From assembly GCA_963457535.1 (NCBI GenBank), contig OY734803.1, forward strand, positions 1,108,977 through 1,172,976: a stretch of 64,000 nucleotides of DNA. The letters are read 5' to 3'. A program made the position numbers and the translations under genes. The notes under the pieces are model-generated. The model searched no databases. It saw only the letters and a program-made list of their open reading frames with translations, and had not been told where the DNA came from. Origin of the DNA: Arenicellales bacterium. GTDB lineage: Bacteria; Pseudomonadota; Gammaproteobacteria; Arenicellales; Poriferihabitantaceae. This document shows positions 1 through 64,000 of this stretch, one piece after another (the stretch's first letter is position 1; every line of letters begins with the position of its first letter).

Positions 1-966
1 CGCATCACAGTCGGCGACTGCCTGAATCTGCTGCAGAAAATTCCCAGCGATTCGGTGGACATGGCGTTCGCGGACCCGCCGTTCAACCTGAAGAAAAAGT
101 ACAACTCCTACAAGGACAAAATGGAGTTGGAAGAGTATGTCAACTGGTGCGGCCGGTGGATTGGCGAAATGGTCCGGGTGACCAAGCCGAGCGGCGCCAT
201 TTTCGTGCACAACATCCCCAAGTGGCTCGCTCACTATGTGAAGTTTCTGAATGAGTGCGCCGACTTCAAACACTGGATTGCCTGGCAAGCCCCCACTTCT
301 CCGATGGGGAAAAGCCTGCAGCCCGGGCACTACGGCATCCTCTTTTATGTGAAAGACCGCAAACAAGCGAAGATTTACGAAATCAGGATGCCGCATGAAC
401 GGGAAAGAAAGTCGCTTTACTTGCGGAAAGACTACGGCGGCAAAAAAGCCGGCCTGCATCCGTTCGGCCCCTTGGTGTCGGATGTATGGACTGACATCCA
501 CCGAATCAAGCACAACAAATACCGGGATGAACACCCCTGCCAACTGCCGGTTGCGCTGCTGGAGAGGCTGATTCTGATGACGACCGACGAAGGAGATGTT
601 GTCCTCGACCCGTTTATGGGCACCGGCACCACTGCGGTGGCGACGAAAAAACTGGGGCGAAACTACATCGGCTTTGATCTGGACAAGAAATACAAAAGCA
701 TCTGCGAAAACAACTTGAGGAAAGTCGCGCCCGATTCCCGCGTTGGGGAATCATGGGTCAGTTTTCACCTGGGGGAAATTCGCACGCTGCGCGACCAAGA
801 TTGGGCCGACCTGTCCGACTACTTTGAAATCCCCGACAACGCAAAAGACATTGATTTTGTGAAAATCCGACTGCAGAAAGAAAAATGCGGCGGCGACAAC
901 TCGTTCGCAACAGACTCGCTGCGGAACAGCGACTTCGGCCGGAAAGTAGCAAAACAAGCGAATTAA
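1..966 (+). CDS. beta-class N6-adenine/N4-cytosine DNA methyltransferase (5' end cut by window edge)
   Basis: Frame 1 is open from base 1 (RITVGDCLNLLQKIPSDSVD precedes the first Met at 55). Motif IV DPPF (AFADPPFN) lies upstream of motif I FxGxG (DPFMGTGTTAVA), the beta-class order. GC is visibly lower than in core genes. Confidence 0.85.
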   Translation, partial: RITVGDCLNLLQKIPSDSVDMAFADPPFNLKKKYNSYKDKMELEEYVNWCGRWIGEMVRVTKPSGAIFVHNIPKWLAHYVKFLNECADFKHWIAWQAPTSPMGKSLQPGHYGILFYVKDRKQAKIYEIRMPHERERKSLYLRKDYGGKKAGLHPFGPLVSDVWTDIHRIKHNKYRDEHPCQLPVALLERLILMTTDEGDVVLDPFMGTGTTAVATKKLGRNYIGFDLDKKYKSICENNLRKVAPDSRVGESWVSFHLGEIRTLRDQDWADLSDYFEIPDNAKDIDFVKIRLQKEKCGGDNSFATDSLRNSDFGRKVAKQAN

Positions 967-970
967 AATC

Positions 971-1046
971 GCCTGCTACAATGCTATTTTGTGGCGGCGT
1001 TTTACGCCACGAGCCAACGCACCCACCGAAATCCACTCAACCCGCG
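971..1046 (+). repeat. decayed duplicate of the promoter-like region and first ~12 codons of the DUF971 gene (paralogous to 1979-2063)
   Basis: Hand alignment: ctacaatg (976-983 vs 1982-1989), and gagccaacGcaccc--accgaaatcca (1011-1035) vs gagccaacAcacccCCaccgaaatcca (2026-2052). The copy is frame-disrupted by a 2-nt indel. Confidence 0.6.
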
Positions 1047-1173
1047 TCCGCCACCGACCCGTATGCGGTAACATAACTTACTATGCGGAGGTGACGGCGG
1101 AGTGGCTTGAAGAGTGAATCTCCGGCGCGCCACCCCCGCCTTTTGACCGCACATTTTGACATTTCATTAACAC

Positions 1174-1965
1174 ATGGCAAAAGAACGCAAAAACAAAATC
1201 TGGTCGCGAGAAGAGACCATTATCGCCTTTAATGTGTATTGCAAAATACCGTTTAAGGACAGCAAAGCACAGCACCCGGAAGTCATGAAGCACGCAGAAA
1301 TTATTGGAAGGTCGCCCGATGCTTTCAACATGAAAATTGCAAACCTCGGCAGTTTGGACCCGCGCCTGCGGGAAAAGAACATTACCGGCCTCCCCCACCG
1401 GAGCAAAATGGACGAACAAGTTTGGAATGAATTCCATGGCAATTGGGAAAATCTGATTTATGAAAGTGAGCGGTTGATCTCCGAATACACCGCCAAGCAC
1501 ACTGGCGAACGCATCGCAGATATTGCGGGCAAATATGAAATCAACTTGCCGGAAGGAAGGGAGCGGGAACGAGTCGTCCGCGACCGGGTGAATCAAGGGT
1601 TTTTTCGCAAGGCAATTCTGTCTTCCTACAGCAAAAAATGCTGCATAACGGAACTGCAAGTTCCCGACCTGCTGATCGCCAGCCACATTATTCCGTGGAG
1701 TGCGAATGAACAGGAACGGCTCAACCCGCGAAATGGCCTGTGCTTGAATTCACTGCATGACAAGGCATTTGACCGAGGCCTGATCACTGTCTCCTCGGAC
1801 GACTACAGAGTGATGCTGTCCAGCGAAATTCGCCACCTCAATGCATCCAAAGCGGTGAAAGATTTTTTTGGGAAATTTGACGGCAAAACCATCGCTATGC
1901 CCGAAAAATTTGTCCCGGAAAAAGCGTTTTTGGACCATCACAACAACGAGATTTTCAAGGGATAA
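1174..1965 (+). CDS. HNH_2-type (COG3440-like) putative restriction endonuclease
   Basis: C-terminal ASHIIPWSANEQERLNPRNGLCLNSLHDKAFDRGLITV matches the HNH_2 signature. The N-terminal region (WSREETIIAFNVY...GRSPDAFNMKIANLGSLDP) is typical of this family. It sits next to a methyltransferase and has low GC. Confidence 0.75.
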   Translation: MAKERKNKIWSREETIIAFNVYCKIPFKDSKAQHPEVMKHAEIIGRSPDAFNMKIANLGSLDPRLREKNITGLPHRSKMDEQVWNEFHGNWENLIYESERLISEYTAKHTGERIADIAGKYEINLPEGRERERVVRDRVNQGFFRKAILSSYSKKCCITELQVPDLLIASHIIPWSANEQERLNPRNGLCLNSLHDKAFDRGLITVSSDDYRVMLSSEIRHLNASKAVKDFFGKFDGKTIAMPEKFVPEKAFLDHHNNEIFKG

Positions 1966-2023
1966 ATTGCGCCATTTGCGCCTACAATGGCGCTCTTTCG
2001 CGCGCAAGTAGCGCCTGCAAATT

Positions 2024-2389
2024 ATGAGCCAACACACCCCCACCGAAATCCAACTGGACCGCGCCGCGCGCACGCTTACGGTCACTTTTGACGACGGCGC
2101 GCGGTTTGAGATGTCGTGCGAATACCTGCGCGTGCATTCGCCGTCGGCGGAGGTGCAGGGGCACGGGCCGGGGCAGGGCGTGCTGCAGGTCGGCAAGGAG
2201 GCGGTCAATATTGAGCGGATTGAGCCGGTTGGGAATTACGCGGTCAAGCCGGTGTTTGACGACGGGCACGACACCGGCATTTACTCGTGGGACACGCTGT
2301 ATGTGCTCGGCGCGAACCGCGAGGAAAACTGGCGGAACTATCTGGCGCAGTTGAAACAGGCCGGGCACGAGCGCAAGGCGAACGCGTAA
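2024..2389 (+). CDS. DUF971 (gamma-butyrobetaine hydroxylase N-terminal-like) protein
   Basis: LTVTFDDGARFEMSCEYLRVHSPSAEV ... VKPVFDDGHDTGIYSWDTLYVLG pattern typical of DUF971. Confidence 0.75.
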   Translation: MSQHTPTEIQLDRAARTLTVTFDDGARFEMSCEYLRVHSPSAEVQGHGPGQGVLQVGKEAVNIERIEPVGNYAVKPVFDDGHDTGIYSWDTLYVLGANREENWRNYLAQLKQAGHERKANA

Positions 2390-2391
2390 GG

Positions 2392-2415
2392 CGCGCCGCG
2401 CGGCGCGTTTCATTT
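2392..2415 (+). terminator. candidate intrinsic terminator after the DUF971 gene
   Basis: cgcgcc-gcgc-ggcgcg hairpin (6-bp GC stem, 4-nt loop) followed by tttcattt. Confidence 0.45.
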
Positions 2416-2510
2416 GCGCGTTTTATTTTCATGGCGCGCTTCGCGGCATAATCGGAATGACGCGGCGCGCGCTACCGCCTTATTACTCCACCGCAAACCA
2501 CCGCAACAAC

Positions 2511-3293
2511 ATGTCCGCACATACCGATCCGCCGCCGCAACCCACGCCCCCCGGGGAACGCGCGTTTTTCGGCAACCGCGAAGTGCCCGCGGCCGACAAG
2601 GCCGGCATGGTCGGCGAAGTGTTTCGCTCGGTCGCGTCGCGTTACGATCTGATGAACGACCTGATGTCGTTCGGCGCGCACCGGTTGTGGAAGCGCTTCG
2701 CCGCGTCGCAAAGCGCGCTGCGCCGCGGCGACCGCGCGCTGGATGTCGCCGGCGGCAGCGGCGACATGGCGCGGCGCCTCGCGCGGCAGGTCGGCGCGGA
2801 CGGCATGGTGGCGCTCGCCGACATCAACGCGGCCATGCTGGAAGTCGGGCGCGACAAAATGATTGACGCCGGGCTGTGCGGCAACATCGCCTACGCGCGG
2901 TGCGACGCGGAAAAACTCTGCTTTGCCGACGGCGCGTTTGACTGCGTGTCCATCGCCTTCGGGCTGCGCAATGTTACGCGCATGGAAGACGCGCTCGCTT
3001 CCATGCGCCGCGTGCTGCGCCCCGGCGGGCGGCTGCTGCTGCTGGAGTTTTCCAAACCGCTGCTGCCGCTGCTGGAAAAAATTTACGACCGCTATTCGCT
3101 GTCGGTGATTCCCGCGCTCGGCGGCGCGGTCGCCGGGGACGAGGCCGCCTACCGCTATCTGGTGGAATCCATTCGCAAACACCCGGACCAGGAGGCGATG
3201 AAGGAGATGATGCTGCGCGCCGGCTTTGACGAGGTGCGCGTGCATAATCTGAGCGGCGGCATAGTCGCGCTGCACATCGGCTGGAAATACTGA
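2511..3293 (+). CDS. ubiE: demethylmenaquinone / 2-methoxy-6-polyprenyl-1,4-benzoquinol methyltransferase
   Basis: FRSVASRYDLMNDLMSFGAHRLWKR signature and SAM motif LDVAGGSGD. The start is placed at the second Met (MSAHTD) because a CATAAT -10-like box at 2447-2452 sits only 4 nt before the 2457 ATG. Confidence 0.9.
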   Translation: MSAHTDPPPQPTPPGERAFFGNREVPAADKAGMVGEVFRSVASRYDLMNDLMSFGAHRLWKRFAASQSALRRGDRALDVAGGSGDMARRLARQVGADGMVALADINAAMLEVGRDKMIDAGLCGNIAYARCDAEKLCFADGAFDCVSIAFGLRNVTRMEDALASMRRVLRPGGRLLLLEFSKPLLPLLEKIYDRYSLSVIPALGGAVAGDEAAYRYLVESIRKHPDQEAMKEMMLRAGFDEVRVHNLSGGIVALHIGWKY

Positions 3294-3946
3294 TGGACGC
3301 CGTTTTGCTTTCCGCGCTGCAGCGCGCCGCCGACGCGTTTCTCGGACTGGATCCGGACGCGCGGCAAAAACTCGGGGCGCTTCGCGGCAGGGTTTTTTGC
3401 ATGGAGATTACCGCGCCGCCGATGAAGGTTTTTTTGCTGCCGGGCGAGGACGGCATCGCGTTTCGCAGTGAACATGAAGGCGAGCCCGATGTAACTTTGC
3501 GCGGCCCGGCTTCCGCATTCGCGCGGCTCGCGCATGCAAGCCGCGCCGGGGACGCCGCGGCGACTTCCGGCATTTTCGGCGAGGGAAAAATCCACATTCA
3601 CGGAGACGCCGAACTCGCGCAGAGTTTTCAAAAAATCCTCGGCGAATTTGATTTGGATTTTGAGGAATTGCTGGCGCGCGGCATCGGCGACACGCCGGCG
3701 CGCAAGACCGCGCTGGCGGCGCGCGATTTGAAAAACTGGGCGAAAAAGTCGCTTGCGTTTTCGCGCGAAAACGCGGCCGATTATTTGACGGAGGAAAAAC
3801 AAGCGGCGGTTTCCGCGCGCCTTGCCGCGCGCCTCGCCGAGGCGGTGGAGGACGCGCGCGCCGATGTGGACCGGCTGGAGGCGCGGGTGCGGCGCATTCG
3901 GCGCGAGTTGGAGCGGCGGCGCGGCGCGCACAACGCCGGCGAATAA
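3293..3946 (+). CDS. ubiJ: ubiquinone biosynthesis accessory factor, SCP2-like
   Basis: Position between ubiE and ubiB, ATGA overlap with the ubiE stop, size about 217 aa with an Arg/Glu-rich C-terminal helix. Confidence 0.7.
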   Translation: MDAVLLSALQRAADAFLGLDPDARQKLGALRGRVFCMEITAPPMKVFLLPGEDGIAFRSEHEGEPDVTLRGPASAFARLAHASRAGDAAATSGIFGEGKIHIHGDAELAQSFQKILGEFDLDFEELLARGIGDTPARKTALAARDLKNWAKKSLAFSRENAADYLTEEKQAAVSARLAARLAEAVEDARADVDRLEARVRRIRRELERRRGAHNAGE

Positions 3947-3960
3947 TCCCGGCGGCAACC

Positions 3961-5568
3961 ATGCGCAACAATTTCTTTCACCTGCTGCGCATCGCGCGCG
4001 TGCTGTTTCGCCACGACCTCGGCGAATTCGCCGCCGCGCTGCGCCTGTTTCGGCCGTATTCGTTTTTGCTGAAAGCGGCGCGGCGGCGAAGCGACGCGCC
4101 GCGCGGCCGGCGATTGCGCGAGGCGCTGGAGGAACTCGGCCCGGTGTTCATTAAATTCGGGCAGGCGCTTTCCACGCGCCCGGACTTGCTGCCGCCCGAC
4201 ATCGCCGAGGAGTTGGTGCGCCTGCAGGACGAAGTGCCGCCTTTCGCCGGCGCGCGCGCAGTCATTGAAGATGCGTATGGCGAGCCGCTGGAAAAACATT
4301 TCAAAAAGTTTCAGGACGAGCCGTTCGCCTCGGCGTCGGTCGCGCAGGCGCACCTCGCCGAATTGCCGGACGGTTCGGAAGTGGTGGTCAAGGTGCTGCG
4401 CCCCGGCGCGCAGGCGGTGATTGAGCGCGACTTGGAATTGCTGCACGCGCTCGCCGAGTTGGCCGAGCGCCACTGGTCGGAGGCGCCGCGCCTGAAGCCG
4501 AAGCAAATCGTCTCCGATTACGACCAGACCATTCACCACGAACTGGACCTGATGCGCGAGGCGGCGAACGCCAGCCAGTTGAAGGCGAACTTCGCGAACT
4601 CGGATTTGATCTATGTGCCGCAGGTGCACTGGGAGCACACGCGGCGCAATGTCATGGTCATGGAGCGCATTCGCGGCATTCCGATTCGCGATGTCGCGCG
4701 CATTCGGGCGGCCGGGATTGACATGCAAAAACTCGCGCATGACGGCGTGGAGATTTTTTTCACGCAGGCGTTTCGCGACGGATTTTTTCACGCCGACATG
4801 CACCCCGGCAACATTTTCGTATCCGAGAACGGCCAGTACCGCGCGGTGGACTTTGGCATCATGGGCTCGCTCAGCCCGGCCGACAAAAGATACCTCGCCG
4901 AAAATCTCCTCGCGTTTTTTCACCGCGATTACCGCCGGGTCGCCGACGCGCACATTCGCGCCGGGTGGGTGCCGCCCGGCACCGTGGTGGAGGAATTTGA
5001 AAGCGCGATTCGCACCGTGTGCGAACCGATCTTCGCCAAGCCGATCAGCGAGATTTCCTTCGGCGGTTTTTTGATTGACCTGTTTCGCGTCGCGCACCGT
5101 TTTCAAATGCCGGTGCAGCCGCAACTGGTGCTGCTGCAAAAAACGCTGCTGAACATTGAGGGACTCGGGCGGCAGTTGTATCCGCAACTGGATTTGTGGC
5201 AGACAGCCAAGCCGTTTTTGGAAAAATGGACGCGCGAGCAACTCGGTCCGCGCGCGGCGTTGCGCGCGCTGCGGCGCGAGTTGCCGAATCTGTTAATGCG
5301 CGCGCCGGAACTTCCCGGACTGTTGCGCCAACTCGCGCAGCGTTTGCAGCGCGACGACGCGGACGGACGCGACGCGGAAATCGCCGAACTCAAACGCCAA
5401 CTCGCGGCCGGCCGCCGCCGCACCGCGCGCGCGCTTGCCGCAGGCGTGCTGTTGCTCGGCGCGCTTGCGTTGTTGGACGGCGGCGCGACGCTGGTCACCG
5501 TGGTGTTCGGCGCGGCGTTGTTGTGCGCGGGAGTCGCGCTGTTGTGGAATTGGCCCGGGAAAAAATGA
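3961..5568 (+). CDS. ubiB: ABC1/UbiB-family atypical kinase for ubiquinone biosynthesis
   Basis: FIKFGQALSTRPDLLPPDIAEEL, ASVAQAH and FHADMHPGN motifs, with C-terminal TM helices. Confidence 0.92.
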   Translation: MRNNFFHLLRIARVLFRHDLGEFAAALRLFRPYSFLLKAARRRSDAPRGRRLREALEELGPVFIKFGQALSTRPDLLPPDIAEELVRLQDEVPPFAGARAVIEDAYGEPLEKHFKKFQDEPFASASVAQAHLAELPDGSEVVVKVLRPGAQAVIERDLELLHALAELAERHWSEAPRLKPKQIVSDYDQTIHHELDLMREAANASQLKANFANSDLIYVPQVHWEHTRRNVMVMERIRGIPIRDVARIRAAGIDMQKLAHDGVEIFFTQAFRDGFFHADMHPGNIFVSENGQYRAVDFGIMGSLSPADKRYLAENLLAFFHRDYRRVADAHIRAGWVPPGTVVEEFESAIRTVCEPIFAKPISEISFGGFLIDLFRVAHRFQMPVQPQLVLLQKTLLNIEGLGRQLYPQLDLWQTAKPFLEKWTREQLGPRAALRALRRELPNLLMRAPELPGLLRQLAQRLQRDDADGRDAEIAELKRQLAAGRRRTARALAAGVLLLGALALLDGGATLVTVVFGAALLCAGVALLWNWPGKK

Positions 5569-7256
5569 GTTTGCCGGCCGGCATTTTGCGCGTGTTGCTG
5601 TTCGGCGGCGTTCTCGGCGCGGCTGCCTCGCTCGCCGCGCTGGCTTTCGTGGAAGGCGTGCGCTGGCTCGGCGATTTTTTGTTCGTGGATTTGCGCCGCC
5701 GCGAGTCGCTTTCGCCGGCGTTTTTTTATCTGCTGATTTTTCCGCCGATGCTCGGCGGCATTGTCGCCGGCGCGCTCATCCGCAAACTCCCGGACAAACG
5801 CCCGCAAAACCCGGCCGATGTGATTCTCGCCGCGCAAACCGCGCGGCACATTCCTTTTAAAGACGGCGCGCTGACCGCGCTCGCCGCGCTCGTGGGTTTG
5901 GGAAGCGGCGCCTCGGTCGGAATTTACGGGCCGCTGGTGCACCTCGGCGCAAGCGTCGGTTCAAGCGTGGCGCGGCTCTGCAAGGCCGAGCCGGGACTCG
6001 GACTCGGCTGCGGCGCGGCCGCGGCGATTTCCACCGCGTTCGGCGCGCCGATCGCCGGCATCGTGTTCGCGCACGAAGTGGTGCTGCGGCATTATTCGCT
6101 GCGCGCGTTCGCGCCGATAACGGTGGCGTCCTCGGCCGGGCTGCTAATCGCCGATAAAATTTTTCAGCGGCCGCCGCTGTTTGAAATCAGCGTGGCGCGC
6201 GCGGTGTTTGCGCCGGAGTTTTTCGCGTTCGTCGTCATCGGCGTCTGCGGCGCGCTGGTCGCGGTGGTTTTTATGCGCGCGATTTTGTTCGCGGCGCGCA
6301 TCGCCGGAAATTTAAAAATTCCCGGTTGGCAAAAACCCGCGCTCGCCGGACTCTGCGTCGGCGTTGCCGGACTTTTTCTGCCGGAAATTCTCGGCGCGGG
6401 CGCCGATGTTTTGCGATTTGCGATTACTCCCGGCGCCTACTCCGCGCCCGAACTCGGCGTGCTGCTGGCCGCGAAAATTTTGGCGACCGCTCTGTGCCTC
6501 GGCTTCGGTTTCGCCGGCGGCGTGTTCAGCCCGGCATTGTTGATCGGCGTTTTATTCGGCGCGCTTTTCGGCCAGGCCGCGGCCGCGGTGTTTGACATCG
6601 GCACCGGCGCCGGGCTGGAGTTCTACGCGGTGTGCGGCATGGTCGCGGTGACCAGCCCGGTCATCGGCGCGCCGCTGGCGAGCATTTTGCTGGTGTTTGA
6701 ATTGACGCGCAATTACGAACTTGCGACCGCGGCGATGGTCAGCGTGGTGTTTTCCAATCTGGTCGCGTGCCGGTTGTTCGGAAGGTCGTTGTTTGACCGC
6801 CAACTCGGCATGCGCGGGTTTGATTTGTCCATGGGGCGCGACAAGGCGCGCCTCGCGCAACTCGGCATCGGCGAATTAATGGAGCGCGATTTCGTGCGCG
6901 CGCGCCGCGCCGACTCGGCCGTGGAAGTGATGCGCGCGTTGATCGCGAAAAATCACAGCGAGGCCTATGTCGCCGACGACGACGGAAATTACGCCGGCAT
7001 GCTCACTTTGAATCAACTTTTGTCGGCAAAAAGTGGCGGACGCGCCGGGGAATTGGCGCGCGATGACTCACTGCGTTTTGACGCCGCAATGTCGGTGTGG
7101 GACGCGATGGAAGCGATGCGCGGTTTTGTCGGCGAGAGCATTCCGGTGCTGGACGCGCGCGGGCGGCTGCTCGGCGTGGTGCACGAATCCGCGCTGGTCG
7201 CCGCGTATTTGCGCACGGTGCGCGAGTTGCGCGCCGAGGAAAATGCCGATCATTAA
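5565..7256 (+). CDS. CLC-family chloride channel/antiporter with C-terminal tandem CBS domains
   Basis: Start taken at the ATG overlapping the ubiB stop (ATGA). Multi-TM protein with GSGASVGIYGP and GxFxP-like (GGVFSPAL) CLC motifs. The C-terminal ~130 aa is CBS-like. Confidence 0.8.
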   Translation: MSLPAGILRVLLFGGVLGAAASLAALAFVEGVRWLGDFLFVDLRRRESLSPAFFYLLIFPPMLGGIVAGALIRKLPDKRPQNPADVILAAQTARHIPFKDGALTALAALVGLGSGASVGIYGPLVHLGASVGSSVARLCKAEPGLGLGCGAAAAISTAFGAPIAGIVFAHEVVLRHYSLRAFAPITVASSAGLLIADKIFQRPPLFEISVARAVFAPEFFAFVVIGVCGALVAVVFMRAILFAARIAGNLKIPGWQKPALAGLCVGVAGLFLPEILGAGADVLRFAITPGAYSAPELGVLLAAKILATALCLGFGFAGGVFSPALLIGVLFGALFGQAAAAVFDIGTGAGLEFYAVCGMVAVTSPVIGAPLASILLVFELTRNYELATAAMVSVVFSNLVACRLFGRSLFDRQLGMRGFDLSMGRDKARLAQLGIGELMERDFVRARRADSAVEVMRALIAKNHSEAYVADDDGNYAGMLTLNQLLSAKSGGRAGELARDDSLRFDAAMSVWDAMEAMRGFVGESIPVLDARGRLLGVVHESALVAAYLRTVRELRAEENADH

Positions 7257-7275
7257 TACGGATTAAAATCGCGCC

Positions 7276-8462
<1,187 letters not shown>

Positions 8463-8463
<1 letters not shown>

Positions 8464-9617
8464 TGGCGCTGCACTTTTCAAAAAAAGAATTTGAAGAGCG
8501 CATTAACGCCGCGCAAGCGGCGATGCGCGAGCGCGGGTTTGACGGCATGCTGTTGTTCGCGCCGGAGAGCCACTATTATCTGAGCGGCTACGACACTTTC
8601 GGGTATGCGCTGTTTCAGTGCATGGTTTTGCCGGCCGAGGGCGCGCCACAGTTGTTGACGCGCGCGCCGGATTTGCGGCAGGCGCAGCAGACTTCCATTT
8701 TGCCGGACGCGTATATTCATATTTGGCGCGATGTGGAGGGCGCCGATCCGGCGGCGCAACTTGCGGAGTTGCTCTCCGCAATCGGGCTCGGCAAAAAACA
8801 TCTGGGGGTGGAAACCAAAACGCACGGGCTGACCGCATACAACGGTCAGCAGGTTTTTGCCGCGCTGCACGACTGCAAGTTAACCGAGGCGTCGGATTTG
8901 GTCGCCGCGTTGCGCCGCCGAAAAAGCGCCGCGGAAATCGCCTGCCACCGCCGCGCCGCGGCGCTCGCCGACGACGCGTTTGACGCCGCGCTGCAAACCG
9001 CGCATGCCGGCGCGTTTGAAGGCGACATTTTGGCGGCGATGCAGGGCGCGGTGTTTAAGGGCGGCGGCGATTACGCCGGCAACGAATTCATCATCGGCTC
9101 GGGCGAGGGCGCGCTGCTGTGCCGCTATTACACCGGGCGGCGCAACTTGGACGCGCGCGATCAACTGACGCTGGAATGGGCCGGCGCATACCGCCGCTAC
9201 CACGCGGCGATGATGCGCACGCTGGTCATCGGCAAGGCGAACGACACGCAGAAAAAAATGCACGCGGCCGCGCTGGAAGCGCTGCTGGCATGCGAGCAGG
9301 CGGTGCGCCCGGGCGCGCCGATGGGCGATGTGTTTGACGCGCATGCGCGCGTGCTGGACGCGCATGGTTTTTCGCATGCGCGCCTGAACGCGTGCGGCTA
9401 CGGCATGGGCGCGCTCTACCACCCGATGTGGATGGACATGCCGATGTTTTTTCAGGGCAATCCGCTGCCGATGGAAATCGGCAATGTGTTTTTCCTGCAC
9501 ATGATTTTGATGGACTCGGAGGCCGGGCTGGCGATGTGCCACGGGCATTCGGTGCTGGTCGGCGAAAGCGGCGCCGAGCGGCTGAGCGGGCGGCCGCTGG
9601 AATTGATGGAATGTTGA
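8463..9617 (+). CDS. M24-family Xaa-Pro peptidase / creatinase-like hydrolase
   Basis: Start at the ATG overlapping the gcdH stop. Creatinase_N-like N-terminus (MLLFAPESHYYLSGYDTFGY) and an M24 pita-bread C-terminal half. Confidence 0.75.
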
Positions 9618-9618
9618 A

Positions 9619-10662
9619 TTAACCCGCGCCAATCCCCGCAAGCGCGGCGCGGTAGGCGAACAATGCGGCCGCGCCGCCGGTATGCACGAACACCACATTG
9701 TCGTCCGCGGAAAATTCGCCGGCGCGGATTAAGCCGATGAGTCCGGCCATGCCTTTGCCGGCATACACCGGGTCCAGCAAAATTCCCTCGGTGCGCGCCA
9801 GCAGCGAGACCGCTTCCAGCATTCCGTCGGTCGGCAGGCCGTAACCGGCGCCGATGTATTCGCAATTGGCGCGCACCGCGTCGCGCGGCAATTCGTCGTC
9901 AATCCCCAAATGCGCGAGCGTCGCGCATGCCAACTTAAACACTTTTTCTTCCTGTTCGTTTTGCGGCGCGTTCACGCCGATGCCGAGCACCGCAAACGGC
10001 GAACCGAGCGCGCGGCAGCCGGCGACCAGTCCGGCCTGCGTGCCGGCGCTGCCCGTGGCGTGCACAACATGGCTGACTCGAATGTCGGCTTGCTCGGCCT
10101 GTTGCGACAATTCCAGCGCGCAATGAACATAGCCGCTCGCGCCGACCGGGTTGGAGCCGCCGCCGGGAATCACATAGGGGCGGCGGCCGGCGGCGCGCAA
10201 TTTTTCGGCGGCACTTTCCAGCGCGGCGTCCATGTCTTCGCCTTTGGCGAAATCGTCGCGCGTCGCGCCGAGCAATTGGGTCAAAAGCGCGTTGCCGGAG
10301 TTTTGGTAATCGGCGTCGGCGTCTTCCACGCGGTGTTCGTAAAGCGCCTTGCATTCCATACCGGCGAGCGCCGCCGCGGCCGCGGTCTGGCGCACATGGT
10401 TGGACTGCAGCGCGCCCTGCGTCAGCAAAATGTCGGCGCCGTTTTTTTGCGCGGCGCCGACCAGGTATTCCAGTTTGCGCGCCTTGTTGCCGCCGGTGGC
10501 GAGGCCGGTGCAGTCGTCGCGTTTGATCCACAATTTCGGGCCGTCTTCACCGCAAAGCGCTTCGCGGAGACGATGCATCGGCTCCAGCGGAGTCGGCAGA
10601 TGCGCGCAGCGAAAGCGCGGCATGCGGTCAAGCGCGGCGGCGAGTTTTTTTGCCGGGGTCAT
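9619..10662 (-). CDS. PLP-dependent D-cysteine desulfhydrase / ACC deaminase family enzyme
   Basis: PTPLEPMHRL...WIKRDDCTGLATGGNKARKLEYL...QSNHVRQTAAAA. Start moved to the internal Met (MTPAKK). Confidence 0.8.
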   Translation of the reverse strand: MTPAKKLAAALDRMPRFRCAHLPTPLEPMHRLREALCGEDGPKLWIKRDDCTGLATGGNKARKLEYLVGAAQKNGADILLTQGALQSNHVRQTAAAAALAGMECKALYEHRVEDADADYQNSGNALLTQLLGATRDDFAKGEDMDAALESAAEKLRAAGRRPYVIPGGGSNPVGASGYVHCALELSQQAEQADIRVSHVVHATGSAGTQAGLVAGCRALGSPFAVLGIGVNAPQNEQEEKVFKLACATLAHLGIDDELPRDAVRANCEYIGAGYGLPTDGMLEAVSLLARTEGILLDPVYAGKGMAGLIGLIRAGEFSADDNVVFVHTGGAAALFAYRAALAGIGAG

Positions 10663-10787
10663 TTTGCAGTTTCGGTTTCGGTGATAACGCGGCGGAGAAA
10701 GAGTATACTCGCCGCCGCCCGCGCCATGCATGTTGCGCGGCGCATTTTTAACATGAAAACCGAACGCATTAATAGGAACTCGCAACG

Positions 10788-11342
10788 ATGACCTGGCTGC
10801 TCGGCGGCATTGCGCTTTTTTTCGGCGCGCATCTCATTCCGGCCGCGCCGGCGATGCGCGCGCAACTCGCCGCGCGCATGGGCGAGCGCGGCTATCTGGT
10901 CGTGTTTTCCGCGCTGTCGTTCGCCGGGCTGTTCTGCATGATGCGCGGCCTGCGAACCGCCGAGCGCGTCGTGCTGTGGCAGCCGCCGGAAATCGCCGGC
11001 GCGGTCTCGGTGGTGCTGATGCTGCCGGCGCTGGTGATGATCGCCTCGGTCAAATTTGACAACCACATCGCGCGCGCCATTCGCCACCCGATGGCCTGGG
11101 GATTTTTGCTGTGGGCGGCCTGCCACTTTTTTGCCAACGGCGAATTGGACGCGCTGATTTTCTTCGGCGCATTCGCCGCGTATTTGATTTTTTATCTGCG
11201 CGCGCGCGCGGCCAAACGCGAATTCCGCGGCAAACCGAGTTGGCGGCTGGACGCGCTCGCGGTGGTCATCGGCATCGCCGCGTATGCGCTGCTCGGGTAT
11301 TTCCACCACGCGTTGTTTGGGGCATTTCCGGTTCCTTATTGA
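10788..11342 (+). CDS. NnrU-family integral membrane protein
   Basis: About 184 aa, 4-5 TM helices, FFGAHLIPA and WAACHFFANG motifs. Confidence 0.65.
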   Translation: MTWLLGGIALFFGAHLIPAAPAMRAQLAARMGERGYLVVFSALSFAGLFCMMRGLRTAERVVLWQPPEIAGAVSVVLMLPALVMIASVKFDNHIARAIRHPMAWGFLLWAACHFFANGELDALIFFGAFAAYLIFYLRARAAKREFRGKPSWRLDALAVVIGIAAYALLGYFHHALFGAFPVPY

Positions 11343-11346
11343 GAAA

Positions 11347-11372
11347 GCGCACGGAAGATTTTAATGTCCGCG
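11347..11372. repeat. degenerate copy of the 19065-19092 terminator hairpin (left border of the R-M-like islet)
   Basis: gcgcacGGAAGattttaatgtCcgcg aligns with the reverse complement of the right-border hairpin, gcgcac-tttttaatgtGcgcg. Confidence 0.5.
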
Positions 11373-11373
11373 A

Positions 11374-14358
11374 CTAGCCCGCGAAAATGCGCGCCGGGTC
11401 ATCCGTCCAATAGTGTTTGTATTTCTCCGGAACGCCGGACGGGTCATTGAACATGAACAACCTGACGCTGACGCGCTTTTGCTTTCCATGCTCAAATTTG
11501 TGCGGGTTCCGAACATCCCCAAACAGACGCTCATAGCCGTCGATTTTGTGTTGAGACGCGGTGTACACGGGCGTTTTCGGATCGACAAACACGATTCGGT
11601 ATTCGTTGTCGCGCCACATCCAAAAGACAAAGTCCGGCAGGAAGCGGCGGTATTCGTTTACCGAATGGTCATAGTAGGGAATGTGAATTTTGTCGACGCT
11701 CTCATCGATCTTGCTGAACATCCACGCGCGCCAGCCGGTGTCGCTTTTGGCGATCCACTCATCCAGCACATTGAGGAAGTCCACCTCGCTTCGGACTTTG
11801 ATGATGTGCTGCATGTAGTCGGTCGTTTCTTCGCCCAATATGATCGGCCGATAGTAGTGCTGAGCGAGCCGCTTGATTCGCAATTGCCGGAAAGTTTCTT
11901 CATCGGCCCCGCCGGCCCAGCGGTCAAACTCCTCGCGAACAATTTCCCCCTTCGCAAGTTTCTGGGCCAATGCGCTGATTTCTTCATCCGACGCCTTCCC
12001 TTTAATGACATTCCGGGCTTTTTCGCGCAGTTCTTCGACAAACTCCAGGCGCGCGCGGATTTCGCGGAAATGCACGATGTCCGCATTATCCGCGCTCTCG
12101 TCCAACTTCCGGACGCGGTCAAACGCCTTGCCGCTGCGCGAAATGTGCGCCAGCAACCGGCTTTGCAAAAAAGGCAGGGCGGCATATTCTTTTTCCGGGC
12201 GCTCCTCGGTCTTTTTCGGCTGCAGTATCCCGCGCAAGTCTTTGATTTGTTGCGCGTTCATTCCGTCGCGGACGGCGAACACGGAATCCGATGTCCGCGC
12301 AAGCCATTTCCCAAACCGTTCCTTCGTGGAACTGCTCATTGCAAACGGCGCTTGCGTCGCATCGCCGCGCGCCTCCTTGTAGTGCGGGACCAGCAAAGGC
12401 ATGCGCGCGCCGCCGACGGTCGGCCGCTTGGTCAGTTCAAAAGCATCCAGAATTTCCAGCGCGGCGCCTTTCTCCGCCTGCAGGCCATTAAGCACGGCGG
12501 AGACCGCTTTGCGGTTGGTGGCGAAAAGAAACAGCGTCTCCGGCGCCCTCGCCAATTTGAGATATTCTGCGAAATGCTCCCCGAACGCCCTCGCCTGTTC
12601 TTTTTTCAAATCAAGGCGGGACAAGCGGCGGCGCTCGCCGGAGAACGGCTCTATACGCACTCCGCGCCCGACCGACTGCACCACAAACTTTTTGGCGTCG
12701 CTTCCGCCGATGTTGATGAAGTTGATCACATTCGGGCGGTTGGAATCCCAACTCTCAAAGAAAGTACGGGAGCCCATCAGGATCGTAATCGGGCTTTCCT
12801 CCAGTCCGGCGAAAAACGACTCGTCACACAGCGCGCTGTTCTGTTCGTATCCGGCGAGAAAAGTATTGCGCCATTTTGCGGTGTTGCCGATGCGTATCAG
12901 CGCAAACGGCGCGTCCGCATTTTTCAGTTGGAACGCCAGTTCCTTATCGTCGTTGCTGCAGATATATTGCAGCGCGCTTTTGCCGCGGTTGAGAAAAACC
13001 GCCTCGCGCAAATCCTCCACCGACATCGCGGAAATCGCGGCGGTGTGAATTTCCCCCAACCCTCCGCCATTTTCGCCGAAGAGCAGCGGCGCGCGCTCCC
13101 ACTCGCGAACCAGCGCGCGCTTGGATTCATCAAACACCCGCGCGCTGATTTTTCCGGTGGCAATGTCCTGCAGGGTCTGAAAGAACGCCCACAAGTCATT
13201 GCGCCCGTCGGTCACATCGGTATTGACCGAGTTAACCAGCGTCAGCATCATCGGCGGATGGTAGAGTTTTTTGATGCCGGTCTTGTCGCGAATCGTGGCA
13301 ACACAGCGCACGACATGCGCGAGCGTTATCAGGGATTTCAAAACAATTTTCTGCCGCTCCGCCGGGCTGATCTCTTCCCGCCGGTTTTGGAATGCCGCGT
13401 ATTCCGATTCATTCAGGTAGATGCCCTTGCCGTGTCCGTTGGCAACAAACTCTTGGAGGTTGTATTTTTTGACGGTGGTAACGATGTCCACATCCTCAGT
13501 GAAAGTCGCGGAGAAATTAAACAGGAATCCCTCGCGCGCCATGAGCGCGTAATACGCCTGCCGCTTGGAATCATCCTTGCCTCCTTTGTGCGCCTCGTCC
13601 AGCAGCACATACCACTTGCCGCCGTTTTCATAGGTGCGGTAATCGGTCAGCGCCTCTTTTTGCACATCGGAAATGTTGTCGCTGCGGTGGTAATACACCG
13701 TGACCGAATCGCCAAGTTGGCTTTGATACGGCTGCCGGCCGGCCTCGCGCAGCGGCGCCAAATCAATCCGCAGGCCGCCGGCGCGGTTAAATTCGTCCAC
13801 GGTGCGGCGAATTTGCCGGAGCAAATGCGACGTTGGCGCGAGCAGGAGGATGTCGTGCGGCGGAATTTCGCGGCGCTGCCGGAGCGCATGCAGGTATTCC
13901 ATCAGTTTCACCATCACCAGCGTCTTGCCGCTGCCGGTCGCCATCCAGAAGCACATGCGGTTGATCAGGTGGTGATAGGGAATCGCGTCCCCCTGCGGCG
14001 CGATGAACTCGGAGAAAATCCGAAACATCGGGTTTTCTTTTTGGTTTTTTTCGTTTGCCGCGCTTTCATAGCGCGGTATCGCAAAATCGCTAAGTTGCAC
14101 TTGCCCGGTGCGCGAATACAAACCGGCAAAACTTTGCTTGCGGTTTTCGCTGTCCGCCGGAGTTTCGGCTGCCTGCCAGTCGTGGTCTTGCCCGTAGTAT
14201 CGGAACAATGCCCGCGCGGCTTTCTGCAGCGCGTCGATTTGGTAGCCGTAGAGTGTTTTTCCCGCGGAGAAGCGGTCGAGTTCGGGGATGCGCCAAACCT
14301 CCGGGAGGTCGGCGTAGTTTGCATTCTCGGCGATAGATTCGAGCAGCGGCAGAGTCAT
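11374..14358 (-). CDS. Type III restriction Res-like SF2 helicase with C-terminal PD-(D/E)xK nuclease
   Basis: Motif I ATGSGKT, motif II LLDEAHK, motif III SAT, motif VI QSVGRGVR. C-terminal LPDFVFW...IVFVDPK nuclease motif. ATGA overlap with the upstream gene. Confidence 0.85.
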   Translation of the reverse strand: MTLPLLESIAENANYADLPEVWRIPELDRFSAGKTLYGYQIDALQKAARALFRYYGQDHDWQAAETPADSENRKQSFAGLYSRTGQVQLSDFAIPRYESAANEKNQKENPMFRIFSEFIAPQGDAIPYHHLINRMCFWMATGSGKTLVMVKLMEYLHALRQRREIPPHDILLLAPTSHLLRQIRRTVDEFNRAGGLRIDLAPLREAGRQPYQSQLGDSVTVYYHRSDNISDVQKEALTDYRTYENGGKWYVLLDEAHKGGKDDSKRQAYYALMAREGFLFNFSATFTEDVDIVTTVKKYNLQEFVANGHGKGIYLNESEYAAFQNRREEISPAERQKIVLKSLITLAHVVRCVATIRDKTGIKKLYHPPMMLTLVNSVNTDVTDGRNDLWAFFQTLQDIATGKISARVFDESKRALVREWERAPLLFGENGGGLGEIHTAAISAMSVEDLREAVFLNRGKSALQYICSNDDKELAFQLKNADAPFALIRIGNTAKWRNTFLAGYEQNSALCDESFFAGLEESPITILMGSRTFFESWDSNRPNVINFINIGGSDAKKFVVQSVGRGVRIEPFSGERRRLSRLDLKKEQARAFGEHFAEYLKLARAPETLFLFATNRKAVSAVLNGLQAEKGAALEILDAFELTKRPTVGGARMPLLVPHYKEARGDATQAPFAMSSSTKERFGKWLARTSDSVFAVRDGMNAQQIKDLRGILQPKKTEERPEKEYAALPFLQSRLLAHISRSGKAFDRVRKLDESADNADIVHFREIRARLEFVEELREKARNVIKGKASDEEISALAQKLAKGEIVREEFDRWAGGADEETFRQLRIKRLAQHYYRPIILGEETTDYMQHIIKVRSEVDFLNVLDEWIAKSDTGWRAWMFSKIDESVDKIHIPYYDHSVNEYRRFLPDFVFWMWRDNEYRIVFVDPKTPVYTASQHKIDGYERLFGDVRNPHKFEHGKQKRVSVRLFMFNDPSGVPEKYKHYWTDDPARIFAG

Positions 14359-15353
14359 TTGGCTTTACCAATTCGAATGAGGATTCTTTCGGCCAAATTG
14401 CGAAAGTCTTTGTAACAACTCCGCACGGCATTTTGTTGCGCGCCGATCACACCATCAGCGGGTTTGAGCGCAAACATCGGTTTGTTCGCTTCTTGTGCCA
14501 GCGGCATCAGAGATCGGTAATCCTTCAAATGTGCAAGGCAATTTGAGTCTGCATCTATCGGCACGGAGCGGCCATGTTCTTCCTCAAGAACATGTTTCGC
14601 ATATTCCGCCGGCATTTTTTCGATCCATCGCAAATATGCCTTAACCGGACGATTGCGGATTGCAGTATGGCGCATGACGACATACCCGAGCGGCTGCATG
14701 CAGCCACCAGGCAATTTAAAACTCAGGTCATCGGGCTTCCGTTCGATGCGGTCAATCCAATCCGCGTGCCACTCACGCAGAGTCGGCCCCACATTGCGCA
14801 AACCCTGCAACGAAAACAAATCCGGTGCAAGCGGGATCACCACATAGTCGCTGGCAATCAGCGCAGAACGGTTGATTGCGCCAAGATTTGGGCCAACATC
14901 CAGAAGCGCCAAGTCTCTTTCGTGGCGCGCACCCACAGCGGCAATTTGCTCAGCAAAGGATGCTGTAAAACGCAGGGCACGCTCATTTTGGTTGCGCACC
15001 AGGCACCTGGGCCACTCCGCAGATAAATCATCTTCGATTGTGGAGAGCCGCAAATCCCCGACAAGCAACCCAATGCGCTCGTGCACCCCCAGAACGGAAG
15101 GTTTTTTTGTCATGTCCCCCGACCTGGCTTTAAACAGCGGTGCGATACTTCCATAGACCGTTTTTTCCTTTTCTTTTTCCCAAATCCTCTCCAAACGGGA
15201 CTCTTCCAAAAACATCCCACTCAGATTGGCTTGCGGGTCCAAATCAGCAGCGATCACTTTGTAATCGAGATCAGCAAACATGCAGGCGAGATGATAGACC
15301 AGCGAAGTTTTGCCCACGCCGCCTTTGTTGTTAAAAAATGCGATCGTTTTCAT
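14355..15353 (-). CDS. ParA/MinD-like P-loop ATPase (deviant Walker A)
   Basis: MKTIAFFNNKGGVGKTS...ADLDPQANLS. ATGA overlaps at both gene junctions. Confidence 0.8.
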   Translation of the reverse strand: MKTIAFFNNKGGVGKTSLVYHLACMFADLDYKVIAADLDPQANLSGMFLEESRLERIWEKEKEKTVYGSIAPLFKARSGDMTKKPSVLGVHERIGLLVGDLRLSTIEDDLSAEWPRCLVRNQNERALRFTASFAEQIAAVGARHERDLALLDVGPNLGAINRSALIASDYVVIPLAPDLFSLQGLRNVGPTLREWHADWIDRIERKPDDLSFKLPGGCMQPLGYVVMRHTAIRNRPVKAYLRWIEKMPAEYAKHVLEEEHGRSVPIDADSNCLAHLKDYRSLMPLAQEANKPMFALKPADGVIGAQQNAVRSCYKDFRNLAERILIRIGKAK

Positions 15354-16540
15354 GATTGTCGTTTGATCTTCACAAACACAAAGTTGCCTTCAACTCGAAA
15401 CTCCGGCGCAGGATTGCCATTCTCTCGCAACGCCTCGCGTGCGGCAGAAATGCCAAACCCAAAACTCTCCATAAACCCCAAGTTTTTCATCGCTGCTGAA
15501 ATTGTGGGATTGCGATACGCAGTGATCATCGGCTTGCCCAGGTCTTCGACTCGCAATCCGCCATGGATGGATCCCGGGCTGATGATCTCGATGCTACCAG
15601 AAAACCAATAAATGCGCACCGGGGCATTGTTGTTTTGATAGTCGCGGTGGATCACAGCATTGTGCGTCAGTTCACGCAGCGCTCGCTCGGGAAAATCAGG
15701 GCTCGCAATGTGTTTTGCTCCGCTTATATCCAGCGGGGCTTGAATGTTCAATTTCAGCAGACTGCCCAGTTCGCGCAGTTGTTCCGGCAAAGTTCCGCGT
15801 ATTTCCTTTTGGTCCACGACCGAGTCGGTAACTTCGTCCCCATCAAAGCGCACGAACTGAATGTATGCGCCGGGAAACCACTGTGCCGGATCGGTGCCCA
15901 GCATCAGAATTGCCGTCACAGTCGGCGTCCCTTCGGAAGTAACCAAGCGCGATGCGCGCAACTGATCAAACACACTGCGCTGATTTTCGACGAGCATTTC
16001 CGGCGACACCGCATGTAGCAGGTATTCACTTTCGAACTTCAGCATGTCCAGGTCGACATCCACCGATGCGCCACGCACTTCCTGCATGTCGTAAGAAACA
16101 TCTCTCAATTGCCGTTTCTCCGTCAGCAAACGTTCTTCCGAAGCGGAAGCCTGTTCGGTGCGCGGGCCGACGCGAACCCAGCACCGACTGTCCACTTTCA
16201 TCGGGGTATTGTCCGACGGCTCCACCTGTATCACAGCGATTCTGCATCCATTCAGAGTTCTCGCTTCTACGCTCATCACCGGGAAAGGGAGAATTTTCCC
16301 GTCTTTCCGCAATCCACCAAGTTTCTCCAGCAGTTCGGTGTCAATGCGCAGATTGGCGCAAGTCCTGTCATCGGCAATTCCGATGAAGAGAACGCCCGGC
16401 TTCCCGCTGGCCGGCAAGTCATTGGAGAAAGCACAAATCGCTTTCCGAAATTTTTCCAAATCAGTTGCCGACTGGGTGAACTCCGTGCGCTCGCTTTCGT
16501 GGTTGTCGATCAGTTTGATCAACTCGTCATCCGTCAGCAT
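15350..16540 (-). CDS. AlbA_2 (Schlafen-like, divergent AAA) plus HATPase_c_4-type putative DNA-binding/ATP-binding protein
   Basis: N-terminus ESERTEFTQS...KAICAFSNDL...GVLFIGIADD (AlbA_2 pattern). C-terminal half LRELTHNAVIHRDY...RNPTISAAMKNLGFMESFGFGI (RecG-like C-terminal ATP-binding module). Confidence 0.7.
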   Translation of the reverse strand: MLTDDELIKLIDNHESERTEFTQSATDLEKFRKAICAFSNDLPASGKPGVLFIGIADDRTCANLRIDTELLEKLGGLRKDGKILPFPVMSVEARTLNGCRIAVIQVEPSDNTPMKVDSRCWVRVGPRTEQASASEERLLTEKRQLRDVSYDMQEVRGASVDVDLDMLKFESEYLLHAVSPEMLVENQRSVFDQLRASRLVTSEGTPTVTAILMLGTDPAQWFPGAYIQFVRFDGDEVTDSVVDQKEIRGTLPEQLRELGSLLKLNIQAPLDISGAKHIASPDFPERALRELTHNAVIHRDYQNNNAPVRIYWFSGSIEIISPGSIHGGLRVEDLGKPMITAYRNPTISAAMKNLGFMESFGFGISAAREALRENGNPAPEFRVEGNFVFVKIKRQS

Positions 16541-16544
16541 CCCC

Positions 16545-18995
16545 TCACTCCCCCCACCACAAATACGGGCGGAGCAGCGACACGAAGCGCTGCTTTTCTT
16601 CCGCGGTCATTTTTGCCGGGTTGATTTTCTGCTCGCTACCGTCGGCGAAGACCACGCTGTCGGCGGTGCGGGCGCGGACGGGCATGCCGAGGGCATTGGC
16701 GAGGGTTTCGGCGATGTCAATGTCGGGATACATGCTGGGCAGGCCGTTTTCGCGGGTGATCGCAGGGGCGAGTTTATCATCTGCGAAGAAAACATACTGC
16801 GCAAACGGCGATTTTGCGCTGTCAATTTCCAGTTGCTCGCCGTCTTCGTAGCGGGCGTTGCGCAGGGTTTCTTCGTATTGTTCCAGCGCGTAATATTTGA
16901 ACGCGCCGCCGCCTTTGTAGTCGGTTTCTTTGCTGATGCCGGATTGGTGGCCGGACAGCACTTTTTTCATGCGCGGCAAAATCACGGTGTTGAAGTGGTC
17001 GCCCATTTCCACGCCCAGCCATTTTCGGCCGAGTTTTTGGGCGACTGCTTGGGTCGTGCCGCTGCCGGAGAAAAAGTCACACACGACGCCTTCGCCGGAA
17101 AACGCGGACAAACAACGCATTAAAAGTTCTTCTGAGTTTTCGGTTTTGAACTCCCACGCCCGAGTGTAACCGGGTATGTCGGTCCAATTATTTTTGAGGT
17201 TTCGCCAAAGCGGCCAGTATTTTGCGCGGCCATTTTTGATCTTGACGCGCTGATGTTCGGATAGTTCGTCAAGTTGAGCTTGCGAAAGTCCCCATTGCCG
17301 CCCTTTCGGCGCAAAGATTTCTTTTCCGCCAATAATGCGGGATTCAGGAGCGCCTTCGCGCGCGCCCCTTGCCGGCAGAAACGGTTCGTGCCAGACCTCA
17401 TCCCGTCGAGGAACACGCAAACGGTTGATGTTGGTTTTCCCGCTTTTTCCCGCCAGAAAAAGACTGTCCACATCGTTCATGAGTTTTCGCTGTAAAGGAG
17501 TCGGGCTCTTAAAAAACTCCTGGGTTCGATTGACGACAATTTCGTTCAAAAAATTGTCACTGCCGAAAATGCTGTCAAGCAAACAACGCACAATCCAATT
17601 CCCGTTGATGTCACAGCGCACGAAAATACCGCCGTCTTCGGACAGAAAATTCTGTGCAAGTTTCAGTCGGTTCTCCAGCATAGTCGCCCAGCACGAATCT
17701 TTGTAGTTCGTGCGGTAGTCAAACTGGTCGCTGCTGTCCAGATTAAACGGCGGGTCAATGTAAATGCATTTGACCTTTTCCGCATACCGTTTTTGCAGCG
17801 TATTCAAGGCCTGCCAGTTTTCGCCATGCACAAATTCGCCGTCCAGCGCTTCGTCCAGATTGCCCAGCGCGGCCAGAATGTCCAACTCCAGATTTTTGAA
17901 ATGCCGCGTGTCCAGCGGCAAAAACTTGCAGTCCTTGCGCGCGCCGGCAATTTCGCCGGCGGGAAACTTCCCGTCCACCAGACCGAGTTCCCGCCATTCT
18001 TCCACTTGCGCTTTTGCGCCTTTGTGGGCGGCGATCTTTTTCAGCAGGCCGGACTTCTCCGCCAGTTTGTCCAGCGTAACGACATAGTTGAGCCCGCGCA
18101 CAAATTTCGGCTTCTCCCATACGCGGCGCAGTTCATCCTCAAACTGCGCGATGAAATCAATGATGTCGTAGGCGGTTTTTTTGACCGCCTGCAGTTGCGC
18201 GACGCGATTTGCGCCAAAGTCGCTCTCCTCCTTGTAGAGGTATTGAAACATCCACAAGTCAAATTGCTCGCGCAAAAATCCCCCGGCGTCCTTGTTGATG
18301 AAAAAGTCGGCTTCCACCTGGCGGCGGAAAACATTGATCGCTTTTTGCAGTTGCTCCTCGGACAGCGAAACAATTCCGTTCTCGCGGGCTTTTTTGAGGA
18401 TGTCGCCGGTTTTGGTTTTGCCGCTCCCTTTTTTGTAAGAGACGGCGAGATGGACGACCTTGTTGCCGTCTTCGGACTTTACCGCGCCAAATTCAAAAAC
18501 GAATTCTTTGCGCTCGTTGTTCTGCTTGTTTTCCACGCCGGCGGCGTCAAAGAAAAAACGCCGGGTGTTTTGCGGCTTGCCTTCCTCTTCCAGCGTTACC
18601 GGCAGCGACTGCACCAGCACATCGGATTTGACATAGTAGAGATTGCGCGTCTTCCACGACAGCGCGACATCCTGGCCGTCCGCATAGACGCGCTCGTAAG
18701 TCTTGGCGAATGCCGGCAGGTGGCGGAAGTAGATGGAGCCGCTCTCGCAAAAGTAGCGGCTGAAAAAGTCGTGGAGTTTATCGAACAACTCCTCGCGAAA
18801 AGCCGAGTTCTTTTCGGCGCGCGCGTCAATTTTGGCGAGCAGTTTCGGGCGGAGCGATTGAAAGTGCTTGCGCTTCACCCGCATCAGGTTGACGAAGCCG
18901 GAATCGCCCTCCACTTCGGCGCCGGTGAACAGGGATTCCAGCGCGTCCAGAAAGCGCTTTTCCTTGGTCCCGCTTGTGGTGGTTTGGTCTGGCAT
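16545..18995 (-). CDS. Type III Mod-like beta-class DNA methyltransferase with long N-terminal extension
   Basis: Motif IV CIYIDPPFN followed by motif I DFFSGSGTTQAVA. The N-terminal DFFINKDAGGFLREQFDLWMFQY resembles a segment seen in large defence-associated MTases. Its stop and the next start are arranged TGAGGGGATG. Confidence 0.85.
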   Translation of the reverse strand: MPDQTTTSGTKEKRFLDALESLFTGAEVEGDSGFVNLMRVKRKHFQSLRPKLLAKIDARAEKNSAFREELFDKLHDFFSRYFCESGSIYFRHLPAFAKTYERVYADGQDVALSWKTRNLYYVKSDVLVQSLPVTLEEEGKPQNTRRFFFDAAGVENKQNNERKEFVFEFGAVKSEDGNKVVHLAVSYKKGSGKTKTGDILKKARENGIVSLSEEQLQKAINVFRRQVEADFFINKDAGGFLREQFDLWMFQYLYKEESDFGANRVAQLQAVKKTAYDIIDFIAQFEDELRRVWEKPKFVRGLNYVVTLDKLAEKSGLLKKIAAHKGAKAQVEEWRELGLVDGKFPAGEIAGARKDCKFLPLDTRHFKNLELDILAALGNLDEALDGEFVHGENWQALNTLQKRYAEKVKCIYIDPPFNLDSSDQFDYRTNYKDSCWATMLENRLKLAQNFLSEDGGIFVRCDINGNWIVRCLLDSIFGSDNFLNEIVVNRTQEFFKSPTPLQRKLMNDVDSLFLAGKSGKTNINRLRVPRRDEVWHEPFLPARGAREGAPESRIIGGKEIFAPKGRQWGLSQAQLDELSEHQRVKIKNGRAKYWPLWRNLKNNWTDIPGYTRAWEFKTENSEELLMRCLSAFSGEGVVCDFFSGSGTTQAVAQKLGRKWLGVEMGDHFNTVILPRMKKVLSGHQSGISKETDYKGGGAFKYYALEQYEETLRNARYEDGEQLEIDSAKSPFAQYVFFADDKLAPAITRENGLPSMYPDIDIAETLANALGMPVRARTADSVVFADGSEQKINPAKMTAEEKQRFVSLLRPYLWWGE

Positions 18996-19017
18996 TGCGG
19001 ATTTTCCTGCGCGGGCG

Positions 19018-19046
19018 ATTTTACCGGATTATTTTTCCGGTGTAAA
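19018..19046 (-). promoter_or_regulatory. candidate sigma70 promoter of the four-gene methyltransferase operon
   Basis: On the minus strand: TTTACA, a 17-nt spacer (ccggaaaaataatccgg, with CCGG arms), then TAAAAT. An AGGAAA Shine-Dalgarno lies 8 nt before the ATG at 18995. Confidence 0.5.
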
Positions 19047-19064
19047 GTGTATAAATCCCAAAAA

Positions 19065-19096
19065 CCCCGCGCACATTAAAAAGTGCGCGGGGTTTT
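19065..19096. terminator. bidirectional intrinsic terminator
   Basis: 10-bp stem ccccgcgcac/gtgcgcgggg with loop attaaaaa. It is flanked by an A-run (19061-19064) and a T-run (19093-19096), and lies immediately 3' of the minus-strand aminotransferase gene. Confidence 0.75.
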
Positions 19097-19109
19097 GTTG
19101 CGGGAAGCG

Positions 19110-20471
19110 TCAGCCGGTAACCTCGTCCACCGCTTCGCGCACGATGGTCACGATTTCTTCCAGCACCGATTCGTCGGTGATCAGCGGCGGCGCGATGCAG
19201 ATTACTTCGCTGCGAACGCGCGTGTACAGGCCGCGTTTCATCAGCGCGCCGGTCAGTTTTGCGCCGAGGCCGAATTCGGGCGGGTACCATTTCTTGGAGG
19301 ACTTGTCTTCCACCACTTCCACGCCGGCCATCATTCCCAGTCCGCGCACATTGCCGACATGCGCGTGGTCGTCCAGCGCGGCATGCAGTTTGTCCAGCAG
19401 GAATTTCCCCTTGCGCGCGGCCTGCCCCGGCAGGTCTTCGTTCTGGATGATGTCCAGCGTCGCCAGCGCGACCGCGCAGGTGGTCGGGTGGCCGCTGTAG
19501 GTGTAGGCGTGCATCCACGGCGTTTTGCCCGAGGTGATGGTCTCGGCGATTTCGTCGCTCATGCCGATGCCGCCGAGCGGCAATGCGCCGGAAGTGATGG
19601 ACTTGGCGAACTGCATCAGGTCGGGCTCCACGCCGTAGTGCTGCAGGCCGAACATTTTTCCGGTGCGCCCGAAGCCGGTGATGACTTCGTCCGACACCAT
19701 CAGCACTTCGTAGTGATCGCAGATTTCGCGAATGCGCGCGAAGTAGTCGTCCGGCGCGACTATCACGCCGCCCGCGCCCTGCACCGGCTCGGCGATGAAC
19801 ATGGCGACGGTGTCGGCGCCCTGCTTCAGGATTTCCTTTTCCAATTCGTTCGCCGCGGCGATGCCCGGGGACGAGCCGTCGGCCGGCGCCGGGTAGTGGT
19901 AGGGGTCGGGCGACGGAATGTGGCTGAAGCCCGGAATCACCGGCGCGAACGCCGGCCAGTAGGAACTGATGCCGGTCGCGCACATCGCCGCCATGGTCAC
20001 GCCGTGGTAGCCCCAGATGCGGCCGATGACTTTGGTTTTGTCCGGCTTGCCTTTCGCCTTCCAGTAGGAGCGCGCGAGTTTGATGTTGCTGTCGGTCGCC
20101 TCGCCGCCGCCGCAGGTGAAGTAGAAGTTGTTGATGCGCGGATAGACGATGCCGGAGAGCCGCTCGGCCAGGTCAATCGCCGGGCGGTTGGTGCCGCCGG
20201 CGTAAGTGGAACTGAACGCGAGCGCGTCCATTTGCGCGGCCGCGGCGTCGCGCAGTTCGCGCCGCCCGTGCCCGGCGCTGACATTCCACAGGCACGACAG
20301 GCCGTCAATGAATTTGTTGCCGTCGGCGTCGTATAAATGCGCGCCCTCGCCGCGCACCCAGACGCGCGCGTTGGCGTGGCCCGCGGTGTGGTGCAGCGGG
20401 TGAATCAGGTGGCGGTGGTCGCGCGCCAGCAACTCGGCATTGCCGGCATCTTGGGGGACATTGATGTTCAT
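19110..20471 (-). CDS. class-III (omega-amino acid/pyruvate-type) PLP aminotransferase
   Basis: About 453 aa with SGGEATDSNIKLAR-like, DEVITGFGRTG and SKSITSG (here AKSITSG) Lys motifs. Confidence 0.85.
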   Translation of the reverse strand: MNINVPQDAGNAELLARDHRHLIHPLHHTAGHANARVWVRGEGAHLYDADGNKFIDGLSCLWNVSAGHGRRELRDAAAAQMDALAFSSTYAGGTNRPAIDLAERLSGIVYPRINNFYFTCGGGEATDSNIKLARSYWKAKGKPDKTKVIGRIWGYHGVTMAAMCATGISSYWPAFAPVIPGFSHIPSPDPYHYPAPADGSSPGIAAANELEKEILKQGADTVAMFIAEPVQGAGGVIVAPDDYFARIREICDHYEVLMVSDEVITGFGRTGKMFGLQHYGVEPDLMQFAKSITSGALPLGGIGMSDEIAETITSGKTPWMHAYTYSGHPTTCAVALATLDIIQNEDLPGQAARKGKFLLDKLHAALDDHAHVGNVRGLGMMAGVEVVEDKSSKKWYPPEFGLGAKLTGALMKRGLYTRVRSEVICIAPPLITDESVLEEIVTIVREAVDEVTG

Positions 20472-20485
20472 GGGCGCCTCTTGTC

Positions 20486-21031
20486 GTGAATTCGGGCATG
20501 CAGTATATTATTTTTGGCGGCGCGCCGCCCGGCATAAAAGTGTTCTCCGAAGTTTCCACCGAATCCGACATTCACGCGGTCGCCGCCCTGGCGAACGAGA
20601 TTTGGCGCGAACACTACGAGCCGATCATCGGGCTGGCGCAGGTGGAATATATGCTGGAAAAATTCCAGTCGGCGGCGGCGATCGCGGCGCAGATTGCGGA
20701 GGAGGGGTTTTGCTATTACCTGATTCGCGCGGAGGGTCAGGGGGACATCGGCTATCTCGGCTTTCAGTGCGAGGGGGCGGTGATGTTTCTCAGCAAACTC
20801 TATGTGAAGAAATCGGCGCGCGGTCAAGGGGTTGGGGCGCGCGCGGTGGGGTTTTTGCGGGGGCTTGCGGGGGCGCAGGGAATGCAGAAAATTCGGCTGA
20901 CGGTGAATAAAGGGAATGCGCTTGCGATTGCCGCTTATGAGCGCGCGGGCTTTACTCGCACCGGGGAAGTGGTCATTGATATTGGGGGCGGGTATGTGAT
21001 GGATGATTTTGTGTTTGAGGTGGGGGTTTAG
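20486..21031 (+). CDS. GNAT-family N-acetyltransferase
   Basis: LYVKKSARGQGVGARAV (Q/RxxGxG/A acetyl-CoA motif) and AIAAYERAGF. The exact start is uncertain (alternative Met at MQYIIF). Confidence 0.75.
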   Translation: MNSGMQYIIFGGAPPGIKVFSEVSTESDIHAVAALANEIWREHYEPIIGLAQVEYMLEKFQSAAAIAAQIAEEGFCYYLIRAEGQGDIGYLGFQCEGAVMFLSKLYVKKSARGQGVGARAVGFLRGLAGAQGMQKIRLTVNKGNALAIAAYERAGFTRTGEVVIDIGGGYVMDDFVFEVGV

Positions 21032-21053
21032 GGGGATGGGGTATAATGGGGGT

Positions 21054-22556
21054 ATGAGTGCTGATGCAGACAAGGCGCGGGCGGCCGCGCGCGTGGAAAC
21101 CGTCAAAGCATTTATCGACTGGGCGGAAAAGCGCGGGGGGCGGTCGTTGCTCTACCGGGGACTTGCTGATGCCAACTGGGAGGTGGAATCCGCGGCATAT
21201 CGACGAATCAAAAAGCCGAGCGGGGCGAAACTCATCCCCCAGGAAATTCCCGGAGTGTTCAAAAACTACATCTCGCAATTGCTTGAAAAATCAAGTATGC
21301 GCGATTTTCGAATGCACGAAGGCAATGAACTGCCCGATCTTAAGTTGCTGGCGCGATTGCAGCACTACGGTGCGGCAACTTGCTTGATCGACTTCACTCA
21401 GAATCCTTTGGTGGCACTGTGGTTCGCTTGCCAAGAGCAACCGAAAAAAGACGGGAAAGTAATTGTCATGGATACAGGTGCGGATGTAACTATCCCGAAT
21501 CTGAGCAAGGTCGCGCAACGGGAGAGTGCATTTCACAAAGTCGGCCCGGAGCAACTCGCACTCAAAGAAGGCGAAATTGTAAAACTCCTCGGCGGTGAAA
21601 ATCTGTGGATATGGGAGCCAACTCCCCGGGAAAGCCGAGTCATCGCCCAACAGTCAATCTTTGTTTTTGGGCCGGCAATGATCGAGGAGCATGCAATGCT
21701 TGAAGAGCATTATGGGGAAGTTCGCATACCTGAATCTGCGAAAGAAAAAATCCTCCATGCACTGGACAAAAAGTTTGGGATAAATGAAGCGAGTTTGTTC
21801 GGCGATTTCGCCGGCTTTGCGCTCGCCAACGCGCATGACAAATCCTATGAAGAACACAGTGCGGATGACTACTTTGAGTTCGCTGAGTCATTTTTTCAAA
21901 GAGAAGACGCAAAAAAAGCAATACGCTATTGCGATAAAGCGATTGCGAAAAATAAGCGGCATGTCGGCGCGCACTATCTGCGCGGATTGTGCAATCGCCG
22001 TCTGGGGGAAATGCAGGAAAGCGTCAAAGATTTCTCACAAGCTCTTGAAGCCGATCCCGCGCATATGCCCTCTCTTTGGGAGCGCGCCTGGATGTATCTG
22101 ACCGCACTGAACAGAGCAGAAGACGCACTGGATGACTACAACACAATCATTGAGATTGCGTCAAACAACAAGCACAAGTACTACGACCGGCTGGCTCATG
22201 CATATAAGCGTCGCGGATATGCATACATGAATCTGAAAGGGTATCAGAATGCAGAAGATGACTTCACGAAAATTATTGAACTTTTTTCAAGCAGTGGGCG
22301 CAAAATTCGCCCTTGGCTGTTCGTATCCGCATATCAGGACCGTGGGCGCGTGCGGGCAGTTCGGGGAAATCATCAAGGCGCCATTGAAGATTTTACTTTC
22401 GCAATCCAGAGACACCCTGGACCTATCCTCTTTCGTGACAGGGCAAAAAGTTACCGTGCGCTGGGAGACGAAAGTGCTGCAAAGGCTGACGAAAGCAAGG
22501 CGGAAAGTATTATAGAAAGTGTCCGCCGACATCACGAGCGGTCGCGCGGTGCATAA
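21054..22556 (+). CDS. FRG-domain protein with C-terminal TPR repeats
   Basis: LLYRGLADANWEVESAAYRR and ARLQHYGAATCLIDFTQNPLVALWFA match the FRG signature as I remember it. The C-terminal ~230 aa shows TPR-like periodicity (AIRYCDKAIAKN..., AHAYKRRGYAYMNLKGYQNAEDDF...). Start placed at the Met following a TATAAT box. Low GC. Confidence 0.7.
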   Translation: MSADADKARAAARVETVKAFIDWAEKRGGRSLLYRGLADANWEVESAAYRRIKKPSGAKLIPQEIPGVFKNYISQLLEKSSMRDFRMHEGNELPDLKLLARLQHYGAATCLIDFTQNPLVALWFACQEQPKKDGKVIVMDTGADVTIPNLSKVAQRESAFHKVGPEQLALKEGEIVKLLGGENLWIWEPTPRESRVIAQQSIFVFGPAMIEEHAMLEEHYGEVRIPESAKEKILHALDKKFGINEASLFGDFAGFALANAHDKSYEEHSADDYFEFAESFFQREDAKKAIRYCDKAIAKNKRHVGAHYLRGLCNRRLGEMQESVKDFSQALEADPAHMPSLWERAWMYLTALNRAEDALDDYNTIIEIASNNKHKYYDRLAHAYKRRGYAYMNLKGYQNAEDDFTKIIELFSSSGRKIRPWLFVSAYQDRGRVRAVRGNHQGAIEDFTFAIQRHPGPILFRDRAKSYRALGDESAAKADESKAESIIESVRRHHERSRGA

Positions 22557-22586
22557 CTGCGCACTTTTACGGGCTATAATCGCGCG

Positions 22587-23927
22587 ATGAGCGTGAAGCC
22601 CAACACTTTGTTCACCGGCGACAATCTCTACATCCTCGCCGGCATGGACAGCGAGAGCGTGGATTTGATTTATCTGGATCCGCCGTTCAACAGCAAGCGG
22701 CTCTACAAGGCGCCCATCGGCAGCAAGGCGGCCGGCGCGGCGTTCAAGGACATGTGGAGTTGGGACGATGTGGATCAGGCGCGGCTGGAGTCGCTGCTGG
22801 AAGAGTACCCGTCGCTTTTTTATTTGGTGAGTTTCACCGGGCTTTCGCATTCCAAGGGAATGGCCGCGTATCTCCTCTACATGGCGCAGCGGCTGGTGGA
22901 GATGAAGCGTGTGCTGAAGCCGACCGGGTCGGTTTACCTGCACTGCGACCCGACCGCGTCGCATTACTTAAAGGCGCTGATGGACATGATTTTCGGCAAG
23001 GCGCAGTTTCTCAATGAAATCGTCTGGTATTACCCGGGCGGACTCAAGCGCGCCGGCAAGCAGTTTCCCCGCGAGCATGACATCGTGCTGTTTTATTCGC
23101 GCACGAGCGACCGCAGCCGCGTGTTTAACCTGCAGCGCCGCGAAGTTACGCGCGATGTCGCCTTGTGGCAGCGCTGGGGAAAATACAGCAGCGACAACCA
23201 AACCGTAAAGTTTGGTGAAATTCCGGTCACCGACAAGGTGAACCGGGAGCGCCAAATTAAAAAGTTTGCCAACAAACACGGCCGGCAGCCGAAAGATACG
23301 GACGTCGCATACACGCTTGAAGGCGCGATTGTGGAAAGCGTGTGGGACGACTGCCCGGCGGTGTACCGCAGCAGCGAGCGCACCGGCTACCCGACGCAAA
23401 AACCGCTCTCGCTGCTGGACCGAATTATTGAGGCATCCAGCAATCCCGGCGACGTGGTCTTTGACCCGTTCTGCGGCTGCGCGACCACATGCGTCTCCGC
23501 GCAAAACTTGCGCCGCAAATGGATCGGCATTGACATCAGCGAAGTCGCGGCCACGCTGGTTGCCGAGCGGCTGGCGGACGCGCACGGGAAAATCTTCACC
23601 AACTTCACGCACCGCAGTGATGTGCCGGTGCGGACCGACATTAAACTGGTGGACCTCAGCGTCCCCAAAACCAAAACGGCGATCAAAAAGCGGCTTTACA
23701 AAGAGCAGAAAGGCATTTGCAACGGCTGCCTGGTCGCGTTTGAAGCGCGCAATCTGGATATTGACCACATCATCCCCGAATCAAAGGGAGGCCCGAGCCA
23801 CTACGACAACTACCAACTGCTGTGCGGAAACTGCAACAGCATCAAGGGCAACCGCCCGATGGAATATTTGCGCGCCAAAATCAAGGCGCGCAACGACGCG
23901 CTGGACATGCAGGTCAGTTTCGGCTGA
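22587..23927 (+). CDS. beta-class DNA methyltransferase fused to a C-terminal HNH nuclease
   Basis: Motif IV LIYLDPPFN, motif I DPFCGCATTCVSA, then C-terminal CNGC...DIDHIIPESKGGPSHYDNYQLLCGNCNSIKGN (CxxC...H-N-H...CxxC). Confidence 0.8.
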   Translation: MSVKPNTLFTGDNLYILAGMDSESVDLIYLDPPFNSKRLYKAPIGSKAAGAAFKDMWSWDDVDQARLESLLEEYPSLFYLVSFTGLSHSKGMAAYLLYMAQRLVEMKRVLKPTGSVYLHCDPTASHYLKALMDMIFGKAQFLNEIVWYYPGGLKRAGKQFPREHDIVLFYSRTSDRSRVFNLQRREVTRDVALWQRWGKYSSDNQTVKFGEIPVTDKVNRERQIKKFANKHGRQPKDTDVAYTLEGAIVESVWDDCPAVYRSSERTGYPTQKPLSLLDRIIEASSNPGDVVFDPFCGCATTCVSAQNLRRKWIGIDISEVAATLVAERLADAHGKIFTNFTHRSDVPVRTDIKLVDLSVPKTKTAIKKRLYKEQKGICNGCLVAFEARNLDIDHIIPESKGGPSHYDNYQLLCGNCNSIKGNRPMEYLRAKIKARNDALDMQVSFG

Positions 23928-23947
23928 CGGCGGCGGGCTTGTCCGCA

Positions 23948-25459
23948 TCACCCGCCTTTCCACCCCTCCCGCAACTCCCGCTTCAAAATCTTCCCGGCCG
24001 CATTGCGCGGGAATTCTTCCAGCACCACGGCCGCGCTGAGGCGCTGAAACTTTGCGTCCACGCGCGCGTTTACCCATTCCACCAATTCTTCGCCGGACAA
24101 TTCGCCGCTGCAGGTCACCGCGGCGACCGGGGTTTCGCCCCATTTTGCGTCGGGCACGCCGAAGACCGCGACTTCGGTTACGCGCGGGTGGCGGATGGCG
24201 ACTTCTTCTATGTCGCGCGGGTAGACATTGGCGCCGCCGCTGATGATCATGTCTTTTTTGCGGTCCACCAAAAATACGAAACCGTCTTCGTCCATGTAGC
24301 CGAGGTCGCCGGAATGCAGCCAGTTGCCGCGCATGGCCTCGGCGGTCATGTCCGGGCGGCCGTGGTAGCCGGGCATCAGCAGGGGGCCGCGGCCGCAGAT
24401 TTCGCCGATTTCGCCGGGGGCGCAAGTCGCGCCGGACTCATTAAGGATGCGCACTTCGGTGAACGCGGCGGCCGCGCCGACCGAATCGGGTTTGCGCGCC
24501 GCGTCGTGTTTGTCCAGCACGGTCATGAAACCCTCGGTGACGCCGTAGAGTTCGTAAAACCTGCCGGGCAAAAGTTTGTGAATGCGCTGTTTGTGCGCGC
24601 TGTGCAGCGGCGCGCCGACGCTGCCGAGCATTTCCAATGAGGAAAGTTTTTCCGGCGAAAAATCCGGGCTGTCCAAAATGGCGATGATCTGCGCCGGCAC
24701 CAGCATTACATGGGTGACGCGGCGCGATTCAATTTCCTTTATGAAATGCGCCGCGTCAAAACCGGCGTGCAAAATGTATTTGCAGCCGAGATACATCCAC
24801 GGCATCACCGTGAGCATCGCGCCGTTGAAGACCAGCGAGCCGGCGTGCAGCGCGACGCTTTCCGGCGTCATGCGCCAGGCGCCGGCGAACAGCGCGCAAT
24901 ACATCGCGCGAATGTAGTGCGTATGCACGATTCCCTTGGGCGCGCCGGTGGTGCCGCTGGAATACATGATGTTGTATTCGTCATCGCCGCTGATGTCGGC
25001 GCGCGGCGCGTCGGTTGCGGCGTTCGCGGTTAATTGCGCGTAACTTTTAAATCCCGCAACTTTTTCTTTTCCGACCAAAACAAAATGCTCCACCTGCAAC
25101 TCCGCGCGGATTTCATTCAGCGCGTTTGCCTGCGCAGCATCGGCGATGACCATTATGCTGCCGGAATCCTGCAGCAGGGTTTTTATTCCGCCGGGCCGCA
25201 GCAGCGGACTGCACGGCACCACCACGATGCCGCTTGCCGCGGCGGCCCAATACGCGGCGAGGAGTTCAAAACAATTCGGCAACACGGTCGCGACCTTGTC
25301 GCCTTTTTTCAGACCGCAATCCAGCCAGGCGTTGGCGAGTTTGCTTACCTCGGCATGCAGTTGCGCGAAAGTGCAGGCGCGCCCGTCGCAGATCAGCGCC
25401 TCGCGCTGCGGGCGAATGCGCGCGTGGTCGGCGAGCAGGCGGGAAATGGTCGGGAGCAT
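23948..25459 (-). CDS. AMP-dependent acyl-CoA synthetase/ligase
   Basis: YSSGTTGAPKG AMP-binding motif, GDLGYMDEDGF, ISGGANVYPRDIE. Confidence 0.85.
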   Translation of the reverse strand: MLPTISRLLADHARIRPQREALICDGRACTFAQLHAEVSKLANAWLDCGLKKGDKVATVLPNCFELLAAYWAAAASGIVVVPCSPLLRPGGIKTLLQDSGSIMVIADAAQANALNEIRAELQVEHFVLVGKEKVAGFKSYAQLTANAATDAPRADISGDDEYNIMYSSGTTGAPKGIVHTHYIRAMYCALFAGAWRMTPESVALHAGSLVFNGAMLTVMPWMYLGCKYILHAGFDAAHFIKEIESRRVTHVMLVPAQIIAILDSPDFSPEKLSSLEMLGSVGAPLHSAHKQRIHKLLPGRFYELYGVTEGFMTVLDKHDAARKPDSVGAAAAFTEVRILNESGATCAPGEIGEICGRGPLLMPGYHGRPDMTAEAMRGNWLHSGDLGYMDEDGFVFLVDRKKDMIISGGANVYPRDIEEVAIRHPRVTEVAVFGVPDAKWGETPVAAVTCSGELSGEELVEWVNARVDAKFQRLSAAVVLEEFPRNAAGKILKRELREGWKGG

Positions 25460-25476
25460 TTACAGATTGTATGGAT

Positions 25477-27549
25477 TTACGCGCGACTCGCCGCCTTGCG
25501 ATTCTTTGCCGGGGTTTTTGCGGCGATTTTTTGCGCCCCGGTTTCTGCGGGAAGTTCGGGCCGGCCGGTCGCGGTCGCCACCACGGTCGCGCTGACAAAG
25601 AGTTCGCCGTCAATGTCGTGGCGCACATGGTTGTCGTCGCTGTGCACATGCGTTTTCACCGAACTCGCGCCGGCCGACTTCGCCAATTCCCCGGCTTCGC
25701 GCTCGGCGATTTCGCGCGCGGTTTTCATGGCCTTTTCCAGTTTTTCAAAAACCATCGGCGACTCGCCGTGGAACAAATAGAACACGCCGAATTGCGGCTG
25801 CGTTACGGTGACGCGCGCGGTTTGCACGATTGCGCCGAGCGCGGCGCCGACCGCGTTGGCGACTTCGGCGTGCGGCGGCAAATGCAGTTGCACGCGCAGC
25901 GACTTCGCCACTTGCGGAAAATAATCGCCGGCGGGTCCGCCGACCGCGACCAATGGAAAGTCGGCGTCAAAATTCAATTGAAACAGCGGCTCCAATCCGC
26001 GCGCGCGGCGCAGCGCGATTTCGGCGAGGAGTTGCGTCAGGTTGCGCGCCGCGGCGTCGGCGAGCACGCCGTGGCGGTTGAGCGCGGCCTCAATGATCTT
26101 GCCGCTGATTTCGCGCGCGACCAAATCAAACACCTCGCGGCACGGCGCGGCCGCGTCTCCGGCCGGCCAGTCGCCGCAGCCGTAAAGATGCCGCATTTGC
26201 CGCGCCCAAATTTCCGCGCCGAGTTCCGCGCCGCGCGCGTTCCAGTGCGCGCTTAAGCCCAAAACATGCGTGGCGTCCGACGGCGTGAAGCCGCTGTAAA
26301 TCACCAGCCCCATGCGCTCCATTTTTGCGAGCGCGCGCAAAAGTTCGCGGTCGTCTTCGCGCAGCGGTTCCAGTTCAATCGGGCCATCCGCCAACTTTTC
26401 CCATGCGGCATGTTCATGCGCTTCCAGTTGCCGCAGCAGCGCCTCGTTTTTTTGCAGGCGCAACGCGAAACGGTTGTTGCGCGGATTCGGCGCGGCGCGC
26501 AGTTGGTGTTCCAGTTTCGGCAGGACTTGCGGGAATTGGTGCGCGAGCAGACTCATCGGCACCACGCGCCGGCCGGAAAGCGCCAACTTGCCGCGAAAGC
26601 GCACTTCGCTGTCGCCGCCGAGGCCGGCCGAGAACACGCGAATCGCTTCTATCATCGGCTGCCACTCGCCGATGCGCGCGCCGTCGGCGCACAATTCCGG
26701 GCGGCCGTCGCGGACGATGGCGATGTCGGTGGTGGTGCCGCCGATGTCCACCACGATTGCGTTGCGTTTTTCCGAGAGCGCGCACGCGCCGGTTACGCTT
26801 GCGGCCGGCCCCGACAACACCGTCGCGAGCGGCTGGCGCAACGCGGTGCGCGCGTTTACCAGCGAGCCGTCTCCCTTCACTATCATCAGCGGCGCGCGCA
26901 CACCGTGCCGGCGCAGCGTTTCTTCCAGCGCTTTTATCAACTCGGTGATGTAGGGGATCATGCGCGCGTTCAGCGCGGCGGTCAGCGCGCGGCGCGGCGC
27001 GCCGAGCGCGGTGGCGAGTTCGTGGCCGCACGCGACCGGCTTGCCGCAGGTTTTGGAAATTAATTCGCGCAGTGCATTTTCATGCGCGTTGTTGCGCGTG
27101 GCGAAAAGTCCGGAGACCGCGAACGCCGAGACTTTTTCATTTTGCGCGGCGATTTTTTCTTTTGCGTATGCAATGTCCAATGGCGCGAGTTCGCGGCCGA
27201 GCGCGTCGTGGCCGCCGGCGAGCGGAATTAATGCGTCCGCCGGCAGAATTTCGCGCAGGCCGCTTTTTGCGATTTGCTGCTCGTTGTAGCCCGGCAGCAA
27301 TATTGCGACCGGCGCGCCGCGCCCCTCCACCACCGAGTTGGTGGACAGGGTGGTGGAAAGCGCAGCCAATTCCACTTCGCCGAGCAACTCGCGCGGCAGC
27401 CCGCCGAGCGCGCCGCCGATGCCGACCGAGAGGTCGTAACCGGTGGTCAAGCTTTTGTGCTTGGCGAGCACCTCGCGCCCGCCTTCCAAAATCACGGCGT
27501 CGGTGTAGGTGCCGCCGGTGTCAATTCCGAGTTGAAGCGGCATCGGCAT
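25477..27549 (-). CDS. hydantoinase/oxoprolinase (HyuA-like) family protein
   Basis: N-terminal LGIDTGGTYTDAV and internal VDIGGTTTDIA ASKHA phosphate-binding motifs, about 690 aa. Confidence 0.7.
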   Translation of the reverse strand: MPMPLQLGIDTGGTYTDAVILEGGREVLAKHKSLTTGYDLSVGIGGALGGLPRELLGEVELAALSTTLSTNSVVEGRGAPVAILLPGYNEQQIAKSGLREILPADALIPLAGGHDALGRELAPLDIAYAKEKIAAQNEKVSAFAVSGLFATRNNAHENALRELISKTCGKPVACGHELATALGAPRRALTAALNARMIPYITELIKALEETLRRHGVRAPLMIVKGDGSLVNARTALRQPLATVLSGPAASVTGACALSEKRNAIVVDIGGTTTDIAIVRDGRPELCADGARIGEWQPMIEAIRVFSAGLGGDSEVRFRGKLALSGRRVVPMSLLAHQFPQVLPKLEHQLRAAPNPRNNRFALRLQKNEALLRQLEAHEHAAWEKLADGPIELEPLREDDRELLRALAKMERMGLVIYSGFTPSDATHVLGLSAHWNARGAELGAEIWARQMRHLYGCGDWPAGDAAAPCREVFDLVAREISGKIIEAALNRHGVLADAAARNLTQLLAEIALRRARGLEPLFQLNFDADFPLVAVGGPAGDYFPQVAKSLRVQLHLPPHAEVANAVGAALGAIVQTARVTVTQPQFGVFYLFHGESPMVFEKLEKAMKTAREIAEREAGELAKSAGASSVKTHVHSDDNHVRHDIDGELFVSATVVATATGRPELPAETGAQKIAAKTPAKNRKAASRA

Positions 27550-27609
27550 GGGATAAGTTTTTGCCCGCGCGGATTATACAAACCGCGCCGCCCGACATTT
27601 CCGGGCGGC

Positions 27610-27638
27610 TTGACATCGCCGCCGCATTTCCCTATGAT
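27610..27638 (+). promoter_or_regulatory. candidate sigma70 promoter of the glutaminase gene
   Basis: TTGACA (27610-27615), 17-nt spacer, TATGAT (27633-27638), 35 nt upstream of the ATG. Confidence 0.55.
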
Positions 27639-27673
27639 TTCGCGTCCGTCCCCACCCAACCCGGCACATATTA

Positions 27674-29287
27674 ATGAGCGCCAAAAAAACCACCACGAAA
27701 AATTCCCCGGCGGCATCTTCCGCAAAAAGCGCGGCCTCCGCGAAATCCAAAGATCCGCAGGAGCAGATTTACCAGCGGATTTTTTCCTACATGGACCTGG
27801 ACATGAACGGCCTGGTCAGCGTGGAGGAAATCCACAACACGCTGGCGGCGCGCGGCTACACGCCCGACAACCAGCGCGTCCGCGAGTTCTGCGAAAAACT
27901 CAAGGGCCTGAAGAAGGACAAAATTGATCTGCCCACTTTCAAGGAGATCGCCCGCAACCACATCATCTTGCTGGAGAAGGCGCTTTCCGGCGGGCTGGTC
28001 ATTCCCGACTTTCAGAAGTTCACCGAACAACTGGAAACAATGTTCGCCGAGGCGGCGAAAAACGACGGCGGGCAGGTCGCCGATTACATTCCGCAACTGG
28101 CGAAAGTTCCGCCGAAGAGTTTCGCGCTGTCGGTGTGCACCGTGGACGGGCAGCGCTGGTCCATCGGCGAGAACGGGGAATTTTTCAGCATTCAATCCAC
28201 CTCCAAGCCGTTCAGTTACTGCATCGCGCTGGAGGCGCACGGGCGCGACAAGGTGCACAAACATGTCGGGCGCGAGCCGAGCGGGCAGCGCTTCAATGAA
28301 ATCGTGCTGAACCGCAACGGCAACCCGCACAACCCGATGATCAACGCCGGCGCCATCGTCACCTCGTCGCTGGTGCGCCCGGAGTTGCCGCCGGCCGAGC
28401 GGTTTGATTTCTTCATCGGCGTGATACAGAAATTGTGCGGCGAAACCGGCGAGCCGGTGTTCAACAACGCGGTCTATCTTTCCGAGAAAGAAACCGCCGA
28501 TCGCAACTACGCGCTCGCGTATTTCATGCGCGAGAACAAGTCCTTTCCGAAGAACTTTGAACTGCAGGAGACCATGGACTTTTACATGCAGTGCTGCAGC
28601 GTGGAAATGAGTTCGGAAATGATGGCGACCGCGGCGGCGACGCTGGCGTTCGCCGGCATCTGCCCGACCACCGGCGAGCGCGTGTTCTCCTCGGGCGCGG
28701 TTAAGGACTGCCTTTCCATGATGTCCTCGTGCGGCATGTATGACTACTCCGGCGAATTCGCCTTTCGCGTCGGCATGCCGGCGAAATCCGGGGTCGGCGG
28801 CTGCGTCATCATCGTGGTGCCGAATCTTCTCGGCATGTGCATTTGGTCGCCGCCGCTGGACGAATACGGCAACTCGGTGCGCGGCGTGCAGATCTGCCAG
28901 GAGTTGGTGAACACCTACAACTTCCACACCTACGACTCGCTGATCAAAACCAGTTCCAAAAAGACCGACCCGCGCATGCGGCAGACTTCGTCGCAGGCGC
29001 AGAACATTTGGACCATGATCTGGGCGGCGTCGCAGGGCGACTTGGACGAGATTCGCCGCCTGGAGGCGCTCGGCGTGGACATCAACGAAGGCGACTATGA
29101 CGGGCGCACGCCGCTGCATTTGGCGGTCGCCGAGGGGCAGGCCGCGGCGGTGCAGCATTTCGTCTCGCGCGGCGCGCATGTGGATGTCAAGGACCGCTGG
29201 GGCGAGACGCCGATGCAGGAGGCGAAGCGGCAAAAGCGCGACGACATTATCAAGACGCTGAGCGGCGGCAAAAAAAGCGGCGGTTAA
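27674..29287 (+). CDS. kidney-type (GLS-like) glutaminase with N-terminal EF-hand-like bundle and C-terminal ankyrin repeats
   Basis: VIPDF...GGQVADYIPQLAK...SVCTVDGQR...REPSGQRFN...NPHNPMINAGAI...MPAKSGVGG, and a C-terminal GRTPLHLAVAEGQ...KDRWGETPMQEA ankyrin region. It is collinear with my recollection of human GLS over the whole length. Confidence 0.85.
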   Translation: MSAKKTTTKNSPAASSAKSAASAKSKDPQEQIYQRIFSYMDLDMNGLVSVEEIHNTLAARGYTPDNQRVREFCEKLKGLKKDKIDLPTFKEIARNHIILLEKALSGGLVIPDFQKFTEQLETMFAEAAKNDGGQVADYIPQLAKVPPKSFALSVCTVDGQRWSIGENGEFFSIQSTSKPFSYCIALEAHGRDKVHKHVGREPSGQRFNEIVLNRNGNPHNPMINAGAIVTSSLVRPELPPAERFDFFIGVIQKLCGETGEPVFNNAVYLSEKETADRNYALAYFMRENKSFPKNFELQETMDFYMQCCSVEMSSEMMATAAATLAFAGICPTTGERVFSSGAVKDCLSMMSSCGMYDYSGEFAFRVGMPAKSGVGGCVIIVVPNLLGMCIWSPPLDEYGNSVRGVQICQELVNTYNFHTYDSLIKTSSKKTDPRMRQTSSQAQNIWTMIWAASQGDLDEIRRLEALGVDINEGDYDGRTPLHLAVAEGQAAAVQHFVSRGAHVDVKDRWGETPMQEAKRQKRDDIIKTLSGGKKSGG

Positions 29288-29964
29288 TCGGCCGCGGGGG
29301 CCGCCACAAACGCGCGCATGTGAAAGGCCGCGTGCGGCGGCGCGTAGCGGTATGCGGAATGCGGGCATGCGCGGCGCGCTAGGCAGCCGCCGCGCATGCA
29401 GTCGGAGGCGCTTGATTCGCGCAAATAATTGAAGCAGGCGCGCGCGTCGTATTCGCGGCCGGTGAAAGCCGAAACCGGGCAGGCGCGCAGGCATGGTTTT
29501 TCCGCGCAATTGGCGCAGATGTCGGTTTTTAATTTCGCGGCGGATTGCGCCGGCGCATGCGCAAAAATCAGCGCGAAACGATAGGCGTGCCACAGCCCGA
29601 ACTCCGGGTGAATCAGCATGCCGAGCGCCGAGTTTTGCAGTCCGGCGCGTTTGCCCCAGCGGACGAACGGGCGGTGCGGCAGGCCGAACGGGAACACCGC
29701 GCGCGCGGAAAATTGCGCGGCCAATTCTTCGCCGATGCGCGCGCTCCAGCGGTTCAGCGGGTCGGGGTTGCCGTCGGCGAATTCGGGCGAGTCGCGGAAT
29801 GCGGGCCACATTTCGGAGCCGGCGTTGCCGATTAGGAACAAATGCGCGGCCGGTTTTTCACGGACTTTCGGGATTTCTTCGCGGGCATTTTCAGTCACGG
29901 CGAAATCGCCGAGGATGCGGAGTCCGTGGGGGCGGGTGGCGGAATGGAGTTTTTCGCGGGTCAT
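29284..29964 (-). CDS. 4Fe-4S cluster-binding protein (ferredoxin-like domain, QueG/RdhA-related)
   Basis: CANCAEKPCLRACP plus a downstream Cys-rich segment (CMRGGCLARRACP). The stop overlaps the convergent glutaminase stop. Confidence 0.5.
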   Translation of the reverse strand: MTREKLHSATRPHGLRILGDFAVTENAREEIPKVREKPAAHLFLIGNAGSEMWPAFRDSPEFADGNPDPLNRWSARIGEELAAQFSARAVFPFGLPHRPFVRWGKRAGLQNSALGMLIHPEFGLWHAYRFALIFAHAPAQSAAKLKTDICANCAEKPCLRACPVSAFTGREYDARACFNYLRESSASDCMRGGCLARRACPHSAYRYAPPHAAFHMRAFVAAPAAD

Positions 29965-29980
29965 TTGCGGCGGATTTTAA

Positions 29981-29989
29981 TGGTATTAT
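29981..29989 (+). promoter_or_regulatory. extended -10 element (TGgTATTAT) upstream of the orphan gene
   Basis: TGGTATTAT in an AT-rich divergent spacer, about 47 nt before the ATG at 30036. No convincing -35. Confidence 0.3.
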
Positions 29990-30035
29990 TCTCGAAATTA
30001 TTATTTGCTCACATCTCTGTCAATCAATCGGAAAA

Positions 30036-31229
30036 ATGGCTGCAACTGAAAAACCCAGCACGGTGCGCTTTGCCAAGGCGGTGGCGCTTCTTAAGCAAGA
30101 CATCGACGATCTCGAAAATGCCTTGCAGCAAGCAGGGGTTCCCGTCTTTGCGGAAATCGCCAGCCTTGAGGAAATCCCGAAAGCAAAAAGGAAAGACATC
30201 GAAAATCGACTGTGGCTGATATTGGCTTACGGTGAGTATCCCGTGGAAAAACTGTGGTCGGAAATGTGGTCATCATTGGACATGTTGCTTTCCATTGCAA
30301 AAAGCGACTGGCCTATCCGGTTCTACGCAACCAAATACAAAAAGGAATTTCGCCAAAAAATCAAACGCATTCTCGGTGCTGAAAATGCTCCTTCACGCAC
30401 TCACGTCGAACTGTGGATTGTGAAACAGGAAGTAGCTCCCATGGTGTTCCCCTTGCAGAGTTTCATCGACGAGGTCGACATCAATGACTACGTACATATG
30501 GCGCGAAATGGAATCTTACTGGATGAATGCATCAAACCCTACATTAACGCTCCCTCTCAGCATGCCCGTGAAGATGCCTCCATCTTCGAGAGCTTTCGCA
30601 AGATTGGGTCGGTTGCAGGGGACTATTACCTTCTGCTTGTTGATAAAGATCACGAGGGCAAACTGGCTTCTGACTACCGCGAACCCCGAACCTATTTTGG
30701 TAAGGATGGCCCCATCGAAGGGGAAGTGGAGTACGACAAAAAATGGATTGGGTTGCTGCAATACGATCTGTCCTCTTTCGATGAGATCATCCACAAGCGC
30801 TACTTTACTCCCGATGCCTGGGTGCAAAATGAAAGTAAACTTCTTCCAATCGCTATCACGGAAGAAGAGAAAAAGATACGGCCGCACATCCGCGAGCGAT
30901 TGCATGAGATTTATCATGCTTTCATTTTCAGCAACTGGATCGCAGTGGTTGCGCTGTCGCGCTGCCTACTGGAATATGCACTCGTCGACAAAGAGGATCT
31001 CCTCAAAATCAATGCTTACGAAAAAAATCAGCGAGTGAAGAGACTCTCTTGCTTGATTGCAGATGCCAAAAAAACCCGCCCCAAACTGGGAGGGTTTATG
31101 GCGCGCATAAAAGATGCCGGCGATGCTGTGATGCACCCGCAAAAAGACAGTCGCCTGCCCGACAAAGAAGCGGCGAGAAATTGCATCACTGACATCACCA
31201 AAATCGTAAGCGCCTTATACAGCGAGTAA
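30036..31229 (+). CDS. hypothetical protein; C-terminal ~110 aa is DUF4145-like
   Basis: Start set at MAATEKP, because the upstream part of the ORF is antisense to the Fe-S gene. Markedly low GC. The C-terminal RERLHEIYHAFIFSNWIAVVALSRCLLEYAL...ARIKDAGDAVMHPQ resembles the DUF4145 helical pattern. The N-terminal 280 aa is unrecognised. Confidence 0.55.
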   Translation: MAATEKPSTVRFAKAVALLKQDIDDLENALQQAGVPVFAEIASLEEIPKAKRKDIENRLWLILAYGEYPVEKLWSEMWSSLDMLLSIAKSDWPIRFYATKYKKEFRQKIKRILGAENAPSRTHVELWIVKQEVAPMVFPLQSFIDEVDINDYVHMARNGILLDECIKPYINAPSQHAREDASIFESFRKIGSVAGDYYLLLVDKDHEGKLASDYREPRTYFGKDGPIEGEVEYDKKWIGLLQYDLSSFDEIIHKRYFTPDAWVQNESKLLPIAITEEEKKIRPHIRERLHEIYHAFIFSNWIAVVALSRCLLEYALVDKEDLLKINAYEKNQRVKRLSCLIADAKKTRPKLGGFMARIKDAGDAVMHPQKDSRLPDKEAARNCITDITKIVSALYSE

Positions 31230-31300
31230 TTTTCTCGCTGTTGGGCGCTGGCGCATGGAAATCGGCGCAAACATCCTCCATTTATACGGAATTATTTAAC

Positions 31301-31329
31301 TTGACATTCCGTTCCGTACGCGGTATTTT
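31301..31329 (+). promoter_or_regulatory. candidate sigma70 promoter of the structured leader and OMP gene
   Basis: TTGACA (31301-31306), 17-nt spacer, TATTTT (31324-31329). Confidence 0.5.
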
Positions 31330-31336
31330 CACCCCC

Positions 31337-31457
31337 GCATAAGAGACACGATCCGCATTGCCGGGTCGCTCGTGAATACAACACCGCGATTAAGGGACGG
31401 CCCGGCCAGGTCGTTCTGCGGAAATCAGCGGGGAGTGCACTTTCGTGTCTCTTATGC
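31337..31457 (+). promoter_or_regulatory. structured 5' leader RNA domain (unclassified riboswitch/attenuator candidate)
   Basis: Perfect 14-bp closing helix gcataagagacacg (31337-31350) / cgtgtctcttatgc (31444-31457). It encloses nested helices 31352-57/31417-22 and 31360-68/31398-406. Confidence 0.5.
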
Positions 31458-31462
31458 AACGG

Positions 31463-31488
31463 CCCGGCACCAGTGCCGGGGTTCTTTT
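31463..31488 (+). terminator. intrinsic terminator within the leader, 25 nt before the OMP start codon
   Basis: cccggca/tgccggg 7-bp stem, 4-nt loop, then gttctttt. Confidence 0.6.
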
Positions 31489-31513
31489 AATCTCCCTTGC
31501 ATAGGAGACCACA

Positions 31514-32113
31514 ATGAAGAAGTACACTTGCGTTTTCGCGACGCTCGTCGCGCTCTGCTTCACTTTCGCCAATGCAACGCATGCCCAACAAGATCTGCCC
31601 GAGGTGACTCTCGGTGCATACTATGGGCCGTCGAAAATCGAACTGACCGGAGCGGGCGCACTTCAAGGCTCGGTGACCGGAACCGGCCGTGAAGTTGGCG
31701 TGTTTTTGCAAGTCCACCAAGGCATGTTCGGCTTGCACGGTGCGTTTGGCGTAAACTCCACGAAAGTCGACGCCACAATCAGAAGGTTTGGGCAGCAAGA
31801 TTCTTTCACAGAAAAAGCCGGACGTTCCCTTGACTTGATGGGCATGCTGTTCATCGAGGGCAGGAGAATCAACGGTATTGGAATGCTGGGATTTACCAGA
31901 TTCGAGACCGAAGCATCCGGCGATATCAGCGGAGGCGGCTTCATCACCGGGCTGAAATACGCGGTAGGTTTTGATGTCCCATTCCCCAATGGATGGGTCG
32001 CCCAACTAGCGTACGAATACGCGAACTTGGGCGAACTCAACATCACCGGTACAGCCGACAGATACGAACTCGAAGAATCCGGCTTACGCCTCCGCATCGG
32101 TGCGCGTTACTAG
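31514..32113 (+). CDS. small outer-membrane beta-barrel protein (OMP_b-brl-like)
   Basis: Signal peptide MKKYTCVFATLVALCFTFANATHAQ, alternating beta-strand pattern, C-terminal aromatic residue (...RIGARY). Confidence 0.7.
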   Translation: MKKYTCVFATLVALCFTFANATHAQQDLPEVTLGAYYGPSKIELTGAGALQGSVTGTGREVGVFLQVHQGMFGLHGAFGVNSTKVDATIRRFGQQDSFTEKAGRSLDLMGMLFIEGRRINGIGMLGFTRFETEASGDISGGGFITGLKYAVGFDVPFPNGWVAQLAYEYANLGELNITGTADRYELEESGLRLRIGARY

Positions 32114-32131
32114 CTCGCCAAAAAACCAACC

Positions 32132-32167
32132 GCCCCCGGCCGGCTTAGCCGCCCGGGGGCTTTTTTT
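32132..32167 (+). terminator. intrinsic terminator after the first OMP gene
   Basis: gcccccgg...ccgggggc stem followed by ttttttt. Confidence 0.7.
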
Positions 32168-32237
32168 GTTTCCGCCCGGCAAACTCCACGGCAATGCGGC
32201 TACAATGCCGCTACCCGCCAATTTCCGGACTCTATTA

Positions 32238-32795
32238 ATGAACAAACCCGCCCTCCTCGCCCCGCTCTTTTTGCTGCTCCTCGCCCCCCCCGTGCACGCT
32301 GAATTGCGGCTTGGCGGGCAAGTGGAGTTCGTTGGAACCGACGTCACCAGCGGCGCCGAAGAGTCGGCGAGCGACGCCGGAGTCGGCGCGTTCGCGCAAT
32401 TTCGCCGCACGCTGGACAGCGATTTGGTGGTCGGCGCGCATCTCAGTTTCGGGGGGAGTTCGCCTAATTTTGATTTCCCCGGCGGCCGACGAATCGAAAC
32501 CTCCGCCGGCGCCGATTTGCTCGGGCTGCTCGCTTTCTCCGGCGACAGTTACATTCCGGTAATCATGCTCGGCTATTCGTCGCTTGATGTTGTCGGGCCC
32601 AAAGATGAAATGGAGCGCAAAGAAGAAACTCTCACCGGCTGGAAATTCGCGTTCGGCGCGGAGTTTGAATTCACCGAGGATTTCATCCTGCACACGCTTT
32701 TTCAATTCGCCGATTACGGCGGAAAAATGTTCCACGGGGAAGATGTCAACGCAACCCAAACCTCCCTCCGACTCGGCTTCGCGTTCCGCTTCTGA
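32238..32795 (+). CDS. small outer-membrane beta-barrel protein (paralog-like)
   Basis: Start at MNKPALLAPLFLLLLAPPVHA (signal peptide). Ends ...LRLGFAFRF. Confidence 0.65.
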   Translation: MNKPALLAPLFLLLLAPPVHAELRLGGQVEFVGTDVTSGAEESASDAGVGAFAQFRRTLDSDLVVGAHLSFGGSSPNFDFPGGRRIETSAGADLLGLLAFSGDSYIPVIMLGYSSLDVVGPKDEMERKEETLTGWKFAFGAEFEFTEDFILHTLFQFADYGGKMFHGEDVNATQTSLRLGFAFRF

Positions 32796-33385
32796 TGCTC
32801 ATCCACATCCCCAACCTGCTGACGCTGTTTCGGGTGGCGCTGATTCCGGTGCTGGTGGTCATGTATTTCTGGCCGTCGGCATACCGCGAAGCGATTGTCG
32901 CCGGGATTTTTCTGCTGGCGGCGTGCACCGACTGGCTGGACGGATTTTTGGCGCGGCAAATGGACGCGGCCTCGCAACTCGGCGCGTTTTTGGACCCGGT
33001 CGCGGACAAGTTGATCGTGTCCACCGCGCTGGTGCTTTTGGTCGCGGACGCGGATATTCTGGGCATGGTGCTGCACCCGATGCCGTTTGCGATTGCGGTG
33101 GCGATCATCATCGGGCGCGAAATCGTGGTGTCGGCGCTGCGCGAATGGATGGCGGAACTCGGCGACCGCGGCGCGGTCGCGGTCGGCAGCATCGGCAAGT
33201 TCAAAACCGCGTCGCAAATGGTCTCCATCATCGCGCTGCTCTACGCCAAGCCGCTTTTGGGCCTGCCGGTGTTCCGGCTCGGCGAAATTTTGTTTTATAT
33301 CGCGGCGATTTTGACGCTGTGGTCCATGTTTGAATACCTGCGCGCCGCGCATCCGCGCATTCGGGAGAATGGGGTGGTGCGGTAG
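32795..33385 (+). CDS. pgsA: CDP-diacylglycerol--glycerol-3-phosphate 3-phosphatidyltransferase
   Basis: NLLTLFRVALIPV...DWLDGFLAR...DPVADK CDP-alcohol phosphatidyltransferase motif. Followed by tRNA-Gly, as in enterobacteria. Confidence 0.9.
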   Translation: MLIHIPNLLTLFRVALIPVLVVMYFWPSAYREAIVAGIFLLAACTDWLDGFLARQMDAASQLGAFLDPVADKLIVSTALVLLVADADILGMVLHPMPFAIAVAIIIGREIVVSALREWMAELGDRGAVAVGSIGKFKTASQMVSIIALLYAKPLLGLPVFRLGEILFYIAAILTLWSMFEYLRAAHPRIRENGVVR

Positions 33386-33411
33386 CAAGTCCCATTTGCT
33401 TTTGCCGCCGC

Positions 33412-33439
33412 TTGACAGGCGCGGCGGGGCGGGTATAAT
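33412..33439 (+). promoter_or_regulatory. candidate sigma70 promoter for tRNA-Gly
   Basis: TTGACA (33412-17), 16-nt GC-rich spacer, TATAAT (33434-39). Confidence 0.6.
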
Positions 33440-33456
33440 CGCAGTTCTGCAAATTA

Positions 33457-33531
33457 GCGGGAATAGCTCAGTGGTAGAGCACAACCTTGCCAAGGTTGGG
33501 GTCGCGAGTTCGAATCTCGTTTCCCGCTCCA
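33457..33531 (+). tRNA. glyW: tRNA-Gly (anticodon GCC), CCA encoded
   Basis: Hand-folded cloverleaf: acceptor GCGGGAA/TTCCCGC, anticodon loop TTGCCAA, T-loop TTCGAAT. Confidence 0.92.
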
Positions 33532-33587
33532 TTTCATCCCCCTCCCAAAAAACGCCGCGGAAAATGCGGCATGGAAATGACGGCGCG

Positions 33588-35381
33588 CTACTTCGGCGTC
33601 GCCACCCGAATCCGCCACAGCGACCAGCGTTTGCCGCGGTTGGAGACGAAATACACGCTCTTTCGGTCCGGCGCCATCAGCGGGTATTTGTCCACCGAGC
33701 CGTTGGTGGTCAGTTGGTAGCGGCGGCCGTTCTTGGTGTCAAACATCCAAATGTCCTCGTTCGGGCGGCCGGTCGGGTCGTTGCCGGCCATGGAGGCGTA
33801 GAGAATGAAGCGGTTGTCGGACGACCACGACGGATGCGAATATGGCGGAATCGGCGGGGTGGTCACGCTCTTCGCCGCGGCCCGGTAGACGGCGCGCTCC
33901 TCGTCGTTTAAGTGGCGCAGATAGCGGCGCGAGATGGAGGGCGCGTCCGAGGTGAGTTGGGTGCGGTCGGCGCCGGTCACCGAGGCCATCCACAAATTGT
34001 GGTCGGCGCCGATGTAGGCGACGCGTTTTCCGTCCGGGGAAATGCTCGGCTGGTAGCCCTTGGCGATTTGCGTCGGGTGCTGGTTGGGGCCGCCGATGGT
34101 CCAGATGTAATGGCTGTCCACGATGCGCCCGGTGTCGGGGTTGAGCAGCGCGAATTCCACGGCGATGCAGTTGTTGCCGGCCACCGTCGGGCGCAAAACC
34201 CGCGCGTTGCGGTAATTGACCAGCACGTCGGAGATGCCGCTTTTGCGCGACGAACTGATGCTGAAAATGTCGGCGAGGTTGTTGCGGCGGCGGTTGGAGG
34301 AAAAGTAAATGTATTTTCCGTCGGGCGAATAGGACGGGTAGCCGTCCTGAAAATTTTGCGTGGTGATGTGCTGCACGCTGCCGCGCACATCCAGCCGCAA
34401 TGCGCGCACATGCGACGGCGGGTGCGGCGCGCCGGCGTCGGCGTCGGTGTATTTTTCGTTCGGCATGGTCTGCGCGAAGACGATGCGCTTGCCTTTGGGC
34501 GAGATGTTCATGCCGAGAATCGCGCTGCCGTGCGGGAAGACATGCACCAGCGCGGGCGGCGCGCCGGCGCGCTCGGCGGTCTGCGGAAAGGCGCGGCGCA
34601 GCAATTCCAGATTGACCGGCTTGCCTTCGGGCGCGGTTTTCTGGCGGACTTCCTCCACCAGCGTAAACAGCGGCGCGGCCACCACCACGCTGCGCGCGCC
34701 GGATTCGGCGATGGGCAGACTGGCGTAAATCGCCGCGTCCACATTGACGCGCGCGATTTCCACGCCGCCGGTGGCGGTGGCGCGGATGTCGTAATGGCGG
34801 CTGATTTTGAAATCCACGCCCATGGCGAGCGGCGCGTCTCCGGTCGCCACGACCGCGCCGGTGGCGTCATACACCTCCAAAAACGCGCCGGCGGGTTCGG
34901 AGTCAATGAGCAAATCTCCGGCGACCAGGGGCGCGGAGGGGCGCGTCGGGGCGGGCGCGGGAGCGGGCGTTTCTTCGGCGACTTCCTCTTCCTCTTCTTC
35001 AATTACCGGGTCGGAACTTTCCGCGGCGGTTTTTGCGGGGGCCGGTTCGGGGCCGAATCGCAGCAAAAAGCGGCGCGTGCCGGGGCGGCGGCGCACCGGC
35101 GGCAAATCCTGAAAATCGCCGCGGGAAATGCGCCGGACGCTTTGCTCGCCGCCGCCGGGCGGGGTCGCGCGGATTTCGTAGAAGTCGTCGTATTGGAAAT
35201 CCACCGGGACTTGAATCGGCGATGCGCCGCTGCGGGCGACGCCGTTTTGGCTGATGACCGTGACCTCGGCCGCGGTCGGCGCGGTTTCCACCAGCAAATT
35301 TCGCGGCGAGGTGCAGCCGGAAATGACGGCGAGCGCGGCCGCGGCGACGGCAATTTTGGGGGCGAATTTTCGGGGAGTCAT
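33588..35381 (-). CDS. lipoprotein with PEGA-like N-terminal domains and a TolB/PD40-type beta-propeller
   Basis: Start at MTPRKFAPKIAVAAAALAVISGC (lipobox), an acidic/Pro linker (EEEEEEVAEETPAPAPAP), and repeated SPDGK.. propeller blades (YSPDGKYIYFSS, ISPDGKRVAY, WSSDNRFILY, MAPDRKSVYF). Confidence 0.7.
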   Translation of the reverse strand: MTPRKFAPKIAVAAAALAVISGCTSPRNLLVETAPTAAEVTVISQNGVARSGASPIQVPVDFQYDDFYEIRATPPGGGEQSVRRISRGDFQDLPPVRRRPGTRRFLLRFGPEPAPAKTAAESSDPVIEEEEEEVAEETPAPAPAPTRPSAPLVAGDLLIDSEPAGAFLEVYDATGAVVATGDAPLAMGVDFKISRHYDIRATATGGVEIARVNVDAAIYASLPIAESGARSVVVAAPLFTLVEEVRQKTAPEGKPVNLELLRRAFPQTAERAGAPPALVHVFPHGSAILGMNISPKGKRIVFAQTMPNEKYTDADAGAPHPPSHVRALRLDVRGSVQHITTQNFQDGYPSYSPDGKYIYFSSNRRRNNLADIFSISSSRKSGISDVLVNYRNARVLRPTVAGNNCIAVEFALLNPDTGRIVDSHYIWTIGGPNQHPTQIAKGYQPSISPDGKRVAYIGADHNLWMASVTGADRTQLTSDAPSISRRYLRHLNDEERAVYRAAAKSVTTPPIPPYSHPSWSSDNRFILYASMAGNDPTGRPNEDIWMFDTKNGRRYQLTTNGSVDKYPLMAPDRKSVYFVSNRGKRWSLWRIRVATPK

Positions 35382-35480
35382 GGAAGTTCCGGCGGCGGAA
35401 ATTGACCGGGCGGATTTTAGCGCAGATTTCGGCGGAATAATCATTAAATAGCGGGGGGCGGGGTGGTATCATCGGCGGAC

Positions 35481-35551
35481 GGCTGAGTGGCAGAGTGGTT
35501 ATGCGACGGCCTGCAAAGCCGTGGATCTCGGTTCGATTCCGGGCTCAGCCT
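35481..35551 (+). tRNA. cysT: tRNA-Cys (anticodon GCA), CCA not fully encoded
   Basis: Acceptor GGCTGAG/CTCAGCC, 3-bp D-stem, anticodon stem ACGGC/GCCGT with loop CTGCAAA, T-loop TTCGATT. Confidence 0.85.
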
Positions 35552-35661
35552 CCGCTTCTTTCCCGGCTTTTCCGCCGGACTTTTCATTTTCCACCGGACT
35601 TTTTAAGCCGACTTTTTCATGCCGAGTTTTCCGAAGACTTTTACCCCGGTTTCCCCGACGC

Positions 35662-35749
35662 GCCCGGGTGGCGGAACTAGGTAGACGCAAGGGACTTAAA
35701 ATCCCTCGAGGGCAACCTCGTGCCGGTTCAAATCCGGCCCCGGGCACCA
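35662..35749 (+). tRNA. leuZ: tRNA-Leu (anticodon TAA), long variable arm, CCA encoded
   Basis: GCCCGGGTGGCGGAA...GGGACTTAAAATCCC...TTCAAATCC...CCCGGGCACCA, near-collinear with E. coli leuZ as I remember it. Confidence 0.9.
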
Positions 35750-35799
35750 CCCGCAGAAACTTCCGCGCAAACTTCCGTGAAAACCGCCGCGAAAAATCC

Positions 35800-36363
35800 A
35801 TGACCGAAAAACGATTTATTTCGGCGCAGGAATTATTGGAGGATTCCTACCGCCTCGGCGCGCGCATCATCAACAGCGGATTTCGCCCGGACTTTATCGT
35901 CGGCATTTGGCGCGGCGGCGCGCCGGTCGGCATCGCCGTGCAGGAAATGCTGGAGCATTTTGAAATTCCGACCGACCACATCAGCGTGCGCACCTCGCTC
36001 TACAAACAAATCGGCCGCCCGTCCGAAAGCGTGCGCGTGCATGGGCTGGGGTATTTGGTGCGCGAATTGAACGCGGAAAATCAACTTCTGATCGTGGACG
36101 ATGTCTACGACTCGGGGCGCAGCATTGAGGCGGTCATCGCGCAATTGCGCGAGCGCACCCGGCGCAACACGCCGCAGCAAATCAAGGTGGCGACGCCGTG
36201 GTTTAAACCGCGCAGCAACGCCACCGAGCGCGTGCCGGATTTTTACCTGCACGAGACCGACAATTGGCTGGTGTTTCCGCACGAGGTGCAGGGGCTGGAG
36301 GACGCCGAAATCGCCCGCGGAAAGCCGGAAATCCATAAAATTATGCGGGACGCGCGGGGGTGA
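35800..36363 (+). CDS. purine/pyrimidine phosphoribosyltransferase-family protein
   Basis: Start at MTEKRFIS, since the ORF upstream runs through the tRNA genes. LLIVDDVYDSGRS PRPP-binding motif. Confidence 0.75.
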   Translation: MTEKRFISAQELLEDSYRLGARIINSGFRPDFIVGIWRGGAPVGIAVQEMLEHFEIPTDHISVRTSLYKQIGRPSESVRVHGLGYLVRELNAENQLLIVDDVYDSGRSIEAVIAQLRERTRRNTPQQIKVATPWFKPRSNATERVPDFYLHETDNWLVFPHEVQGLEDAEIARGKPEIHKIMRDARG

Positions 36364-36565
36364 AACCGCAAAAAATGCCGGAAAATCGGTGAAAAAATAG
36401 CGCGAAAAAAGGCCTTGACAGCCGAAAAAATATCGTAAAAACGGCGGCGGCGGCCTCGCATGGCGGGGATATAATCCGCGCCCGGTTTTTCATATTCATG
36501 GGCGCGCCGCAATTTCGGGCGCGCCTCCCTCAACTCCTTAACCATGTTTCAGACGGGGTCTTCCC

Positions 36566-37264
36566 ATGGCAGACGGCGACAAACAAGACGATGTGGATTT
36601 GGCTTCCTTGCCGGACGACGAGTTGGTCGAGCAAATGCACGACGACCTCTATGACGGCCTGCGCGACGAAATCATGGAGGGCACCAAGATTTTGCTGGAG
36701 CGCGGCTGGGGCGCGAGCAAGGTGCTGGACGAGGCGCTGGTGGAAGGCATGCGCATAGTCGGCATTGATTTTCGCGACGGCATTTTGTTCGTGCCGGAAG
36801 TGCTGATGTCGGCGAACGCCATGAAAGGCGGCATGGAAATTCTGCGCCCGCTTCTGGCCGAGACCGGCGCGAAACCGATCGGCAAGATGGTCATCGGCAC
36901 GGTCAAAGGCGACATTCACGACATCGGCAAAAACCTGGTGGCGATGATGATGGAAGGCGCCGGGTTTGAGGTGATCAACCTCGGCATTGACAATCCGGTG
37001 GAAAACTATCTGGAAGCGCTGGAAGAACACAAGCCCGACATTCTCGGCATGTCGGCGCTTTTGACCACGACCATGCCGTATATGAAAGTGGTGATCGACA
37101 CCATGGTGGAAAAGGGAATTCGCAACGACTACATCGTGCTGGTCGGCGGCGCGCCGCTGAACGAGGAGTTTTCGCAGGCGATCGGCGCCGACGCCTATTG
37201 CCGCGACGCGGCAGTGGCGGTGGAAATCGCGACCGCGAAGGTCGCCGAGAAACGCGCCGCCTGA
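36566..37264 (+). CDS. corrinoid (cobalamin)-binding protein of a methyltransferase system
   Basis: B12-binding_2 cap helix region followed by a Rossmann-like domain with the DxHxxG motif (GDIHDIGKN) and SALLTTT. Confidence 0.85.
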   Translation: MADGDKQDDVDLASLPDDELVEQMHDDLYDGLRDEIMEGTKILLERGWGASKVLDEALVEGMRIVGIDFRDGILFVPEVLMSANAMKGGMEILRPLLAETGAKPIGKMVIGTVKGDIHDIGKNLVAMMMEGAGFEVINLGIDNPVENYLEALEEHKPDILGMSALLTTTMPYMKVVIDTMVEKGIRNDYIVLVGGAPLNEEFSQAIGADAYCRDAAVAVEIATAKVAEKRAA

Positions 37265-37275
37265 GCGCGGCGGAC

Positions 37276-37911
37276 ATGAAAATGAGCGCGGGTGCGGAGG
37301 AGGCGCGCGTGCTGGTCATCGCATGCGGCGCGCTCGCGCATGACTTGGTGCGGGTGCGCCAGGCGAACCGCTGGGAGCACCTGGACATTCAATGCCTGCC
37401 GGCCGAACTGCACAACCGCCCGGAAAAAATCGCCCCGGCGGTGCGCGAAAAAATCCGCGCGGCGCGCGCCACGCATAAAAATATTTTCGTCGCCTACGCC
37501 GACTGCGGCAGCGGCGGCGCGCTGGACCGCATCCTGCAGGAGGAAAACGTGGAGCGCCTGCCCGGCAGCCACTGCTACGAATTTTTCGCCGGCGCGAAAA
37601 AGTTCAATGAGTTGCACAACGCCGAACTCGGCACTTTTTACCTGACCGATTTTCTGGCGCGAAATTTCCGGCGCATCATCGTGCGCGGACTCGGCATTGA
37701 TCGCCACCCGGAATTGCGCGAGGTGTATTTTTCCAACTACAAAAAACTGGTGTTTCTGGATCAAAGCGGCGCGCCCGAACTCGCGGCCGAGGCCGAAGAG
37801 GCCGCGCGTTTTCTCGGGCTTGCGTATGAGCATGTGCCGACCGGGGACGCCGAGTTCGCGGCCGCGTTGCGCCCGGTCGCGCCGCCGGTCAAGCAAGTTA
37901 ACCGCGCGTAA
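37276..37911 (+). CDS. DUF1638 domain protein
   Basis: VLVIACGALAHDL...YADCGSGGALD...HCYEFF pattern, positioned directly after a corrinoid protein as is usual for this family. Confidence 0.65.
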   Translation: MKMSAGAEEARVLVIACGALAHDLVRVRQANRWEHLDIQCLPAELHNRPEKIAPAVREKIRAARATHKNIFVAYADCGSGGALDRILQEENVERLPGSHCYEFFAGAKKFNELHNAELGTFYLTDFLARNFRRIIVRGLGIDRHPELREVYFSNYKKLVFLDQSGAPELAAEAEEAARFLGLAYEHVPTGDAEFAAALRPVAPPVKQVNRA

Positions 37912-37917
37912 TTTCCC

Positions 37918-38226
37918 ATGCCTTCTCCGAAAATCATCACCGTGTATTGGCGCGCGATTCCGGCGCAGGTCATCGCCAAACGCGGCCGCGAGAGCGTCAA
38001 GGCGCAGTTGTCGCAGCGTTTTCACGACGCGATTGACCGCGCCGCGATGCGCGCCGGCAAGGGGAGTTCGGACGCATACCTCGCCGACTGGAAGCGCGTC
38101 AACGCCGAGTGCGGCGAGGATTTGCAGGCGGAAGTGGATGCGGCCGCGGCGCGGCTGGAAGGCGAATACGACGACGCGCGCCTGCTCGCGCTGATTCGCA
38201 ACAAAGGCGACGAGCCGGACGCATAA
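37918..38226 (+). CDS. small conserved protein (possibly Virulence_fact/PF13769-like)
   Basis: 102 aa, with a tight 6-nt spacing to the DUF1638 gene. The family assignment is from memory of similar operons only. Confidence 0.4.
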   Translation: MPSPKIITVYWRAIPAQVIAKRGRESVKAQLSQRFHDAIDRAAMRAGKGSSDAYLADWKRVNAECGEDLQAEVDAAAARLEGEYDDARLLALIRNKGDEPDA

Positions 38227-38260
38227 ACGCGCGGCGCGCGCATCCCCGCTTAATTCCCCG

Positions 38261-39193
38261 GTGAAAACCGCCGCAACCACAACCGCGGCATGCGAAACGC
38301 ATGCGCAACTCGCCGCTTTCGCGCGCGATTTCAGCGTGGAGACCACGCCGGCCGGAGACGCGAAAATCGGCGACTACCGCGCGCACCTGCCGCCCGGAAC
38401 CACGGTCGCCATCACCCACTTGCCCGGCGCCGAAATCCGCGACAGCGTGCGCGTCGCCGCGCGTCTGCGGCGCGAGGGGTTTGAGCCGGCGCCGCATCTG
38501 GCCGCGCGGTCGCTGAAAAGCGAGGCCGAATTCGCCGACTTTTTGGCGCGCCTTTCGGGCGAGGCCGATGTGCGCCACGCGGTCGCGCTCGCCGGCGCGC
38601 CGCCGAAACCGCTGGGGCCTTTTGACAGCAGCATGGCGCTTTTGGAAACCGGGTTGCTTGACAAACACGGCATCACCACCATCGGCGTCGCCGGCCACCC
38701 CGAAGGCAGTTCGGACATTTCCGATGAAATGCTGGCCGAGGCATTGCGACTGAAAAACGATTTCGCCGAGCGCAGCGGCGCGGACATGTATATCGCCACG
38801 CAATTTGTGTTTGAGGCCGCGCCGCTTATCGCATGGGACAAGGCGATTCGCGGCTCCGGCAACCGCCTGCCGATTCACGCCGGCATTCCGGGGCCGGCCT
38901 CGCTGAAAACCCTGCTCGGTTACGCGCGCGCATGCGGCATCGGCGCCTCCATGCGTTTTTTGACGCGCCAGGCGCGCAATGTGGCGAAACTGATGACGCT
39001 GTCCACGCCCGACCAACTATTGCTGGACCTCGCCCGCCACCGCGCGCGCGACCCCGAATGCGGCGTCACCCACGCGCATTTTTATCCGCTCGGCGGCCTG
39101 CGCCGCACCGCGCATTTCGTGCGCGCGCTCGCCGAAGGCGAGTTTGTCGTCACCGCCGAAAGCGCGTTAAAATTAAACGCGCCCCTCCCCTAA
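38261..39193 (+). CDS. methylenetetrahydrofolate reductase (MetF-like)
   Basis: FSVETTP...HLPG..., GVAGHPEGS, FVFEAAP and HFYPLGG motifs. A GTG start is assumed. Confidence 0.75.
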   Translation: MKTAATTTAACETHAQLAAFARDFSVETTPAGDAKIGDYRAHLPPGTTVAITHLPGAEIRDSVRVAARLRREGFEPAPHLAARSLKSEAEFADFLARLSGEADVRHAVALAGAPPKPLGPFDSSMALLETGLLDKHGITTIGVAGHPEGSSDISDEMLAEALRLKNDFAERSGADMYIATQFVFEAAPLIAWDKAIRGSGNRLPIHAGIPGPASLKTLLGYARACGIGASMRFLTRQARNVAKLMTLSTPDQLLLDLARHRARDPECGVTHAHFYPLGGLRRTAHFVRALAEGEFVVTAESALKLNAPLP

Positions 39194-39216
39194 CACCTCC
39201 CCGCGCCGCAAAACCC

Positions 39217-40122
39217 ATGACCGACACCGTCCTCTCCTCGGCCAACGCCGAAGTAAAAATCGGCTTCGGCCGCCCGTTCGTCATCATCGGCGAGCGCATC
39301 AACCCGACCGGGCGAAAAATTCTCGCCGAGGAAATGAAAACCGGCGACTACTCGCGCGTGGAATCCGACGCGCGCGCGCAAATCGCGGCCGGCGCCGACA
39401 TGCTGGATGTCAACGCCGGCATTCCGCTCGCCGACGAGCCGCGCATTCTGGCCGAGTCCATTCGGCTGGTGCAGTCCATCACCGACGCGCCGCTTTCCAT
39501 TGACTCGTCCATAGTCGCCGCGCTGGAAGCCGGGCTGGAGGCGTATCAGGGCAAGCCGCTGTTGAACTCGGTCACCGGCGAGGAGGAGCGGCTGGAGTCG
39601 GTGCTGCCGCTGGTCAAAAAATACGGCGCGGCCGTGGTCGCGATTTCCAACGACGAGGCCGGCATTTCGGAAAACCCGGACGAGCGTTTTGCGGTCGCGA
39701 AAAAAATCGTGGAGCGCGCCGCCGACCACGGCATTCATTATTCGGATGTGGTGGTGGACCCGCTGGTCATGCCGGTCGGCGCGGTGAACAGCGCCGGGCG
39801 GCAGGTGCTGGATTTGGTCAAGCGCCTGCGCGAAGAACTCAAAGTCAACACCACCTGCGGCGCCTCCAATTTCAGTTTCGGCATTCCCAACCGCAAGGGC
39901 ATGGACGGCGTGTTTTTGTCCATGGCGATCGCCGCCGGCATGACTTCGGCGATCACCAACCCGCTGCACGAGGAAGTCATGCAGGCGGTGATGGGCGCGA
40001 ATGTGGTCACCGGAAACGACGCCAACTGCGCGAAGTGGCTGAAAAAATACCGCCAGCCGGCCGAAGAAGGCGCGGCGCGCGGCGGACGCGAAGGCCGGCG
40101 GCGGCGGCGCGCGCGGGAATAA
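39217..40122 (+). CDS. pterin-binding methyltetrahydrofolate:corrinoid methyltransferase (DHPS-like TIM barrel)
   Basis: FVIIGERINPTGRK...DMLDVNAG...LSIDSS...LLNSVTGEE...TCGASNFSFG. Confidence 0.8.
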   Translation: MTDTVLSSANAEVKIGFGRPFVIIGERINPTGRKILAEEMKTGDYSRVESDARAQIAAGADMLDVNAGIPLADEPRILAESIRLVQSITDAPLSIDSSIVAALEAGLEAYQGKPLLNSVTGEEERLESVLPLVKKYGAAVVAISNDEAGISENPDERFAVAKKIVERAADHGIHYSDVVVDPLVMPVGAVNSAGRQVLDLVKRLREELKVNTTCGASNFSFGIPNRKGMDGVFLSMAIAAGMTSAITNPLHEEVMQAVMGANVVTGNDANCAKWLKKYRQPAEEGAARGGREGRRRRRARE

Positions 40123-40137
40123 CTTAACCGCGCCGGC

Positions 40138-42168
40138 ATGCCCGACACCGTCCAAGTCGTCTTCACCCCGTCCGGCAAGCGCGGGCAAATCGCGGCCGGA
40201 AAAAGCGTGCTGGAGGCGGCGCAGCAACTCGGCGTGGATCTGGACACGGTGTGCGGCGGGCGCGGCCTGTGCGACCGCTGCCAGATAGACCAGAGTACCG
40301 GCGAGTTCGCCAAGTTCGGCATCACCTCCGACCCGTCGCATTTGTCGCCGCCGAGCGCGGCCGAGCGCGAGTTTTTCGGCGCGGACGCAAAACCGCAACG
40401 CCGCCTCGGCTGCCAAGCGAAACTGCTCGGCGACGCGGTCATAGACATTCCGCCGGAAAGCCAGGCGCACCGGCAGGTGGTGCGAAAGCGCGCCGATGTG
40501 CACGGCATCACGCTCGGACCGGCGGTGCGGCTGCATTACGCCGAAGTTCCCGAGCCGAACATGCACGAGCCGAGCGGCGATTTGCAGCGGCTTTTGGACG
40601 CGCTGGAATTTGAATGGGGCCTGCGCGATTTGCGCTGCGATTTTCATGTGCTCGCGGCGCTGCAACCGGCGCTGCGCGAGGGCAAATGGAAAGTCACCGC
40701 GGCGGTGCATGCCGAGCGCGATGTCATCGGCGTGTGGCCCGGCCTGAAGTCGGAGGCTTTCGGCGTCGCCGTGGATGTCGGCTCCACCACCATCGCCGCG
40801 CATCTGTGCGATCTGGTCAGCGGCGAAGCGCGCGCCGCCGGCGGGCGCATGAATCCGCAAATTCGCTTCGGCGAAGATTTGATGAGCCGCGTCTCCTACG
40901 CAATGATGAATCCGGGCGGCGAGGCCGACATGACGCGCGCGGTGCGCGAGGCGCTTCAGGGGTTAATAGAAGAGGTCGCGAACGAAGCGAAAGTCGCGTC
41001 CGAAGATATTCTGGACTTGGTGCTGGTCGGCAATCCGGTCATGCATCACTTGCTGCTCGGCATCAATCCGGTGGAATTGGGCGGCGCGCCGTTTGCGCTG
41101 GCCACCGACGCGGCGGTGACCGCGCGCGCGAATGATTTGGAGTTGCGCGTTCACCCCGGCGCGCGCGCCTACCTTTTGCCGTGCATCGCCGGGCATGTCG
41201 GCGCCGACGCCGCGGCGGCGACGCTTTCCGAGGCGCCGCATGCGCGCGAGGAAATCACGCTGGTGGTGGATGTCGGCACCAATGCCGAGTTGGTGCTCGG
41301 CAATTCGCGCAAGATGGTCGCGGCCTCCAGCCCGACCGGGCCCGCGTTTGAAGGCGCGCAAATCAGCGGCGGGCAGCGCGCCGCGCCCGGCGCGATAGAG
41401 CGCGTGCGCATTGACCGCGAAACGCTGGAGCCGCGCTTTCGCGTCATCGGCTGCGAAGCGTGGTCGGATGAAAAAACCTTCGCGGAAAACGCGCAAGTCA
41501 CCGGCATCTGCGGCTCCGGCATCATTGAAGTCATCGCCGAATTGTTTCTCGCCGGCGTCATTAAATCGGACGGCGTGATAGACGGCGCGGCCGCGGAAAA
41601 AAGCGCGCGGGTTTTGCCCGATGGAAAAACCTGGTGCTATTTGCTGCATGGCGATGAAAAACAAGGCATCAAAAAAAACCCGGGCGCGCCGCTCATTCGC
41701 ATCACGCAAAACGATGTGCGCGCGATTCAGCTCGCAAAGGCCGCGCTCTACGCCGGCGCGCGCCTGCTGATGGACAAACTCGGCATTGAAAAACTGGAGC
41801 GCATTCGCCTCGCCGGCGCATTCGGCGCGCACATAGATGTCAAATACGCGATGGTGCTCGGCATGATTCCCGACTGCGAACTCGCGCATGTCACTTCCGC
41901 CGGCAACGCCGCCGGCGCCGGCGCGATCATCACCCTGCTGGACAAAACCGCGCGGCTGGAAATTGAAGACACCGTCCGCCGCATTGAAAAAATTGAAACC
42001 GCGATAGAGCCGAAGTTTCAGGAGCACTTCGTGGACGCGCTCGCCATCCCGCACAAAAGCGCGGCGTATGAAAATCTCAGGAAGGAAGTGGAATTGCCGG
42101 CGCCGTCAATGGGCGCGGACGGCGAAGCAAGCGGCCGCCCGCGGCGGCGTTCGCGGCGGAGGAACTAG
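40138..42168 (+). CDS. corrinoid reductive-activation enzyme (RamA/RACE-like; 2Fe-2S ferredoxin plus ASKHA ATPase)
   Basis: N-terminal CGGRGLCDRCQ ferredoxin motif, then GVAVDVGSTTIAAHL and VVDVGTNAELV ASKHA phosphate loops. Confidence 0.8.
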   Translation: MPDTVQVVFTPSGKRGQIAAGKSVLEAAQQLGVDLDTVCGGRGLCDRCQIDQSTGEFAKFGITSDPSHLSPPSAAEREFFGADAKPQRRLGCQAKLLGDAVIDIPPESQAHRQVVRKRADVHGITLGPAVRLHYAEVPEPNMHEPSGDLQRLLDALEFEWGLRDLRCDFHVLAALQPALREGKWKVTAAVHAERDVIGVWPGLKSEAFGVAVDVGSTTIAAHLCDLVSGEARAAGGRMNPQIRFGEDLMSRVSYAMMNPGGEADMTRAVREALQGLIEEVANEAKVASEDILDLVLVGNPVMHHLLLGINPVELGGAPFALATDAAVTARANDLELRVHPGARAYLLPCIAGHVGADAAAATLSEAPHAREEITLVVDVGTNAELVLGNSRKMVAASSPTGPAFEGAQISGGQRAAPGAIERVRIDRETLEPRFRVIGCEAWSDEKTFAENAQVTGICGSGIIEVIAELFLAGVIKSDGVIDGAAAEKSARVLPDGKTWCYLLHGDEKQGIKKNPGAPLIRITQNDVRAIQLAKAALYAGARLLMDKLGIEKLERIRLAGAFGAHIDVKYAMVLGMIPDCELAHVTSAGNAAGAGAIITLLDKTARLEIEDTVRRIEKIETAIEPKFQEHFVDALAIPHKSAAYENLRKEVELPAPSMGADGEASGRPRRRSRRRN

Positions 42169-42707
42169 CGCGAGAGTTCGGAAAAATGCGGGTCCATTTC
42201 AGTGAAGTGCGAACAGGCATCTTTCAATTCCTGCGACGCGTGCTGCCAGAAAATCACATGCACTTCAAAGCCGCGCCGCATCAAACTTCGCACCGCCGGC
42301 ACATGGTCGCCGTCTCCGGCGACCAGCACGAACCGGTCTTTTGACTTGTCCGCCTTCTCGTAGGAATCTTCCAGCATCGCCGCGACGATGCCGGTGTCGA
42401 TTTTTTTCTCCTTGTTGTCCGGATTTCGGTCCTCAATCACCAATTCAAAACCGGCTGATTTGGCGACCGCCCACAGCGAATCGTTGGGCGGCGGACGCGA
42501 CCCGAACAACACCGCGCGCTCGGCGCCCGAATTGCCGTTTTTCGAGATGAAGTGATACAACTTGCCGAAATCCAGCCGGTAACTGGAATCAAAAATCCGG
42601 CGGCGATTGGCATCCTGCATATCGAGCGCATAGCCATTCTTGACCGCCGCCACGCGCTGCCCTTCGATAAAGACATTTGAGTTGTCGACATAGATGAATT
42701 TTGCCAT
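42165..42707 (-). CDS. NYN/LabA-like (PIN-fold) domain protein
   Basis: Start at MAKFIYVDNSNVFIEG, internal KIDTGIVAAML and VLVAGDGDHVPAV, the conserved acidic NYN positions. Lower GC. The stop overlaps the convergent RamA-like stop (CTAG). Confidence 0.65.
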   Translation of the reverse strand: MAKFIYVDNSNVFIEGQRVAAVKNGYALDMQDANRRRIFDSSYRLDFGKLYHFISKNGNSGAERAVLFGSRPPPNDSLWAVAKSAGFELVIEDRNPDNKEKKIDTGIVAAMLEDSYEKADKSKDRFVLVAGDGDHVPAVRSLMRRGFEVHVIFWQHASQELKDACSHFTEMDPHFSELSR

Positions 42708-42766
42708 TTCTGCTCTCCCGGCATGCAACTGCCCGCCCGGCGCATTATACCCGGGAATGCGCGCCG

Positions 42767-44314
42767 CTAAAAACTCGCGTCCGCGAAAGACGATTTGCGC
42801 TTTTCCATGAAGTCGCGCAGCCCTTCGTCAATGCCCGGGTCCAGCGGCGGCGGCGCGTATTCCTGCAGCATTTTTTGCGACAACTCGTGGGCGCGGTGCG
42901 CGGCGTCTTTTGCGCCGTCGGCCTGCCACTGTTCAAAACTGTTGTTGTCGGCGATGGCCGAGCGGTAGAACGCGGTTTTGAAGTTGCGCTGGGTGTGCGC
43001 GCAGCCGAGGAAGTGGCCGCCGGGGCCGACTTCGCGAAGCGCGTCCAGCGCCTGGCCGTTTTCGGACAAATCAAAACCGCCGGCGAACACCTGCATCATT
43101 CCGCATTGGTCGGCGTCCATCACCAGTTTTTCGCAGCAGGTCGCAAGCCCGCCCTCCAGCCAGCCGGCCGCGTGCAGCATGAAATTAACGCCGGCGAGAA
43201 CCCCCGGCAGCAAAGTGTGCGCGCTTTCAAACGCGGCCTGCGCGTCCGGAAGTTTGGACGCGCACAAGGAGCCGCCGCTGCGAAACGGAACGCCGAGCCG
43301 GCGCGCGAGCGCGGCCGCGCCGTTCAGCACCAGCGCCGGCTCCGGCGTGCCGAAAGTCGGCGCGCCGGACTGCATGGAAATGGAACTGGCGAAAGTGCCG
43401 AAGATGACCGGCGCGCCGGCGCGCACCAATTGCGTGAACGCCATGCCGGCCATCGCCTCGGCCAGGATTTGCGCGAGCGTGCCGGCCGCGGTCACCGGCG
43501 ACATCGCGCCGGCCAAAATGAACGGCGAAATCACGGTGCCCTGGTTGTTGCGCGCATACACCTCGGCCGCGCCGAGCATGCTCTCGTCAAAAGTCATCGG
43601 CGAGTTGGCGTTGATCAGATTGACCAGCACCGCATTTTTGTCGACGAATTCCCCGCCGAACACGATGCGGCACATGGCCACGCTGTCCTCGGCGCGCTCG
43701 GGATGCGTGACCGAGCCCATGAACGGCTTGTCGCTGTATTTGATGTGCGAATAGACCATGTCAAAGTGGCGCTTGTTGACCGGCAGGTCGGTCGGCTCGC
43801 ACACCGTGCCGCCGGAGTGGTGCAGCGACGGCAGCATGTAGGCGAGTTTGACGATGTCCTGAAAATCCGAAATCTTCGCGTAGCGGCGCCCCTCCTTGAA
43901 ATCGCGGATGAAAGGCGGCCCGTAGACCGGCGCGAACACCGTGTGCTTGCCGCCGATCATCACGCTGCGCTTCGGGTTGCGCGCTTTTTGTTCAAACTCG
44001 CGCGGCGCCGAGTCGCGAATGATTTTGCGGCACATGCCGGGCGCAAAACGGACGCGCTCGCCGTCAATCTCGGCGCCGGCTTCCTTGAACAATTTCAGCG
44101 CGGACGGGTACTGAAAGTTGATGCCGATTTCGGCGAGGATGGCGTCGGCGTTTTTTTCTATCAGCGCCAGGCCCTCTTCGCCGAGCAACTCGTATTCGGG
44201 GATGACGCGGGTGATGTAGGCCGGCGCGGACGGCGCGGCGGATTCGGCCGCGGCCTGGCGCGCGCGGCGACCGCCGCGTTTTTTGCGCGCGGTGGAGGTT
44301 TCGGAATCGGACAT
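42767..44314 (-). CDS. MttB-superfamily (non-pyrrolysine) quaternary-amine:corrinoid methyltransferase
   Basis: 515-aa uninterrupted ORF with no in-frame amber codon. Family-typical segments as I remember them: EEGLALIEKNADAILAEIGI, GGHFLGCAHTQRNF. Confidence 0.8.
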   Translation of the reverse strand: MSDSETSTARKKRGGRRARQAAAESAAPSAPAYITRVIPEYELLGEEGLALIEKNADAILAEIGINFQYPSALKLFKEAGAEIDGERVRFAPGMCRKIIRDSAPREFEQKARNPKRSVMIGGKHTVFAPVYGPPFIRDFKEGRRYAKISDFQDIVKLAYMLPSLHHSGGTVCEPTDLPVNKRHFDMVYSHIKYSDKPFMGSVTHPERAEDSVAMCRIVFGGEFVDKNAVLVNLINANSPMTFDESMLGAAEVYARNNQGTVISPFILAGAMSPVTAAGTLAQILAEAMAGMAFTQLVRAGAPVIFGTFASSISMQSGAPTFGTPEPALVLNGAAALARRLGVPFRSGGSLCASKLPDAQAAFESAHTLLPGVLAGVNFMLHAAGWLEGGLATCCEKLVMDADQCGMMQVFAGGFDLSENGQALDALREVGPGGHFLGCAHTQRNFKTAFYRSAIADNNSFEQWQADGAKDAAHRAHELSQKMLQEYAPPPLDPGIDEGLRDFMEKRKSSFADASF

Positions 44315-44360
44315 GGGCGGGGACGGGGGTTAGGGTTGCCGGGGAAACGGACCGCCTAGT

Positions 44361-46229
44361 ATGCGCGTATTGCGCGCGCGCGGCAAGCGGTTTTTGCGGC
44401 TACAATTCCGCCGCGCAACCACCCCGCCCGCACCCGTGCCCTCTTCGCCCGCCCCCGCCCCGATCACCGACGGCGCCCGGCTCTACCGCCGCCTGCTCGG
44501 CCATGTTTGGCCCTACAAATGGGTGTTCGCGCTCGCCATTCTCGGCATGCTGACCGCCGCGGCCGGCGACGGAATCATCGTGGCGATGCTGAAGCCGATC
44601 ATAGATCAGGGCTTCGTCGACCGCGACGCCGCGTTCATTAAATGGGTGCCGCTGTTTTTGCTGGCGCTCGGGCTGGCGCGCGCAGTCGGCAATTTCATTG
44701 ACACCTACTGCATGAGCTGGGTCGCGCGCCGCGTGATTCAGGATTTGCGCCAGGCGATGTTTGAGCGCCTGCTGCGCGCGCCGGCCGAGTTTTACGACCG
44801 CACCGCGAGCGGCGATTTGGTGTCGCGTCTGACGCATGACGTGGAACAAATCGCCGACGCCAGCACCGGCGCATGCCGCGTGCTGTTTCGCGACTCGGTC
44901 AAGTCGGCGATTCTGCTCGGCTGGATGTTTTACCTGAGTTGGAAACTCTCGCTGCTGTTCGTGGTCATCATTCCGCTGGCGGCGCTCATCTTCAAGATGA
45001 CGGTGATGCGCTTTCGCGAAATCAGCGCGCGTTTTTTGGAGAGCATCGGCGAAATCACGCACATCGCCAAGGAGGCGCTGCTCGGCCACCGCGCGGTGAA
45101 AATTTTCGGCGCGTATGAACAGCAGCGGCGCGAGTTTTTGCGCGCCAACAATTACCACCGCCAGCAGACCATGAAGCGCGCCACGGTAACCGCCGCGAGC
45201 GTTCTTCTGACCGTGTTTCTCGCCGGCGCCGGCGTCGCCGGAGTGATCTGGGCGGCGCTCGGCCAGGACATCACGCCCGGGGTGTTTTCCTCCTACATCG
45301 CGGCGATGATCATGATGACCAAGCCGGTGCGCAATTTGTCCGAGGTGAATCTGAGCATTCAGACCGGGGTGGTCGGCGCGAATTCCATTTTTCGCACCAT
45401 TGACATGGAGCAGGAAAAAGACCTCGGCACCGCCGAACTCAAAAATGTGCGCGGCGATGTTCGTTTTGACGATGTCTCCTTCCGCTACGCGCGCGAGGGC
45501 ATGCCGGTGCTGCGCGATGTGTCGTTTGAAATCAAGGCCGGCGCCACGGTCGCGCTGGTCGGCGCCTCGGGCAGCGGCAAATCCACCATCGCCTCATTGC
45601 TGCTGCGGTTTTATTCGCCGCTGAAAGGCGCGATAAGCATTGACGGCATGCCGCTGGAATCGCTGACGCTGGAATCGCTGCGCGCGCACACCGCCATCGT
45701 CACCCAGGAAATCATTTTGTTTGATGACTCCATCCGCAACAATATCGCCTACGGCGAGGAGGGCGAAATTGACGCGGAGAAATTAACAAAGGCGGCCGAG
45801 GCCGCGCGCGTCAATGAATTCGCCGGGACCATGCCGAACGGGCTGGACACATTGGTCGGCGAGCAGGGCGTGCGCCTCTCCGGCGGGCAGCGCCAGCGCA
45901 TCGCCATCGCGCGCGCGCTTTACAAGGACGCGCCGATTTTGATCATGGACGAGGCGACCTCGTCGCTGGATTCGGATTCCGAGCGGCACATTCAGGCGGC
46001 GATTGCGCGGCTGGTAAAAAACCGCACCTCGCTGATCATCGCGCACCGCCTGTCCACGATTGAAAGCGCCGATGTGATTTTGGTGCTGGAAAACGGCCGC
46101 ATCGCGCAGCGCGGCAGCCATGCCGAATTGCTGGCGCAGCCGGGCATTTACGCCAACCTGCAGGCCGCGCAGCACGCCGCCCCGGACGAACACGCCGCGC
46201 CGGCGAAAAGCGGCGCCGCGCCAGTCTGA
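44361..46229 (+). CDS. msbA: lipid A export ABC transporter (permease/ATPase)
   Basis: Six-TM domain plus Walker A GASGSGKST, signature LSGGQRQR and Walker B ILIMDEATS. The true start may be the in-frame GTG at 44436, downstream of a GCTACAAT -10-like box. Confidence 0.9.
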   Translation: MRVLRARGKRFLRLQFRRATTPPAPVPSSPAPAPITDGARLYRRLLGHVWPYKWVFALAILGMLTAAAGDGIIVAMLKPIIDQGFVDRDAAFIKWVPLFLLALGLARAVGNFIDTYCMSWVARRVIQDLRQAMFERLLRAPAEFYDRTASGDLVSRLTHDVEQIADASTGACRVLFRDSVKSAILLGWMFYLSWKLSLLFVVIIPLAALIFKMTVMRFREISARFLESIGEITHIAKEALLGHRAVKIFGAYEQQRREFLRANNYHRQQTMKRATVTAASVLLTVFLAGAGVAGVIWAALGQDITPGVFSSYIAAMIMMTKPVRNLSEVNLSIQTGVVGANSIFRTIDMEQEKDLGTAELKNVRGDVRFDDVSFRYAREGMPVLRDVSFEIKAGATVALVGASGSGKSTIASLLLRFYSPLKGAISIDGMPLESLTLESLRAHTAIVTQEIILFDDSIRNNIAYGEEGEIDAEKLTKAAEAARVNEFAGTMPNGLDTLVGEQGVRLSGGQRQRIAIARALYKDAPILIMDEATSSLDSDSERHIQAAIARLVKNRTSLIIAHRLSTIESADVILVLENGRIAQRGSHAELLAQPGIYANLQAAQHAAPDEHAAPAKSGAAPV

Positions 46230-47236
46230 TGTTGCGCGAATTGCGCCGCGGCTGGCGGCGGCCGCGCTGGCGAAACCGGCTGGCCTATCCGCTGTCGCTG
46301 TTGTATGCCGGGCTGATGCGCGCGCGCGCGCATGCCTACCGCCGCGGACTGCTGCGCAGCCGGCGCGTCGCCGCCACGGTAATCGTGGTCGGCAACCTCA
46401 CGGTCGGCGGCGCCGGCAAAACCCCGCTGGTCATCGCGCTGGCGCGCGCCTGCAAAGCGCGCGGCATGAACCCCGGCGTCATCGCGCGCGGCTACCGCGC
46501 CGAGCGCAAACATGGAACGGGCGCGCGCGAAGTCGCCGACGGCATGAGCGCGCGCGAAGTCGGCGACGAGCCGCTGCTGATTTTTCGCAGTTGCCGCGTG
46601 CCGGTCGCGGTCGGGCGCAGCCGCGCGCAAAGCGCGCAACTTTTAATTGACAAACACCGCTGCGACATCGTCATCAGCGACGACGGTTTTCAGCATCTGG
46701 CGCTGCGCCGCGACCTGGACATCGTGGTCATTGACGGCGAGCGCCGCTTCGGCAACAACTGGTGCCTGCCGGCCGGCCCGCTGCGCGAGCCGCCGTCGGC
46801 GCTGGCGCGCGCCGACATGGTCGTGGTCAACGGCGCCGGCGCGCGCAACGGCGAGTTTCAATTGGAGGCGCGCATTGAACACGCGGTGCAAATCGGCGGC
46901 GGCCGCCCGGAACGCGCGCTCGGCGAGTTCAAGGGCGCGCGCGTGCACGCGGTCGCCGGCACCGGAAACCCGGGGCGTTTTTTCCGGCAACTGCGCGCGC
47001 ACGGCATGGAAGTGGTGCCGCACCCCTTCCCCGACCACCACCATTTCGCCGCGGCCGATTTGGATTTCGCCGGCGGCACGGTGCTTCTGACCGAGAAGGA
47101 CGCGGTCAAGTGCGAGCCGCTGATAGCCGCCGGCGCGGCGCGCGGCGCGTATTGGACGGTGCCGCTGCTGCTGACGCCACCGCCTGCATTGCTGCGCGCG
47201 GTTTTTGACCGCATAGAGCGATGCGCTTCCACGTAA
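46229..47236 (+). CDS. lpxK: tetraacyldisaccharide 4'-kinase
   Basis: VIVVGNLTVGGAGKTP P-loop, ATGA-type overlap with msbA, conserved msbA-lpxK-kdsB order. Confidence 0.9.
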   Translation: MLRELRRGWRRPRWRNRLAYPLSLLYAGLMRARAHAYRRGLLRSRRVAATVIVVGNLTVGGAGKTPLVIALARACKARGMNPGVIARGYRAERKHGTGAREVADGMSAREVGDEPLLIFRSCRVPVAVGRSRAQSAQLLIDKHRCDIVISDDGFQHLALRRDLDIVVIDGERRFGNNWCLPAGPLREPPSALARADMVVVNGAGARNGEFQLEARIEHAVQIGGGRPERALGEFKGARVHAVAGTGNPGRFFRQLRAHGMEVVPHPFPDHHHFAAADLDFAGGTVLLTEKDAVKCEPLIAAGAARGAYWTVPLLLTPPPALLRAVFDRIERCAST

Positions 47237-47964
47237 TCATTCCGGCGCGCTACGCCTCGCGGCGGCTGCCGGGCAAGGCGCTGCTGGACATCGGCGGCAA
47301 GCCGATGATCGGCCGCGTGATTGAATGCGCGCAGCGAAGCGAGGCCGAGTCGGTGGCGGTGGCGACCGACGACGAGCGCATCGCCGACGCGGCGCGCGAA
47401 TTCGGCGCGAAGGCGGTGATGACTTCGCGCGAGCACAATTGCGGCGCCGAGCGCATTGACGAGGCCGCCGACGCGCTGGAACTGGACGACCGCGACATCA
47501 TCGTCAATGTGCAGGGCGACGAGCCGGACATGCCGGCCGCACTGATAGACCAGGTGGCGCGGCTGATCGCGCAAAAACCGCTCGCCTCCATGGCGACCGC
47601 GGCCGCGCCGCTGAACGCGGCGCAATTGCGGCAGCCGTCGGTGGTCAAGGTGGTCTGCGACCGCGACGGTTACGCGCTGCTTTTCAGCCGCGCCGCGGTT
47701 CCGTGGACTTCCGGGGAAGACATTAGTGGGGGCGGGGGCGGCGACATCGCCCGCCGCCACCTCGGAATCTACGCCTACCGCCGTGAATACCTGCGGCGTT
47801 TCACCAAAATGGGCGGCTGCGAATTGGAGCGGCGCGAGAAATTGGAGCAATTGCGCGCGCTGTGGCACGGCGACAAAATCGCCTGCGCCGACGCGGTGGA
47901 GGCGCCGTCGGCCGGGGTGGACACCCGCGCCGACCTGGAGCGCGTCCGCAGAAATTTCGCCTAG
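47221..47964 (+). CDS. kdsB: 3-deoxy-manno-octulosonate cytidylyltransferase
   Basis: [16 protein letters not shown]...NVQGDEP motifs. Confidence 0.9.
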
Positions 47965-47968
47965 GGGC

Positions 47969-47997
47969 TTGCATTCGCGGCGCGCATGCGCTATATT
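47969..47997 (+). promoter_or_regulatory. candidate sigma70 promoter of rplM-rpsI
   Basis: TTGCAT (47969-74), 17-nt spacer, TATATT (47992-97). Confidence 0.55.
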
Positions 47998-48062
47998 CGC
48001 CGGTCCGTTCGGGGGGCGACCCGCGCCGCCCGGACATTTTTCACGCCTATTTTCCCGCACCG

Positions 48063-48491
48063 ATGAAAACCTTCACCGCCAAAAAAGACACGCTGCGCCG
48101 CGACTGGTTCGTGGTGGACGCCGAGAACAAAGTGCTCGGCCGTCTCGCCACGCAAATCGCGCACCGCCTGCGCGGCAAGCACAAGCCGGAATACACCCCG
48201 CATGTGGACGGCGGCGACTACATCGTGGTCATCAACGCCGGCAAGGTCGCGGTTACCGGCAACAAGGCGCTGGACAAGCGCTACCACCACCACACCGGCC
48301 ACCCCGGCGGCATCAAGGAAATTTCCTTTCAGGAAATGATGGCGAAGCACCCGACGCGCGCGCTGCGGCACGCGGTGCGCGGAATGCTGCCGCGCAACAA
48401 ACTCGGGCGCGCGATGCTGGCGAAATTAAAGGTCTATGCCGGCGCCGAGCACTCGCACCAGGCGCAGCAGCCGAAACCGCTGAAACTTTGA
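48063..48491 (+). CDS. rplM: 50S ribosomal protein L13
   Basis: [49 protein letters not shown]. Confidence 0.95.
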
Positions 48492-48543
48492 AATTCCGCG
48501 GGGTATAATCTCCCGCCAACGCACCTCAACCCAGAGCACTTCC

Positions 48544-48930
48544 ATGAACCAAGCGCACCGCGGCACCGGCCGCCGCAAATCCTCCACCGCGCGCGTCTAT
48601 TTGCGGCGCGGCAGCGGCCGCATCACCGTCAACAAACAGCCGCTGGAAAAATATTTCGGGCGCAAGACCGCGCACATGATCGTCCGCCAGCCGCTGGAAT
48701 TGGCGCAGATCACCGATTTGGATGTGACCGCGCTGGTGGACGGCGGCGGCAACAGCGGCCAGGCCGGCGCGATTCGGCACGGCATCGCGCGCGCGCTGAT
48801 CGCCTACGACGAAAATCTTCGCGCGCCGCTGCGCAAGGCCGGCTTCGTTACGCGCGACGCGCGCGCGGTGGAGCGCAAAAAATTCGGCCTGCACAAAGCG
48901 CGCAAGCGGCCGCAGTATTCCAAGCGGTAA
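48544..48930 (+). CDS. rpsI: 30S ribosomal protein S9
   Basis: [12 protein letters not shown]...[19 protein letters not shown]...[19 protein letters not shown]. Confidence 0.95.
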
Positions 48931-48969
48931 TTTCCGGCCCGCGACCCGGGCGCGGATGCTCTGCCGATT

Positions 48970-49043
48970 TGGGGGATCGTCTAGCGGTAGGACAGCGGAC
49001 TCTGACTCCGCCGGCGGGGGTTCGAATCCCTCTCCCCCAGCCA
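48970..49043 (+). tRNA. tRNA-Gln (anticodon CTG), CCA encoded
   Basis: Acceptor TGGGGGA/TCCCCCA, anticodon stem GCGGA/TCCGC with loop CTCTGAC, T-loop TTCGAAT. Confidence 0.85.
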
Positions 49044-49057
49044 CCCCGCCCCGCATC

Positions 49058-49603
49058 ATGAAACACCGCAAAACCGCCGCCGCACAGGCCGCACTGGGCA
49101 TGCTGCTCGCGCTGTGCTGCGCAATCGCGGCGGCGCCGGCCGCGGCCCAAAACGACTTTGAGCGCTTCATCGGCGCATACCGCGGCAGCGCGCAGGTGGA
49201 CGGCGCGCGCCGCGACATGAGCGTGCGCATTCGCGCGATGGAAGGCGGCTTTGAAGTCAATTGGAAATCGGTCAGCCACAAAAGCGGCGGCCGCCTCAAG
49301 GAAAAGGAATACACCATCGGTTTTCGCCCGACCGGCCGCGCCGGCATTTATTCCTCGGCGATGGGCGTCAATGTGTTCGGCAACCCGGTGCCGCTGGACC
49401 CGATGAAAGGCGACCCGTATGTCTGGAGCCGCATCAGCGGCGGCACGCTCACGGTGTTTTCGCTTTTGATAGACGACGACGGCGGCTATGAAATGCAGCA
49501 ATACAACCGCGCGCTCGCCGACGGCGGCCTGCGCCTGGAATACCGCCGCATCCGCAACGGCGAAAAACTGAAGGACATTCGGGTGTTTTTGGAGAAGCAG
49601 TAA
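49058..49603 (+). CDS. secreted hypothetical protein
   Basis: Start at MKHRKTAAAQAALGMLLALCCAIAAAPAAAQ (signal peptide). The upstream ORF part crosses the tRNA. No recognised domain. Confidence 0.6.
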   Translation: MKHRKTAAAQAALGMLLALCCAIAAAPAAAQNDFERFIGAYRGSAQVDGARRDMSVRIRAMEGGFEVNWKSVSHKSGGRLKEKEYTIGFRPTGRAGIYSSAMGVNVFGNPVPLDPMKGDPYVWSRISGGTLTVFSLLIDDDGGYEMQQYNRALADGGLRLEYRRIRNGEKLKDIRVFLEKQ

Positions 49604-49610
49604 CGCCCGG

Positions 49611-49678
49611 CATTTTCCGCGGCGATTTTTCTCCCCGCCATTTTCCGCGGCGAAAATCTCCGCGAAAAATCGCCGCGG
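49611..49678. repeat. direct and inverted repeats between convergent genes (possible terminator structure)
   Basis: 15-mer cattttccgcggcga occurs at 49611-25 and 49639-53. ccgcggcgattttt (49617-30) is the exact reverse complement of aaaaatcgccgcgg (49665-78). Confidence 0.6.
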
Positions 49679-49703
49679 CTGTTTTCGCCGCCGTTTTTGG
49701 AAA

Positions 49704-51566
49704 TTACGGCAGCAATTCCTCAATGTTGGAAATCACCGTCGCTTCCGCGGTGCCGCTCATGCGGGTGGTGATTCCGTCGCCGGCGCGCATGCCGAGCAAA
49801 TACCGCGTCAGCATGATGCCGTCGGCGAGGGTCGTTCCGTTTGCGCCGTCCAGGTCCAAACTGCCCAGTTGCACGCCGTCGCGAATTTTTGCGGCGATGC
49901 CGGCCGCGTCCAAAGTCGCGCCCTGCGCGGCCAGACCGGCGGTCAATTCCTCGCCGCGCGCGCCGGCCAAATAGCGCGCGATCAGCACGCCGTCTTTCCA
50001 GTCGGCACCGTCCGCGCCGTCCACATTCGGGTTAAAAGTATCGCGGATCAAAATTTCGGCGGCGCCGAAATCCACGGAGACGCCGTCGCACGAAGCCGCG
50101 GCCGACAGCGGAATGCTCTCGGTTTGCAGGTCGGAATCCACCGCCGGCGTAACCCGCATATTGCCGCTGCCGGACAATTGCCCGGCCGCGATGGTGATCG
50201 CCGGCGCGGCGCCGAGCGCGGAATAATCCCCCGGCGATTGCGCGAGCGCGTCCCCGGCGGTGCCGGCGATGGCGGCCGAGCCGACCGTGACCGTCACCGC
50301 GCAATCCGCGCCGGGCGCAACCGAGCCGCCCAGTGCGGCGGTGATGGCGACGCTCTGCTCGCCGCCGGCCTCGCTGACCTCGCCGGCGCGCAATGTGCCG
50401 CTTGCCGGCAGTGAATCGTCGTCGGTCGCGGTCAGCGCGACGCGTATCAGCGCGCCGTCATACACATCGCCGCTGGTGGTGGAGGCGGTGCAGGTCAAAG
50501 TGGCGGCGCGCGTTCCGTGCGCGAGGTTGTTGTCGGCGATGCTGAGCGCGAGCGCCTGCGCGGTTTCCCAGTTGCTCGTGGTGAATTGCAGTTGCGCCGG
50601 CGCGGCTGTGACCGGCGCGGCGCCCGCGACCGCGCATGCCAGCGTCACATCGTTATCCGGCTGCTCGCCCAGCGACACGCATAAATTGACCGCGTCTCCG
50701 CCCTCGGCGAGGGTCGCGGCCGCGGTCGCGGCGTTGTGCGAAACCGGGCATGTGCCGTCGGTGTCGGGCGCGGTGATTTGAATGCCGCGCAGCATCAGCG
50801 GCGCGGCCTCCACCACATCCGCCCAAAACTTCTCCTCGTCCGGATTGACGCCGGCGATTTGCACTTCATAGGTGGTGCCGCCGGTCAGTCCGGTGATGGT
50901 GTAACTGCCGGCGCCGACCGGCGCGCCGTCGGCCTCGCCGGGGTTGAGATAGGTCCGGTTCGCCGCTTTGGTCGCCCAGCGCGCGACATAGGAGACCGTG
51001 GACGCCGCCGAATCCGCCGGCGGACTCCATGAAAGGAGAAGCGCGCGGGGTTTTGCCTGCGCGGAAACCGAAGTGGGCGTGTAGTCGGTTTGCATCGCAC
51101 TGCCGCGCACGAAGGTAAAAGTGTAGCGGCGGCCGGCGGCAATCTGCGCCGCGCTACTGCCCGCAACGGCATTCAATTCAATGCTGGTGGCATCTGAGAG
51201 AACGGTGATTGGAGTGAATCCAGAAAGCACATTAAGGACATTTAGGAAAAGCAAACTAACAGTGCCGCCGCCCAGCGTGAAAGTCGGCGTCACGGAGGAC
51301 ACCCCCTCCGGCACCGTCAGCGTATACGCGCAAGTGTCCGGGGAAAACGCCGGCGAAAGCGGCGCCGGAGCGCCGCTAATGGCAAAAGACAGCGAGGCGA
51401 GTTTCGGCGCGCCGCTGCAACTCTGCGCCCACGCCGGACCGCCGATCAGCAGCGCAACAAACGCCGCCGCGGCCGCCGCGAGACCGCGGATGCGCCGGGC
51501 GCGGCTTGCCCCGTTTTTTTCATTATTGGGGGGGGGGGGCAAGAGCGGGTTTTTTGCCGGTTTCAT
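49704..51566 (-). CDS. secreted cadherin-like beta-sandwich / FN3 / C-terminal dockerin-like repeat protein
   Basis: Start at MKPAKNPLLPPPP, signal-like RRIRGLAAAAAAFVALLIGGPAWA, cadherin-like LASLSFAISGAPAPLSPAFSPDTCAYTLTV, FN3 (YVARW...YEVQIAGVN). C-terminal duplicated DVDGADGADWKDGVLIARYLAG / LDLDGANGTTLADGIMLTRYLLG. Confidence 0.7.
   Translation of the reverse strand: MKPAKNPLLPPPPNNEKNGASRARRIRGLAAAAAAFVALLIGGPAWAQSCSGAPKLASLSFAISGAPAPLSPAFSPDTCAYTLTVPEGVSSVTPTFTLGGGTVSLLFLNVLNVLSGFTPITVLSDATSIELNAVAGSSAAQIAAGRRYTFTFVRGSAMQTDYTPTSVSAQAKPRALLLSWSPPADSAASTVSYVARWATKAANRTYLNPGEADGAPVGAGSYTITGLTGGTTYEVQIAGVNPDEEKFWADVVEAAPLMLRGIQITAPDTDGTCPVSHNAATAAATLAEGGDAVNLCVSLGEQPDNDVTLACAVAGAAPVTAAPAQLQFTTSNWETAQALALSIADNNLAHGTRAATLTCTASTTSGDVYDGALIRVALTATDDDSLPASGTLRAGEVSEAGGEQSVAITAALGGSVAPGADCAVTVTVGSAAIAGTAGDALAQSPGDYSALGAAPAITIAAGQLSGSGNMRVTPAVDSDLQTESIPLSAAASCDGVSVDFGAAEILIRDTFNPNVDGADGADWKDGVLIARYLAGARGEELTAGLAAQGATLDAAGIAAKIRDGVQLGSLDLDGANGTTLADGIMLTRYLLGMRAGDGITTRMSGTAEATVISNIEELLP
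51528..51539. repeat. 12-nt G/C homopolymer (poly-C in codons 10-13 of the minus-strand gene)
   Basis: Counted directly: ggg (51528-30) plus ggggggggg (51531-39). It encodes PPPP in MKPAKNPLLPPPPNNEK. Confidence 0.9.
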
Positions 51567-51826
51567 CGGGATTTCTCCGTCGGTTGGCGCCGGGGCGAAT
51601 GGCGCGGATTCGCGCCCTCGCGGGCGCGGCAAAATGGAAATTTGATGGTAGCCGCTCGCGCCCGAAAATGCAAGCCGCCGCGAAAATCGCCGCAAAAATC
51701 GCCGTGAAAAAACCCCGGCGGAAATCGCCGCGGAAAACCTCCGCCGCGGAAAATCCCCGCGGAAATCGCCGGGCGGCGGCAAAAGCGGTATATTTTGCAG
51801 CCGCATCAACACCTCGGAGGCGTGCC

Positions 51827-54800
51827 ATGTCGCCCGCTGCTTTCCTCCCGCCGTTTTCCCGCCCGAGCGGCGCGCCGGGCATTTTCCGTCGGCAATTTTC
51901 GCGCGCACTCGCGTTTGCCGCGGCCGCGCTCCTTCTGGCATTGGCCGGCCCGGCGCAGGCGCAGCAGCGCAACGACGACGCGACTCTGAGCGCGCTCGGC
52001 GAATCGGCCGGAACGCTGTCGCCGGAATTTGATCCGCGCGTGCTTCGCTACACGCTGTCGCTTTCCGGCATGCCGGCCGCGGTCTCGTTCGCGCCCACGC
52101 CGTCGGTCGCCGGCGCGGTCGTCACGGTAAACGGCGCCGCGGTCACCGACGCCACGCCGCGCATCATCGTCGGACTGAAAAGCGCGACCGGCGACATCGC
52201 CACCATTGTGGGCACCGCGCTGGACGGCAAAACCATGCGAACTTACACGGTGCGCGTCTTTCGCGAGACGCTGCCGGCGAAAATGACGCTCACCGCGACG
52301 CCAATCGCCAGCGGAGTGCGGGTGTCGTGGGAAGCCGATCGCGCCGCCCATCCGCCGATTAGCTCCCATGACATGAGCTTCCGCGAGGTGAAAAATCCGC
52401 GGGGCCCATGGCTGCAGGTCGCCGGAACTTTTGAAGCGGGTTCCACCAACTTTTCCTACAACGGCTTTCAGAATGTGGTCGATTTCGACTCCACCGCGCT
52501 CAGCGACAGCACCGACTACGAAGTGCGAATGCGCGCCGTCAATTCCGCCGGCGCCGGCGCCTGGAGCGAGCCGGTGACTTTTCGGCCGCTCGCCGCCGAC
52601 GCCATAAGCCCGCCGCGAGCGCCGAGCCAATTGAGTCTCACCGTGCGCGATCGCGCGCTCATCGCCAACTGGCCGGCCGGAAACTTCTCCGGACGCATCG
52701 GCTATCGTTTGCGCTGGCGCGAGGCGCGCGACGGCGCCAACTGGCAGGGGGAATCCGGCGACGACGACGAAGGCCAATTCATTTCCGGCGCGGAAAGCGA
52801 CATGTATTTCATCACCGGGCTGACCAACGAAACCGAATATGTGGTGCAGGTCGCCTCGGCGCACACCGCGGTCATCTCGGCTTTCGCAACCGAGGCGCGC
52901 GCCACGCCGACCCGCCGCGCTTCGCCGCCGCCGGCCGCCCCGGTCTTTCCGACCCAGGAGGAAGTCGGGGCGCTGGGCGACGGCATCACGCTGCGCTGGA
53001 ATCCGCCGGACGACGACGGCGGCGCCGAAATCACCGGCTACCGCGTCCGCTGGCGCGCGGCCGGCCCGCCGCTCGGCGCGTGGAACGACGAAGAGGGCGT
53101 CCTTTCCGACAGCGTGAACCGGGTCTACCGCATCGCGCCCCTCGCCGCCGGCAACTACCAAGTGCAGATTGCGGCGGTCAATTCGGCCGGCCGCGGCCGC
53201 TGGTCGGAGTCGGTCTCGGAGGGGGTCACCAACGCAACCCCCTCGCCCGGCGCCTCCGACCTTACGCGACTTTCCATCACCGACGAAGACGGCAATCCCG
53301 TGGAGATTTCCCCGGCCTTTGCGGGCACCACGCGCTTATACAGCGCAATGGTCGGCGCGGATGTCGGCGCCATTCGCATCAGCGCCGATGCGGGCGCGCT
53401 TCTCTACAAATCGCCCGACAAGGTTTTCGGCTCCGGCGATCTCATCCCGCTCCTGCCCGGCATCACCCGCATTGACATCGGCCGGCGGGCGCTTGGCTCG
53501 CAAATTCTGTCGCGCTATTTCCTGAGCGTCACGCGCGCCGCGCCGCCGGGAAAACCGGAGGCGCCCGAAGTGCGCGCCGTCTCCGAGACCTCGCTGGAAG
53601 TGTCGTGGAGCGAGCCGCGGCAGGGCTCGGCGGCGCTGACCGTCTACCATGTGCGCTGGCGCGCCGCGGCGCGCGGCGGCGTCGCCGCCGGAAAGTGGCG
53701 CAATGCAGCCGGCGACAGCGACGACGGACAGGAGATCGAGAACGGCGCCGATGCGAGGCGTTACACCATCGCCCAACTGACCGAAGGCGTCCCCTACGAC
53801 GTGCAGGTGCGCGCGCAAAGCGAAATCGGCGCCGGCGCGTGGTCGGACTCGGTCACCGCCACTCCGGCCTCCACCGACGCCGCGTTAAGTTCGCTCGCGA
53901 TTTCCGGGCAGGCGCTGCTGGCGCCGCCGGCGTTTGACGCGGACACATTGACCTACCGCGCCTACTTTGGCCGCTCGGCGCGCAGCATTAATGTGCGCGC
54001 GCGCAGCGCGCATTCGGGGGCGAGCGTCTCCGCCGAGGGGCGCGATGTCGCGCCGGGCCAGACCGTCACGCTGCCGCTGGTGCAAAACGGCGTCAAGAAC
54101 ATTGAAGTGACGGTCACCGCGGCCGACGGAAACACCGTCCGCGTCTACCGCATTGAGGCGAACCACCGCCCGGCGCCGCCGCGCGATTTTGAAACGCGCC
54201 CCGAGCGTTTCAACCGCGCGCCCTCCATCGCCCTGCAATGGCGGCCGGGCGCGACTTCCTTCGGCAATGACGCCGGCGGCGTCCATGTGAAACGCGCCGA
54301 CACCGCTGCCTGGCCCTCCGACGATTCGGCGGCCGACTCGCTGCCGTCCGGAGTCGCGCTTTCCGGCGGAGACGCGCTCGCGGGCGGCGTCTATTCGGCG
54401 CGGCTGACCGGCATTACGCCCGAGACCGCCTACGATGTGCGCGTCGCCGGCGCATACACCGCGAGCAATCTTCGCGTCGGCGGGGCGTTTTCCGAAATCA
54501 AACGAGTGACCGCCGGCGCGCTGGTGGTGCCGCCGGGTCCGCCGCGGCGAATCAGCGTCAGCAATTATTCGGTGTCCGCGCCCAACCCGAACGGAAACCG
54601 CGACTACGCGCTGTATCTGGACTGGGATGCGCCGGCCGACGACGGCGGCGGCACGCTCTCCTACAAAGTGCGCGCGCGGCGGGGGAATATTCCGTTCGCG
54701 GCCGCGGAGCCCACCACCAGTTCCGACTACGCCTACACCACTTTTGACGACGAGGAGTTCCTCATCGTGACCGTGCAAATCTCCTCGGCCACCGAAGCCG

Positions 54801-56134
54801 GCAGCAGCGCGCCGCTGCAGATCTCCGCCTTTATGAGCGCGGGGCAACTGGACCTGACGCCGGGCTCGCCGCAGAATCTCCAAGTGACCACGGCCGCCGA
54901 TGGGCTGTCGCTGCAGTGGAGCGCGCCCGCGCCCGCGCCGCGCGCCGACGGGCTGCCGGCCGACCAGGCGCCGAATTATCTGGTGCGCTGGGGGCGGGGG
55001 GAGAATCCGCAAACCTGGCTCAACCCCGGCGGCGCAAACGGCCTCGGAGTCACCACGGCGACCTCGCACACCATCACCGGACTGAGCGCCGGGCTGCACA
55101 CCGTGCAGGTCATCGCCAACAACCGCGCCGGCGACAGCCTCGCCTGGACTTCGGCGACCGTCCGCGTCGGCGAGATCACCCGCCCCGGCGCGCCGCAAAA
55201 CCTCACGCTGAGCCGCCCGTCGGCCGACGACGCGTTGACCGCGAGTTGGCAGCCGCCCGCGGACGACGGCAACGGCGTGCTGTCCTATGCGCTGCGCTGG
55301 GCGCAAGTTCCGGACCTTGCGACCTGGCTCAACACCGGCGGCGCCGACGGCGAAAACATCGGCGCCGGCCTTTCGTACACGATTGAGAATCTGGCCGACG
55401 GCACCTACGCGGTGCAGGTCGCCGCGGTCAACTCCGCCGGCGCCGGTCCGTTCACCGCGGCCGCCACCAAAATCACCGGGTCGGAGCCGCCCGGAACGCC
55501 GCGGGGCCTCGCGCTCAGCCGCGGGCAAAACACCGGCGAAATCGTGCTGCGCTGGCAGCCGCCCGACGACGAAGGGCGCGGCGGCGCGCTGTCCTACGCG
55601 CTGCGCTGGGCGCGCGGCGAGGGCTCGAGCGCGTGGATCAACAGCGGCGGCGCCGACGGCGAAAACATCGGCACATCCACCACGCACACCCTGACCGGCC
55701 TGCAAAGCGGCGTGTACACCGCGCAAGTCGCGGCGGTCAATCCGGGCGGGCGCAGTCCGTTCAGCGCGGCCGCCGGCATTTTCCTCGACACTTTTGATTT
55801 GGATGTGGATTTTGACGGCGACGGCGGCGACTGGGTGGACGGCGTTCTTCTCGCCAGATATTTGGCCGGGGTGCGCGGCGATTCGCTGCTGCGGCCGGAA
55901 ATCTCCGGCATCACCGCGACCGCCGTGCAAATCGCCGCGAAAATCAAAACCGGCATGGACAACGGCAGTTTGGACATTGACGGCAGCGGCAAACCCACCG
56001 CCGCCGACGGCATCCTGTTCGGCCGCTACCTGCTCGGCGTCACCGGCGACGCGCTGATCGCCGGGCAGACCAACTCGTCCACGGCCGCGCAAGTGGCGAC
56101 GCGCATAGAAGCATTGCGCCCGCAGTCACAGTAG
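51827..56134 (+). CDS. giant secreted protein: cadherin-like domains, more than 10 FN3 modules, C-terminal dockerin-like repeats
   Basis: Start at MSPAAF... with signal-like ALAFAAAALLLALAGPAQA, DATLSALGESAGTLSPEFDPRVLRYTLSL, and recurrent FN3 signatures (ITGYRVRWR, YEVRMRAVNSAGAG, YAVQVAAVNSAGAG). C-terminal DVDFDGDGGDWVDGVLLARYLAG / LDIDGSGKPTAADGILFGRYLLG. Confidence 0.75.
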   Translation: MSPAAFLPPFSRPSGAPGIFRRQFSRALAFAAAALLLALAGPAQAQQRNDDATLSALGESAGTLSPEFDPRVLRYTLSLSGMPAAVSFAPTPSVAGAVVTVNGAAVTDATPRIIVGLKSATGDIATIVGTALDGKTMRTYTVRVFRETLPAKMTLTATPIASGVRVSWEADRAAHPPISSHDMSFREVKNPRGPWLQVAGTFEAGSTNFSYNGFQNVVDFDSTALSDSTDYEVRMRAVNSAGAGAWSEPVTFRPLAADAISPPRAPSQLSLTVRDRALIANWPAGNFSGRIGYRLRWREARDGANWQGESGDDDEGQFISGAESDMYFITGLTNETEYVVQVASAHTAVISAFATEARATPTRRASPPPAAPVFPTQEEVGALGDGITLRWNPPDDDGGAEITGYRVRWRAAGPPLGAWNDEEGVLSDSVNRVYRIAPLAAGNYQVQIAAVNSAGRGRWSESVSEGVTNATPSPGASDLTRLSITDEDGNPVEISPAFAGTTRLYSAMVGADVGAIRISADAGALLYKSPDKVFGSGDLIPLLPGITRIDIGRRALGSQILSRYFLSVTRAAPPGKPEAPEVRAVSETSLEVSWSEPRQGSAALTVYHVRWRAAARGGVAAGKWRNAAGDSDDGQEIENGADARRYTIAQLTEGVPYDVQVRAQSEIGAGAWSDSVTATPASTDAALSSLAISGQALLAPPAFDADTLTYRAYFGRSARSINVRARSAHSGASVSAEGRDVAPGQTVTLPLVQNGVKNIEVTVTAADGNTVRVYRIEANHRPAPPRDFETRPERFNRAPSIALQWRPGATSFGNDAGGVHVKRADTAAWPSDDSAADSLPSGVALSGGDALAGGVYSARLTGITPETAYDVRVAGAYTASNLRVGGAFSEIKRVTAGALVVPPGPPRRISVSNYSVSAPNPNGNRDYALYLDWDAPADDGGGTLSYKVRARRGNIPFAAAEPTTSSDYAYTTFDDEEFLIVTVQISSATEAGSSAPLQISAFMSAGQLDLTPGSPQNLQVTTAADGLSLQWSAPAPAPRADGLPADQAPNYLVRWGRGENPQTWLNPGGANGLGVTTATSHTITGLSAGLHTVQVIANNRAGDSLAWTSATVRVGEITRPGAPQNLTLSRPSADDALTASWQPPADDGNGVLSYALRWAQVPDLATWLNTGGADGENIGAGLSYTIENLADGTYAVQVAAVNSAGAGPFTAAATKITGSEPPGTPRGLALSRGQNTGEIVLRWQPPDDEGRGGALSYALRWARGEGSSAWINSGGADGENIGTSTTHTLTGLQSGVYTAQVAAVNPGGRSPFSAAAGIFLDTFDLDVDFDGDGGDWVDGVLLARYLAGVRGDSLLRPEISGITATAVQIAAKIKTGMDNGSLDIDGSGKPTAADGILFGRYLLGVTGDALIAGQTNSSTAAQVATRIEALRPQSQ

Positions 56135-56203
56135 TTGCGGGGGGCGGGGCGCGGCGGGCGCGTTTTTGCTACCATAGCGCCCCCTTCCCCGCACAAGCAG
56201 GAC

Positions 56204-56764
56204 ATGATTGACGACATTCGGCGCGACGCCGAGGCGCGCATGCGCAAAACGGTGGACGCGATGCGCGACGAGATGAGCCGCATTCGCACCGGGCGCGCCT
56301 CCACCGCGCTGCTCGACCACCTCAGCGTGGATTACTACGGCGCGCCGACGCCGCTCAACCGCGTGGCCACGGTGGCGGTCGCCGACGCGCGCACGCTGAC
56401 CATTCAGCCGTGGGAGAAATCCAGCATGGAGGCGATTGAAAAGGCGATTTTGGAATCCGACCTCGGACTCAACCCGGTCACGGCCGGCACGGTCATGCGC
56501 GTCGCGCTGCCGCCGATGACCGAGGAACGCCGCCGCGAACTCGGCAAGATGGTGCGGCGCGAAGGCGAGAACGGCCGCGTCGCGGTGCGCAACATTCGCC
56601 GCGACGCGATCCACACCGCGCGCGAATTGCTGAAGGAAAAAGAGATCAGCCAGGACCAGGAAAAGCGCGCCGAGTCCGCGCTGCAGGCGCTGACCGACCA
56701 ATACATCGCGGCCATTGACGGCGTGGTCGCCGACAAGGAAAAAGAAGTCACCGAGGTGCAGTAG
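56204..56764 (+). CDS. frr: ribosome recycling factor
   Basis: MIDDIRRDAEARMRKTVDAMRDEMSRIRTGRAS..LLD...V.YYG.PTPLN. Confidence 0.95.
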   Translation: MIDDIRRDAEARMRKTVDAMRDEMSRIRTGRASTALLDHLSVDYYGAPTPLNRVATVAVADARTLTIQPWEKSSMEAIEKAILESDLGLNPVTAGTVMRVALPPMTEERRRELGKMVRREGENGRVAVRNIRRDAIHTARELLKEKEISQDQEKRAESALQALTDQYIAAIDGVVADKEKEVTEVQ

Positions 56765-57528
56765 TGCGCGCCGACGCCATTCCTTCCGCGCCGCCGCCGG
56801 ACGCGGCCGTGCCGCGCCACATCGCGGTGATCATGGACGGCAACGGCCGCTGGGCCGCGGCGCGCGGAATGCAGCGCATCGCCGGCCACCGCCGCGGCGT
56901 GGAAGTGCTGCGAAAACTCCTGCCGCTTTTGGTGCGCCGCGGCGTGCCGTATCTGACGCTGTTCGCGTTTAGCAGCGAGAACTGGCGGCGGCCGCGCGCC
57001 GAGGTTTCGTTTTTGGTGGAACTTTTGGCGGCGACCATTGAGCGCGAGGGAAAGCGGCTGCACGCCAATCAAGTCCGCCTGCGCGTCATCGGCGATTTGT
57101 CGCGTTTCCCGGCGAATTTGCAGCGCAAAATCGCCGAGTCGGTGGAATTGACCCGCGAAAACCGCGGACTCGGCCTGACCGTGGCGGTCAACTACGGCGG
57201 CCGCTGGGACCTGACGCAGGCCTGCCGCTCGGTCGCCGAATCGGTGGAGCGCGGCGAATTGCCGGCCGGCGCGGTGGACGCCGAATTATTGGAGTCGCGG
57301 CTTTGCACCGACGGCCTGCCCGAGCCGGACCTTTTCATCCGCACCGGCGGCGAGCAGCGCATCAGCAATTTTTTGCTGTGGCAACTCGCCTACACCGAGT
57401 TGTATTTCACCGACGCCCACTGGCCCGATTTCAACGAGACCCACCTGGACAGCGCGCTGGAATTTTTCGCGCGCCGCCAGCGCCGCTTCGGGCGCACCGG
57501 CGAGCAGGTGCGGCAATTGCAGGCATGA
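56764..57528 (+). CDS. uppS: ditrans,polycis-undecaprenyl-diphosphate synthase
   Basis: PRHIAVIMDGNGRWA, FAFSSENWRRP, RISNFLLWQLAYTELYF. GTG start. Confidence 0.92.
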   Translation: MRADAIPSAPPPDAAVPRHIAVIMDGNGRWAAARGMQRIAGHRRGVEVLRKLLPLLVRRGVPYLTLFAFSSENWRRPRAEVSFLVELLAATIEREGKRLHANQVRLRVIGDLSRFPANLQRKIAESVELTRENRGLGLTVAVNYGGRWDLTQACRSVAESVERGELPAGAVDAELLESRLCTDGLPEPDLFIRTGGEQRISNFLLWQLAYTELYFTDAHWPDFNETHLDSALEFFARRQRRFGRTGEQVRQLQA

Positions 57529-58340
57529 ACGCGCGCCTCGCTACCGGCGCGGCGCTGGCCGCGGCCTTTGCCGCGGCGATTTGGTGGGCGCCGCTTTGGT
57601 TGTTCGCGGTGATCGCGCTGGTGTTGCTGCTGGGCGCGCTCGGCGAGTGGAATCGGCTGCTGCCCTGTCATCCGGCGACGGCATGCGCGATTGGCGCCGC
57701 GTTCGCCGCGTTTTGCGTCGCGATATTTTTTGCGCCGCAAAAGTGGTTGTGGATGTCCGCGCTGTGCCTCGCCGGCGCGCTGTTCTGGGTGTGGCGCGCC
57801 GCGCAATTGTTTTTTGCGTCGCGCCCCGATGACAAAAACAAATCGGCGGTTGCCAATTTATTGCAGGGCGTTTTCGTGCTGTTGTGCGCGTGGTGCGCGC
57901 TGGTGTGGATGCGCGCCGGTCACGGCGGCGGCGCGGTCATCGCCATGCTGCTGGCGATTTGCGCCGCCGACACTTTCGCCTACTTCGTCGGCCGGCGTTT
58001 CGGCCGGCGAAAACTCGCGCCGCAAATCAGCCCCGGAAAAACCGTGGAAGGACTTATCGGCGGACTTTTCGGCGCGGCCGCGGCCGGGCTGTGCATGGCA
58101 TTTGCATTTTCGCTCGGCGTTTTTGAGGCCGCGCTGTGGACGCTCGCGTCTTTTTCCGCGGCGCTTTTTGGCGCGGCCGGCGATTTGCACGAGAGCGTTT
58201 TGAAACGCCGCGCCGGCGTAAAAGACAGCGGAAATTTGCTGCCGGGGCACGGCGGCATTCTGGACCGCCTGGACGGCATTCTCGCGGGCGCGCCGGCTTT
58301 CGCCGTGATTTGGAACGCGCGCGCCGGCCTGCCGCTGTGA
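57525..58340 (+). CDS. cdsA: phosphatidate cytidylyltransferase
   Basis: ATGA overlap with uppS, multi-TM, SPGKTVEG and DLHESVLKRRAGVKDSGNLLPGHGGILDRLD signature. Confidence 0.9.
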   Translation: MNARLATGAALAAAFAAAIWWAPLWLFAVIALVLLLGALGEWNRLLPCHPATACAIGAAFAAFCVAIFFAPQKWLWMSALCLAGALFWVWRAAQLFFASRPDDKNKSAVANLLQGVFVLLCAWCALVWMRAGHGGGAVIAMLLAICAADTFAYFVGRRFGRRKLAPQISPGKTVEGLIGGLFGAAAAGLCMAFAFSLGVFEAALWTLASFSAALFGAAGDLHESVLKRRAGVKDSGNLLPGHGGILDRLDGILAGAPAFAVIWNARAGLPL

Positions 58341-59512
58341 GCGCCTCGGTCGCGGTGCTCGGCGCGACCGGCTCGGTCGGCACCAGCGCGCTGGATGTCA
58401 TCGGGCGGCACCCGGACAAATTTCGCGTAACCGCGCTGACCGCCAACGCCAACTTTGAGGCGATGCGCGCGCAATGCGCGGCCTTCTCGCCCGACTGCGC
58501 GGTCATGGCCGAGCCGGCCGCGGCGAAACAACTGGAAAGCGATTTGGCGGCGGGCGGCACGCAAGTGCGCGGCGGCGCCGAGGCGCTGTGCGAGGCGGCC
58601 GCGGCCGCCGACATCGTGGTCTGCGGAATCGTCGGCGCGGCCGGGTTGCGCCCGACGCTGGCCGCGGTGCGCGCCGGCAAAAAAGTGCTGATCGCAAACA
58701 AAGAGCCGCTGGTCATGCTCGGCGCGCACATCATGCGCGAGGCGCGCGCGCACGGCGCAAGCGTCATTCCGCTGGACAGCGAGCACAACGCAATTTTCCA
58801 ATGCCTGCCGGACGGCGGCGCGAAGATTAACGGCGGCGGCGCGCGCCAGGCCGGCGTCGCCAAAATCTGGCTGACCGGCTCGGGCGGGCCGTTTCGCAAA
58901 TTGCCGCCGGACGAATTCGCCAAGGTAACCCCGGCGCAGGCGCGCGCGCATCCGACCTGGGAGATGGGTCCGAAAATCTCGGTGGATTCCGCGACCATGA
59001 TGAACAAGGGTCTTGAGTTGATAGAAGCCTGCGCGCTGTTTTCGCTGGACGCCGACGATGTGGAAATCGTGGTGCATCCGCAAAGCGTGATTCACTCCAT
59101 GGTGGAATATGTGGACGGTTCCATTCTTGCGCAACTCGGCAGCCCCGACATGCGCGTGCCGATTGCAGGCGCGCTCGGCTGGCCGAGCCGCATTGACTCG
59201 GGGGCGCGCCGCCTCAACCTGCTGGAATGCGCGCGTTTTGATTTTGAAGCGCCCGACCTGGCGCGCTTTCCATGCATCGGCCTGGCGCGCGCCGCGGCGC
59301 GCGACGGCGGCGTGATGCCGGCCGCGATGAACGCGGCAAACGAAATCGCGGTCGCGGAATTTCTCAAAGGCGCGCTGACTTTTGATAAAATCCCGTGCGT
59401 GGTCGAGGGCGTGATGGAGCGCACGGAGGCCGGGCGCGGCTGTGATTTGGAAAGCGCGCTGGCCGCGGACGCGCGCGCGCGGAAACTCGGCGCCGAATTG
59501 GCGGCCGCCTGA
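58337..59512 (+). CDS. dxr: 1-deoxy-D-xylulose 5-phosphate reductoisomerase
   Basis: VAVLGATGSVGTSALDV NADPH motif, LANKE, DSEHNAIFQCL. GTG start overlapping the cdsA stop. Confidence 0.92.
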   Translation: MSASVAVLGATGSVGTSALDVIGRHPDKFRVTALTANANFEAMRAQCAAFSPDCAVMAEPAAAKQLESDLAAGGTQVRGGAEALCEAAAAADIVVCGIVGAAGLRPTLAAVRAGKKVLIANKEPLVMLGAHIMREARAHGASVIPLDSEHNAIFQCLPDGGAKINGGGARQAGVAKIWLTGSGGPFRKLPPDEFAKVTPAQARAHPTWEMGPKISVDSATMMNKGLELIEACALFSLDADDVEIVVHPQSVIHSMVEYVDGSILAQLGSPDMRVPIAGALGWPSRIDSGARRLNLLECARFDFEAPDLARFPCIGLARAAARDGGVMPAAMNAANEIAVAEFLKGALTFDKIPCVVEGVMERTEAGRGCDLESALAADARARKLGAELAAA

Positions 59513-59585
59513 ACGCGCCGCCGCAATTTCATGAATTTTCATTTCAAAACATGCCCTTCCCCTTTAATCTCCCGGTGATTTTTTG

Positions 59586-60905
59586 ATGACCTCTTTCGCA
59601 TACGGTTTGTTCGGTTTTCTCGCCGCCATCGCGGTGCTGGTGGCGGTGCACGAATACGGCCACTTCTGGGTGGCGCGGCGGCTCGGCGTCGGCGTGCTGC
59701 GCTTTTCCATCGGCTTCGGCAAGCCGCTGCTGCGCTGGCGGCGGCGCGGCGACCCGACCGAATATGTGATCGGCATGATTCCGCTCGGCGGCTATGTGAA
59801 GATGCTGGACGAGCGCGAGGGGGAAGTTCCGGAGGAATTGCGCGAAAGCGCGTTCAACCGCCAATCGCTGGCCGCGCGCAGCGCGATTGTCGCCGCCGGC
59901 CCCGCGTTTAATTTCCTGTTCGCGCTGTTCGCGATCTGGCTGGTGCTGGTCGCCGGCAGCGGCGACATTGAGCCGGTGGTCGGCGGAGTGGAGGAGGATT
60001 CGCCGGCGATGCGCGCCGGGTTTCGCGAGGGCGACCGCCTGCTGCGCATAGACGGGCGCGAAGTGCGCGGCTTCGGGCAGCACCAACTCTACTTGCTGCA
60101 CCGCGCGATGAAAGGCGGCGCGGTGGATTTTGAAGTCGCGCGCGACGGCGGCCTGCGCGATTTGCGCGTGGATTTTGCGGGCGGCATGCCGCCGGCCGGC
60201 GCGGGTCTGGGCCTGCGTCCGCCGCCGCCGCCGGCCGAGGTGTTTCGCGTGGTCGCCGGCTCGCCGGCCGAGGCCGCCGGGCTGCAGCGCGGCGATTTGG
60301 TCACCGAAGTGGACGGCGTCGCGGTCGCCGATTGGAACGACTTGGCGGCGCGCATCGCCGAGCGCCCCGGCGAGCAAATGATTTTGTCGCTGCGCCGCGA
60401 CGGGCGCGCATTGACCGCCGCGGTCACCCCCGAGCGCGCGCTGGTGGACGGCGCCGCGCGCGGGCGGCTCGGCATTTACCGCCCGCCGCCGCGCGGCATT
60501 CGCGTCCGCTACGGGCCGCTGGAAGCGGTTGCGGCCTCGGCCGATTACAACTGGCGCATGACCGCGGTCACCATGCGCTCGCTCGCCGGCATGCTGACCG
60601 CGAGCGTGCCGGCCGACAACCTCGCCGGGCCGATCACCATCGCGCGCGTCGCCGGGCACACCGCGCAATCCGGCTTTGACGACTTCATGCGTTTTCTCGC
60701 GATCATCAGCATCAGTCTGGGGCTGATCAACCTGCTGCCGATTCCGCTGCTGGACGGCGGGCATTTGCTGTTTTTCGCGTTTGAGGCGGTCAGCGGGCGC
60801 GCGCCGTCGCAGCGCGCGATGATGCGCGGGCAAATGATCGGCGCGATGCTGCTGGTCATGCTGATGAGCCTCGCGTTTTACAACGACATTATGCGCCTGT
60901 TCTGA
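59586..60905 (+). CDS. rseP: RIP site-2 zinc metalloprotease with PDZ domains
   Basis: VHEYGHFWVAR (HExxH), LNLLPIPLLDGGH. ATG at 59586 preferred over the adjacent TTG. Confidence 0.92.
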   Translation: MTSFAYGLFGFLAAIAVLVAVHEYGHFWVARRLGVGVLRFSIGFGKPLLRWRRRGDPTEYVIGMIPLGGYVKMLDEREGEVPEELRESAFNRQSLAARSAIVAAGPAFNFLFALFAIWLVLVAGSGDIEPVVGGVEEDSPAMRAGFREGDRLLRIDGREVRGFGQHQLYLLHRAMKGGAVDFEVARDGGLRDLRVDFAGGMPPAGAGLGLRPPPPPAEVFRVVAGSPAEAAGLQRGDLVTEVDGVAVADWNDLAARIAERPGEQMILSLRRDGRALTAAVTPERALVDGAARGRLGIYRPPPRGIRVRYGPLEAVAASADYNWRMTAVTMRSLAGMLTASVPADNLAGPITIARVAGHTAQSGFDDFMRFLAIISISLGLINLLPIPLLDGGHLLFFAFEAVSGRAPSQRAMMRGQMIGAMLLVMLMSLAFYNDIMRLF

Positions 60906-60955
60906 CGCCGCCCCCGCGGCGCGCCGCTCCCCCCGCCGACCTGCCCGCACACAAA

Positions 60956-63412
60956 ATGAAAAGGCTCGCCCCGCTGCTGCTGTGGCTGCATATTTGTGCG
61001 GCGCTGGCCGCCGCGCCGTTCATCATCACCGACATTCGCGTGGAGGGACTGGAGCGCCTGGAGGCCGGCACGGTGTTCAACTATCTTCCGCTGAAAGTCG
61101 GCGACGAACTCAACGACGAGGAAGCGCGCCTCAGCATCAAGGAACTTTACGCCACCGGTTTTTTCAAGGATGTCGTGCTGGAGCGCGACGGCACCGCGCT
61201 GGTGGTCAAGGTGGTGGAGCGCCCGTCCATCGCCACGCTGACCATCACCGGCAACAAAGTCATAGACACCGAGACCCTGCAGCGCGGCCTCGGGCAGGCC
61301 GGGCTGGTGGAGGGGCGCATTCTCAACAGCGCGAGTTTGGACCGCGTGGAGCAGGAAATTCAAAGCACCTATCTGTCGCTCGGGCGTTACTCCACCAAAG
61401 TGGAGTCGGAAGTGGAGGAACTGGAGCGCAACCGCGTCGCGGTGACCATCAAGATCAGCGAGGGGCGCGTCGCCACCATTAAAAAGATCAACATCATCGG
61501 CGCCAAGCAGGTGCCGGTGGACGCGCTCGTGGAGGAAATGTCGCTGCGCGACCGCCGCGGTTTCGGCCTGTTCAGTTCGCGCAACCAGTATTCCAAGCAG
61601 AAACTGGAGGCCGACCTGGAAAAGATCCGCAGTTATTACCTGGACCGCGGCTTCCACGAATTTGAAATCGTCTCCAGCAATGTGGACATCAGCGCGAACA
61701 AGCAGAACATCTTTATCAGCATCATTTTGAATGAGGGCGAAAGGTATGTTTTTGAAGAAAGCGTGTTTGAGGCGACCGGCAGCGCCGACACTTCGGGCCT
61801 CCCCGACTTGGTAAGCATTCGCGCCGGCGAGCCGTTTTCGCGCAAGACGGTCAACGCCAGCCGCGCCGCCATCAGCCGAAAGTTCGCCGACGACGGCTAC
61901 GCTTTCGTGGAAGTCCGCCCGATTTACGAGACCGACCGCGAGGCGAAGACGGTGAAAACCGTGTTCACCATTGAAACCAAGCAGCGCGTCTATGTGCGAA
62001 AAGTAATCATCAGCGGAAATTTGCACACCCGCGACCAGGTGATTCGGCGCGAGTTGCGGCAGTTTGAAGGCGCGTGGTATTCGGCGCGCGCGGTCAAGTT
62101 GTCGGAAGACCGGCTGAAACGCGCCGGGTATTTCACCGGCGTATCCATTGAAACGCAGGAAGTGTCCGGCGCGACCGACCAGGTGGACCTGAGAGTCGCG
62201 GTGCAGGAGCGCGACACCGGCTCCATTTCCTTTTCGCTCGGGTATTCCGACGCCGACGGCGCGATTCTCGGCGCGAATTACGCGCAGCGCAATTTGCTCG
62301 GCACCGGGCGCGAACTCAATGTCAATGTGGATTCCACCGCCACCACCAACAGCGCCTCCATTCGATATGTCAACCCCTACCACACCCCCGACGGCGTCAG
62401 CCGCGAAATCAGCATCAGCAGCATTGATGTGGACACCACCGCCGCCGACACCGCGATTTACCGCGTCAACACCACCGCCTCGGGCGTCAATTACAAAATC
62501 CCGATAGCCGAGACCAACTCGCTCAACCTCGGCTTTTCGCTGGAGGACATTCGGCTGAGTTCCACCGGCAGCACGCCCACCGAAATCCGCAAGGAATTTG
62601 ACGACCAAAAAGAAAACAACCCGGGCAGCAATTTCAACCTGATTTCGCGCCTCGGCGTTTCCAAGGACACGCGCAACGATTTTTTCTTCCCGACCGGCGG
62701 CGCAACCTCGTCGGTTTCAGTGGAGGCGACCGTGCCGGGCAGCGCGTTTGAATATTACAAATTCAATTTGCGCGGCACCGCCTACCGCGGGCTGTTCACA
62801 AATCTCGCGATGCGCGCCGGCTTCACGCTCAGCCACGGCGGCGGCTACGGCGACACCGAAGAGTTGCCGGCGTTTCGCCGCTACTACGCCGGCGGCTCGC
62901 ATTCGGTGCGCGGATTTCGCGCGCGCAATTTGGGCCCGTATAGTTCGCAGTACCGTGGCGCGCCCACGAAAGTCGACGAGGCAAATCCGCCTTGCGGCGA
63001 CGACGACATGATGGGCTACATAGAATTCAAAGACGGGTGCTACCGGGGCGCCACCATGGGCGCCGCGCAAACCCCCATCGGCGGCGACACGCGCGTGCTG
63101 GTCAACACCGAGTTGCTGTTCCCCGCATTCGGCGCCGGCGACAAGCGCGACAAACGCATCGGCATTTTTCTGGACGGCGGCATGGCCTTCGGCAAGGGGT
63201 TTGAGCACATTGAAGCGAGCGAGGACCACGACACTTACAAACGCCTGGACGGCGGCATTGACCTCGGCCGCATGCGCTACTCGGCCGGCGTCAGTTTCAA
63301 CTGGTTCTCGCCGATCGGGCCGTTTTCCATGAGTTATTCCGAGCCGCTGAACGAGCAGCCGGGCGACCGCGTGGAAAACTTCCAGATCAGCCTCGGCACG
63401 CTGTTCCGCTAA
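60956..63412 (+). CDS. bamA: outer membrane protein assembly factor BamA
   Basis: Signal peptide, five POTRA-like repeats (I.DIRVEGL...), C-terminal barrel ending ...FQISLGTLFR. Confidence 0.95.
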   Translation: MKRLAPLLLWLHICAALAAAPFIITDIRVEGLERLEAGTVFNYLPLKVGDELNDEEARLSIKELYATGFFKDVVLERDGTALVVKVVERPSIATLTITGNKVIDTETLQRGLGQAGLVEGRILNSASLDRVEQEIQSTYLSLGRYSTKVESEVEELERNRVAVTIKISEGRVATIKKINIIGAKQVPVDALVEEMSLRDRRGFGLFSSRNQYSKQKLEADLEKIRSYYLDRGFHEFEIVSSNVDISANKQNIFISIILNEGERYVFEESVFEATGSADTSGLPDLVSIRAGEPFSRKTVNASRAAISRKFADDGYAFVEVRPIYETDREAKTVKTVFTIETKQRVYVRKVIISGNLHTRDQVIRRELRQFEGAWYSARAVKLSEDRLKRAGYFTGVSIETQEVSGATDQVDLRVAVQERDTGSISFSLGYSDADGAILGANYAQRNLLGTGRELNVNVDSTATTNSASIRYVNPYHTPDGVSREISISSIDVDTTAADTAIYRVNTTASGVNYKIPIAETNSLNLGFSLEDIRLSSTGSTPTEIRKEFDDQKENNPGSNFNLISRLGVSKDTRNDFFFPTGGATSSVSVEATVPGSAFEYYKFNLRGTAYRGLFTNLAMRAGFTLSHGGGYGDTEELPAFRRYYAGGSHSVRGFRARNLGPYSSQYRGAPTKVDEANPPCGDDDMMGYIEFKDGCYRGATMGAAQTPIGGDTRVLVNTELLFPAFGAGDKRDKRIGIFLDGGMAFGKGFEHIEASEDHDTYKRLDGGIDLGRMRYSAGVSFNWFSPIGPFSMSYSEPLNEQPGDRVENFQISLGTLFR

Positions 63413-63457
63413 AATCCCGCGCCCCGCCGGGAAAAGAAACTGCTACCATTGCCCGTT

Positions 63458-63976
63458 ATGCGAATCCGCGCCCTCCTCTCCCGCGCCGCCCCGGCGGCAT
63501 GCGCGCTGGCGCTTTTGGCGTCCGCGCCCGCGCCGGCCGCGGAAATCGGCTATGTGGATGTGCAGCGCCTGCTCACCGAGGCGCCGCAGGGCAAGGAGAA
63601 AATGCAGACGCTGCGCGCCGAATTCGCCGAGCGCAACCGCAAACTGCAGGGCGAATTTGAACTGTTCAAATCGCGCGAGGCCGAACTGGAGAAAAAGAGC
63701 CTGAGCATGGAAGCCTCCGAATGGGACGAGCAGGCCGCCGACCTGCGCGCCACCGAGCGGCGGCTGCGGCGCGCGCAGCGCGAATACAACGAGGATTCGT
63801 CGCGGCGCCTCAATCAGGAACTCGGCAAACTGGAAAAAGTCATCTCGCGCGCCATCGTCGCCGTGGCCAAGCGCGAAAAACTGGACATCGTTTTTGAAAA
63901 AGCGGTGTATGCCAACCCCGACATCGACCTGACCGCCACGGTGCTCGCCGAATTAAAAAAGATGCACAAAGAATGA
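63458..63976 (+). CDS. skp: periplasmic chaperone Skp/OmpH
   Basis: Signal peptide then IGYVDVQRLL and a long coiled-coil. Position after bamA. ATG at 63458 preferred over the TTG at 63449. Confidence 0.88.
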   Translation: MRIRALLSRAAPAACALALLASAPAPAAEIGYVDVQRLLTEAPQGKEKMQTLRAEFAERNRKLQGEFELFKSREAELEKKSLSMEASEWDEQAADLRATERRLRRAQREYNEDSSRRLNQELGKLEKVISRAIVAVAKREKLDIVFEKAVYANPDIDLTATVLAELKKMHKE

Positions 63977-64000
63977 CGGCGCGCCCGCGCCGTCCGCGTC

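Follow-up and report, generated by a model that had tools for sequence, protein, structure and literature searches.

Four translationally coupled genes on the minus strand of an Arenicellales bacterium genome raise the question of whether they constitute one defence system or a restriction-modification (R-M) core that carries something else. The genes occupy positions 11374-18995 of the 64,000-nucleotide stretch of DNA that was analysed (hereafter, the window). In the direction of transcription they encode Mod, a beta-class N6-adenine DNA methyltransferase of the Type III kind (16545-18995, 816 aa); a protein with Schlafen nuclease-like (AlbA_2) and GHKL ATPase (HATPase_c_4) domains (15350-16540, 396 aa); a ParA/MinD-like ATPase of the 3PG5 type (14355-15353, 332 aa); and a Res-like protein (11374-14358, 994 aa) with an SF2 helicase (ResIII), a C-terminal PD...D-x-K motif and a Pfam YagJ region. 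The two middle genes are referred to below as the pair. An initial annotation had proposed that all four genes together form a candidate undescribed defence system.

The four genes are real and co-transcribed. Their open reading frames are intact and lie exactly where they had been called, and the translational coupling described in the initial annotation was confirmed by reading the sequence: the junction between mod and the AlbA_2 gene is TGAGGGGATG, and ATGA overlaps join the AlbA_2 gene to the ParA-like gene (15350-15353) and the ParA-like gene to res (14355-14358). At 19018-19046, where the operon promoter had been placed, there is indeed a promoter-like site on the minus strand (TTTACA-17-TAAAAT, matching at 10 of 12 positions and lying 22 nt ahead of the start codon of mod), of a class that is not above chance in the region (4 found versus 3.1 expected). 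It is preceded by a terminator-like hairpin (19089-19070) belonging to the gene upstream of the operon. The islet is lower in GC than its neighbours, as had been noted (0.52-0.58 over 11-19 kb versus 0.62-0.65 on both sides), and its boundaries are an NnrU-family gene on the plus strand (10788-11342), convergent with res, and a housekeeping class-III aminotransferase gene on the minus strand (19110-20471). A Pfam profile search bore out the domain calls (N6_N4_Mtase, SLFN_AlbA_2, HATPase_c_4, AAA_31, CbiA and ResIII).

The outer genes resemble a Type III R-M system of the EcoP15I type. Mod matches N6_N4_Mtase in Pfam (2.9e-26), the REBASE-derived PADLOC profile MTase_III (PDLC03638) from end to end (residues 10-778, 1.3e-235) and the Type III Mods of the PDB, 6k0w and the EcoP15I Mod 4zcf_A. 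It has an N-terminal region of ~380 aa and shows the expected beta-class order of DPPF before FxGxG (here FSGSG). Res matches ResIII (1e-14) and DEAD (3.1e-9) in Pfam and has all the motifs attributed to it, namely SF2 motifs I, II, III and VI (ATGSGKT, DEAH, SAT and QSVGRGVR) and then PDF...DPK (D909, D926, K928); these are invariant across 20 homologues and largely conserved in 52, including relatives at 31-39% identity. Res nevertheless differs from its Type III counterparts in fitting the PADLOC profile REase_III weakly and over the helicase core alone (8e-19), and in that no PDB chain, not even EcoP15I Res, matches it in sequence. With 20 sequences as input, AlphaFold2 gave a poor model of Res (pLDDT 62.5 on average, <50 in the helicase part) and a PDB fold search returned nothing at E <= 0.001, so the nuclease fold is predicted from the motifs. 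A further difference from Type III systems is the separation of mod and res in the window by two extra genes.

In the wider family of this Mod and Res, mod directly precedes res, as in Type III systems. The two genes are directly adjacent in 40 of the 64 distant loci that hold both, which indicates a core of two genes that has received an insertion in the window. In the remaining 24 loci, mod and res are separated by one to three closely packed ORFs on the same strand, encoding Fic/DOC (6), RhuM (5), DUF6119 (4), SLFN_AlbA_2 (4), HepT (2) or ThsB_TIR (2), with DarT, Macro, MjaI together with an MTase, and others as further cargo. All 13 contexts of Res relatives with 55-100% identity have something in the slot, and its content varies: six have the pair immediately before res and two have it elsewhere in the locus, one has the AlbA_2 gene alone, and four have other cassettes only, the pair being absent. 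The pair can also be found upstream of mod (L208) or downstream of res (L004), and the Mod/Res family occurs without it in 80 of 80 distant loci. The mod-res junction is a cargo slot, filled differently from genome to genome with toxin or defence cassettes, and the association of the pair with Mod/Res is frequent but optional.

The pair itself is a self-contained, very widespread two-gene cassette, independent of the R-M core. In each of 80 genome loci, drawn from many phyla, the gene immediately upstream of the ParA-like gene is an AlbA_2 gene (full length in 74, partial in 6). Of 77 loci, 56 show a 4-nt overlap of the two genes, and the others, with one exception, have them at most 8 nt apart. 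Their pairwise-identity matrices correlate (Mantel r = 0.63, a value reached by 0 of 999 permutations), and natural in-frame fusions of the two proteins exist (P0387, 731 aa; L006, 8783-11005). Another candidate fusion (P0509) contains an arginine-rich out-of-frame stretch, apparently a frameshift artefact, and was left out of the count. In 76 of the 80 loci the pair stands without this Mod/Res family, which is present in just three; the neighbours of the pair are mostly housekeeping genes, with a minority of DUF1156, DUF499, SNF2 or ResIII genes. That most pair loci adjoin housekeeping genes and not recognisable defence islands is an observation that we count against a nested-defence reading. 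Literature searches for ParA+Schlafen, ParA+SIR2 and AAA_31+defence found no published description of the pair. One apparent match (10.1101/2025.09.30.679098) was discarded, as 'para' occurs there just inside other words.

Two sister genomes (L209 and L210), whose flanks are common with the window at 95-97% nucleotide identity, provide a natural deletion series. They lack minus-strand segments corresponding to 16817-19013 (Mod aa 1-722) and 11800-14239 (Res aa ~41-853) and retain the two middle genes, undamaged and still preceded by the promoter-like site; the pair is the part that was kept once restriction was lost. Inside the ParA-like gene, a mosaic stretch (14667-15257, minus strand) has 56-64% nucleotide identity to the sister genomes versus 90-97% on both sides.

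The Schlafen/GHKL protein matches SLFN_AlbA_2 (2.2e-13) and then HATPase_c_4 (PF13749, 4.3e-17) in Pfam; it has no NCBIfam family, and in PADLOC it matches only the Schlafen parts of pAgo-associated proteins. Its model is weak (pLDDT 58.9) but the domain-level PDB fold matches are still coherent, comprising 3lmm, the N-terminal domains of SLFN11/14/5/12, the SAMD9 tRNase and GHKL kinases. In a set of 55 sequences the GHKL N-box is conserved, as are E15 and E20 of the Schlafen motif in 54. With these acidic residues and the N-box kept, the effector side, a predicted nuclease, looks functional. At the Lys position of the Schlafen motif E-x4-(E/D)-x-K, 30 of the 55 sequences have K and 25 have T, the clade of the window having T (T22), so nuclease activity is not assured.

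The combination of SLFN_AlbA_2 and a PF13749 GHKL domain corresponds to the 'Schlatpase' supradomain, a unit exchanged among pAgo, NACHT and R-M loci (10.64898/2026.05.29.728809). It is also the commonest architecture of prokaryotic Schlafens (pSlfn; 34% HisKinase, 19% HisKinase-HTH; 10.1101/2025.07.24.666596). Association with R-M, BREX and CRISPR loci is reported in PMC13462974 and PMC12839542, and in the latter Schlafen-HisK-wHTH proteins inside BREX-type loci are proposed as backup effectors. Prokaryotic Schlafens are described as anti-phage tRNases (10.1101/2025.07.24.666596; PMC13462974), and anti-phage activity of Schlafen proteins has been shown (10.1101/2025.07.24.666596; PMC12632615). 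Neither of the two pSlfn genes with demonstrated protection in the 2025 preprint (10.1101/2025.07.24.666596) belongs to the Schlafen+HisKinase class, which we count against the nested-defence reading. The protein of the window differs from the published classes in the replacement of the motif Lys by Thr in its clade and in its ParA-like partner, which is present in every locus examined for that clade, whereas term searches and selected sections of those papers showed none.

The ParA-like protein matches AAA_31 (1.2e-27) and CbiA (8.3e-13) in Pfam, and PDC-M28B in PADLOC at the Walker-A level only (1.2e-4). The deviant Walker A KGGVGKT (K10, K15), D37/D39 and D152 are all invariant among its homologues. 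It shares this kind of ATPase and the ParA/MinD family with ParABS, but differs in several respects: a ParB or centromere partner is lacking, with no ParB-like family among the neighbours in 80 loci; the gene is chromosomal and islet-borne, with the Schlafen/GHKL gene and res as neighbours; the partners of the family are nuclease or NADase effectors; and the protein carries an extension of ~100 aa in common with the uncharacterised structure 3pg5. 3pg5 may be DIP2308 of Corynebacterium diphtheriae, a near neighbour of DIP2311 (3lmm).

The ATPase family swaps partners. In five loci, a ThsA/LmuA/Dsr-type SIR2 gene comes next after a full-length relative (30-34% identity); P0430 is a fusion of one relative with a RES domain; and others stand alone beside prophage repressors in prophage immunity regions. 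Phage ST160 and E. coli prophages carry full-length relatives (L083, L211) in such a slot beside repressor genes. GiPD474 (Gifsy-1 prophage, WP_000368620.1), a lone ParA-like AAA_31 prophage protein that protects against phages, also adjoins prophage repressor genes (PMC12724215). The likeness, by description only, extends to its ParA/MinD-like ATPase and to its size (~360 aa with an uncharacterised C-terminal part), similar to that of L083 and L211. By contrast, GiPD474 works alone, whereas the ATPase of the window is coupled to a Schlafen protein.

The operon is probably a composite, in which a Type III-like R-M system carries a nested, second-line Schlafen-ParA module. Mod would methylate host DNA, and the Res helicase-nuclease would be expected to cut incoming unmethylated DNA. 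The translationally coupled Schlafen/GHKL and ParA-like cassette, here the cargo of the mod-res slot, would act as a second-line, probably abortive-infection, module, in which the ParA-like ATPase is a putative switch or sensor that depends on nucleotide and the Schlafen domain a candidate RNA-cleaving, tRNA-type effector. It would share the R-M promoter but does not need the R-M proteins. The earlier suggestion that the middle genes add an abortive or guard layer to the restriction core thus survives in the form of an independent nested cassette and fails in that of restriction-enzyme subunits.

A comparable arrangement is EcoprrI-PrrC, in which an anticodon nuclease gene is embedded in a Type I R-M operon and its product, a single protein, is kept latent by the R-M proteins. 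Both cases have the gene of an RNA-targeting suicide effector (putatively so in the window) nested and co-transcribed in an R-M operon, with a plausible logic of first line plus backup. The window differs in the two genes of its cassette and in its Type III-like frame. Pairs of its type also persist without R-M genes, so masking by the R-M enzyme is unlikely to be essential.

Against this composite reading stands the view that the four genes are an integrated system, in which the Schlafen/GHKL and ParA-like proteins regulate the Type III-like enzyme or serve it as accessory subunits. In agreement with the initial annotation, the operon corresponds to no named four-gene system: none emerged from PADLOC, NCBIfam or Pfam (PADLOC knows Mod and, weakly, Res), and the four genes lack the signature-protein matches of the PADLOC v2 multi-gene systems (BREX, DISARM, Dnd, Septu, PARIS, Thoeris and others). 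The coupling of all four genes is as an integrated system would have it, and many genomes have close homologues of both Res and the pair; in 6 of 13 close relatives the pair comes immediately before res, again with a 4-nt overlap in L215. However, the four genes are not a conserved unit, and the conserved co-occurrence of the middle genes with mod and res, whose lack was to speak against the proposal, is largely missing: the pair does without this Mod/Res family in 76 of 80 loci, and Mod/Res do without the pair in 80 distant and four close loci. The neighbourhood analysis of distant and close relatives rules out a fixed four-gene unit. With the shifting position of the pair, its retention after the loss of mod and res in the sister genomes and the occupation of the same slot by unrelated cassettes, an integrated system appears quite unlikely. 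Since about half of the close relatives have the pair immediately before res, and often overlapping it by 4 nt, there may still be some functional interplay between the pair and the R-M enzyme. That the pair would be C-protein-like transcriptional controllers, timing res after mod, is very improbable; the location between mod and res and the frequent annotation of Schlafen+GHKL proteins as DNA-binding or regulatory would suit this role, but most pair loci are independent of any R-M system, both proteins keep their enzymatic motifs and non-regulator toxins occupy the same slot.

The independence of the pair would also suit a selfish stabilisation module with no anti-phage role, either a toxin-antitoxin (TA)-like addiction unit or a maintenance unit of ParA plus a DNA-binding adaptor. 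The ATPase is of the ParA family and its partner is named 'putative DNA binding domain-containing protein' by NCBI; the pair outlasts the decay of its neighbours in L209 and L210, is often found among housekeeping genes and has classical TA modules such as HepT/MNT and DarT/Macro among its co-resident cargo. Yet we regard this alternative as unlikely, given the chromosomal loci without a ParB-like gene, the pairing or fusion of the ParA-like family with NAD-degrading domains typical of defence (SIR2, RES), the ParA-like relatives in the moron slots of prophage immunity regions and the anti-phage activity of Schlafen proteins (10.1101/2025.07.24.666596; PMC12632615); moreover, TA and abortive-defence readings are not mutually exclusive. 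A bolder proposal, which we advance tentatively, is that the two genes constitute a new and very widespread anti-phage system. A ParA/MinD-type sensor or switch, perhaps reading the state of DNA or the nucleoid, would drive toxic effectors that can be exchanged, a Schlafen RNase in the window and NADases of the SIR2 or RES kind in relatives, and the frequent nesting just upstream of res would be functional layering with restriction.

The Schlafen/GHKL and ParA-like pair looks like an undescribed candidate anti-phage module. To our knowledge, ParA/MinD-type ATPases have until now been tied to DNA segregation and the positioning of cell components; if the pair is a defence module, they would join the short list of conserved switches that drive swappable suicide effectors. 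A function would then be at hand for a family that comprises hundreds of clusters at 50% identity, and for two orphan structural-genomics entries, 3pg5 and 3lmm. The locus is also a clear Type III-like example of an R-M operon as the carrier of second-line cassettes. For annotation, it warns that translational coupling alone is insufficient for calling a new multi-gene system. The labels obtained from PHROGs at this locus are generic, 'ParA-like partition protein' and 'DNA helicase'.

The operon is composite in architecture, and consists of the four minus-strand ORFs that the initial annotation had claimed: mod (16545-18995; Pfam N6_N4_Mtase), an AlbA_2 gene (15350-16540; SLFN_AlbA_2 plus HATPase_c_4), a ParA-like ATPase gene (14355-15353; AAA_31 and CbiA) and a Res-like gene (11374-14358; ResIII and DEAD). 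Pfam matched the domains proposed for all four proteins, and the junctions read as described, in operon order TGAGGGGATG, ATGA and ATGA. The gene upstream of the operon has a terminator-like hairpin, and a promoter-like site (19046-19018) comes after it. The expected motifs were recovered in both outer proteins, DPPF ahead of FSGSG in Mod, and ATGSGKT, DEAH, SAT and QSVGRGVR with a C-terminal PDF...DPK in Res. Mod has an end-to-end match to a REBASE-derived Type III Mod profile (1.3e-235), and the Res motif residues are invariant across 20 homologues and mostly kept in 52, including relatives of 31-39% identity.

The proposal that these genes form a new four-gene system was not upheld: the pair of middle genes and mod-res each occur apart. 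Homologues of the ParA-like protein number thousands, the best 120 all being at least 60% identical. Scanning one genome per species for this protein yielded 80 loci, spanning Gammaproteobacteria, Nitrospinota, Chloroflexota, Acidobacteriota, Planctomycetota, Cyanobacteria, Actinomycetota and other groups. An AlbA_2+HATPase_c_4 gene lies directly upstream of the ParA-like gene in 80/80. It is complete in 74; of the 6 partial copies, two are cut by a contig end. In 56 of 77 loci the pair shares a 4-nt overlap, and in 20 of the remaining 21 the genes are at most 8 nt apart, one reading being anomalous. Their pairwise-identity matrices are correlated (Mantel r = 0.63; 0/999 permutations reach that value), and two natural in-frame AlbA_2+GHKL+ParA-like fusions were found, the 731-aa protein P0387 and one in a Dehalococcoidia MAG (locus L006, 8783-11005). 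When co-occurrence was checked by gene neighbourhood, the window's Mod/Res family was present in only three of the 80 pair loci (L003, L004 and L006), and L008 has a 38-aa Mod remnant. The other neighbours are mainly unrelated housekeeping genes (for example, gyrA, uvrA and aminoacyl-tRNA synthetases), with a minority of DUF1156, DUF499, SNF2 or ResIII genes. This Schlafen/GHKL and ParA-like pair, apparently undescribed and very widespread, is what remains of interest at the locus.

The same check was made from the Res side. A metagenome scan with the Res alignment gave 80 full-length relatives (31-39% identity), and no ParA-like gene was found in the mod-res region of these distant loci; at one of them, L140, a weak, partial ParA-family match lies ∼3 kb upstream of mod. 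In the 64 loci where both genes share a strand, mod is directly adjacent to res in 40, and one to three tightly packed ORFs separate them in the other 24, encoding Fic/DOC, RhuM, DUF6119, AlbA_2 (three with HATPase_c_4), HepT/MNT, ThsB_TIR, DUF3800, DarT plus Macro, an MjaI R-M pair, DUF4365 or SNase. Among close Res relatives (13 contexts, 55-100% identity), the slot is filled every time, with variable content. The pair is directly upstream of res in the window and at loci L084, L003, L207, L215 and L006, upstream of mod at L208 and downstream of res at L004, while L205 has AlbA_2 without the ParA-like gene. The slot holds an AAA_15/21 ATPase and a small ORF at L206, an AAA_21 ATPase at L213, an MTase, a HATPase_c_3 protein and a 393-aa ORF at L212, and DUF4145 with two ThsB_TIR genes at L214. 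The outer genes constitute a system of two genes with a slot for cargo, and R-M operons are already known to host nested cassettes.

An ImmA/IrrE gene (Peptidase_M78, PADLOC RmrA-like) followed by a DUF4411 gene also co-travels as a cassette in this slot, often just upstream of the pair (L003 6901-8546; L207 3119-4773; L006 4499-6144; L208 5819-6955). Another recurrent cassette, an AAA_15/AAA_21 ATPase (AriA/PD-T4-4_A/HEC-02A-like) and then a ∼185-aa protein without Pfam hit, lies within the slot or adjoins the pair (L004 6681-8614; L009 6214-8156; L006 6803-8547; L206 5050-7020; L215 2786-4746).

Two sister genomes from ENA sample ERZ21781341 (L209 and L210) have flanks 95-97% identical to the window at the nucleotide level and an unchanged gene order. 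Two internal deletions, corresponding to window 16817-19013 and 11800-14239, have removed most of mod and res, and what is left of them is a 94-codon 3' end of mod, a 40-codon 5' end of res and one 72-nt piece. The AlbA_2 and ParA-like genes remain whole, with the promoter-like site retained ahead of them. The locus therefore had all four genes ancestrally, and the pair has persisted after the R-M genes were lost. Nucleotide identity between window and sister genomes is 90-97% over the AlbA_2 gene. Within the ParA-like gene (L210 9001-9999) it is high at both ends but drops to 56-64% in the central part (window ∼15257-14667), returning to 90-95% beyond. At the protein level, the ATPase is 69% identical versus 94% for its AlbA_2 partner. 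This mosaic is an allelic replacement restricted to the ATPase, the AlbA_2 partner being unreplaced.

The ParA-like family, for which a profile search gave 678 clusters at 50% identity with E <= 1e-30, also occurs in other settings. A SIR2 gene follows a ParA-like relative (30-34% identity) as a recurrent two-gene unit on two plasmids and three viral contigs (L081 6001-7856; L082 6001-7889; L183 8001-9835; L184 4787-6621; L185 1-1853), with a 4-nt overlap on both plasmids, of Vibrio and Spirosoma; these SIR2 proteins are similar to those of ThsA, LmuA and Dsr. In the 545-aa protein P0430, the ATPase is fused to a C-terminal RES domain. The ATPase, whether Schlafen- or SIR2-partnered, is not covered by any PADLOC v2 model. 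Other distant relatives are found on plasmids, adjoining Abi, recombinase and Type I R genes, and full-length ones (357-358 aa) stand alone immediately downstream of a repressor gene in the P22-like phage ST160 (L083 3995-5068) and in an E. coli prophage (L211 4001-5077), the one examined among 109 E. coli genomes that gave a match. Their position is the slot described for gipd474, and the link to GiPD474 is circumstantial. GiPD474, a ParA-like AAA_31 protein of the Gifsy-1 immunity region, protects Salmonella and E. coli, countering phages FO1, T4 and Alf5 (PMC12724215).

In the AlbA_2 family, E15 and E20 of the Schlafen motif are conserved in 54/55 sequences, and the motif Lys is replaced by Thr in the window's clade. 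A weak structure model matches Schlafen N-terminal domains, the SAMD9 tRNase, GHKL kinases and 3lmm, an uncharacterised structural-genomics entry (DIP2311 of Corynebacterium diphtheriae). The ParA-like protein has an end-to-end match (1.7e-28) to another uncharacterised structural-genomics entry, 3pg5, which may be DIP2308 of the same genome; in that case a single locus would be the source of both structures. The Schlafen literature describes the AlbA_2 architecture as the commonest among prokaryotic Schlafens, the HisKinase class (10.1101/2025.07.24.666596), places Schlafen-ATPase proteins beside R-M, BREX and CRISPR loci (PMC13462974) and proposes those in BREX-type loci as backup suicide RNases (PMC12839542); term searches and selected sections of these papers gave no ParA-like partner.

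We infer that Mod and Res would provide a Type III-like first line, and the nested pair a second-line module sharing the R-M promoter. The ATPase is the constant partner, the putatively toxic one being interchangeable (Schlafen nuclease, SIR2 or RES); a constant ATPase with a variable toxic partner is the usual sensor/switch-plus-effector layout of abortive systems. An obligate four-subunit enzyme is a less likely rival explanation, opposed by the separate occurrence of pair and mod-res. Also less likely, the pair might be a non-defence addiction or maintenance unit, which its retention in the sister genomes would favour, or a regulator of R-M expression, which its mainly housekeeping neighbours elsewhere speak against. 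For a second-line module, the mosaic replacement is consistent with the ATPase being the phage-facing part.

The islet is low in GC, as had been noted (0.52-0.58 inside versus 0.62-0.65 outside), and is bounded by an NnrU gene on one side and a class-III aminotransferase gene on the other. Beyond the latter, a second low-GC patch (21003-23927; 0.51-0.54) encodes, at 21003-22556, an FRG-domain/TPR protein and, at 22587-23927, a fusion of an N6_N4 methyltransferase with an HNH nuclease; L210 has two copies of the fusion gene (1107-2363 and 2539-3879). The composition profile shows two more low-GC stretches, at 1-2000 and 30001-32000 (0.48-0.53 versus about 0.63).

What the first reader, a model, noticed from the sequence alone, without database searches (positions are those of the whole stretch)
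21054..23927. FRG-TPR protein followed by a methyltransferase-HNH fusion: possible two-gene conflict module
Two same-strand, lower-GC genes 30 nt apart. The first combines an FRG domain (LLYRGLADANWE..., ARLQHYGAATCLIDFTQNPLVALWFA) with about 230 aa of TPR-like repeats. The second fuses a complete beta-class DPPF amino-methyltransferase to a C-terminal zinc-ribbon-type HNH nuclease (CNGC...DHIIPES...NYQLLCGNCNSIKGN). Modification and cleavage in one polypeptide, paired with a repeat-containing FRG protein, is not a textbook Type II arrangement. The upstream GNAT gene (20486-21031) is only 22 nt away and could belong to the same unit. Inference: a self-contained R-M-like enzyme whose activity or specificity is gated by the FRG-TPR partner.
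Basis: partly seen in the sequence, partly recalled or inferred. Interest (0 to 1): 0.7.

Follow-up and report, generated by a model that had tools for sequence, protein, structure and literature searches.

The report
Two separable defence genes, side by side
An FRG-TPR candidate phage-defence gene sits next to a compact gene fusing a DNA methylase to an HNH nuclease; comparison with about 250 related loci shows the fusion normally works alone, so the pair is at most an optional partnership.

Summary
Gene A (21054-22556) is an FRG domain plus TPR repeats. Gene B (22587-23927) is a beta-class DPPF adenine methyltransferase fused to an intact zinc-HNH nuclease. The gap between them is 30 nt.

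The methylase-HNH fusion belongs to a large family. It was solitary in 80 of 80 distant genomic loci and in 3 further contigs, with no FRG gene nearby. Elsewhere it rides as a passenger on IS1595 elements and forms tandem arrays. In those arrays the constant parts are 98-100% identical and the target-recognition cassettes are unrelated. Relatives carry T5orf172 or Mrr nuclease domains in place of HNH. It therefore looks like a self-contained, single-chain restriction-modification element that does not need FRG-TPR.

FRG-TPR matches PADLOC's single-gene defence candidate PDC-S15. It is hypervariable between near-identical strains: 53-66% identity against 93-99% for flanking genes. It also differs in composition from gene B and has its own TATAAT-N6-ATG start.

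One result keeps a link open. In three other FRG lineages, an FRG-TPR gene directly abuts a methylase of the same family. A facultative guard or back-up relation (about 0.2) is therefore not excluded. I rate this a new variant of known kinds, of moderate interest.

The parts
21042..21047 (+). TATAAT box 6 nt upstream of the ATG of the FRG-TPR gene (putative own promoter, leaderless or near-leaderless start)
   Evidence: TATAAT-N6-ATG occurs only twice in the 64 kb, at the starts of these two genes; expected 0.03. A TATAAT is also present upstream of the FRG-TPR gene in L001.
21054..22556 (+). FRG-TPR gene, 500 aa (gene callers elsewhere start 6 codons upstream, at 21036)
   Evidence: PADLOC PDC-S15 at 1.3e-32.
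21087..21821 (+). FRG effector region (aa 12-256) with invariant YRG, LQHxGAATCLIDFT and AQQSxFVFG motifs
   Evidence: The PADLOC PDC-S15 model covers aa 12-256. Assignment to the ART superfamily comes from the literature only (PMC9503650).
21843..22550 (+). TPR region (about 6-7 repeats), the most divergent part between sister strains
   Evidence: Pfam TPR families. AlphaFold model with pLDDT above 90 and TPR superhelix matches. 58-83% nucleotide identity to L168, against 95-100% in the flanks.
22575..22580 (+). TATAAT box 6 nt upstream of the ATG of the methylase-HNH gene
   Evidence: Conserved in front of every methylase-HNH copy in L001, L002 and L168.
22587..23927 (+). Beta-class N6-adenine methyltransferase fused to a C-terminal HNH nuclease, 446 aa
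22677..22688 (+). Methylase motif IV, DPPF (aa 31-34)
   Evidence: Invariant D31 P32 P33 F34.
23029..23374 (+). Target-recognition cassette (TRD, about aa 148-263), the only part that differs from the 419-aa allele of sister strains
   Evidence: The flanking parts are 94.7% identical in DNA to L002, L001 and L168 copy 2, while this stretch cannot be aligned. The same pattern holds in the arrays of L003 and L004 and between L011 and L073.
23463..23489 (+). Methylase motif I, SAM-binding (DPFCGCATT, aa 293-301)
   Evidence: Invariant D293 P294 F295 G297 C298 A299 T300 T301; C296 is nearly invariant (at least 90%).
23718..23855 (+). Zinc-HNH nuclease domain (aa 378-423): CxxC ... DH ... N ... CxxCN
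   Evidence: Pfam HNH at 1.6e-11. Invariant residues. Alignment to Cas9, group II maturase and Gmet_0936 HNH domains. Foldseek match to the NmeCas9 HNH domain, rmsd 2.8 A over 81 columns.
20486..21031 (+). GNAT acetyltransferase: a neighbour, most likely host backbone and not part of the unit
   Evidence: 96-97% identical in L001, L002 and L168 and 90% in L163, while FRG-TPR is 53-66%. No PADLOC hit. Always paired with the divergent aminotransferase.

Best explanation
These are two adjacent but separable conflict genes in a small, strain-variable islet between a GNAT gene and an acyl-CoA-ligase gene.

Gene B is a stand-alone, single-chain R-M-type element. A beta-class m6A methyltransferase reads a DNA site through an exchangeable central TRD and methylates it. 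I infer that the fused C-terminal HNH cuts DNA at or near sites that are unmethylated, probably acting as a dimer because one HNH cuts one strand. Specificity changes when the TRD cassette is swapped by recombination within the nearly identical constant parts. The family spreads as a single gene, and in other genomes as a passenger of IS1595 elements.

Gene A is an independent, single-protein sensor-effector of the PADLOC PDC-S15 type. Its hypervariable TPR array is inferred to bind a phage or cell protein and switch on the FRG domain. The literature assigns that domain to the ADP-ribosyltransferase superfamily and predicts it to consume NAD+.

Shown here: domain content, intact motifs, solitary distribution, TRD swapping, nuclease-fold swapping, hypervariability of A, and separate -10 boxes.

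Inferred: cleavage of unmethylated DNA, NADase activity, and the sensing role of the TPR.
For: Gene B is autonomous.
- 80 of 80 genomic loci at 39-53% identity have no FRG gene within 7 kb.
- The relatives at 64%, 56% and 54% identity lie among housekeeping genes, one of them 4 nt after ftsZ.
- Recurrent neighbours are only IS1595 transposases (9 loci) and further copies of the gene itself.
- 38-nt inverted repeats enclose transposase plus methylase-HNH in L036.

Gene B looks like an R-M enzyme.
- Methylase and HNH residues are invariant.
- 80 of 89 copies keep CxxC..DH..N..CxxCN.
- The C-terminal domain is replaced by T5orf172 in L038 and by Mrr_cat in L093.
- Viral relatives keep the methylase but lack the HNH in 77 of 80 cases.
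- dN/dS is 0.08.
- The TRD is the only variable part in tandem arrays and between alleles.

Gene A is independent.
- It matches PDC-S15 at 1.3e-32.
- Relatives sit beside unrelated genes or other defence systems.
- It is 53-66% identical where flanks are 93-99%, and the drop is confined to 21000-22590.
- dS is 0.52 and dN/dS 0.43, against 0.04-0.21 and 0.06-0.15 for neighbours.
- GC3 is 0.525, against 0.783 for gene B.
- Each gene has its own TATAAT-N6-ATG.
Against: - FRG-TPR directly followed, on the same strand with a gap of 3 nt or less, by a methylase of the same family occurs in three further FRG lineages: L088, L093 and L103. In those loci the methylase is found at no other position. This is unlikely to be chance.
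- Other FRG-TPR genes abut single-chain R-M enzymes or helicase-methylase systems.
- No member of the methylase-HNH family has been tested biochemically as far as I could find, so restriction activity is inferred.
- The ART fold of FRG was not confirmed here, because the fold search returned only TPR matches.
Confidence: 0.55

Rival explanations
1. A facultative two-gene unit in which FRG-TPR is an add-on to the single-chain R-M enzyme. It would act as a second-line abortive-infection effector, held or informed by the R-M enzyme through the TPR and released when a phage disables restriction. This is the logic of PrrC with EcoprrI. The R-M enzyme can live without it, but FRG-TPR of this clade prefers to sit in front of one.
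For: - FRG-TPR then beta-methylase, abutting and co-directional, occurs in the window clade and in L088, L093 and L103. These FRG domains are only 35-41% identical to the window's.
- In L093 the methylase carries an Mrr-type nuclease instead of HNH, so the arrangement survives a change of nuclease fold.
- All 3 independent occurrences of this methylase family in about 0.6 Mb of FRG loci are at the +1 position.
- L101 has FRG-TPR overlapping the end of a Type ISP-like enzyme. L164 has it inside a helicase/DUF499/DUF1156 system. L108 has it before a ResIII helicase.
Against: - The asymmetry is strong: 0 of 80 genomic methylase-HNH loci plus 3 further contigs carry FRG.
- Many FRG-TPR genes have only housekeeping neighbours.
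- In sister strains FRG-TPR alleles differ by 34-47% while the methylase-HNH is unchanged.
- The same FRG-TPR-type locus tolerates one or two methylase-HNH copies with different TRDs.
- The -10 boxes are separate.
- Clustering of defence genes in islands alone explains part of the adjacency.
Confidence: 0.2
2. The methylase-HNH is not a restriction enzyme. It would be an orphan methylase whose HNH serves the gene's own spread or rearrangement, for example homing-type cleavage of empty sites, helping IS1595 elements persist, or starting the gene conversion that shuffles TRD cassettes. Alternatively the HNH merely replaces the non-specific DNA-binding C-terminal domain seen in CcrM.
For: - Translationally coupled with IS1595 transposases in at least 7 loci, inside the element's inverted repeats.
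- Insertions are precise, single-gene, and lie among housekeeping genes.
- Tandem copies show concerted evolution.
- The nearest HNH relatives are Cas9/IscB and group II intron maturases, which are nucleases of mobile elements.
- CcrM has a C-terminal DNA-binding domain at the same place (abstract of PMC6787082, listed).
Against: - Catalytic HNH residues are invariant, so the domain is more than a binding module.
- Replacement by two other nuclease folds is typical of restriction modules.
- Phage relatives drop the nuclease and keep the methylase, as expected if the nuclease is the host-side weapon.
- Most copies have no transposase nearby.
Confidence: 0.15
3. One reading: FRG-TPR is a required regulatory partner that gates the activity or the specificity of the methylase-HNH enzyme, possibly together with the GNAT gene.
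For: The genes are adjacent, co-directional and 30 nt apart, and keep this arrangement in five syntenic genomes.
Against: - Those genomes are one lineage, with flanks 93-99% identical, so they count as one observation.
- The enzyme family is solitary everywhere else.
- Specificity tracks the TRD cassette.
- FRG-TPR has no DNA-binding or regulatory domain.
- GNAT is conserved like the backbone and has no defence-library match.
Confidence: 0.05

Closest known systems
Single-polypeptide Type II R-M enzymes (Type IIC/IIG, e.g. MmeI, BpuSI, Eco57I)
   Same: Methylase and nuclease sit in one chain and one recognition module serves both. New specificities arise by changing the recognition module. The gene is self-sufficient.
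   Different: From my own knowledge, those enzymes are about 900-1000 aa, with an N-terminal PD-(D/E)xK nuclease and a gamma-class methylase. Here the protein is 400-460 aa, with a beta-class methylase and a C-terminal zinc-HNH. I found no characterised member.
Beta-class N6-adenine methyltransferases CcrM, M.BceJIV, M.RsrI, M.MboIIA and Type III Mod subunits
   Same: These are the best sequence and fold matches for aa 1-335. They share the motif order IV ... TRD ... I. CcrM also has an extra C-terminal DNA-binding domain.
   Different: None of them carries a nuclease domain. Identity is low (17-22% in the fold alignments).
Classical two-gene Type II systems with a beta-class methylase and a separate HNH nuclease (e.g. 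MboII; also window 1-1965)
   Same: The same two activities are present. The window itself holds such a split pair: a beta-class methylase at 1-966 and an HNH_2 nuclease at 1174-1965.
   Different: Here the two are fused, the HNH is of the Cas9/IscB/McrA zinc type (PF01844) rather than HNH_2, and no separate recognition domain for the nuclease exists.
PADLOC PDC-S15 / FRG-domain proteins (Frg clade of the ART superfamily, Burroughs & Aravind 2020 as cited in PMC9503650)
   Same: Gene A matches 14 PDC-S15 models, the best at 1.3e-32. The literature predicts an anti-viral effector, possibly an NADase.
   Different: PDC-S15 is a candidate, not a tested system as far as I could find. The TPR fusion and its hypervariability are features of this sub-family.
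PrrC with the EcoprrI R-M system (an abortive-infection effector embedded in, and silenced by, an R-M enzyme)
   Same: A suicide-type effector gene lies directly beside an R-M enzyme gene. This gives a precedent for a guard relation.
   Different: From my own knowledge, PrrC is an anticodon nuclease inside a Type Ic hsd operon. No interaction or trigger is shown here, and the linkage is facultative.
IS1595-family insertion sequences carrying passenger genes
   Same: In L036, L073 and L011 the methylase-HNH gene lies between the transposase gene and the right inverted repeat.
   Different: The window copy has no transposase and no such inverted repeats. I found no report of a methylase-HNH passenger.

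Membership tests
Single-polypeptide (Type IIC-like) R-M enzyme | DNA methyltransferase catalytic and SAM-binding motifs intact | tested here: met
   N6_N4_Mtase at 6.5e-45. DPPF and FxGxG-type motifs are invariant in 20 members. Fold matches to CcrM, RsrI and Mod.
Single-polypeptide (Type IIC-like) R-M enzyme | Nuclease domain with intact catalytic residues in the same polypeptide | tested here: met
   HNH at 1.6e-11. D393, H394, N408, N417 and four Cys are invariant. They align to the active Cas9 HNH. 80 of 89 family copies keep the signature.
Single-polypeptide (Type IIC-like) R-M enzyme | Self-sufficient: no separate partner gene conserved | tested here: met
   No conserved neighbour in 80 loci apart from IS1595 transposases and paralogous copies. 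Solitary.
Single-polypeptide (Type IIC-like) R-M enzyme | Sequence-specific cleavage of unmethylated DNA and protection by its own methylation | not testable with these tools
   Needs expression, methylome mapping and cleavage assays. REBASE was not available.
MmeI-type Type IIG/IIL enzymes | N-terminal PD-(D/E)xK nuclease, gamma-class methylase, C-terminal TRD, about 100 kDa | tested here: not met
   446 aa, beta-class motif order, C-terminal HNH.
PADLOC PDC-S15 (FRG-domain single-gene defence candidate) | Match to the PDC-S15 profile over most of its length | tested here: met
   PDLC04938 at 1.3e-32, aa 12-256 on profile positions 43-263 of 276, plus 13 further PDC-S15 models. Pfam FRG at 8.9e-18.
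PADLOC PDC-S15 (FRG-domain single-gene defence candidate) | Protects against phage when expressed alone | not testable with these tools
   No experimental report was found in the library.
ADP-ribosyltransferase (ART) superfamily, Frg clade | ART fold and an NAD+-binding catalytic constellation | tested here: inconclusive
   The model is good (pLDDT 83), but the PDB fold search returned only TPR matches. The assignment rests on PMC9503650. The primary paper, PMC7685563, is not held.
   0 of 80 loci. 0 of 3 further contigs. 0 of 80 viral loci.
   Of the 80 FRG loci fetched (fewer once duplicate contigs are set aside), three independent loci carry a methylase of the same family at +1: L088, L093 and L103 (L094 duplicates L093). 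Other loci have other R-M types or housekeeping neighbours.
IS1595-family transporter element | DDE_Tnp_IS1595 transposase and terminal inverted repeats around the gene | tested here: not met
   Met in L036 and L073, but the window copy has neither.

The most novel reading that the evidence does not exclude
FRG-TPR and beta-methylase-nuclease fusions form a recurrent, facultative two-gene defence unit. A compact single-chain R-M enzyme, with an HNH, Mrr-type or T5orf172 nuclease, is backed up or monitored by an ART-fold, NAD+-targeting effector whose hypervariable TPR array senses phage interference. This would be a PrrC/EcoprrI-like guard built from entirely different parts. The methylase-HNH family itself would be an uncharacterised class of miniature R-M enzymes that multiply their specificities through tandem TRD-cassette arrays and travel on IS1595 elements.
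Probability: 0.2. Interest if true: 0.7.

Novelty: new variant of a known kind. Interest (0 to 1): 0.5.

Why it matters
If the methylase-HNH fusions are active, they would be unusually small single-chain restriction-modification enzymes (400-460 aa). Each has a plug-in recognition cassette. That makes them attractive for understanding how specificity evolves, and possibly as programmable methylase or nuclease scaffolds.

The family is large: about 600 clusters at 50% identity for the HNH tail alone. Judging by record titles, it is concentrated in uncultured symbionts of sponges and termites, where restriction barriers are thought to shape gene flow.

The FRG-TPR gene offers a natural case of extreme allelic diversity at a fixed locus in near-identical strains. 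This is the signature expected of a direct phage sensor. A test of whether it guards R-M enzymes would extend the guard concept in bacterial immunity.

For the scan itself, the lesson is that adjacency within one lineage is not evidence of a module.

Tried and rejected
1. Fold search of the FRG-TPR model, to test the ART fold.
2. The methylase-HNH model was only moderate (pLDDT 61). It confirmed the two folds but says nothing on domain arrangement.
3. Literature searches for a characterised methylase-HNH fusion, for an IS1595 passenger of this kind and for sponge-symbiont reports found nothing specific.
4. The primary paper on the Frg domain (PMC7685563) is not held.
5. Phage and plasmid collections match only the methylase part.
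6. I looked for IS ends, flanking repeats and tRNA integration sites around the window pair and found none of note.
7. The generic promoter/terminator scan was not above shuffled expectation. The TATAAT-N6-ATG pattern came from reading the sequence.
8. Matching contig lengths between the two homologue lists first suggested conserved linkage. These contigs turned out to be syntenic sister genomes, so I rejected them as independent evidence.
9. I first read the difference between the 446- and 419-aa proteins as a simple TRD swap. L168 shows that both alleles can sit in tandem.
10. One NJ-tree script timed out. I used pairwise identities instead.
Full report
**1. The observation**

The first runs 21003/21054-22556 (+) and the second 22587-23927 (+), with 30 nt between them. 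A GNAT gene ends 22 nt upstream of 21054.

Pfam finds FRG (8.9e-18) plus TPR families (TPR_1 at 1.1e-21, aa 264-453) in the first. It finds N6_N4_Mtase (6.5e-45, aa 25-324) plus HNH (1.6e-11, aa 378-423) in the second.

In an alignment of 20 family members the following are invariant:
- methylase motif IV, DPPF (aa 31-34);
- methylase motif I, DPFCGCATT (aa 293-301), with C296 nearly invariant;
- the HNH constellation C378, C381, D393, H394, N408, C413, C416, N417.

The HNH aligns residue for residue with the HNH domains of a Cas9 (Csn1-family) protein, a group II intron maturase and the HNH endonuclease 4h9d. The predicted structure matches CcrM, RsrI and Mod methylases and the NmeCas9 HNH domain. 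The HNH is therefore not degenerate.

One correction concerns composition. Only FRG-TPR is strongly atypical (GC 0.509, GC3 0.525). The methylase-HNH gene has GC 0.580 but a host-like GC3 of 0.783, against 0.77-0.86 for the flanks.

**2. Surroundings**

The pair lies between a divergent aminotransferase/GNAT pair and an AMP-dependent ligase. Upstream, at 11374-18995 (-), is a Type III-like R-M island holding Mod, a Schlafen/AlbA_2 protein, a ParA-like ATPase and Res.

Four contigs from sister genomes (L001, L002, L163, L168) share the backbone at 93-99% protein identity; in the more distant L163 NnrU is 80% and GNAT 90%. They show that everything foreign here is variable:
- The Type III island is absent, partial or different.
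- The methylase-HNH locus holds the 446-aa allele (window), a 419-aa allele (L001, L002), or both in tandem (L168).
- FRG-TPR is only 53-66% identical.

The drop in DNA identity is confined to 21000-22590 and has sharp edges.

Between the window and L168, FRG-TPR has dS 0.52, dN 0.22 and dN/dS 0.43. Neighbouring genes have dS 0.04-0.21 and dN/dS 0.06-0.15, and the methylase-HNH has dN/dS 0.08. FRG-TPR is thus a long-diverged, fast-evolving allele series at a fixed locus, while the methylase-HNH is under strong constraint.

The 446- and 419-aa alleles are 94.7% identical in DNA on both sides of a 345-nt stretch (23029-23374) that cannot be aligned. That stretch is the TRD.

**3. The methylase-HNH family elsewhere**

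More than 120 full-length homologues at 50% identity or more carry the same architecture. The linker plus HNH tail alone finds 614 cluster representatives at E of 1e-10 or better.

Of these, 596 encode relatives and the best 80 were kept. Judging by record titles, these are mostly MAGs of taxa typical of sponge symbionts, such as Poribacteria, Dehalococcoidia and Poriferihabitaceae.

An HMM of the FRG domain finds no FRG gene within 7 kb in any of the 80. It does recover the positive controls. The closer relatives at 64%, 56% and 54% identity are also solitary among housekeeping genes, one of them 4 nt after ftsZ.

Only two kinds of neighbour recur:
- IS1595-family transposases, in 9 loci. They are mostly directly upstream, co-directional and overlapping.
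- Further copies of the gene itself.

In L036, 38-nt inverted repeats enclose transposase plus methylase-HNH. L073 has matching ends. L011 and L073 are 96-98% identical across the element except in the TRD.

In the tandem arrays of L003 (3 copies) and L004 (4 copies), the N- and C-terminal parts are 98-100% identical and the TRD is 14-50% identical.

Of 89 family ORFs in these loci, 80 keep the full HNH signature. The two copies in L038 carry a T5orf172 domain instead. A relative in L093 carries an Mrr_cat/NA-iREase1 domain.

In IMG/VR, 77 of the 80 best viral relatives lack the HNH. Phage and plasmid records match only the methylase part.

Several points together make a self-contained, single-chain R-M-type element the best reading:
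- interchange of three nuclease folds at the same position;
- invariant catalytic residues;
- a recognition cassette that is the sole variable part;
- loss of the nuclease in viruses.

Cleavage itself is inferred, not shown.

**4. FRG-TPR elsewhere**

The protein matches 14 PADLOC PDC-S15 models (best 1.3e-32). PDC-S15 is a candidate single-gene defence system. More than 120 FRG-TPR homologues exist, and none was found in IMG/VR.

The literature assigns the Frg domain to the ART superfamily and predicts an anti-viral effector, possibly an NADase (PMC9503650). I could not confirm the fold, because the TPR half dominated the fold search.

The contexts of 80 metagenomic FRG loci and 5 further contigs are mixed. 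Many are housekeeping. Several are defence islands with Type ISP-like, Type IIG/I-like, DUF1156/DUF499, paraMORC, Vsr, SIR2 or reverse-transcriptase genes.

One pattern stands out. In L088, L093 (L094 is the same sequence) and L103, FRG-TPR is directly followed by a methylase of the same family as gene B. It lies on the same strand with a gap of 3 nt or less, or an overlap. Identity to gene B is 40% in L093. These FRG domains are only 35-41% identical to the window's. They fall in at least two further lineages.

In about 0.6 Mb of FRG loci, this methylase family occurs nowhere except at that +1 position. My rough estimate, for three independent hits placed at random among about 14 genes on two strands, is below 1e-3. 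I read this as a real affinity that is facultative and one-sided.

**5. Expression signals**

TATAAT-N6-ATG occurs exactly twice in the 64 kb, at 21042 and 22575. These are the starts of the two genes (expected 0.03). The motif is conserved in front of every methylase-HNH copy of the sister genomes.

This supports 21054 as the start of gene A. It also suggests that each gene has its own promoter and a very short or absent leader. That fits two separately expressed genes, although read-through is not excluded.

**6. Verdict**

Gene B is plausibly a complete R-M-like enzyme in one chain. The idea that FRG-TPR gates it is contradicted by four findings: the family's solitary distribution, the TRD-borne specificity, the discordant evolution and composition of the two genes, and their separate start signals. 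GNAT behaves as backbone.

My confidences are:
- Two separable genes, best explanation: 0.55.
- Facultative guard or back-up relation, in which FRG-TPR exploits or monitors single-chain R-M enzymes: 0.2.
- HNH serves mobility rather than restriction: 0.15.

Each component belongs to a known kind: a combined R-M enzyme, and a PDC-S15 candidate. Three things appear undescribed in the literature I could search: the beta-methylase/C-terminal HNH format, its TRD-cassette arrays and IS1595 carriage, and the hypervariable FRG-TPR allele series. I therefore rate it a new variant of a known kind, with interest 0.5.

Noticed in passing
window 1-966 (+) and 1174-1965 (+): A conventional split R-M pair in a low-GC stretch. 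It consists of a beta-class N6_N4 methylase (cut by the window start, 3.4e-52) followed by a separate HNH_2 nuclease (3.7e-13). It is a useful internal comparator for the fused gene.
   Followed up: partly
window 11374-18995 (-): A Type III-like R-M island: Mod of 816 aa (PADLOC MTase_III at 1e-235) and a ResIII helicase of 994 aa. A Schlafen/AlbA_2-HATPase_c_4 gene and a ParA-like AAA_31 gene are inserted between them. Sister genomes carry none of it (L163), only Res+Mod at 55-70% identity (L001), or only the two inserted genes (L002, L168).
   Followed up: partly
L036 5921-8401; L073 5989-8199; L011 5992-8231: IS1595-family elements whose inverted repeats (GGGAATTATAT...) enclose the transposase gene plus a translationally coupled methylase-HNH passenger gene. 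L011 and L073 are 96-98% identical except for the TRD.
   Followed up: partly
L003 3-3738; L004 6959-12879; L168 6485-9257: Tandem arrays of 3, 4 and 2 methylase-HNH genes. The constant parts are 98-100% identical (95% at DNA level in L168) and the TRDs are unrelated. This points to concerted evolution with cassette diversification.
   Followed up: yes
L038 5551-8356; L093 8541-10070: The same methylase family with other C-terminal nuclease folds: T5orf172/MUG113 (two tandem copies in L038) and Mrr_cat/NA-iREase1 (L093, directly after an FRG-TPR gene).
   Followed up: yes
L168 7826-7962: The spacer between the two methylase-HNH copies repeats about 137 nt that in the window lie just downstream of the single copy, at the 3' end of the AMP-ligase gene. 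The two-copy state therefore arose by a segmental duplication or an unequal exchange between alleles.
   Followed up: no
window 21042-21056 and 22575-22589: The only two TATAAT-N6-ATG matches in 64 kb sit at the starts of the two genes of the finding (expected 0.03). This suggests leaderless or near-leaderless transcripts.
   Followed up: partly
window 29493-31229 (+): A 578-aa ORF without any Pfam match, in the lowest-GC stretch of the window (0.48 at 30-31 kb). The syntenic region of sister genomes holds other unannotated ORFs.
   Followed up: no
window 27674-29287 (+): In the syntenic sister loci this gene encodes a glutaminase fused to ankyrin repeats and an EF-hand-like N-terminus. This is a eukaryote-like architecture that fits a host-associated lifestyle.
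   Followed up: no
L164 203-11009; L171; L172: FRG-TPR genes embedded in other defence islands. In L164 the gene lies between an SNF2/NOV_C helicase and a DUF499/DUF1828-1829/DUF6978/DUF1156 system. In L171 and L172 it lies near Type IIG/I-like methylases, Vsr, paraMORC two-component genes, a C5 methylase and a reverse transcriptase.
   Followed up: partly

Follow-up and report, generated by a model that had tools for sequence, protein, structure and literature searches.

How is the gene of a small outer-membrane barrel protein, here termed OMP1, controlled in a sponge-symbiont bacterium, and what is the role of the structured leader RNA of 177 bases that lies directly 5' of it? The original prediction had regarded this leader as a candidate of the unclassified riboswitch or attenuator type. 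Within the window, that is the whole stretch of 64,000 nucleotides analysed, the elements listed for it (promoter, helices, terminator, TCTCC motif and Shine-Dalgarno (SD) sequence) were all recovered, displaced by at most 1 nt, and its general reading was supported: the leader matches no Rfam family at gathering score and is conserved with compensatory changes. Judged from comparative sequence analysis, the leader is a new, previously unclassified cis-regulatory RNA family upstream of OMP1, riboswitch-like and a candidate for effector-responsive control. It comprises the following features:

31301..31329, plus strand: sigma-70-type promoter TTGACA-17 nt-TATTTT, 10 of 12 consensus matches
About 31336-31337, plus strand: predicted transcription start at the first base of helix P1, placed by the promoter position
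31337..31351, plus strand: segment A, 5' strand of P1 and proposed anti-anti-SD (inverted repeat I1, 15 nt, 100%)
31352..31365, plus strand: tentative hairpin P2, UCCG (31352-55) with CGGG (31362-65), loop CAUUGC, from the RNAalifold consensus
31360..31368, plus strand: segment X, GCCGGGUCG, the proposed switching strand (inverted repeats I3 and I4)
31369..31373, plus strand: 5' strand of helix P5, CUCGU, pairing with 31428-31432 in the RNAalifold consensus
31374..31383, plus strand: nearly invariant internal-loop strand GAAUACAACA, consensus KAAUAMAAYA, opposite AAAUCA (31422-27)
31384..31387, plus strand: 5' strand of helix P4, CCGC, pairing with GCGG (31418-31421)
31395..31416, plus strand: hairpin P3', GGACGGCC (31395-402) with GGUCGUUC (31409-16), loop CGGCCA, from covariation
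31418..31432, plus strand: 3' strands of P4 (31418-21) and P5 (31428-32) with AAAUCA (31422-27) between them
31443..31457, plus strand: segment B, 3' strand of P1 and also putative anti-SD strand (inverted repeats I1 and I2)
31460-68, plus strand: segment Z, CGGCCCGGC, containing the 5' arm of the terminator, the 3' arm being segment W
31460..31490, plus strand: intrinsic terminator, stem 31463-69/31474-80, T tract GUUCUUUUAA at 31481-90
31491..31513, plus strand: translation-initiation region with the pyrimidine tract UCUCC (31491-95), segment C (31497-509) and the SD sequence GGAGA (31504-08)
31514..32113, plus strand: OMP1, the regulated gene, 199 aa, signal peptide and 8-stranded beta-barrel (PF13505, 29.9 bits)
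About 32135-32168, plus strand: the terminator of OMP1 itself, read from the sequence

The AlphaFold model of OMP1 (pLDDT 84) retrieved OmpA, Ail, NspA, OmpX and OmpW in Foldseek searches, and its predicted fold resembles the OmpA transmembrane domain, Ail, NspA and OmpX. OMP1 is a small, fast-evolving surface protein through which host or phage probably make contact. The promoter TTGACA-17-TATTTT was confirmed at 31301-31329. A -35/-10 pair is found 6-7 nt 5' of the first P1 base in all seven leaders that we compared, with TTGACA kept in six of them, and going by this spacing transcription should start at the first P1 base in each case. A pairing of CACCCCCGC (31330-38) with GCGGGGAGUG appeared in the computed fold and was rejected, as it is located 5' of the predicted start and is not conserved.

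The original prediction had named covariation in relatives as a check, and indeed conserved leaders with abundant compensatory changes were detected upstream of distant OMP homologues. Six further versions, originating from sponge and ocean metagenomes, were reached via homologues that are 26-48% identical to OMP1; together with the window they provide the seven sequences (n = 7, all independent) on which the family counts rest. The leader is present upstream of seven of the ten examined members of this very small OMP family, invariably directly 5' of the gene (7/7), and an eighth locus (L104) carries a 5'-truncated variant. Ten contigs with identical OMP1 have a 100% identical leader and are uninformative on variation. 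In a near-identical strain, promoter, leader and OMP1 have diverged together as a block, whereas the flanking genes are 96-100% identical. Among the MAGs retrieved via pgsA relatives from 185,579 species genomes, the closest ones of Candidatus Poriferihabitaceae and others of gammaproteobacterial origin have uvrC in front of pgsA and contain no OMP1, OMP2 or leader at the syntenic position. A word-indexed protein search with OMP1 returned OMP1 itself only, a profile built from the seven OMP sequences returned only four proteins, all already known, and scans of metagenome and viral contigs with a pattern of the conserved core gave no match.

Energetics and covariation both speak for a selected RNA structure. 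The 191-nt stretch folds at -79 kcal/mol as compared to -61.7 +/- 4.75 kcal/mol for dinucleotide shuffles (z = -3.64; 0/200 as good). On account of this value and, more decisively, of the covarying structure kept in six other species, the structure exceeds chance expectation. The alignment used for counting pairs was one fitted to the model structure; in it, pairing holds for 97.4% of cells (n = 7), and double changes occur in 16 pairs, 11 of which belong to P1. None of 500 shuffled controls reached any of the five measures, and sliding the partners by 1-3 columns lowered pairing to 36-48%. A tally of the per-pair table gave about 44 G.U and 8 non-standard cells out of 304; since G.U pairs are common, the folded strand is the plus strand, i.e. 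the mRNA strand. These data also bear on the explanation that the region represents GC-rich structure arisen by chance or an element acting at the DNA level, for example an attC-like site or a MITE bounded by terminal inverted repeats. With 91 nt between its perfect 15-bp arms, the inverted repeat could resemble the ends of a MITE. However, the element is present in a single copy in the 64-kb window, and no copy away from this OMP family was found in the window, in 12 related loci or, by blastn, in plasmids and phages. Moreover, the arms change between species by compensatory substitutions including strand-specific G.U pairs, and in every case the element comes with the promoter and SD belonging to this one gene family. 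A MITE was rejected on grounds of copy number and arm variation, and we consider the explanation as a whole highly implausible.

What may the outer helix accomplish? The closing helix that had been foreseen as a 14-bp stem is present, but comprises 15 bp (31337-51/31443-57, 100% complementary). Across the leaders P1 is 15-17 bp long with compensatory changes in 11 of 16 pairs (seven species), and its strands are 30-88% identical as compared to 67-89% for the core. Segment A, GCAUAAGAGAC, mimics the SD region, GCAUAGGAGAC, and segment B can pair either with A (31337-51) or with segment C, UUGCAUAGGAGAC (31497-31509), to which it is complementary. The small hairpin of TCTCC (31491-95) and GGAGA (31504-08) had been put forward as the means of SD sequestration; both motifs exist, but the main anti-SD appears to be the 3' strand of P1. 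The B:C duplex of the window has a calculated energy of -17.6 kcal/mol (0/500 shuffles as good), and cognate duplexes of -14.4 to -27.7 kcal/mol are predicted in six of the seven species (0-19 of 500 shuffles as good), the sole exception being L095, which has no convincing B:C duplex. The leaders form three P1 sequence groups between which B and C do not cross-pair, except for B of L101 with C of L105. With A blocked, five of the seven sequences, window included, have a minimum free energy structure in which B is paired to the SD region. That is, complementarity of B to the SD region tracks P1 in six of seven species, even where the P1 sequence is wholly different. Maintenance of the B:C complementarity despite these sequence changes indicates a switch of the anti-anti-SD/anti-SD/SD type, in which the ribosome-binding site would be free when A:B is formed and sequestered when B:C is formed. 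However, P1 is more stable than the B:C state by 2.6-19 kcal/mol and is transcribed first, which counts against such a switch.

In an alternative view, the leader lacks a sensing function and acts constitutively as mRNA stabiliser or translation-tuning element, P1 at the 5' end blocking decay and the terminator fixing read-through. This would fit with a P1 that begins at the predicted +1 in each of the seven species, with a ground state that consists of P1 plus terminator when transcription starts at 31337 (-78.2 kcal/mol), and with the OmpA-like barrel encoded by the regulated gene. It leaves three things unexplained: the co-variation of the SD region with P1, by which pairing to B stays possible, the retention of a ~90-nt core that is 67-89% identical and has an invariant internal loop, and the sequence repeats among the segments described below (Z/Y and W/X). 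We regard a purely constitutive role as improbable.

P1 (A:B) closes the ~90-nt core, in which P5, P4 and P3' surround the almost invariant internal loop. P5 is paired in 100% of cells, its second pair being U-A in three sequences, U.G in three and C-G in one. P3' is likewise 100% paired, with compensatory changes in two pairs and one-sided changes in three, and the fourth pair of P4 is C-G, U.G, U-A or G-C depending on the species. Because of these changes in P4, the helix 31352-57/31417-22 that had been proposed earlier is broken in homologues: TCCGCA and TGCGGA are present in the window, but 85.7% of cells are paired and two pairs fail, in two and four of the seven sequences, respectively. 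The other helix proposed for the interior, 31360-68/31398-406, is contained in inverted repeat I3 and is 95% paired, but it lacks covariation and any signal relative to shuffles and is mutually exclusive with the covarying P3', P4 and P5. Two of the three earlier inner helices are accordingly revised, to be replaced by P5 (31369-73/31428-32), P4 (31384-87/31418-21) and P3' (31395-402/31409-16), which covariation supports. The strand 31374-83 of the internal loop is most likely the candidate site for binding or a tertiary contact. The hairpin P2, to which the final 3 nt of segment A may add further pairs, is paired in 100% of cells, but hardly varies, the one change being C-G to U.G, and remains a tentative assignment with weak support.

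Downstream of P1, the predicted intrinsic terminator was confirmed as the hairpin CCCGGCA-CCAG-TGCCGGG (31463-80), followed by GTTCTTTTAA. Its stem of 7 bp with six G-C pairs and the subsequent U tract precede an ORF, as is typical for an attenuator. The stem is nearly invariant in the seven species while the loop varies. When the sequences are read directly, a clear U tract is seen in four of seven, a weak one in two (L095, L105) and none in L101, and termination is therefore not a universally conserved output. The distance of 25 nt between the end of the T tract (31488) and the ATG (31514) was found as predicted; it leaves no room for a separate OMP1 promoter, so that the OMP1 mRNA must include the leader.

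The latter point matters for a further alternative, namely that the region is an independent gene for a trans-acting sRNA of ~150 nt, possibly a diverged relative of sRNA-Xcc1, that either just resides beside OMP1 or represses it via segment B. A strong promoter and a terminator indeed bound an RNA of ~150 nt, B is complementary to the translation-initiation region of OMP1, and sRNA-Xcc1 (RF02221) is the only recurrent Rfam match, albeit below threshold, in three of the seven sequences and over the same span from X to Z (window, 32.9 bits; L105, 30.4 bits; L097, 25.1 bits). The score for the window refers to the scan of a 401-nt region, whereas 27.7 bits (E = 1.3) were obtained when the whole window was scanned; L091, L095, L100 and L101 gave no RF02221 match at E <= 1. 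However, the mRNA must contain the leader, L101 has no U tract, and the element was not found away from this OMP family in the window, the related loci, plasmids or phages. Membership in RF02221 was rejected as well: the scores of 25-33 bits fall short of the gathering score of 53 and of the 68.8-72.6 bits reached by true members, hairpin B of that family is absent, and the reciprocal search is not significant, the best match of our leader model R1 at a true sRNA-Xcc1 element scoring 11.1 bits (E = 0.27) with filters off. We judge an autonomous sRNA gene to be quite improbable. The Rfam 15 scan, in which a known family would have spoken against novelty, returned no family at gathering score for the 401-nt region or the six homologous loci, and in the whole window tRNAs alone reached it. 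No known aptamer class in Rfam 15 matches; the original prediction had seen no fit to features of the cobalamin, TPP, FMN, glycine, c-di-GMP, ZTP, guanidine or Mn classes.

Given a cis-acting leader, how might the core communicate with the terminator? Segment X can pair with segment Y (31398-406), with Z (31460-68) or within P2. X:Y is paired in 95% of cells without covariation; X:Z is paired in 96.8% of cells (in a register slid by -1), and one of its pairs changes from G-C to U-A. The four GC-rich segments X, Y, Z and W hardly vary, and covariation therefore cannot separate their pairings. In sequence, Z repeats segment Y of the core and W resembles X (repeats D2 and D4); with these look-alikes, either X:Y plus Z:W (termination) or X:Z (antitermination) would be possible. 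The energy difference between X:Z plus the core fold with P5, P4 and P3' (fold alpha) and Z:W plus X:Y ranges from -2.9 to +12.4 kcal/mol, and X:Z is competitive in three of seven sequences. X:Z crosses P1, and both can coexist only as a pseudoknot, the geometry of which we argue to be feasible. An antiterminator in the form of a simple nested structure was rejected, since it falls 27 kcal/mol short of the ground state in stability; to compete, it requires that P1 is kept and X:Z forms the pseudoknot.

We propose that in fold alpha, the state supported by covariation, P5, P4 and P3' form and X, left unpaired, would act as an antiterminator by pairing with Z. Fold beta would have X paired with Y, leaving Z:W, a GC-rich hairpin between B and C with a U tract after it in most species, to act as intrinsic terminator; formation of X:Y excludes P3', whose 5' arm overlaps Y. 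An effector acting on the conserved core, be it a small ligand or ion or an RNA-binding protein, would choose between alpha and beta and thereby set OMP1 synthesis. In six of seven sequences, fold beta is the more stable one by 2-10 kcal/mol, yet fold alpha is preserved by selection, as would be expected if something stabilises alpha. This overall account, combining a two-state SD switch with two core folds under control of an effector, appears to us reasonably probable.

A more specific version holds that the leader is a metabolite or ion riboswitch of a new class: the P5/P4/P3' core would be the aptamer, and its ligand would stabilise fold alpha, so that X blocks the terminator and the SD stays open. 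The leader displays what is generally expected of a riboswitch candidate, that is, a conserved structured domain in which covarying helices surround unpaired nucleotides that do not vary, and an expression platform overlapping this domain through the potential pairings of B with A or the SD region and of X with Y or Z. The strict association with one gene family (7/7), a selected fold that is not the thermodynamic optimum and the lack of a matching known class point in the same direction. However, the gene context suggests no ligand, as the product is a surface barrel (OmpA-TM, Ail, OmpX) rather than a transporter or enzyme, P1 is unusually long, and the family is very small and phylogenetically narrow. 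We consider this version possible but doubtful. With still more reserve, one may envision a riboswitch class that is the first for a small barrel of the OmpA-TM/Ail/OmpX type, by which sponge-associated and marine Gammaproteobacteria with reduced genomes adjust a hypervariable surface protein to a small molecule or ion that stems from the host or the envelope.

Trans-acting sRNAs are the regulators usually described for small outer-membrane barrels. For OMP1, the control logic would be located in the leader of its own mRNA and move with the gene as a single cassette. Should the core bind a ligand or protein, it would provide a handle on the regulation of surface proteins in uncultured sponge symbionts. 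The RNA is compact, and its alternative pairings, A:B versus B:C and X:Y versus X:Z, are clear and mutable.

Several known systems resemble parts of this arrangement. The thiM TPP riboswitch of E. coli acts translationally through an anti-SD/anti-anti-SD platform. The proposed OMP1 leader switch shares with riboswitches of this type the three-strand logic, in which one strand pairs either with the SD or with a partner in the sensor domain, as well as a domain with covarying helices and invariant unpaired nucleotides. It differs by a closing helix of 15-17 bp, far longer than the 4-8 bp that are usual in metabolite riboswitches, and by the intrinsic terminator inside the loop of the sequestering helix. 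With transcription attenuators, both trp-type and riboswitch platforms, it has in common four segments forming two look-alike pairs. However, a leader peptide ORF as in trp-type attenuators is missing, X:Z would require a pseudoknot across P1, and one homologue lacks the U tract while two have a weak one. In the 5' UTR of E. coli ompA, a 5' hairpin protects the mRNA from 5'-end-dependent decay. This leader is likewise long and structured, precedes the gene of an OmpA-like barrel and has a helix at or next to the 5' end, but unlike the OMP1 leader it contains no terminator, no conserved internal-loop core and no arrangement mimicking the SD.

A further resemblance is to sRNA-Xcc1, an RNA of ~88 nt from integron cassettes, transposons and plasmids of Proteobacteria that is widespread and poorly understood. 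Its closing helix GCCGGG.../...CCCGGC (GgCcGGggG / CccCCgGcC) aligns to the potential X:Z pairing of the leader, in which one pair is compensated; in the leader, Z additionally serves as terminator arm and X:Z crosses P1. Hairpin A of sRNA-Xcc1, with its asymmetric internal loop AAUACAAY / GAAU (AAUACAAu / GAA) and the ACC.../...GG helix, corresponds to P5, the loop GAAUACAACA/AAAUCA and P4, which are conserved and covarying in the leader, and the best local match of R1 on a true member falls on the same AAUACAAY ... GAAU module. For hairpin B (ggCcgu-loop-acgGuu) the leader alignment offers no conserved local hairpin, its place being taken by the linker and segment B, and the cmscan alignments show several non-canonical pairs there. 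We do not claim that hairpin B hides a downstream SD in sRNA-Xcc1, the relation being significant in one of four true members (L110). Further differences are a 32-nt insertion (P3') in place of the tetraloop, the added outer P1 of 15-17 bp, the terminator arm competing for Z, and the gene context, which is an OMP gene for the leader and symE or cassette genes for sRNA-Xcc1. In both cases the element precedes an ORF on the same strand, the true members L108-L110 being located 38-46 nt 5' of it. The recurring sub-threshold similarity suggests a common structural module, and a sensor module shared with sRNA-Xcc1, made up of the AAUACAAY/GAAU loop and the GCCGGG/CCCGGC helix, is a less likely extension of the riboswitch view. 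If the module is shared, sRNA-Xcc1 could also function as a cis-acting sensor, and not only as a trans-acting sRNA.

The intergenic region 5' of OMP1 contains the following elements; the promoter, inverted repeat, terminator hairpin, GGAGA motif and ATG of the original prediction were all found in the sequence.

31230-31513, intergenic region between a 397-aa ORF and OMP1
31301-29, sigma-70-type promoter TTGACA-17-TATTTT
31337-51/31443-57, perfect inverted repeat of 15 nt (P1)
31463-80, GC-rich hairpin, followed by GTTCTTTTAA
31504-08, GGAGA, the Shine-Dalgarno (SD) sequence
31514-32113, OMP1, 199 aa, ATG at 31514 (PF13505, 29.9 bits)

The -35/-10 pair ends 6-7 nt ahead of the first P1 base in every species (n=7), so the transcript would be expected to start at P1. 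OMP1 possesses a strong terminator of its own (~32135-68) and is therefore monocistronic. Its AlphaFold model is an 8-stranded barrel (pLDDT 84), with the OmpA transmembrane domain, Ail, NspA, OmpX and OmpW as best PDB matches. Behind a bidirectional terminator after OMP1 lies OMP2 (32238-32795, + strand), a second small beta-barrel gene (185 aa, PF13505), which is near-identical between strains, in contrast to OMP1. The order OMP1-OMP2-pgsA is retained in the homologous loci L091 and L097, whereas uvrC-pgsA is found in the related MAGs L011-L015 and L019. The glutaminase encoded at 27674-29287 (+ strand) combines an N-terminal EF-hand_14 domain with C-terminal ankyrin repeats, an architecture typical of eukaryotic kidney-type glutaminase, and possibly represents a sponge-symbiont 'eukaryote-like protein'.

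Among 1.84 billion representative proteins scanned in full with HMMER, just 11 relatives emerged. Inspection of the contigs of ten of them revealed a homologous leader directly 5' of the OMP gene in 6/10 loci, namely P0002 (L091), P0003 (L095), P0004 (L097/L098), P0006 (L100), P0009 (L101/L102) and P0011 (L105, TARA ocean sample). P0008 (L104) has a leader variant truncated at the 5' end, and the P0005, P0007 and P0012 loci are devoid of a leader. The L104 variant (1-172), located 5' of a 249-aa OMP relative, retains the anti-SD strand and the AACGACCCGGC...GCCGGGG hairpin and remains complementary to the SD; its core is shorter and different, and an extra hairpin precedes the SD. R1, the covariance model derived from the seven leaders, recovers only those seven (131-168 bits) and no other site in the window or at the loci of the relatives. 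No further leaders came from pattern scans of the metagenome and viral collections of JGI or from blastn searches of plasmids and phages, and a word-indexed protein search with OMP1 returned OMP1 alone. Identical OMP1 with an identical leader is present in ten contigs (sponge metagenomes and MAGs). By pgsA-based synteny, the organism groups with sponge-associated Gammaproteobacteria (Candidatus Poriferihabitaceae and allies), whose genomes show uvrC followed by pgsA, with neither OMP nor leader. The leader is strictly associated with one OMP family.

Between species, identity amounts to 26-48% for the OMP1 proteins, 67-89% for the leader core and 30-88% for the P1 strands. L091, a sponge metagenome contig from the same project (PRJEB9378), aligns with positions 415-1241 to 31280-32110 of the window. 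The flanks (29550-29966, plus OMP2 and pgsA at 32169-33223) are 96-100% identical, as compared to only ~50-75% across the mature OMP1 coding region. Promoter, leader and OMP1 (31280-32110) form a hypervariable cassette, whose divergence points to replacement of alleles or to diversifying selection acting on a surface protein. For the 397-aa ORF (30036-31229) just 5' of the leader promoter, Pfam gives no match; it is missing in L091, where window position 29966 is joined directly to ~31320, corresponding to a ~1.35-kb insertion or deletion (~29967-31319). Many short assemblies end at ~29.73-29.90 kb and ~32.18-32.27 kb.

The leader region folds far better than dinucleotide shuffles (z = -3.64, 0/200). 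In a model-fitted alignment of the seven sequences, which leans toward the model structure, standard pairs occupy 97.4% of 304 cells and 16/44 pairs exhibit changes on both sides. Column shuffles matched any of five measures in 0/500 cases, and pairing fell to 36-48% once the 3' partners were shifted by 1-3 columns. The individual helices are as follows.

31337-51/31443-57, P1, 11/16 pairs compensatory; sequence completely different in L101 and L105
31369-73/31428-32, P5, 1 compensatory pair (U-A, U.G, C-G)
31384-87/31418-21, P4, 1 pair as C-G, U.G, U-A, G-C
31395-402/31409-16, P3', 2 compensatory pairs
Terminator stem, near-invariant, with a variable loop

The internal loop between P5 and P4 is almost invariant (5' strand KAAUAMAAYA, 3' strand RAAUNN). 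The per-pair tally comprises ~44 G.U cells and 8 non-standard ones, and the G.U pairs identify the folded strand as the mRNA strand. A helix proposed initially, 31352-57/31417-22, is not supported by the comparison: changes that P4 tolerates (G to A in L100, G to C in L105) break it, and only 85.7% of its cells are paired. Its neighbour 31360-68/31398-406, also proposed initially and here called X:Y, is possible in 95% of cells but never covaries (437/500 shuffles as good), and is incompatible with P3', P4 and P5. When the core is taken by itself, the fold backed by covariation is less favourable than the X:Y fold by 2-10 kcal/mol in 6/7 sequences, which suggests that the former is stabilised by something in vivo.

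A second partner for the P1 3' strand (B, 31443-57) is the SD-covering segment C (31497-509), to which it is complementary. Cognate B:C duplexes reach -14.4 to -27.7 kcal/mol in 6/7 species (0-19/500 shuffles as good), the sole exception being L095, which has no convincing duplex. Non-cognate duplexes are weak across P1 sequence groups, except for L101 B with L105 C, which have GUUGUU in common. The P1 5' strand (A) reads CGCUCUCAACAGCGUGA in L101, where the SD-proximal region holds CUCUCAACA twice, and GCUGAAACAGCGCGAGG in L105, where this region is GCUGAAACAACGUGAGG. Together with the cognate duplexes, these matches indicate that A and C are kept alike, both being complementary to B, and the comparison suggests that the B:C complementarity is no accident of one sequence. 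This layout equals the anti-anti-SD/anti-SD/SD arrangement of translational switches: A:B would expose the SD, and B:C would hide it. In 5/7 sequences, blocking of A shifts B onto the SD region in the MFE structure. The P1 state is more stable than the B:C state by 2.6-19 kcal/mol; the 15-17-bp P1 might be opened by a protein or an antisense RNA, through processing by RNase III or at the 5' end, or under kinetic control as the RNA is transcribed. Within 31481-31522, the U tract of the terminator (GUUCUU) can also pair with the post-AUG Lys-Lys codons (AAGAAG), enclosing SD and start codon, and L091, L097 and L100 are predicted to pair in a similar way. A U tract beside an MKK signal peptide could by itself give rise to such pairing.

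A second set of alternatives concerns the terminator, whose 5' arm Z (31460-68, CGGCCCGGC) is a repeat of Y (31398-406) and whose 3' arm W (GCCGGG) is similar to X (31360-68, GCCGGGUCG). The possible antiterminator helix X:Z forms in 96.8% of cells (slide -1) and includes a single G-C to U-A change. Nested X:Z costs 27 kcal/mol because P1 is excluded; if P1 is assumed to persist, with X:Z as a pseudoknot, X:Z plus P5/P4/P3' versus Z:W plus X:Y ranges from -2.9 to +12.4 kcal/mol. The core would act as sensor, its fold deciding between X:Z and Z:W, and termination would be expected at 31486-90. Read directly, the U tract is clear in 4 species, weak in 2 and absent in L101, and termination is therefore a frequent, not a universal, output, less widely conserved than B:C.

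Taken together, conservation, covariation and strandedness are apparent across the seven sequences, as are the alternative complementarities A:B and B:C, X:Y and X:Z, and Z:W. On these seven sequences, the leader is very probably a genuine conserved cis-regulatory RNA; we lean, with distinctly less confidence, toward the specific two-layer switch as its mode of action, and regard a small-molecule riboswitch as rather unlikely.

At gathering thresholds, Rfam 15 detected only four tRNAs in the whole window. Sub-threshold matches to PYLIS_3 (43168-43267, - strand, 32.9 bits against a gathering score of 38) and, overlapping at 18992-19113, to His_leader (+ strand, 29 bits) and STnc320 (- strand, 29.4 bits) are probably due to chance. 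The only relevant match at permissive thresholds was sRNA-Xcc1 (RF02221), described as a cassette-borne sRNA upstream of symE (PMC2996969; bioRxiv 10.1101/2025.06.18.660453), with 32.9 bits in a 401-nt scan; over the whole window the score dropped to 27.7 bits (E = 1.3), the gathering score being 53. Such sub-threshold matches occur in 3/7 leaders, always spanning X to Z. Four true members from the plasmid collection score 69-73 bits, among them the following three.

L108, 1485-1569, true sRNA-Xcc1 element
L109, 1482-1572, true sRNA-Xcc1 element
L110, 1498-1580, true sRNA-Xcc1 element

In each of these three, a same-strand ORF begins 38-46 nt downstream. L110 shows complementarity between its hairpin B (CCUCUGCUUGG) and the SD region (CCAAGCAGAGG; 5/500 shuffles as good), a hint of cis action by some sRNA-Xcc1 elements; this complementarity is not significant in the three other true members. 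We rejected membership of the leader in RF02221, given the sub-threshold scores, the lack of significant detection of the four true members by R1, and the absence of a counterpart of hairpin B. As no described family matches, the leader represents a new family of structured riboswitch-like cis-regulatory leader. It is unusual in its very long 5'-terminal closing helix, which is also an anti-sequestrator, in a terminator nested within the sequestering helix, and in an sRNA-Xcc1-like module. Alignment with sRNA-Xcc1 involves the X:Z closing helix and a module of two helices around the AAUACAAY-GAAU loop, and the best local alignment of R1 on the true members falls on the latter module. Thus, the leader and sRNA-Xcc1 may share a structural module.
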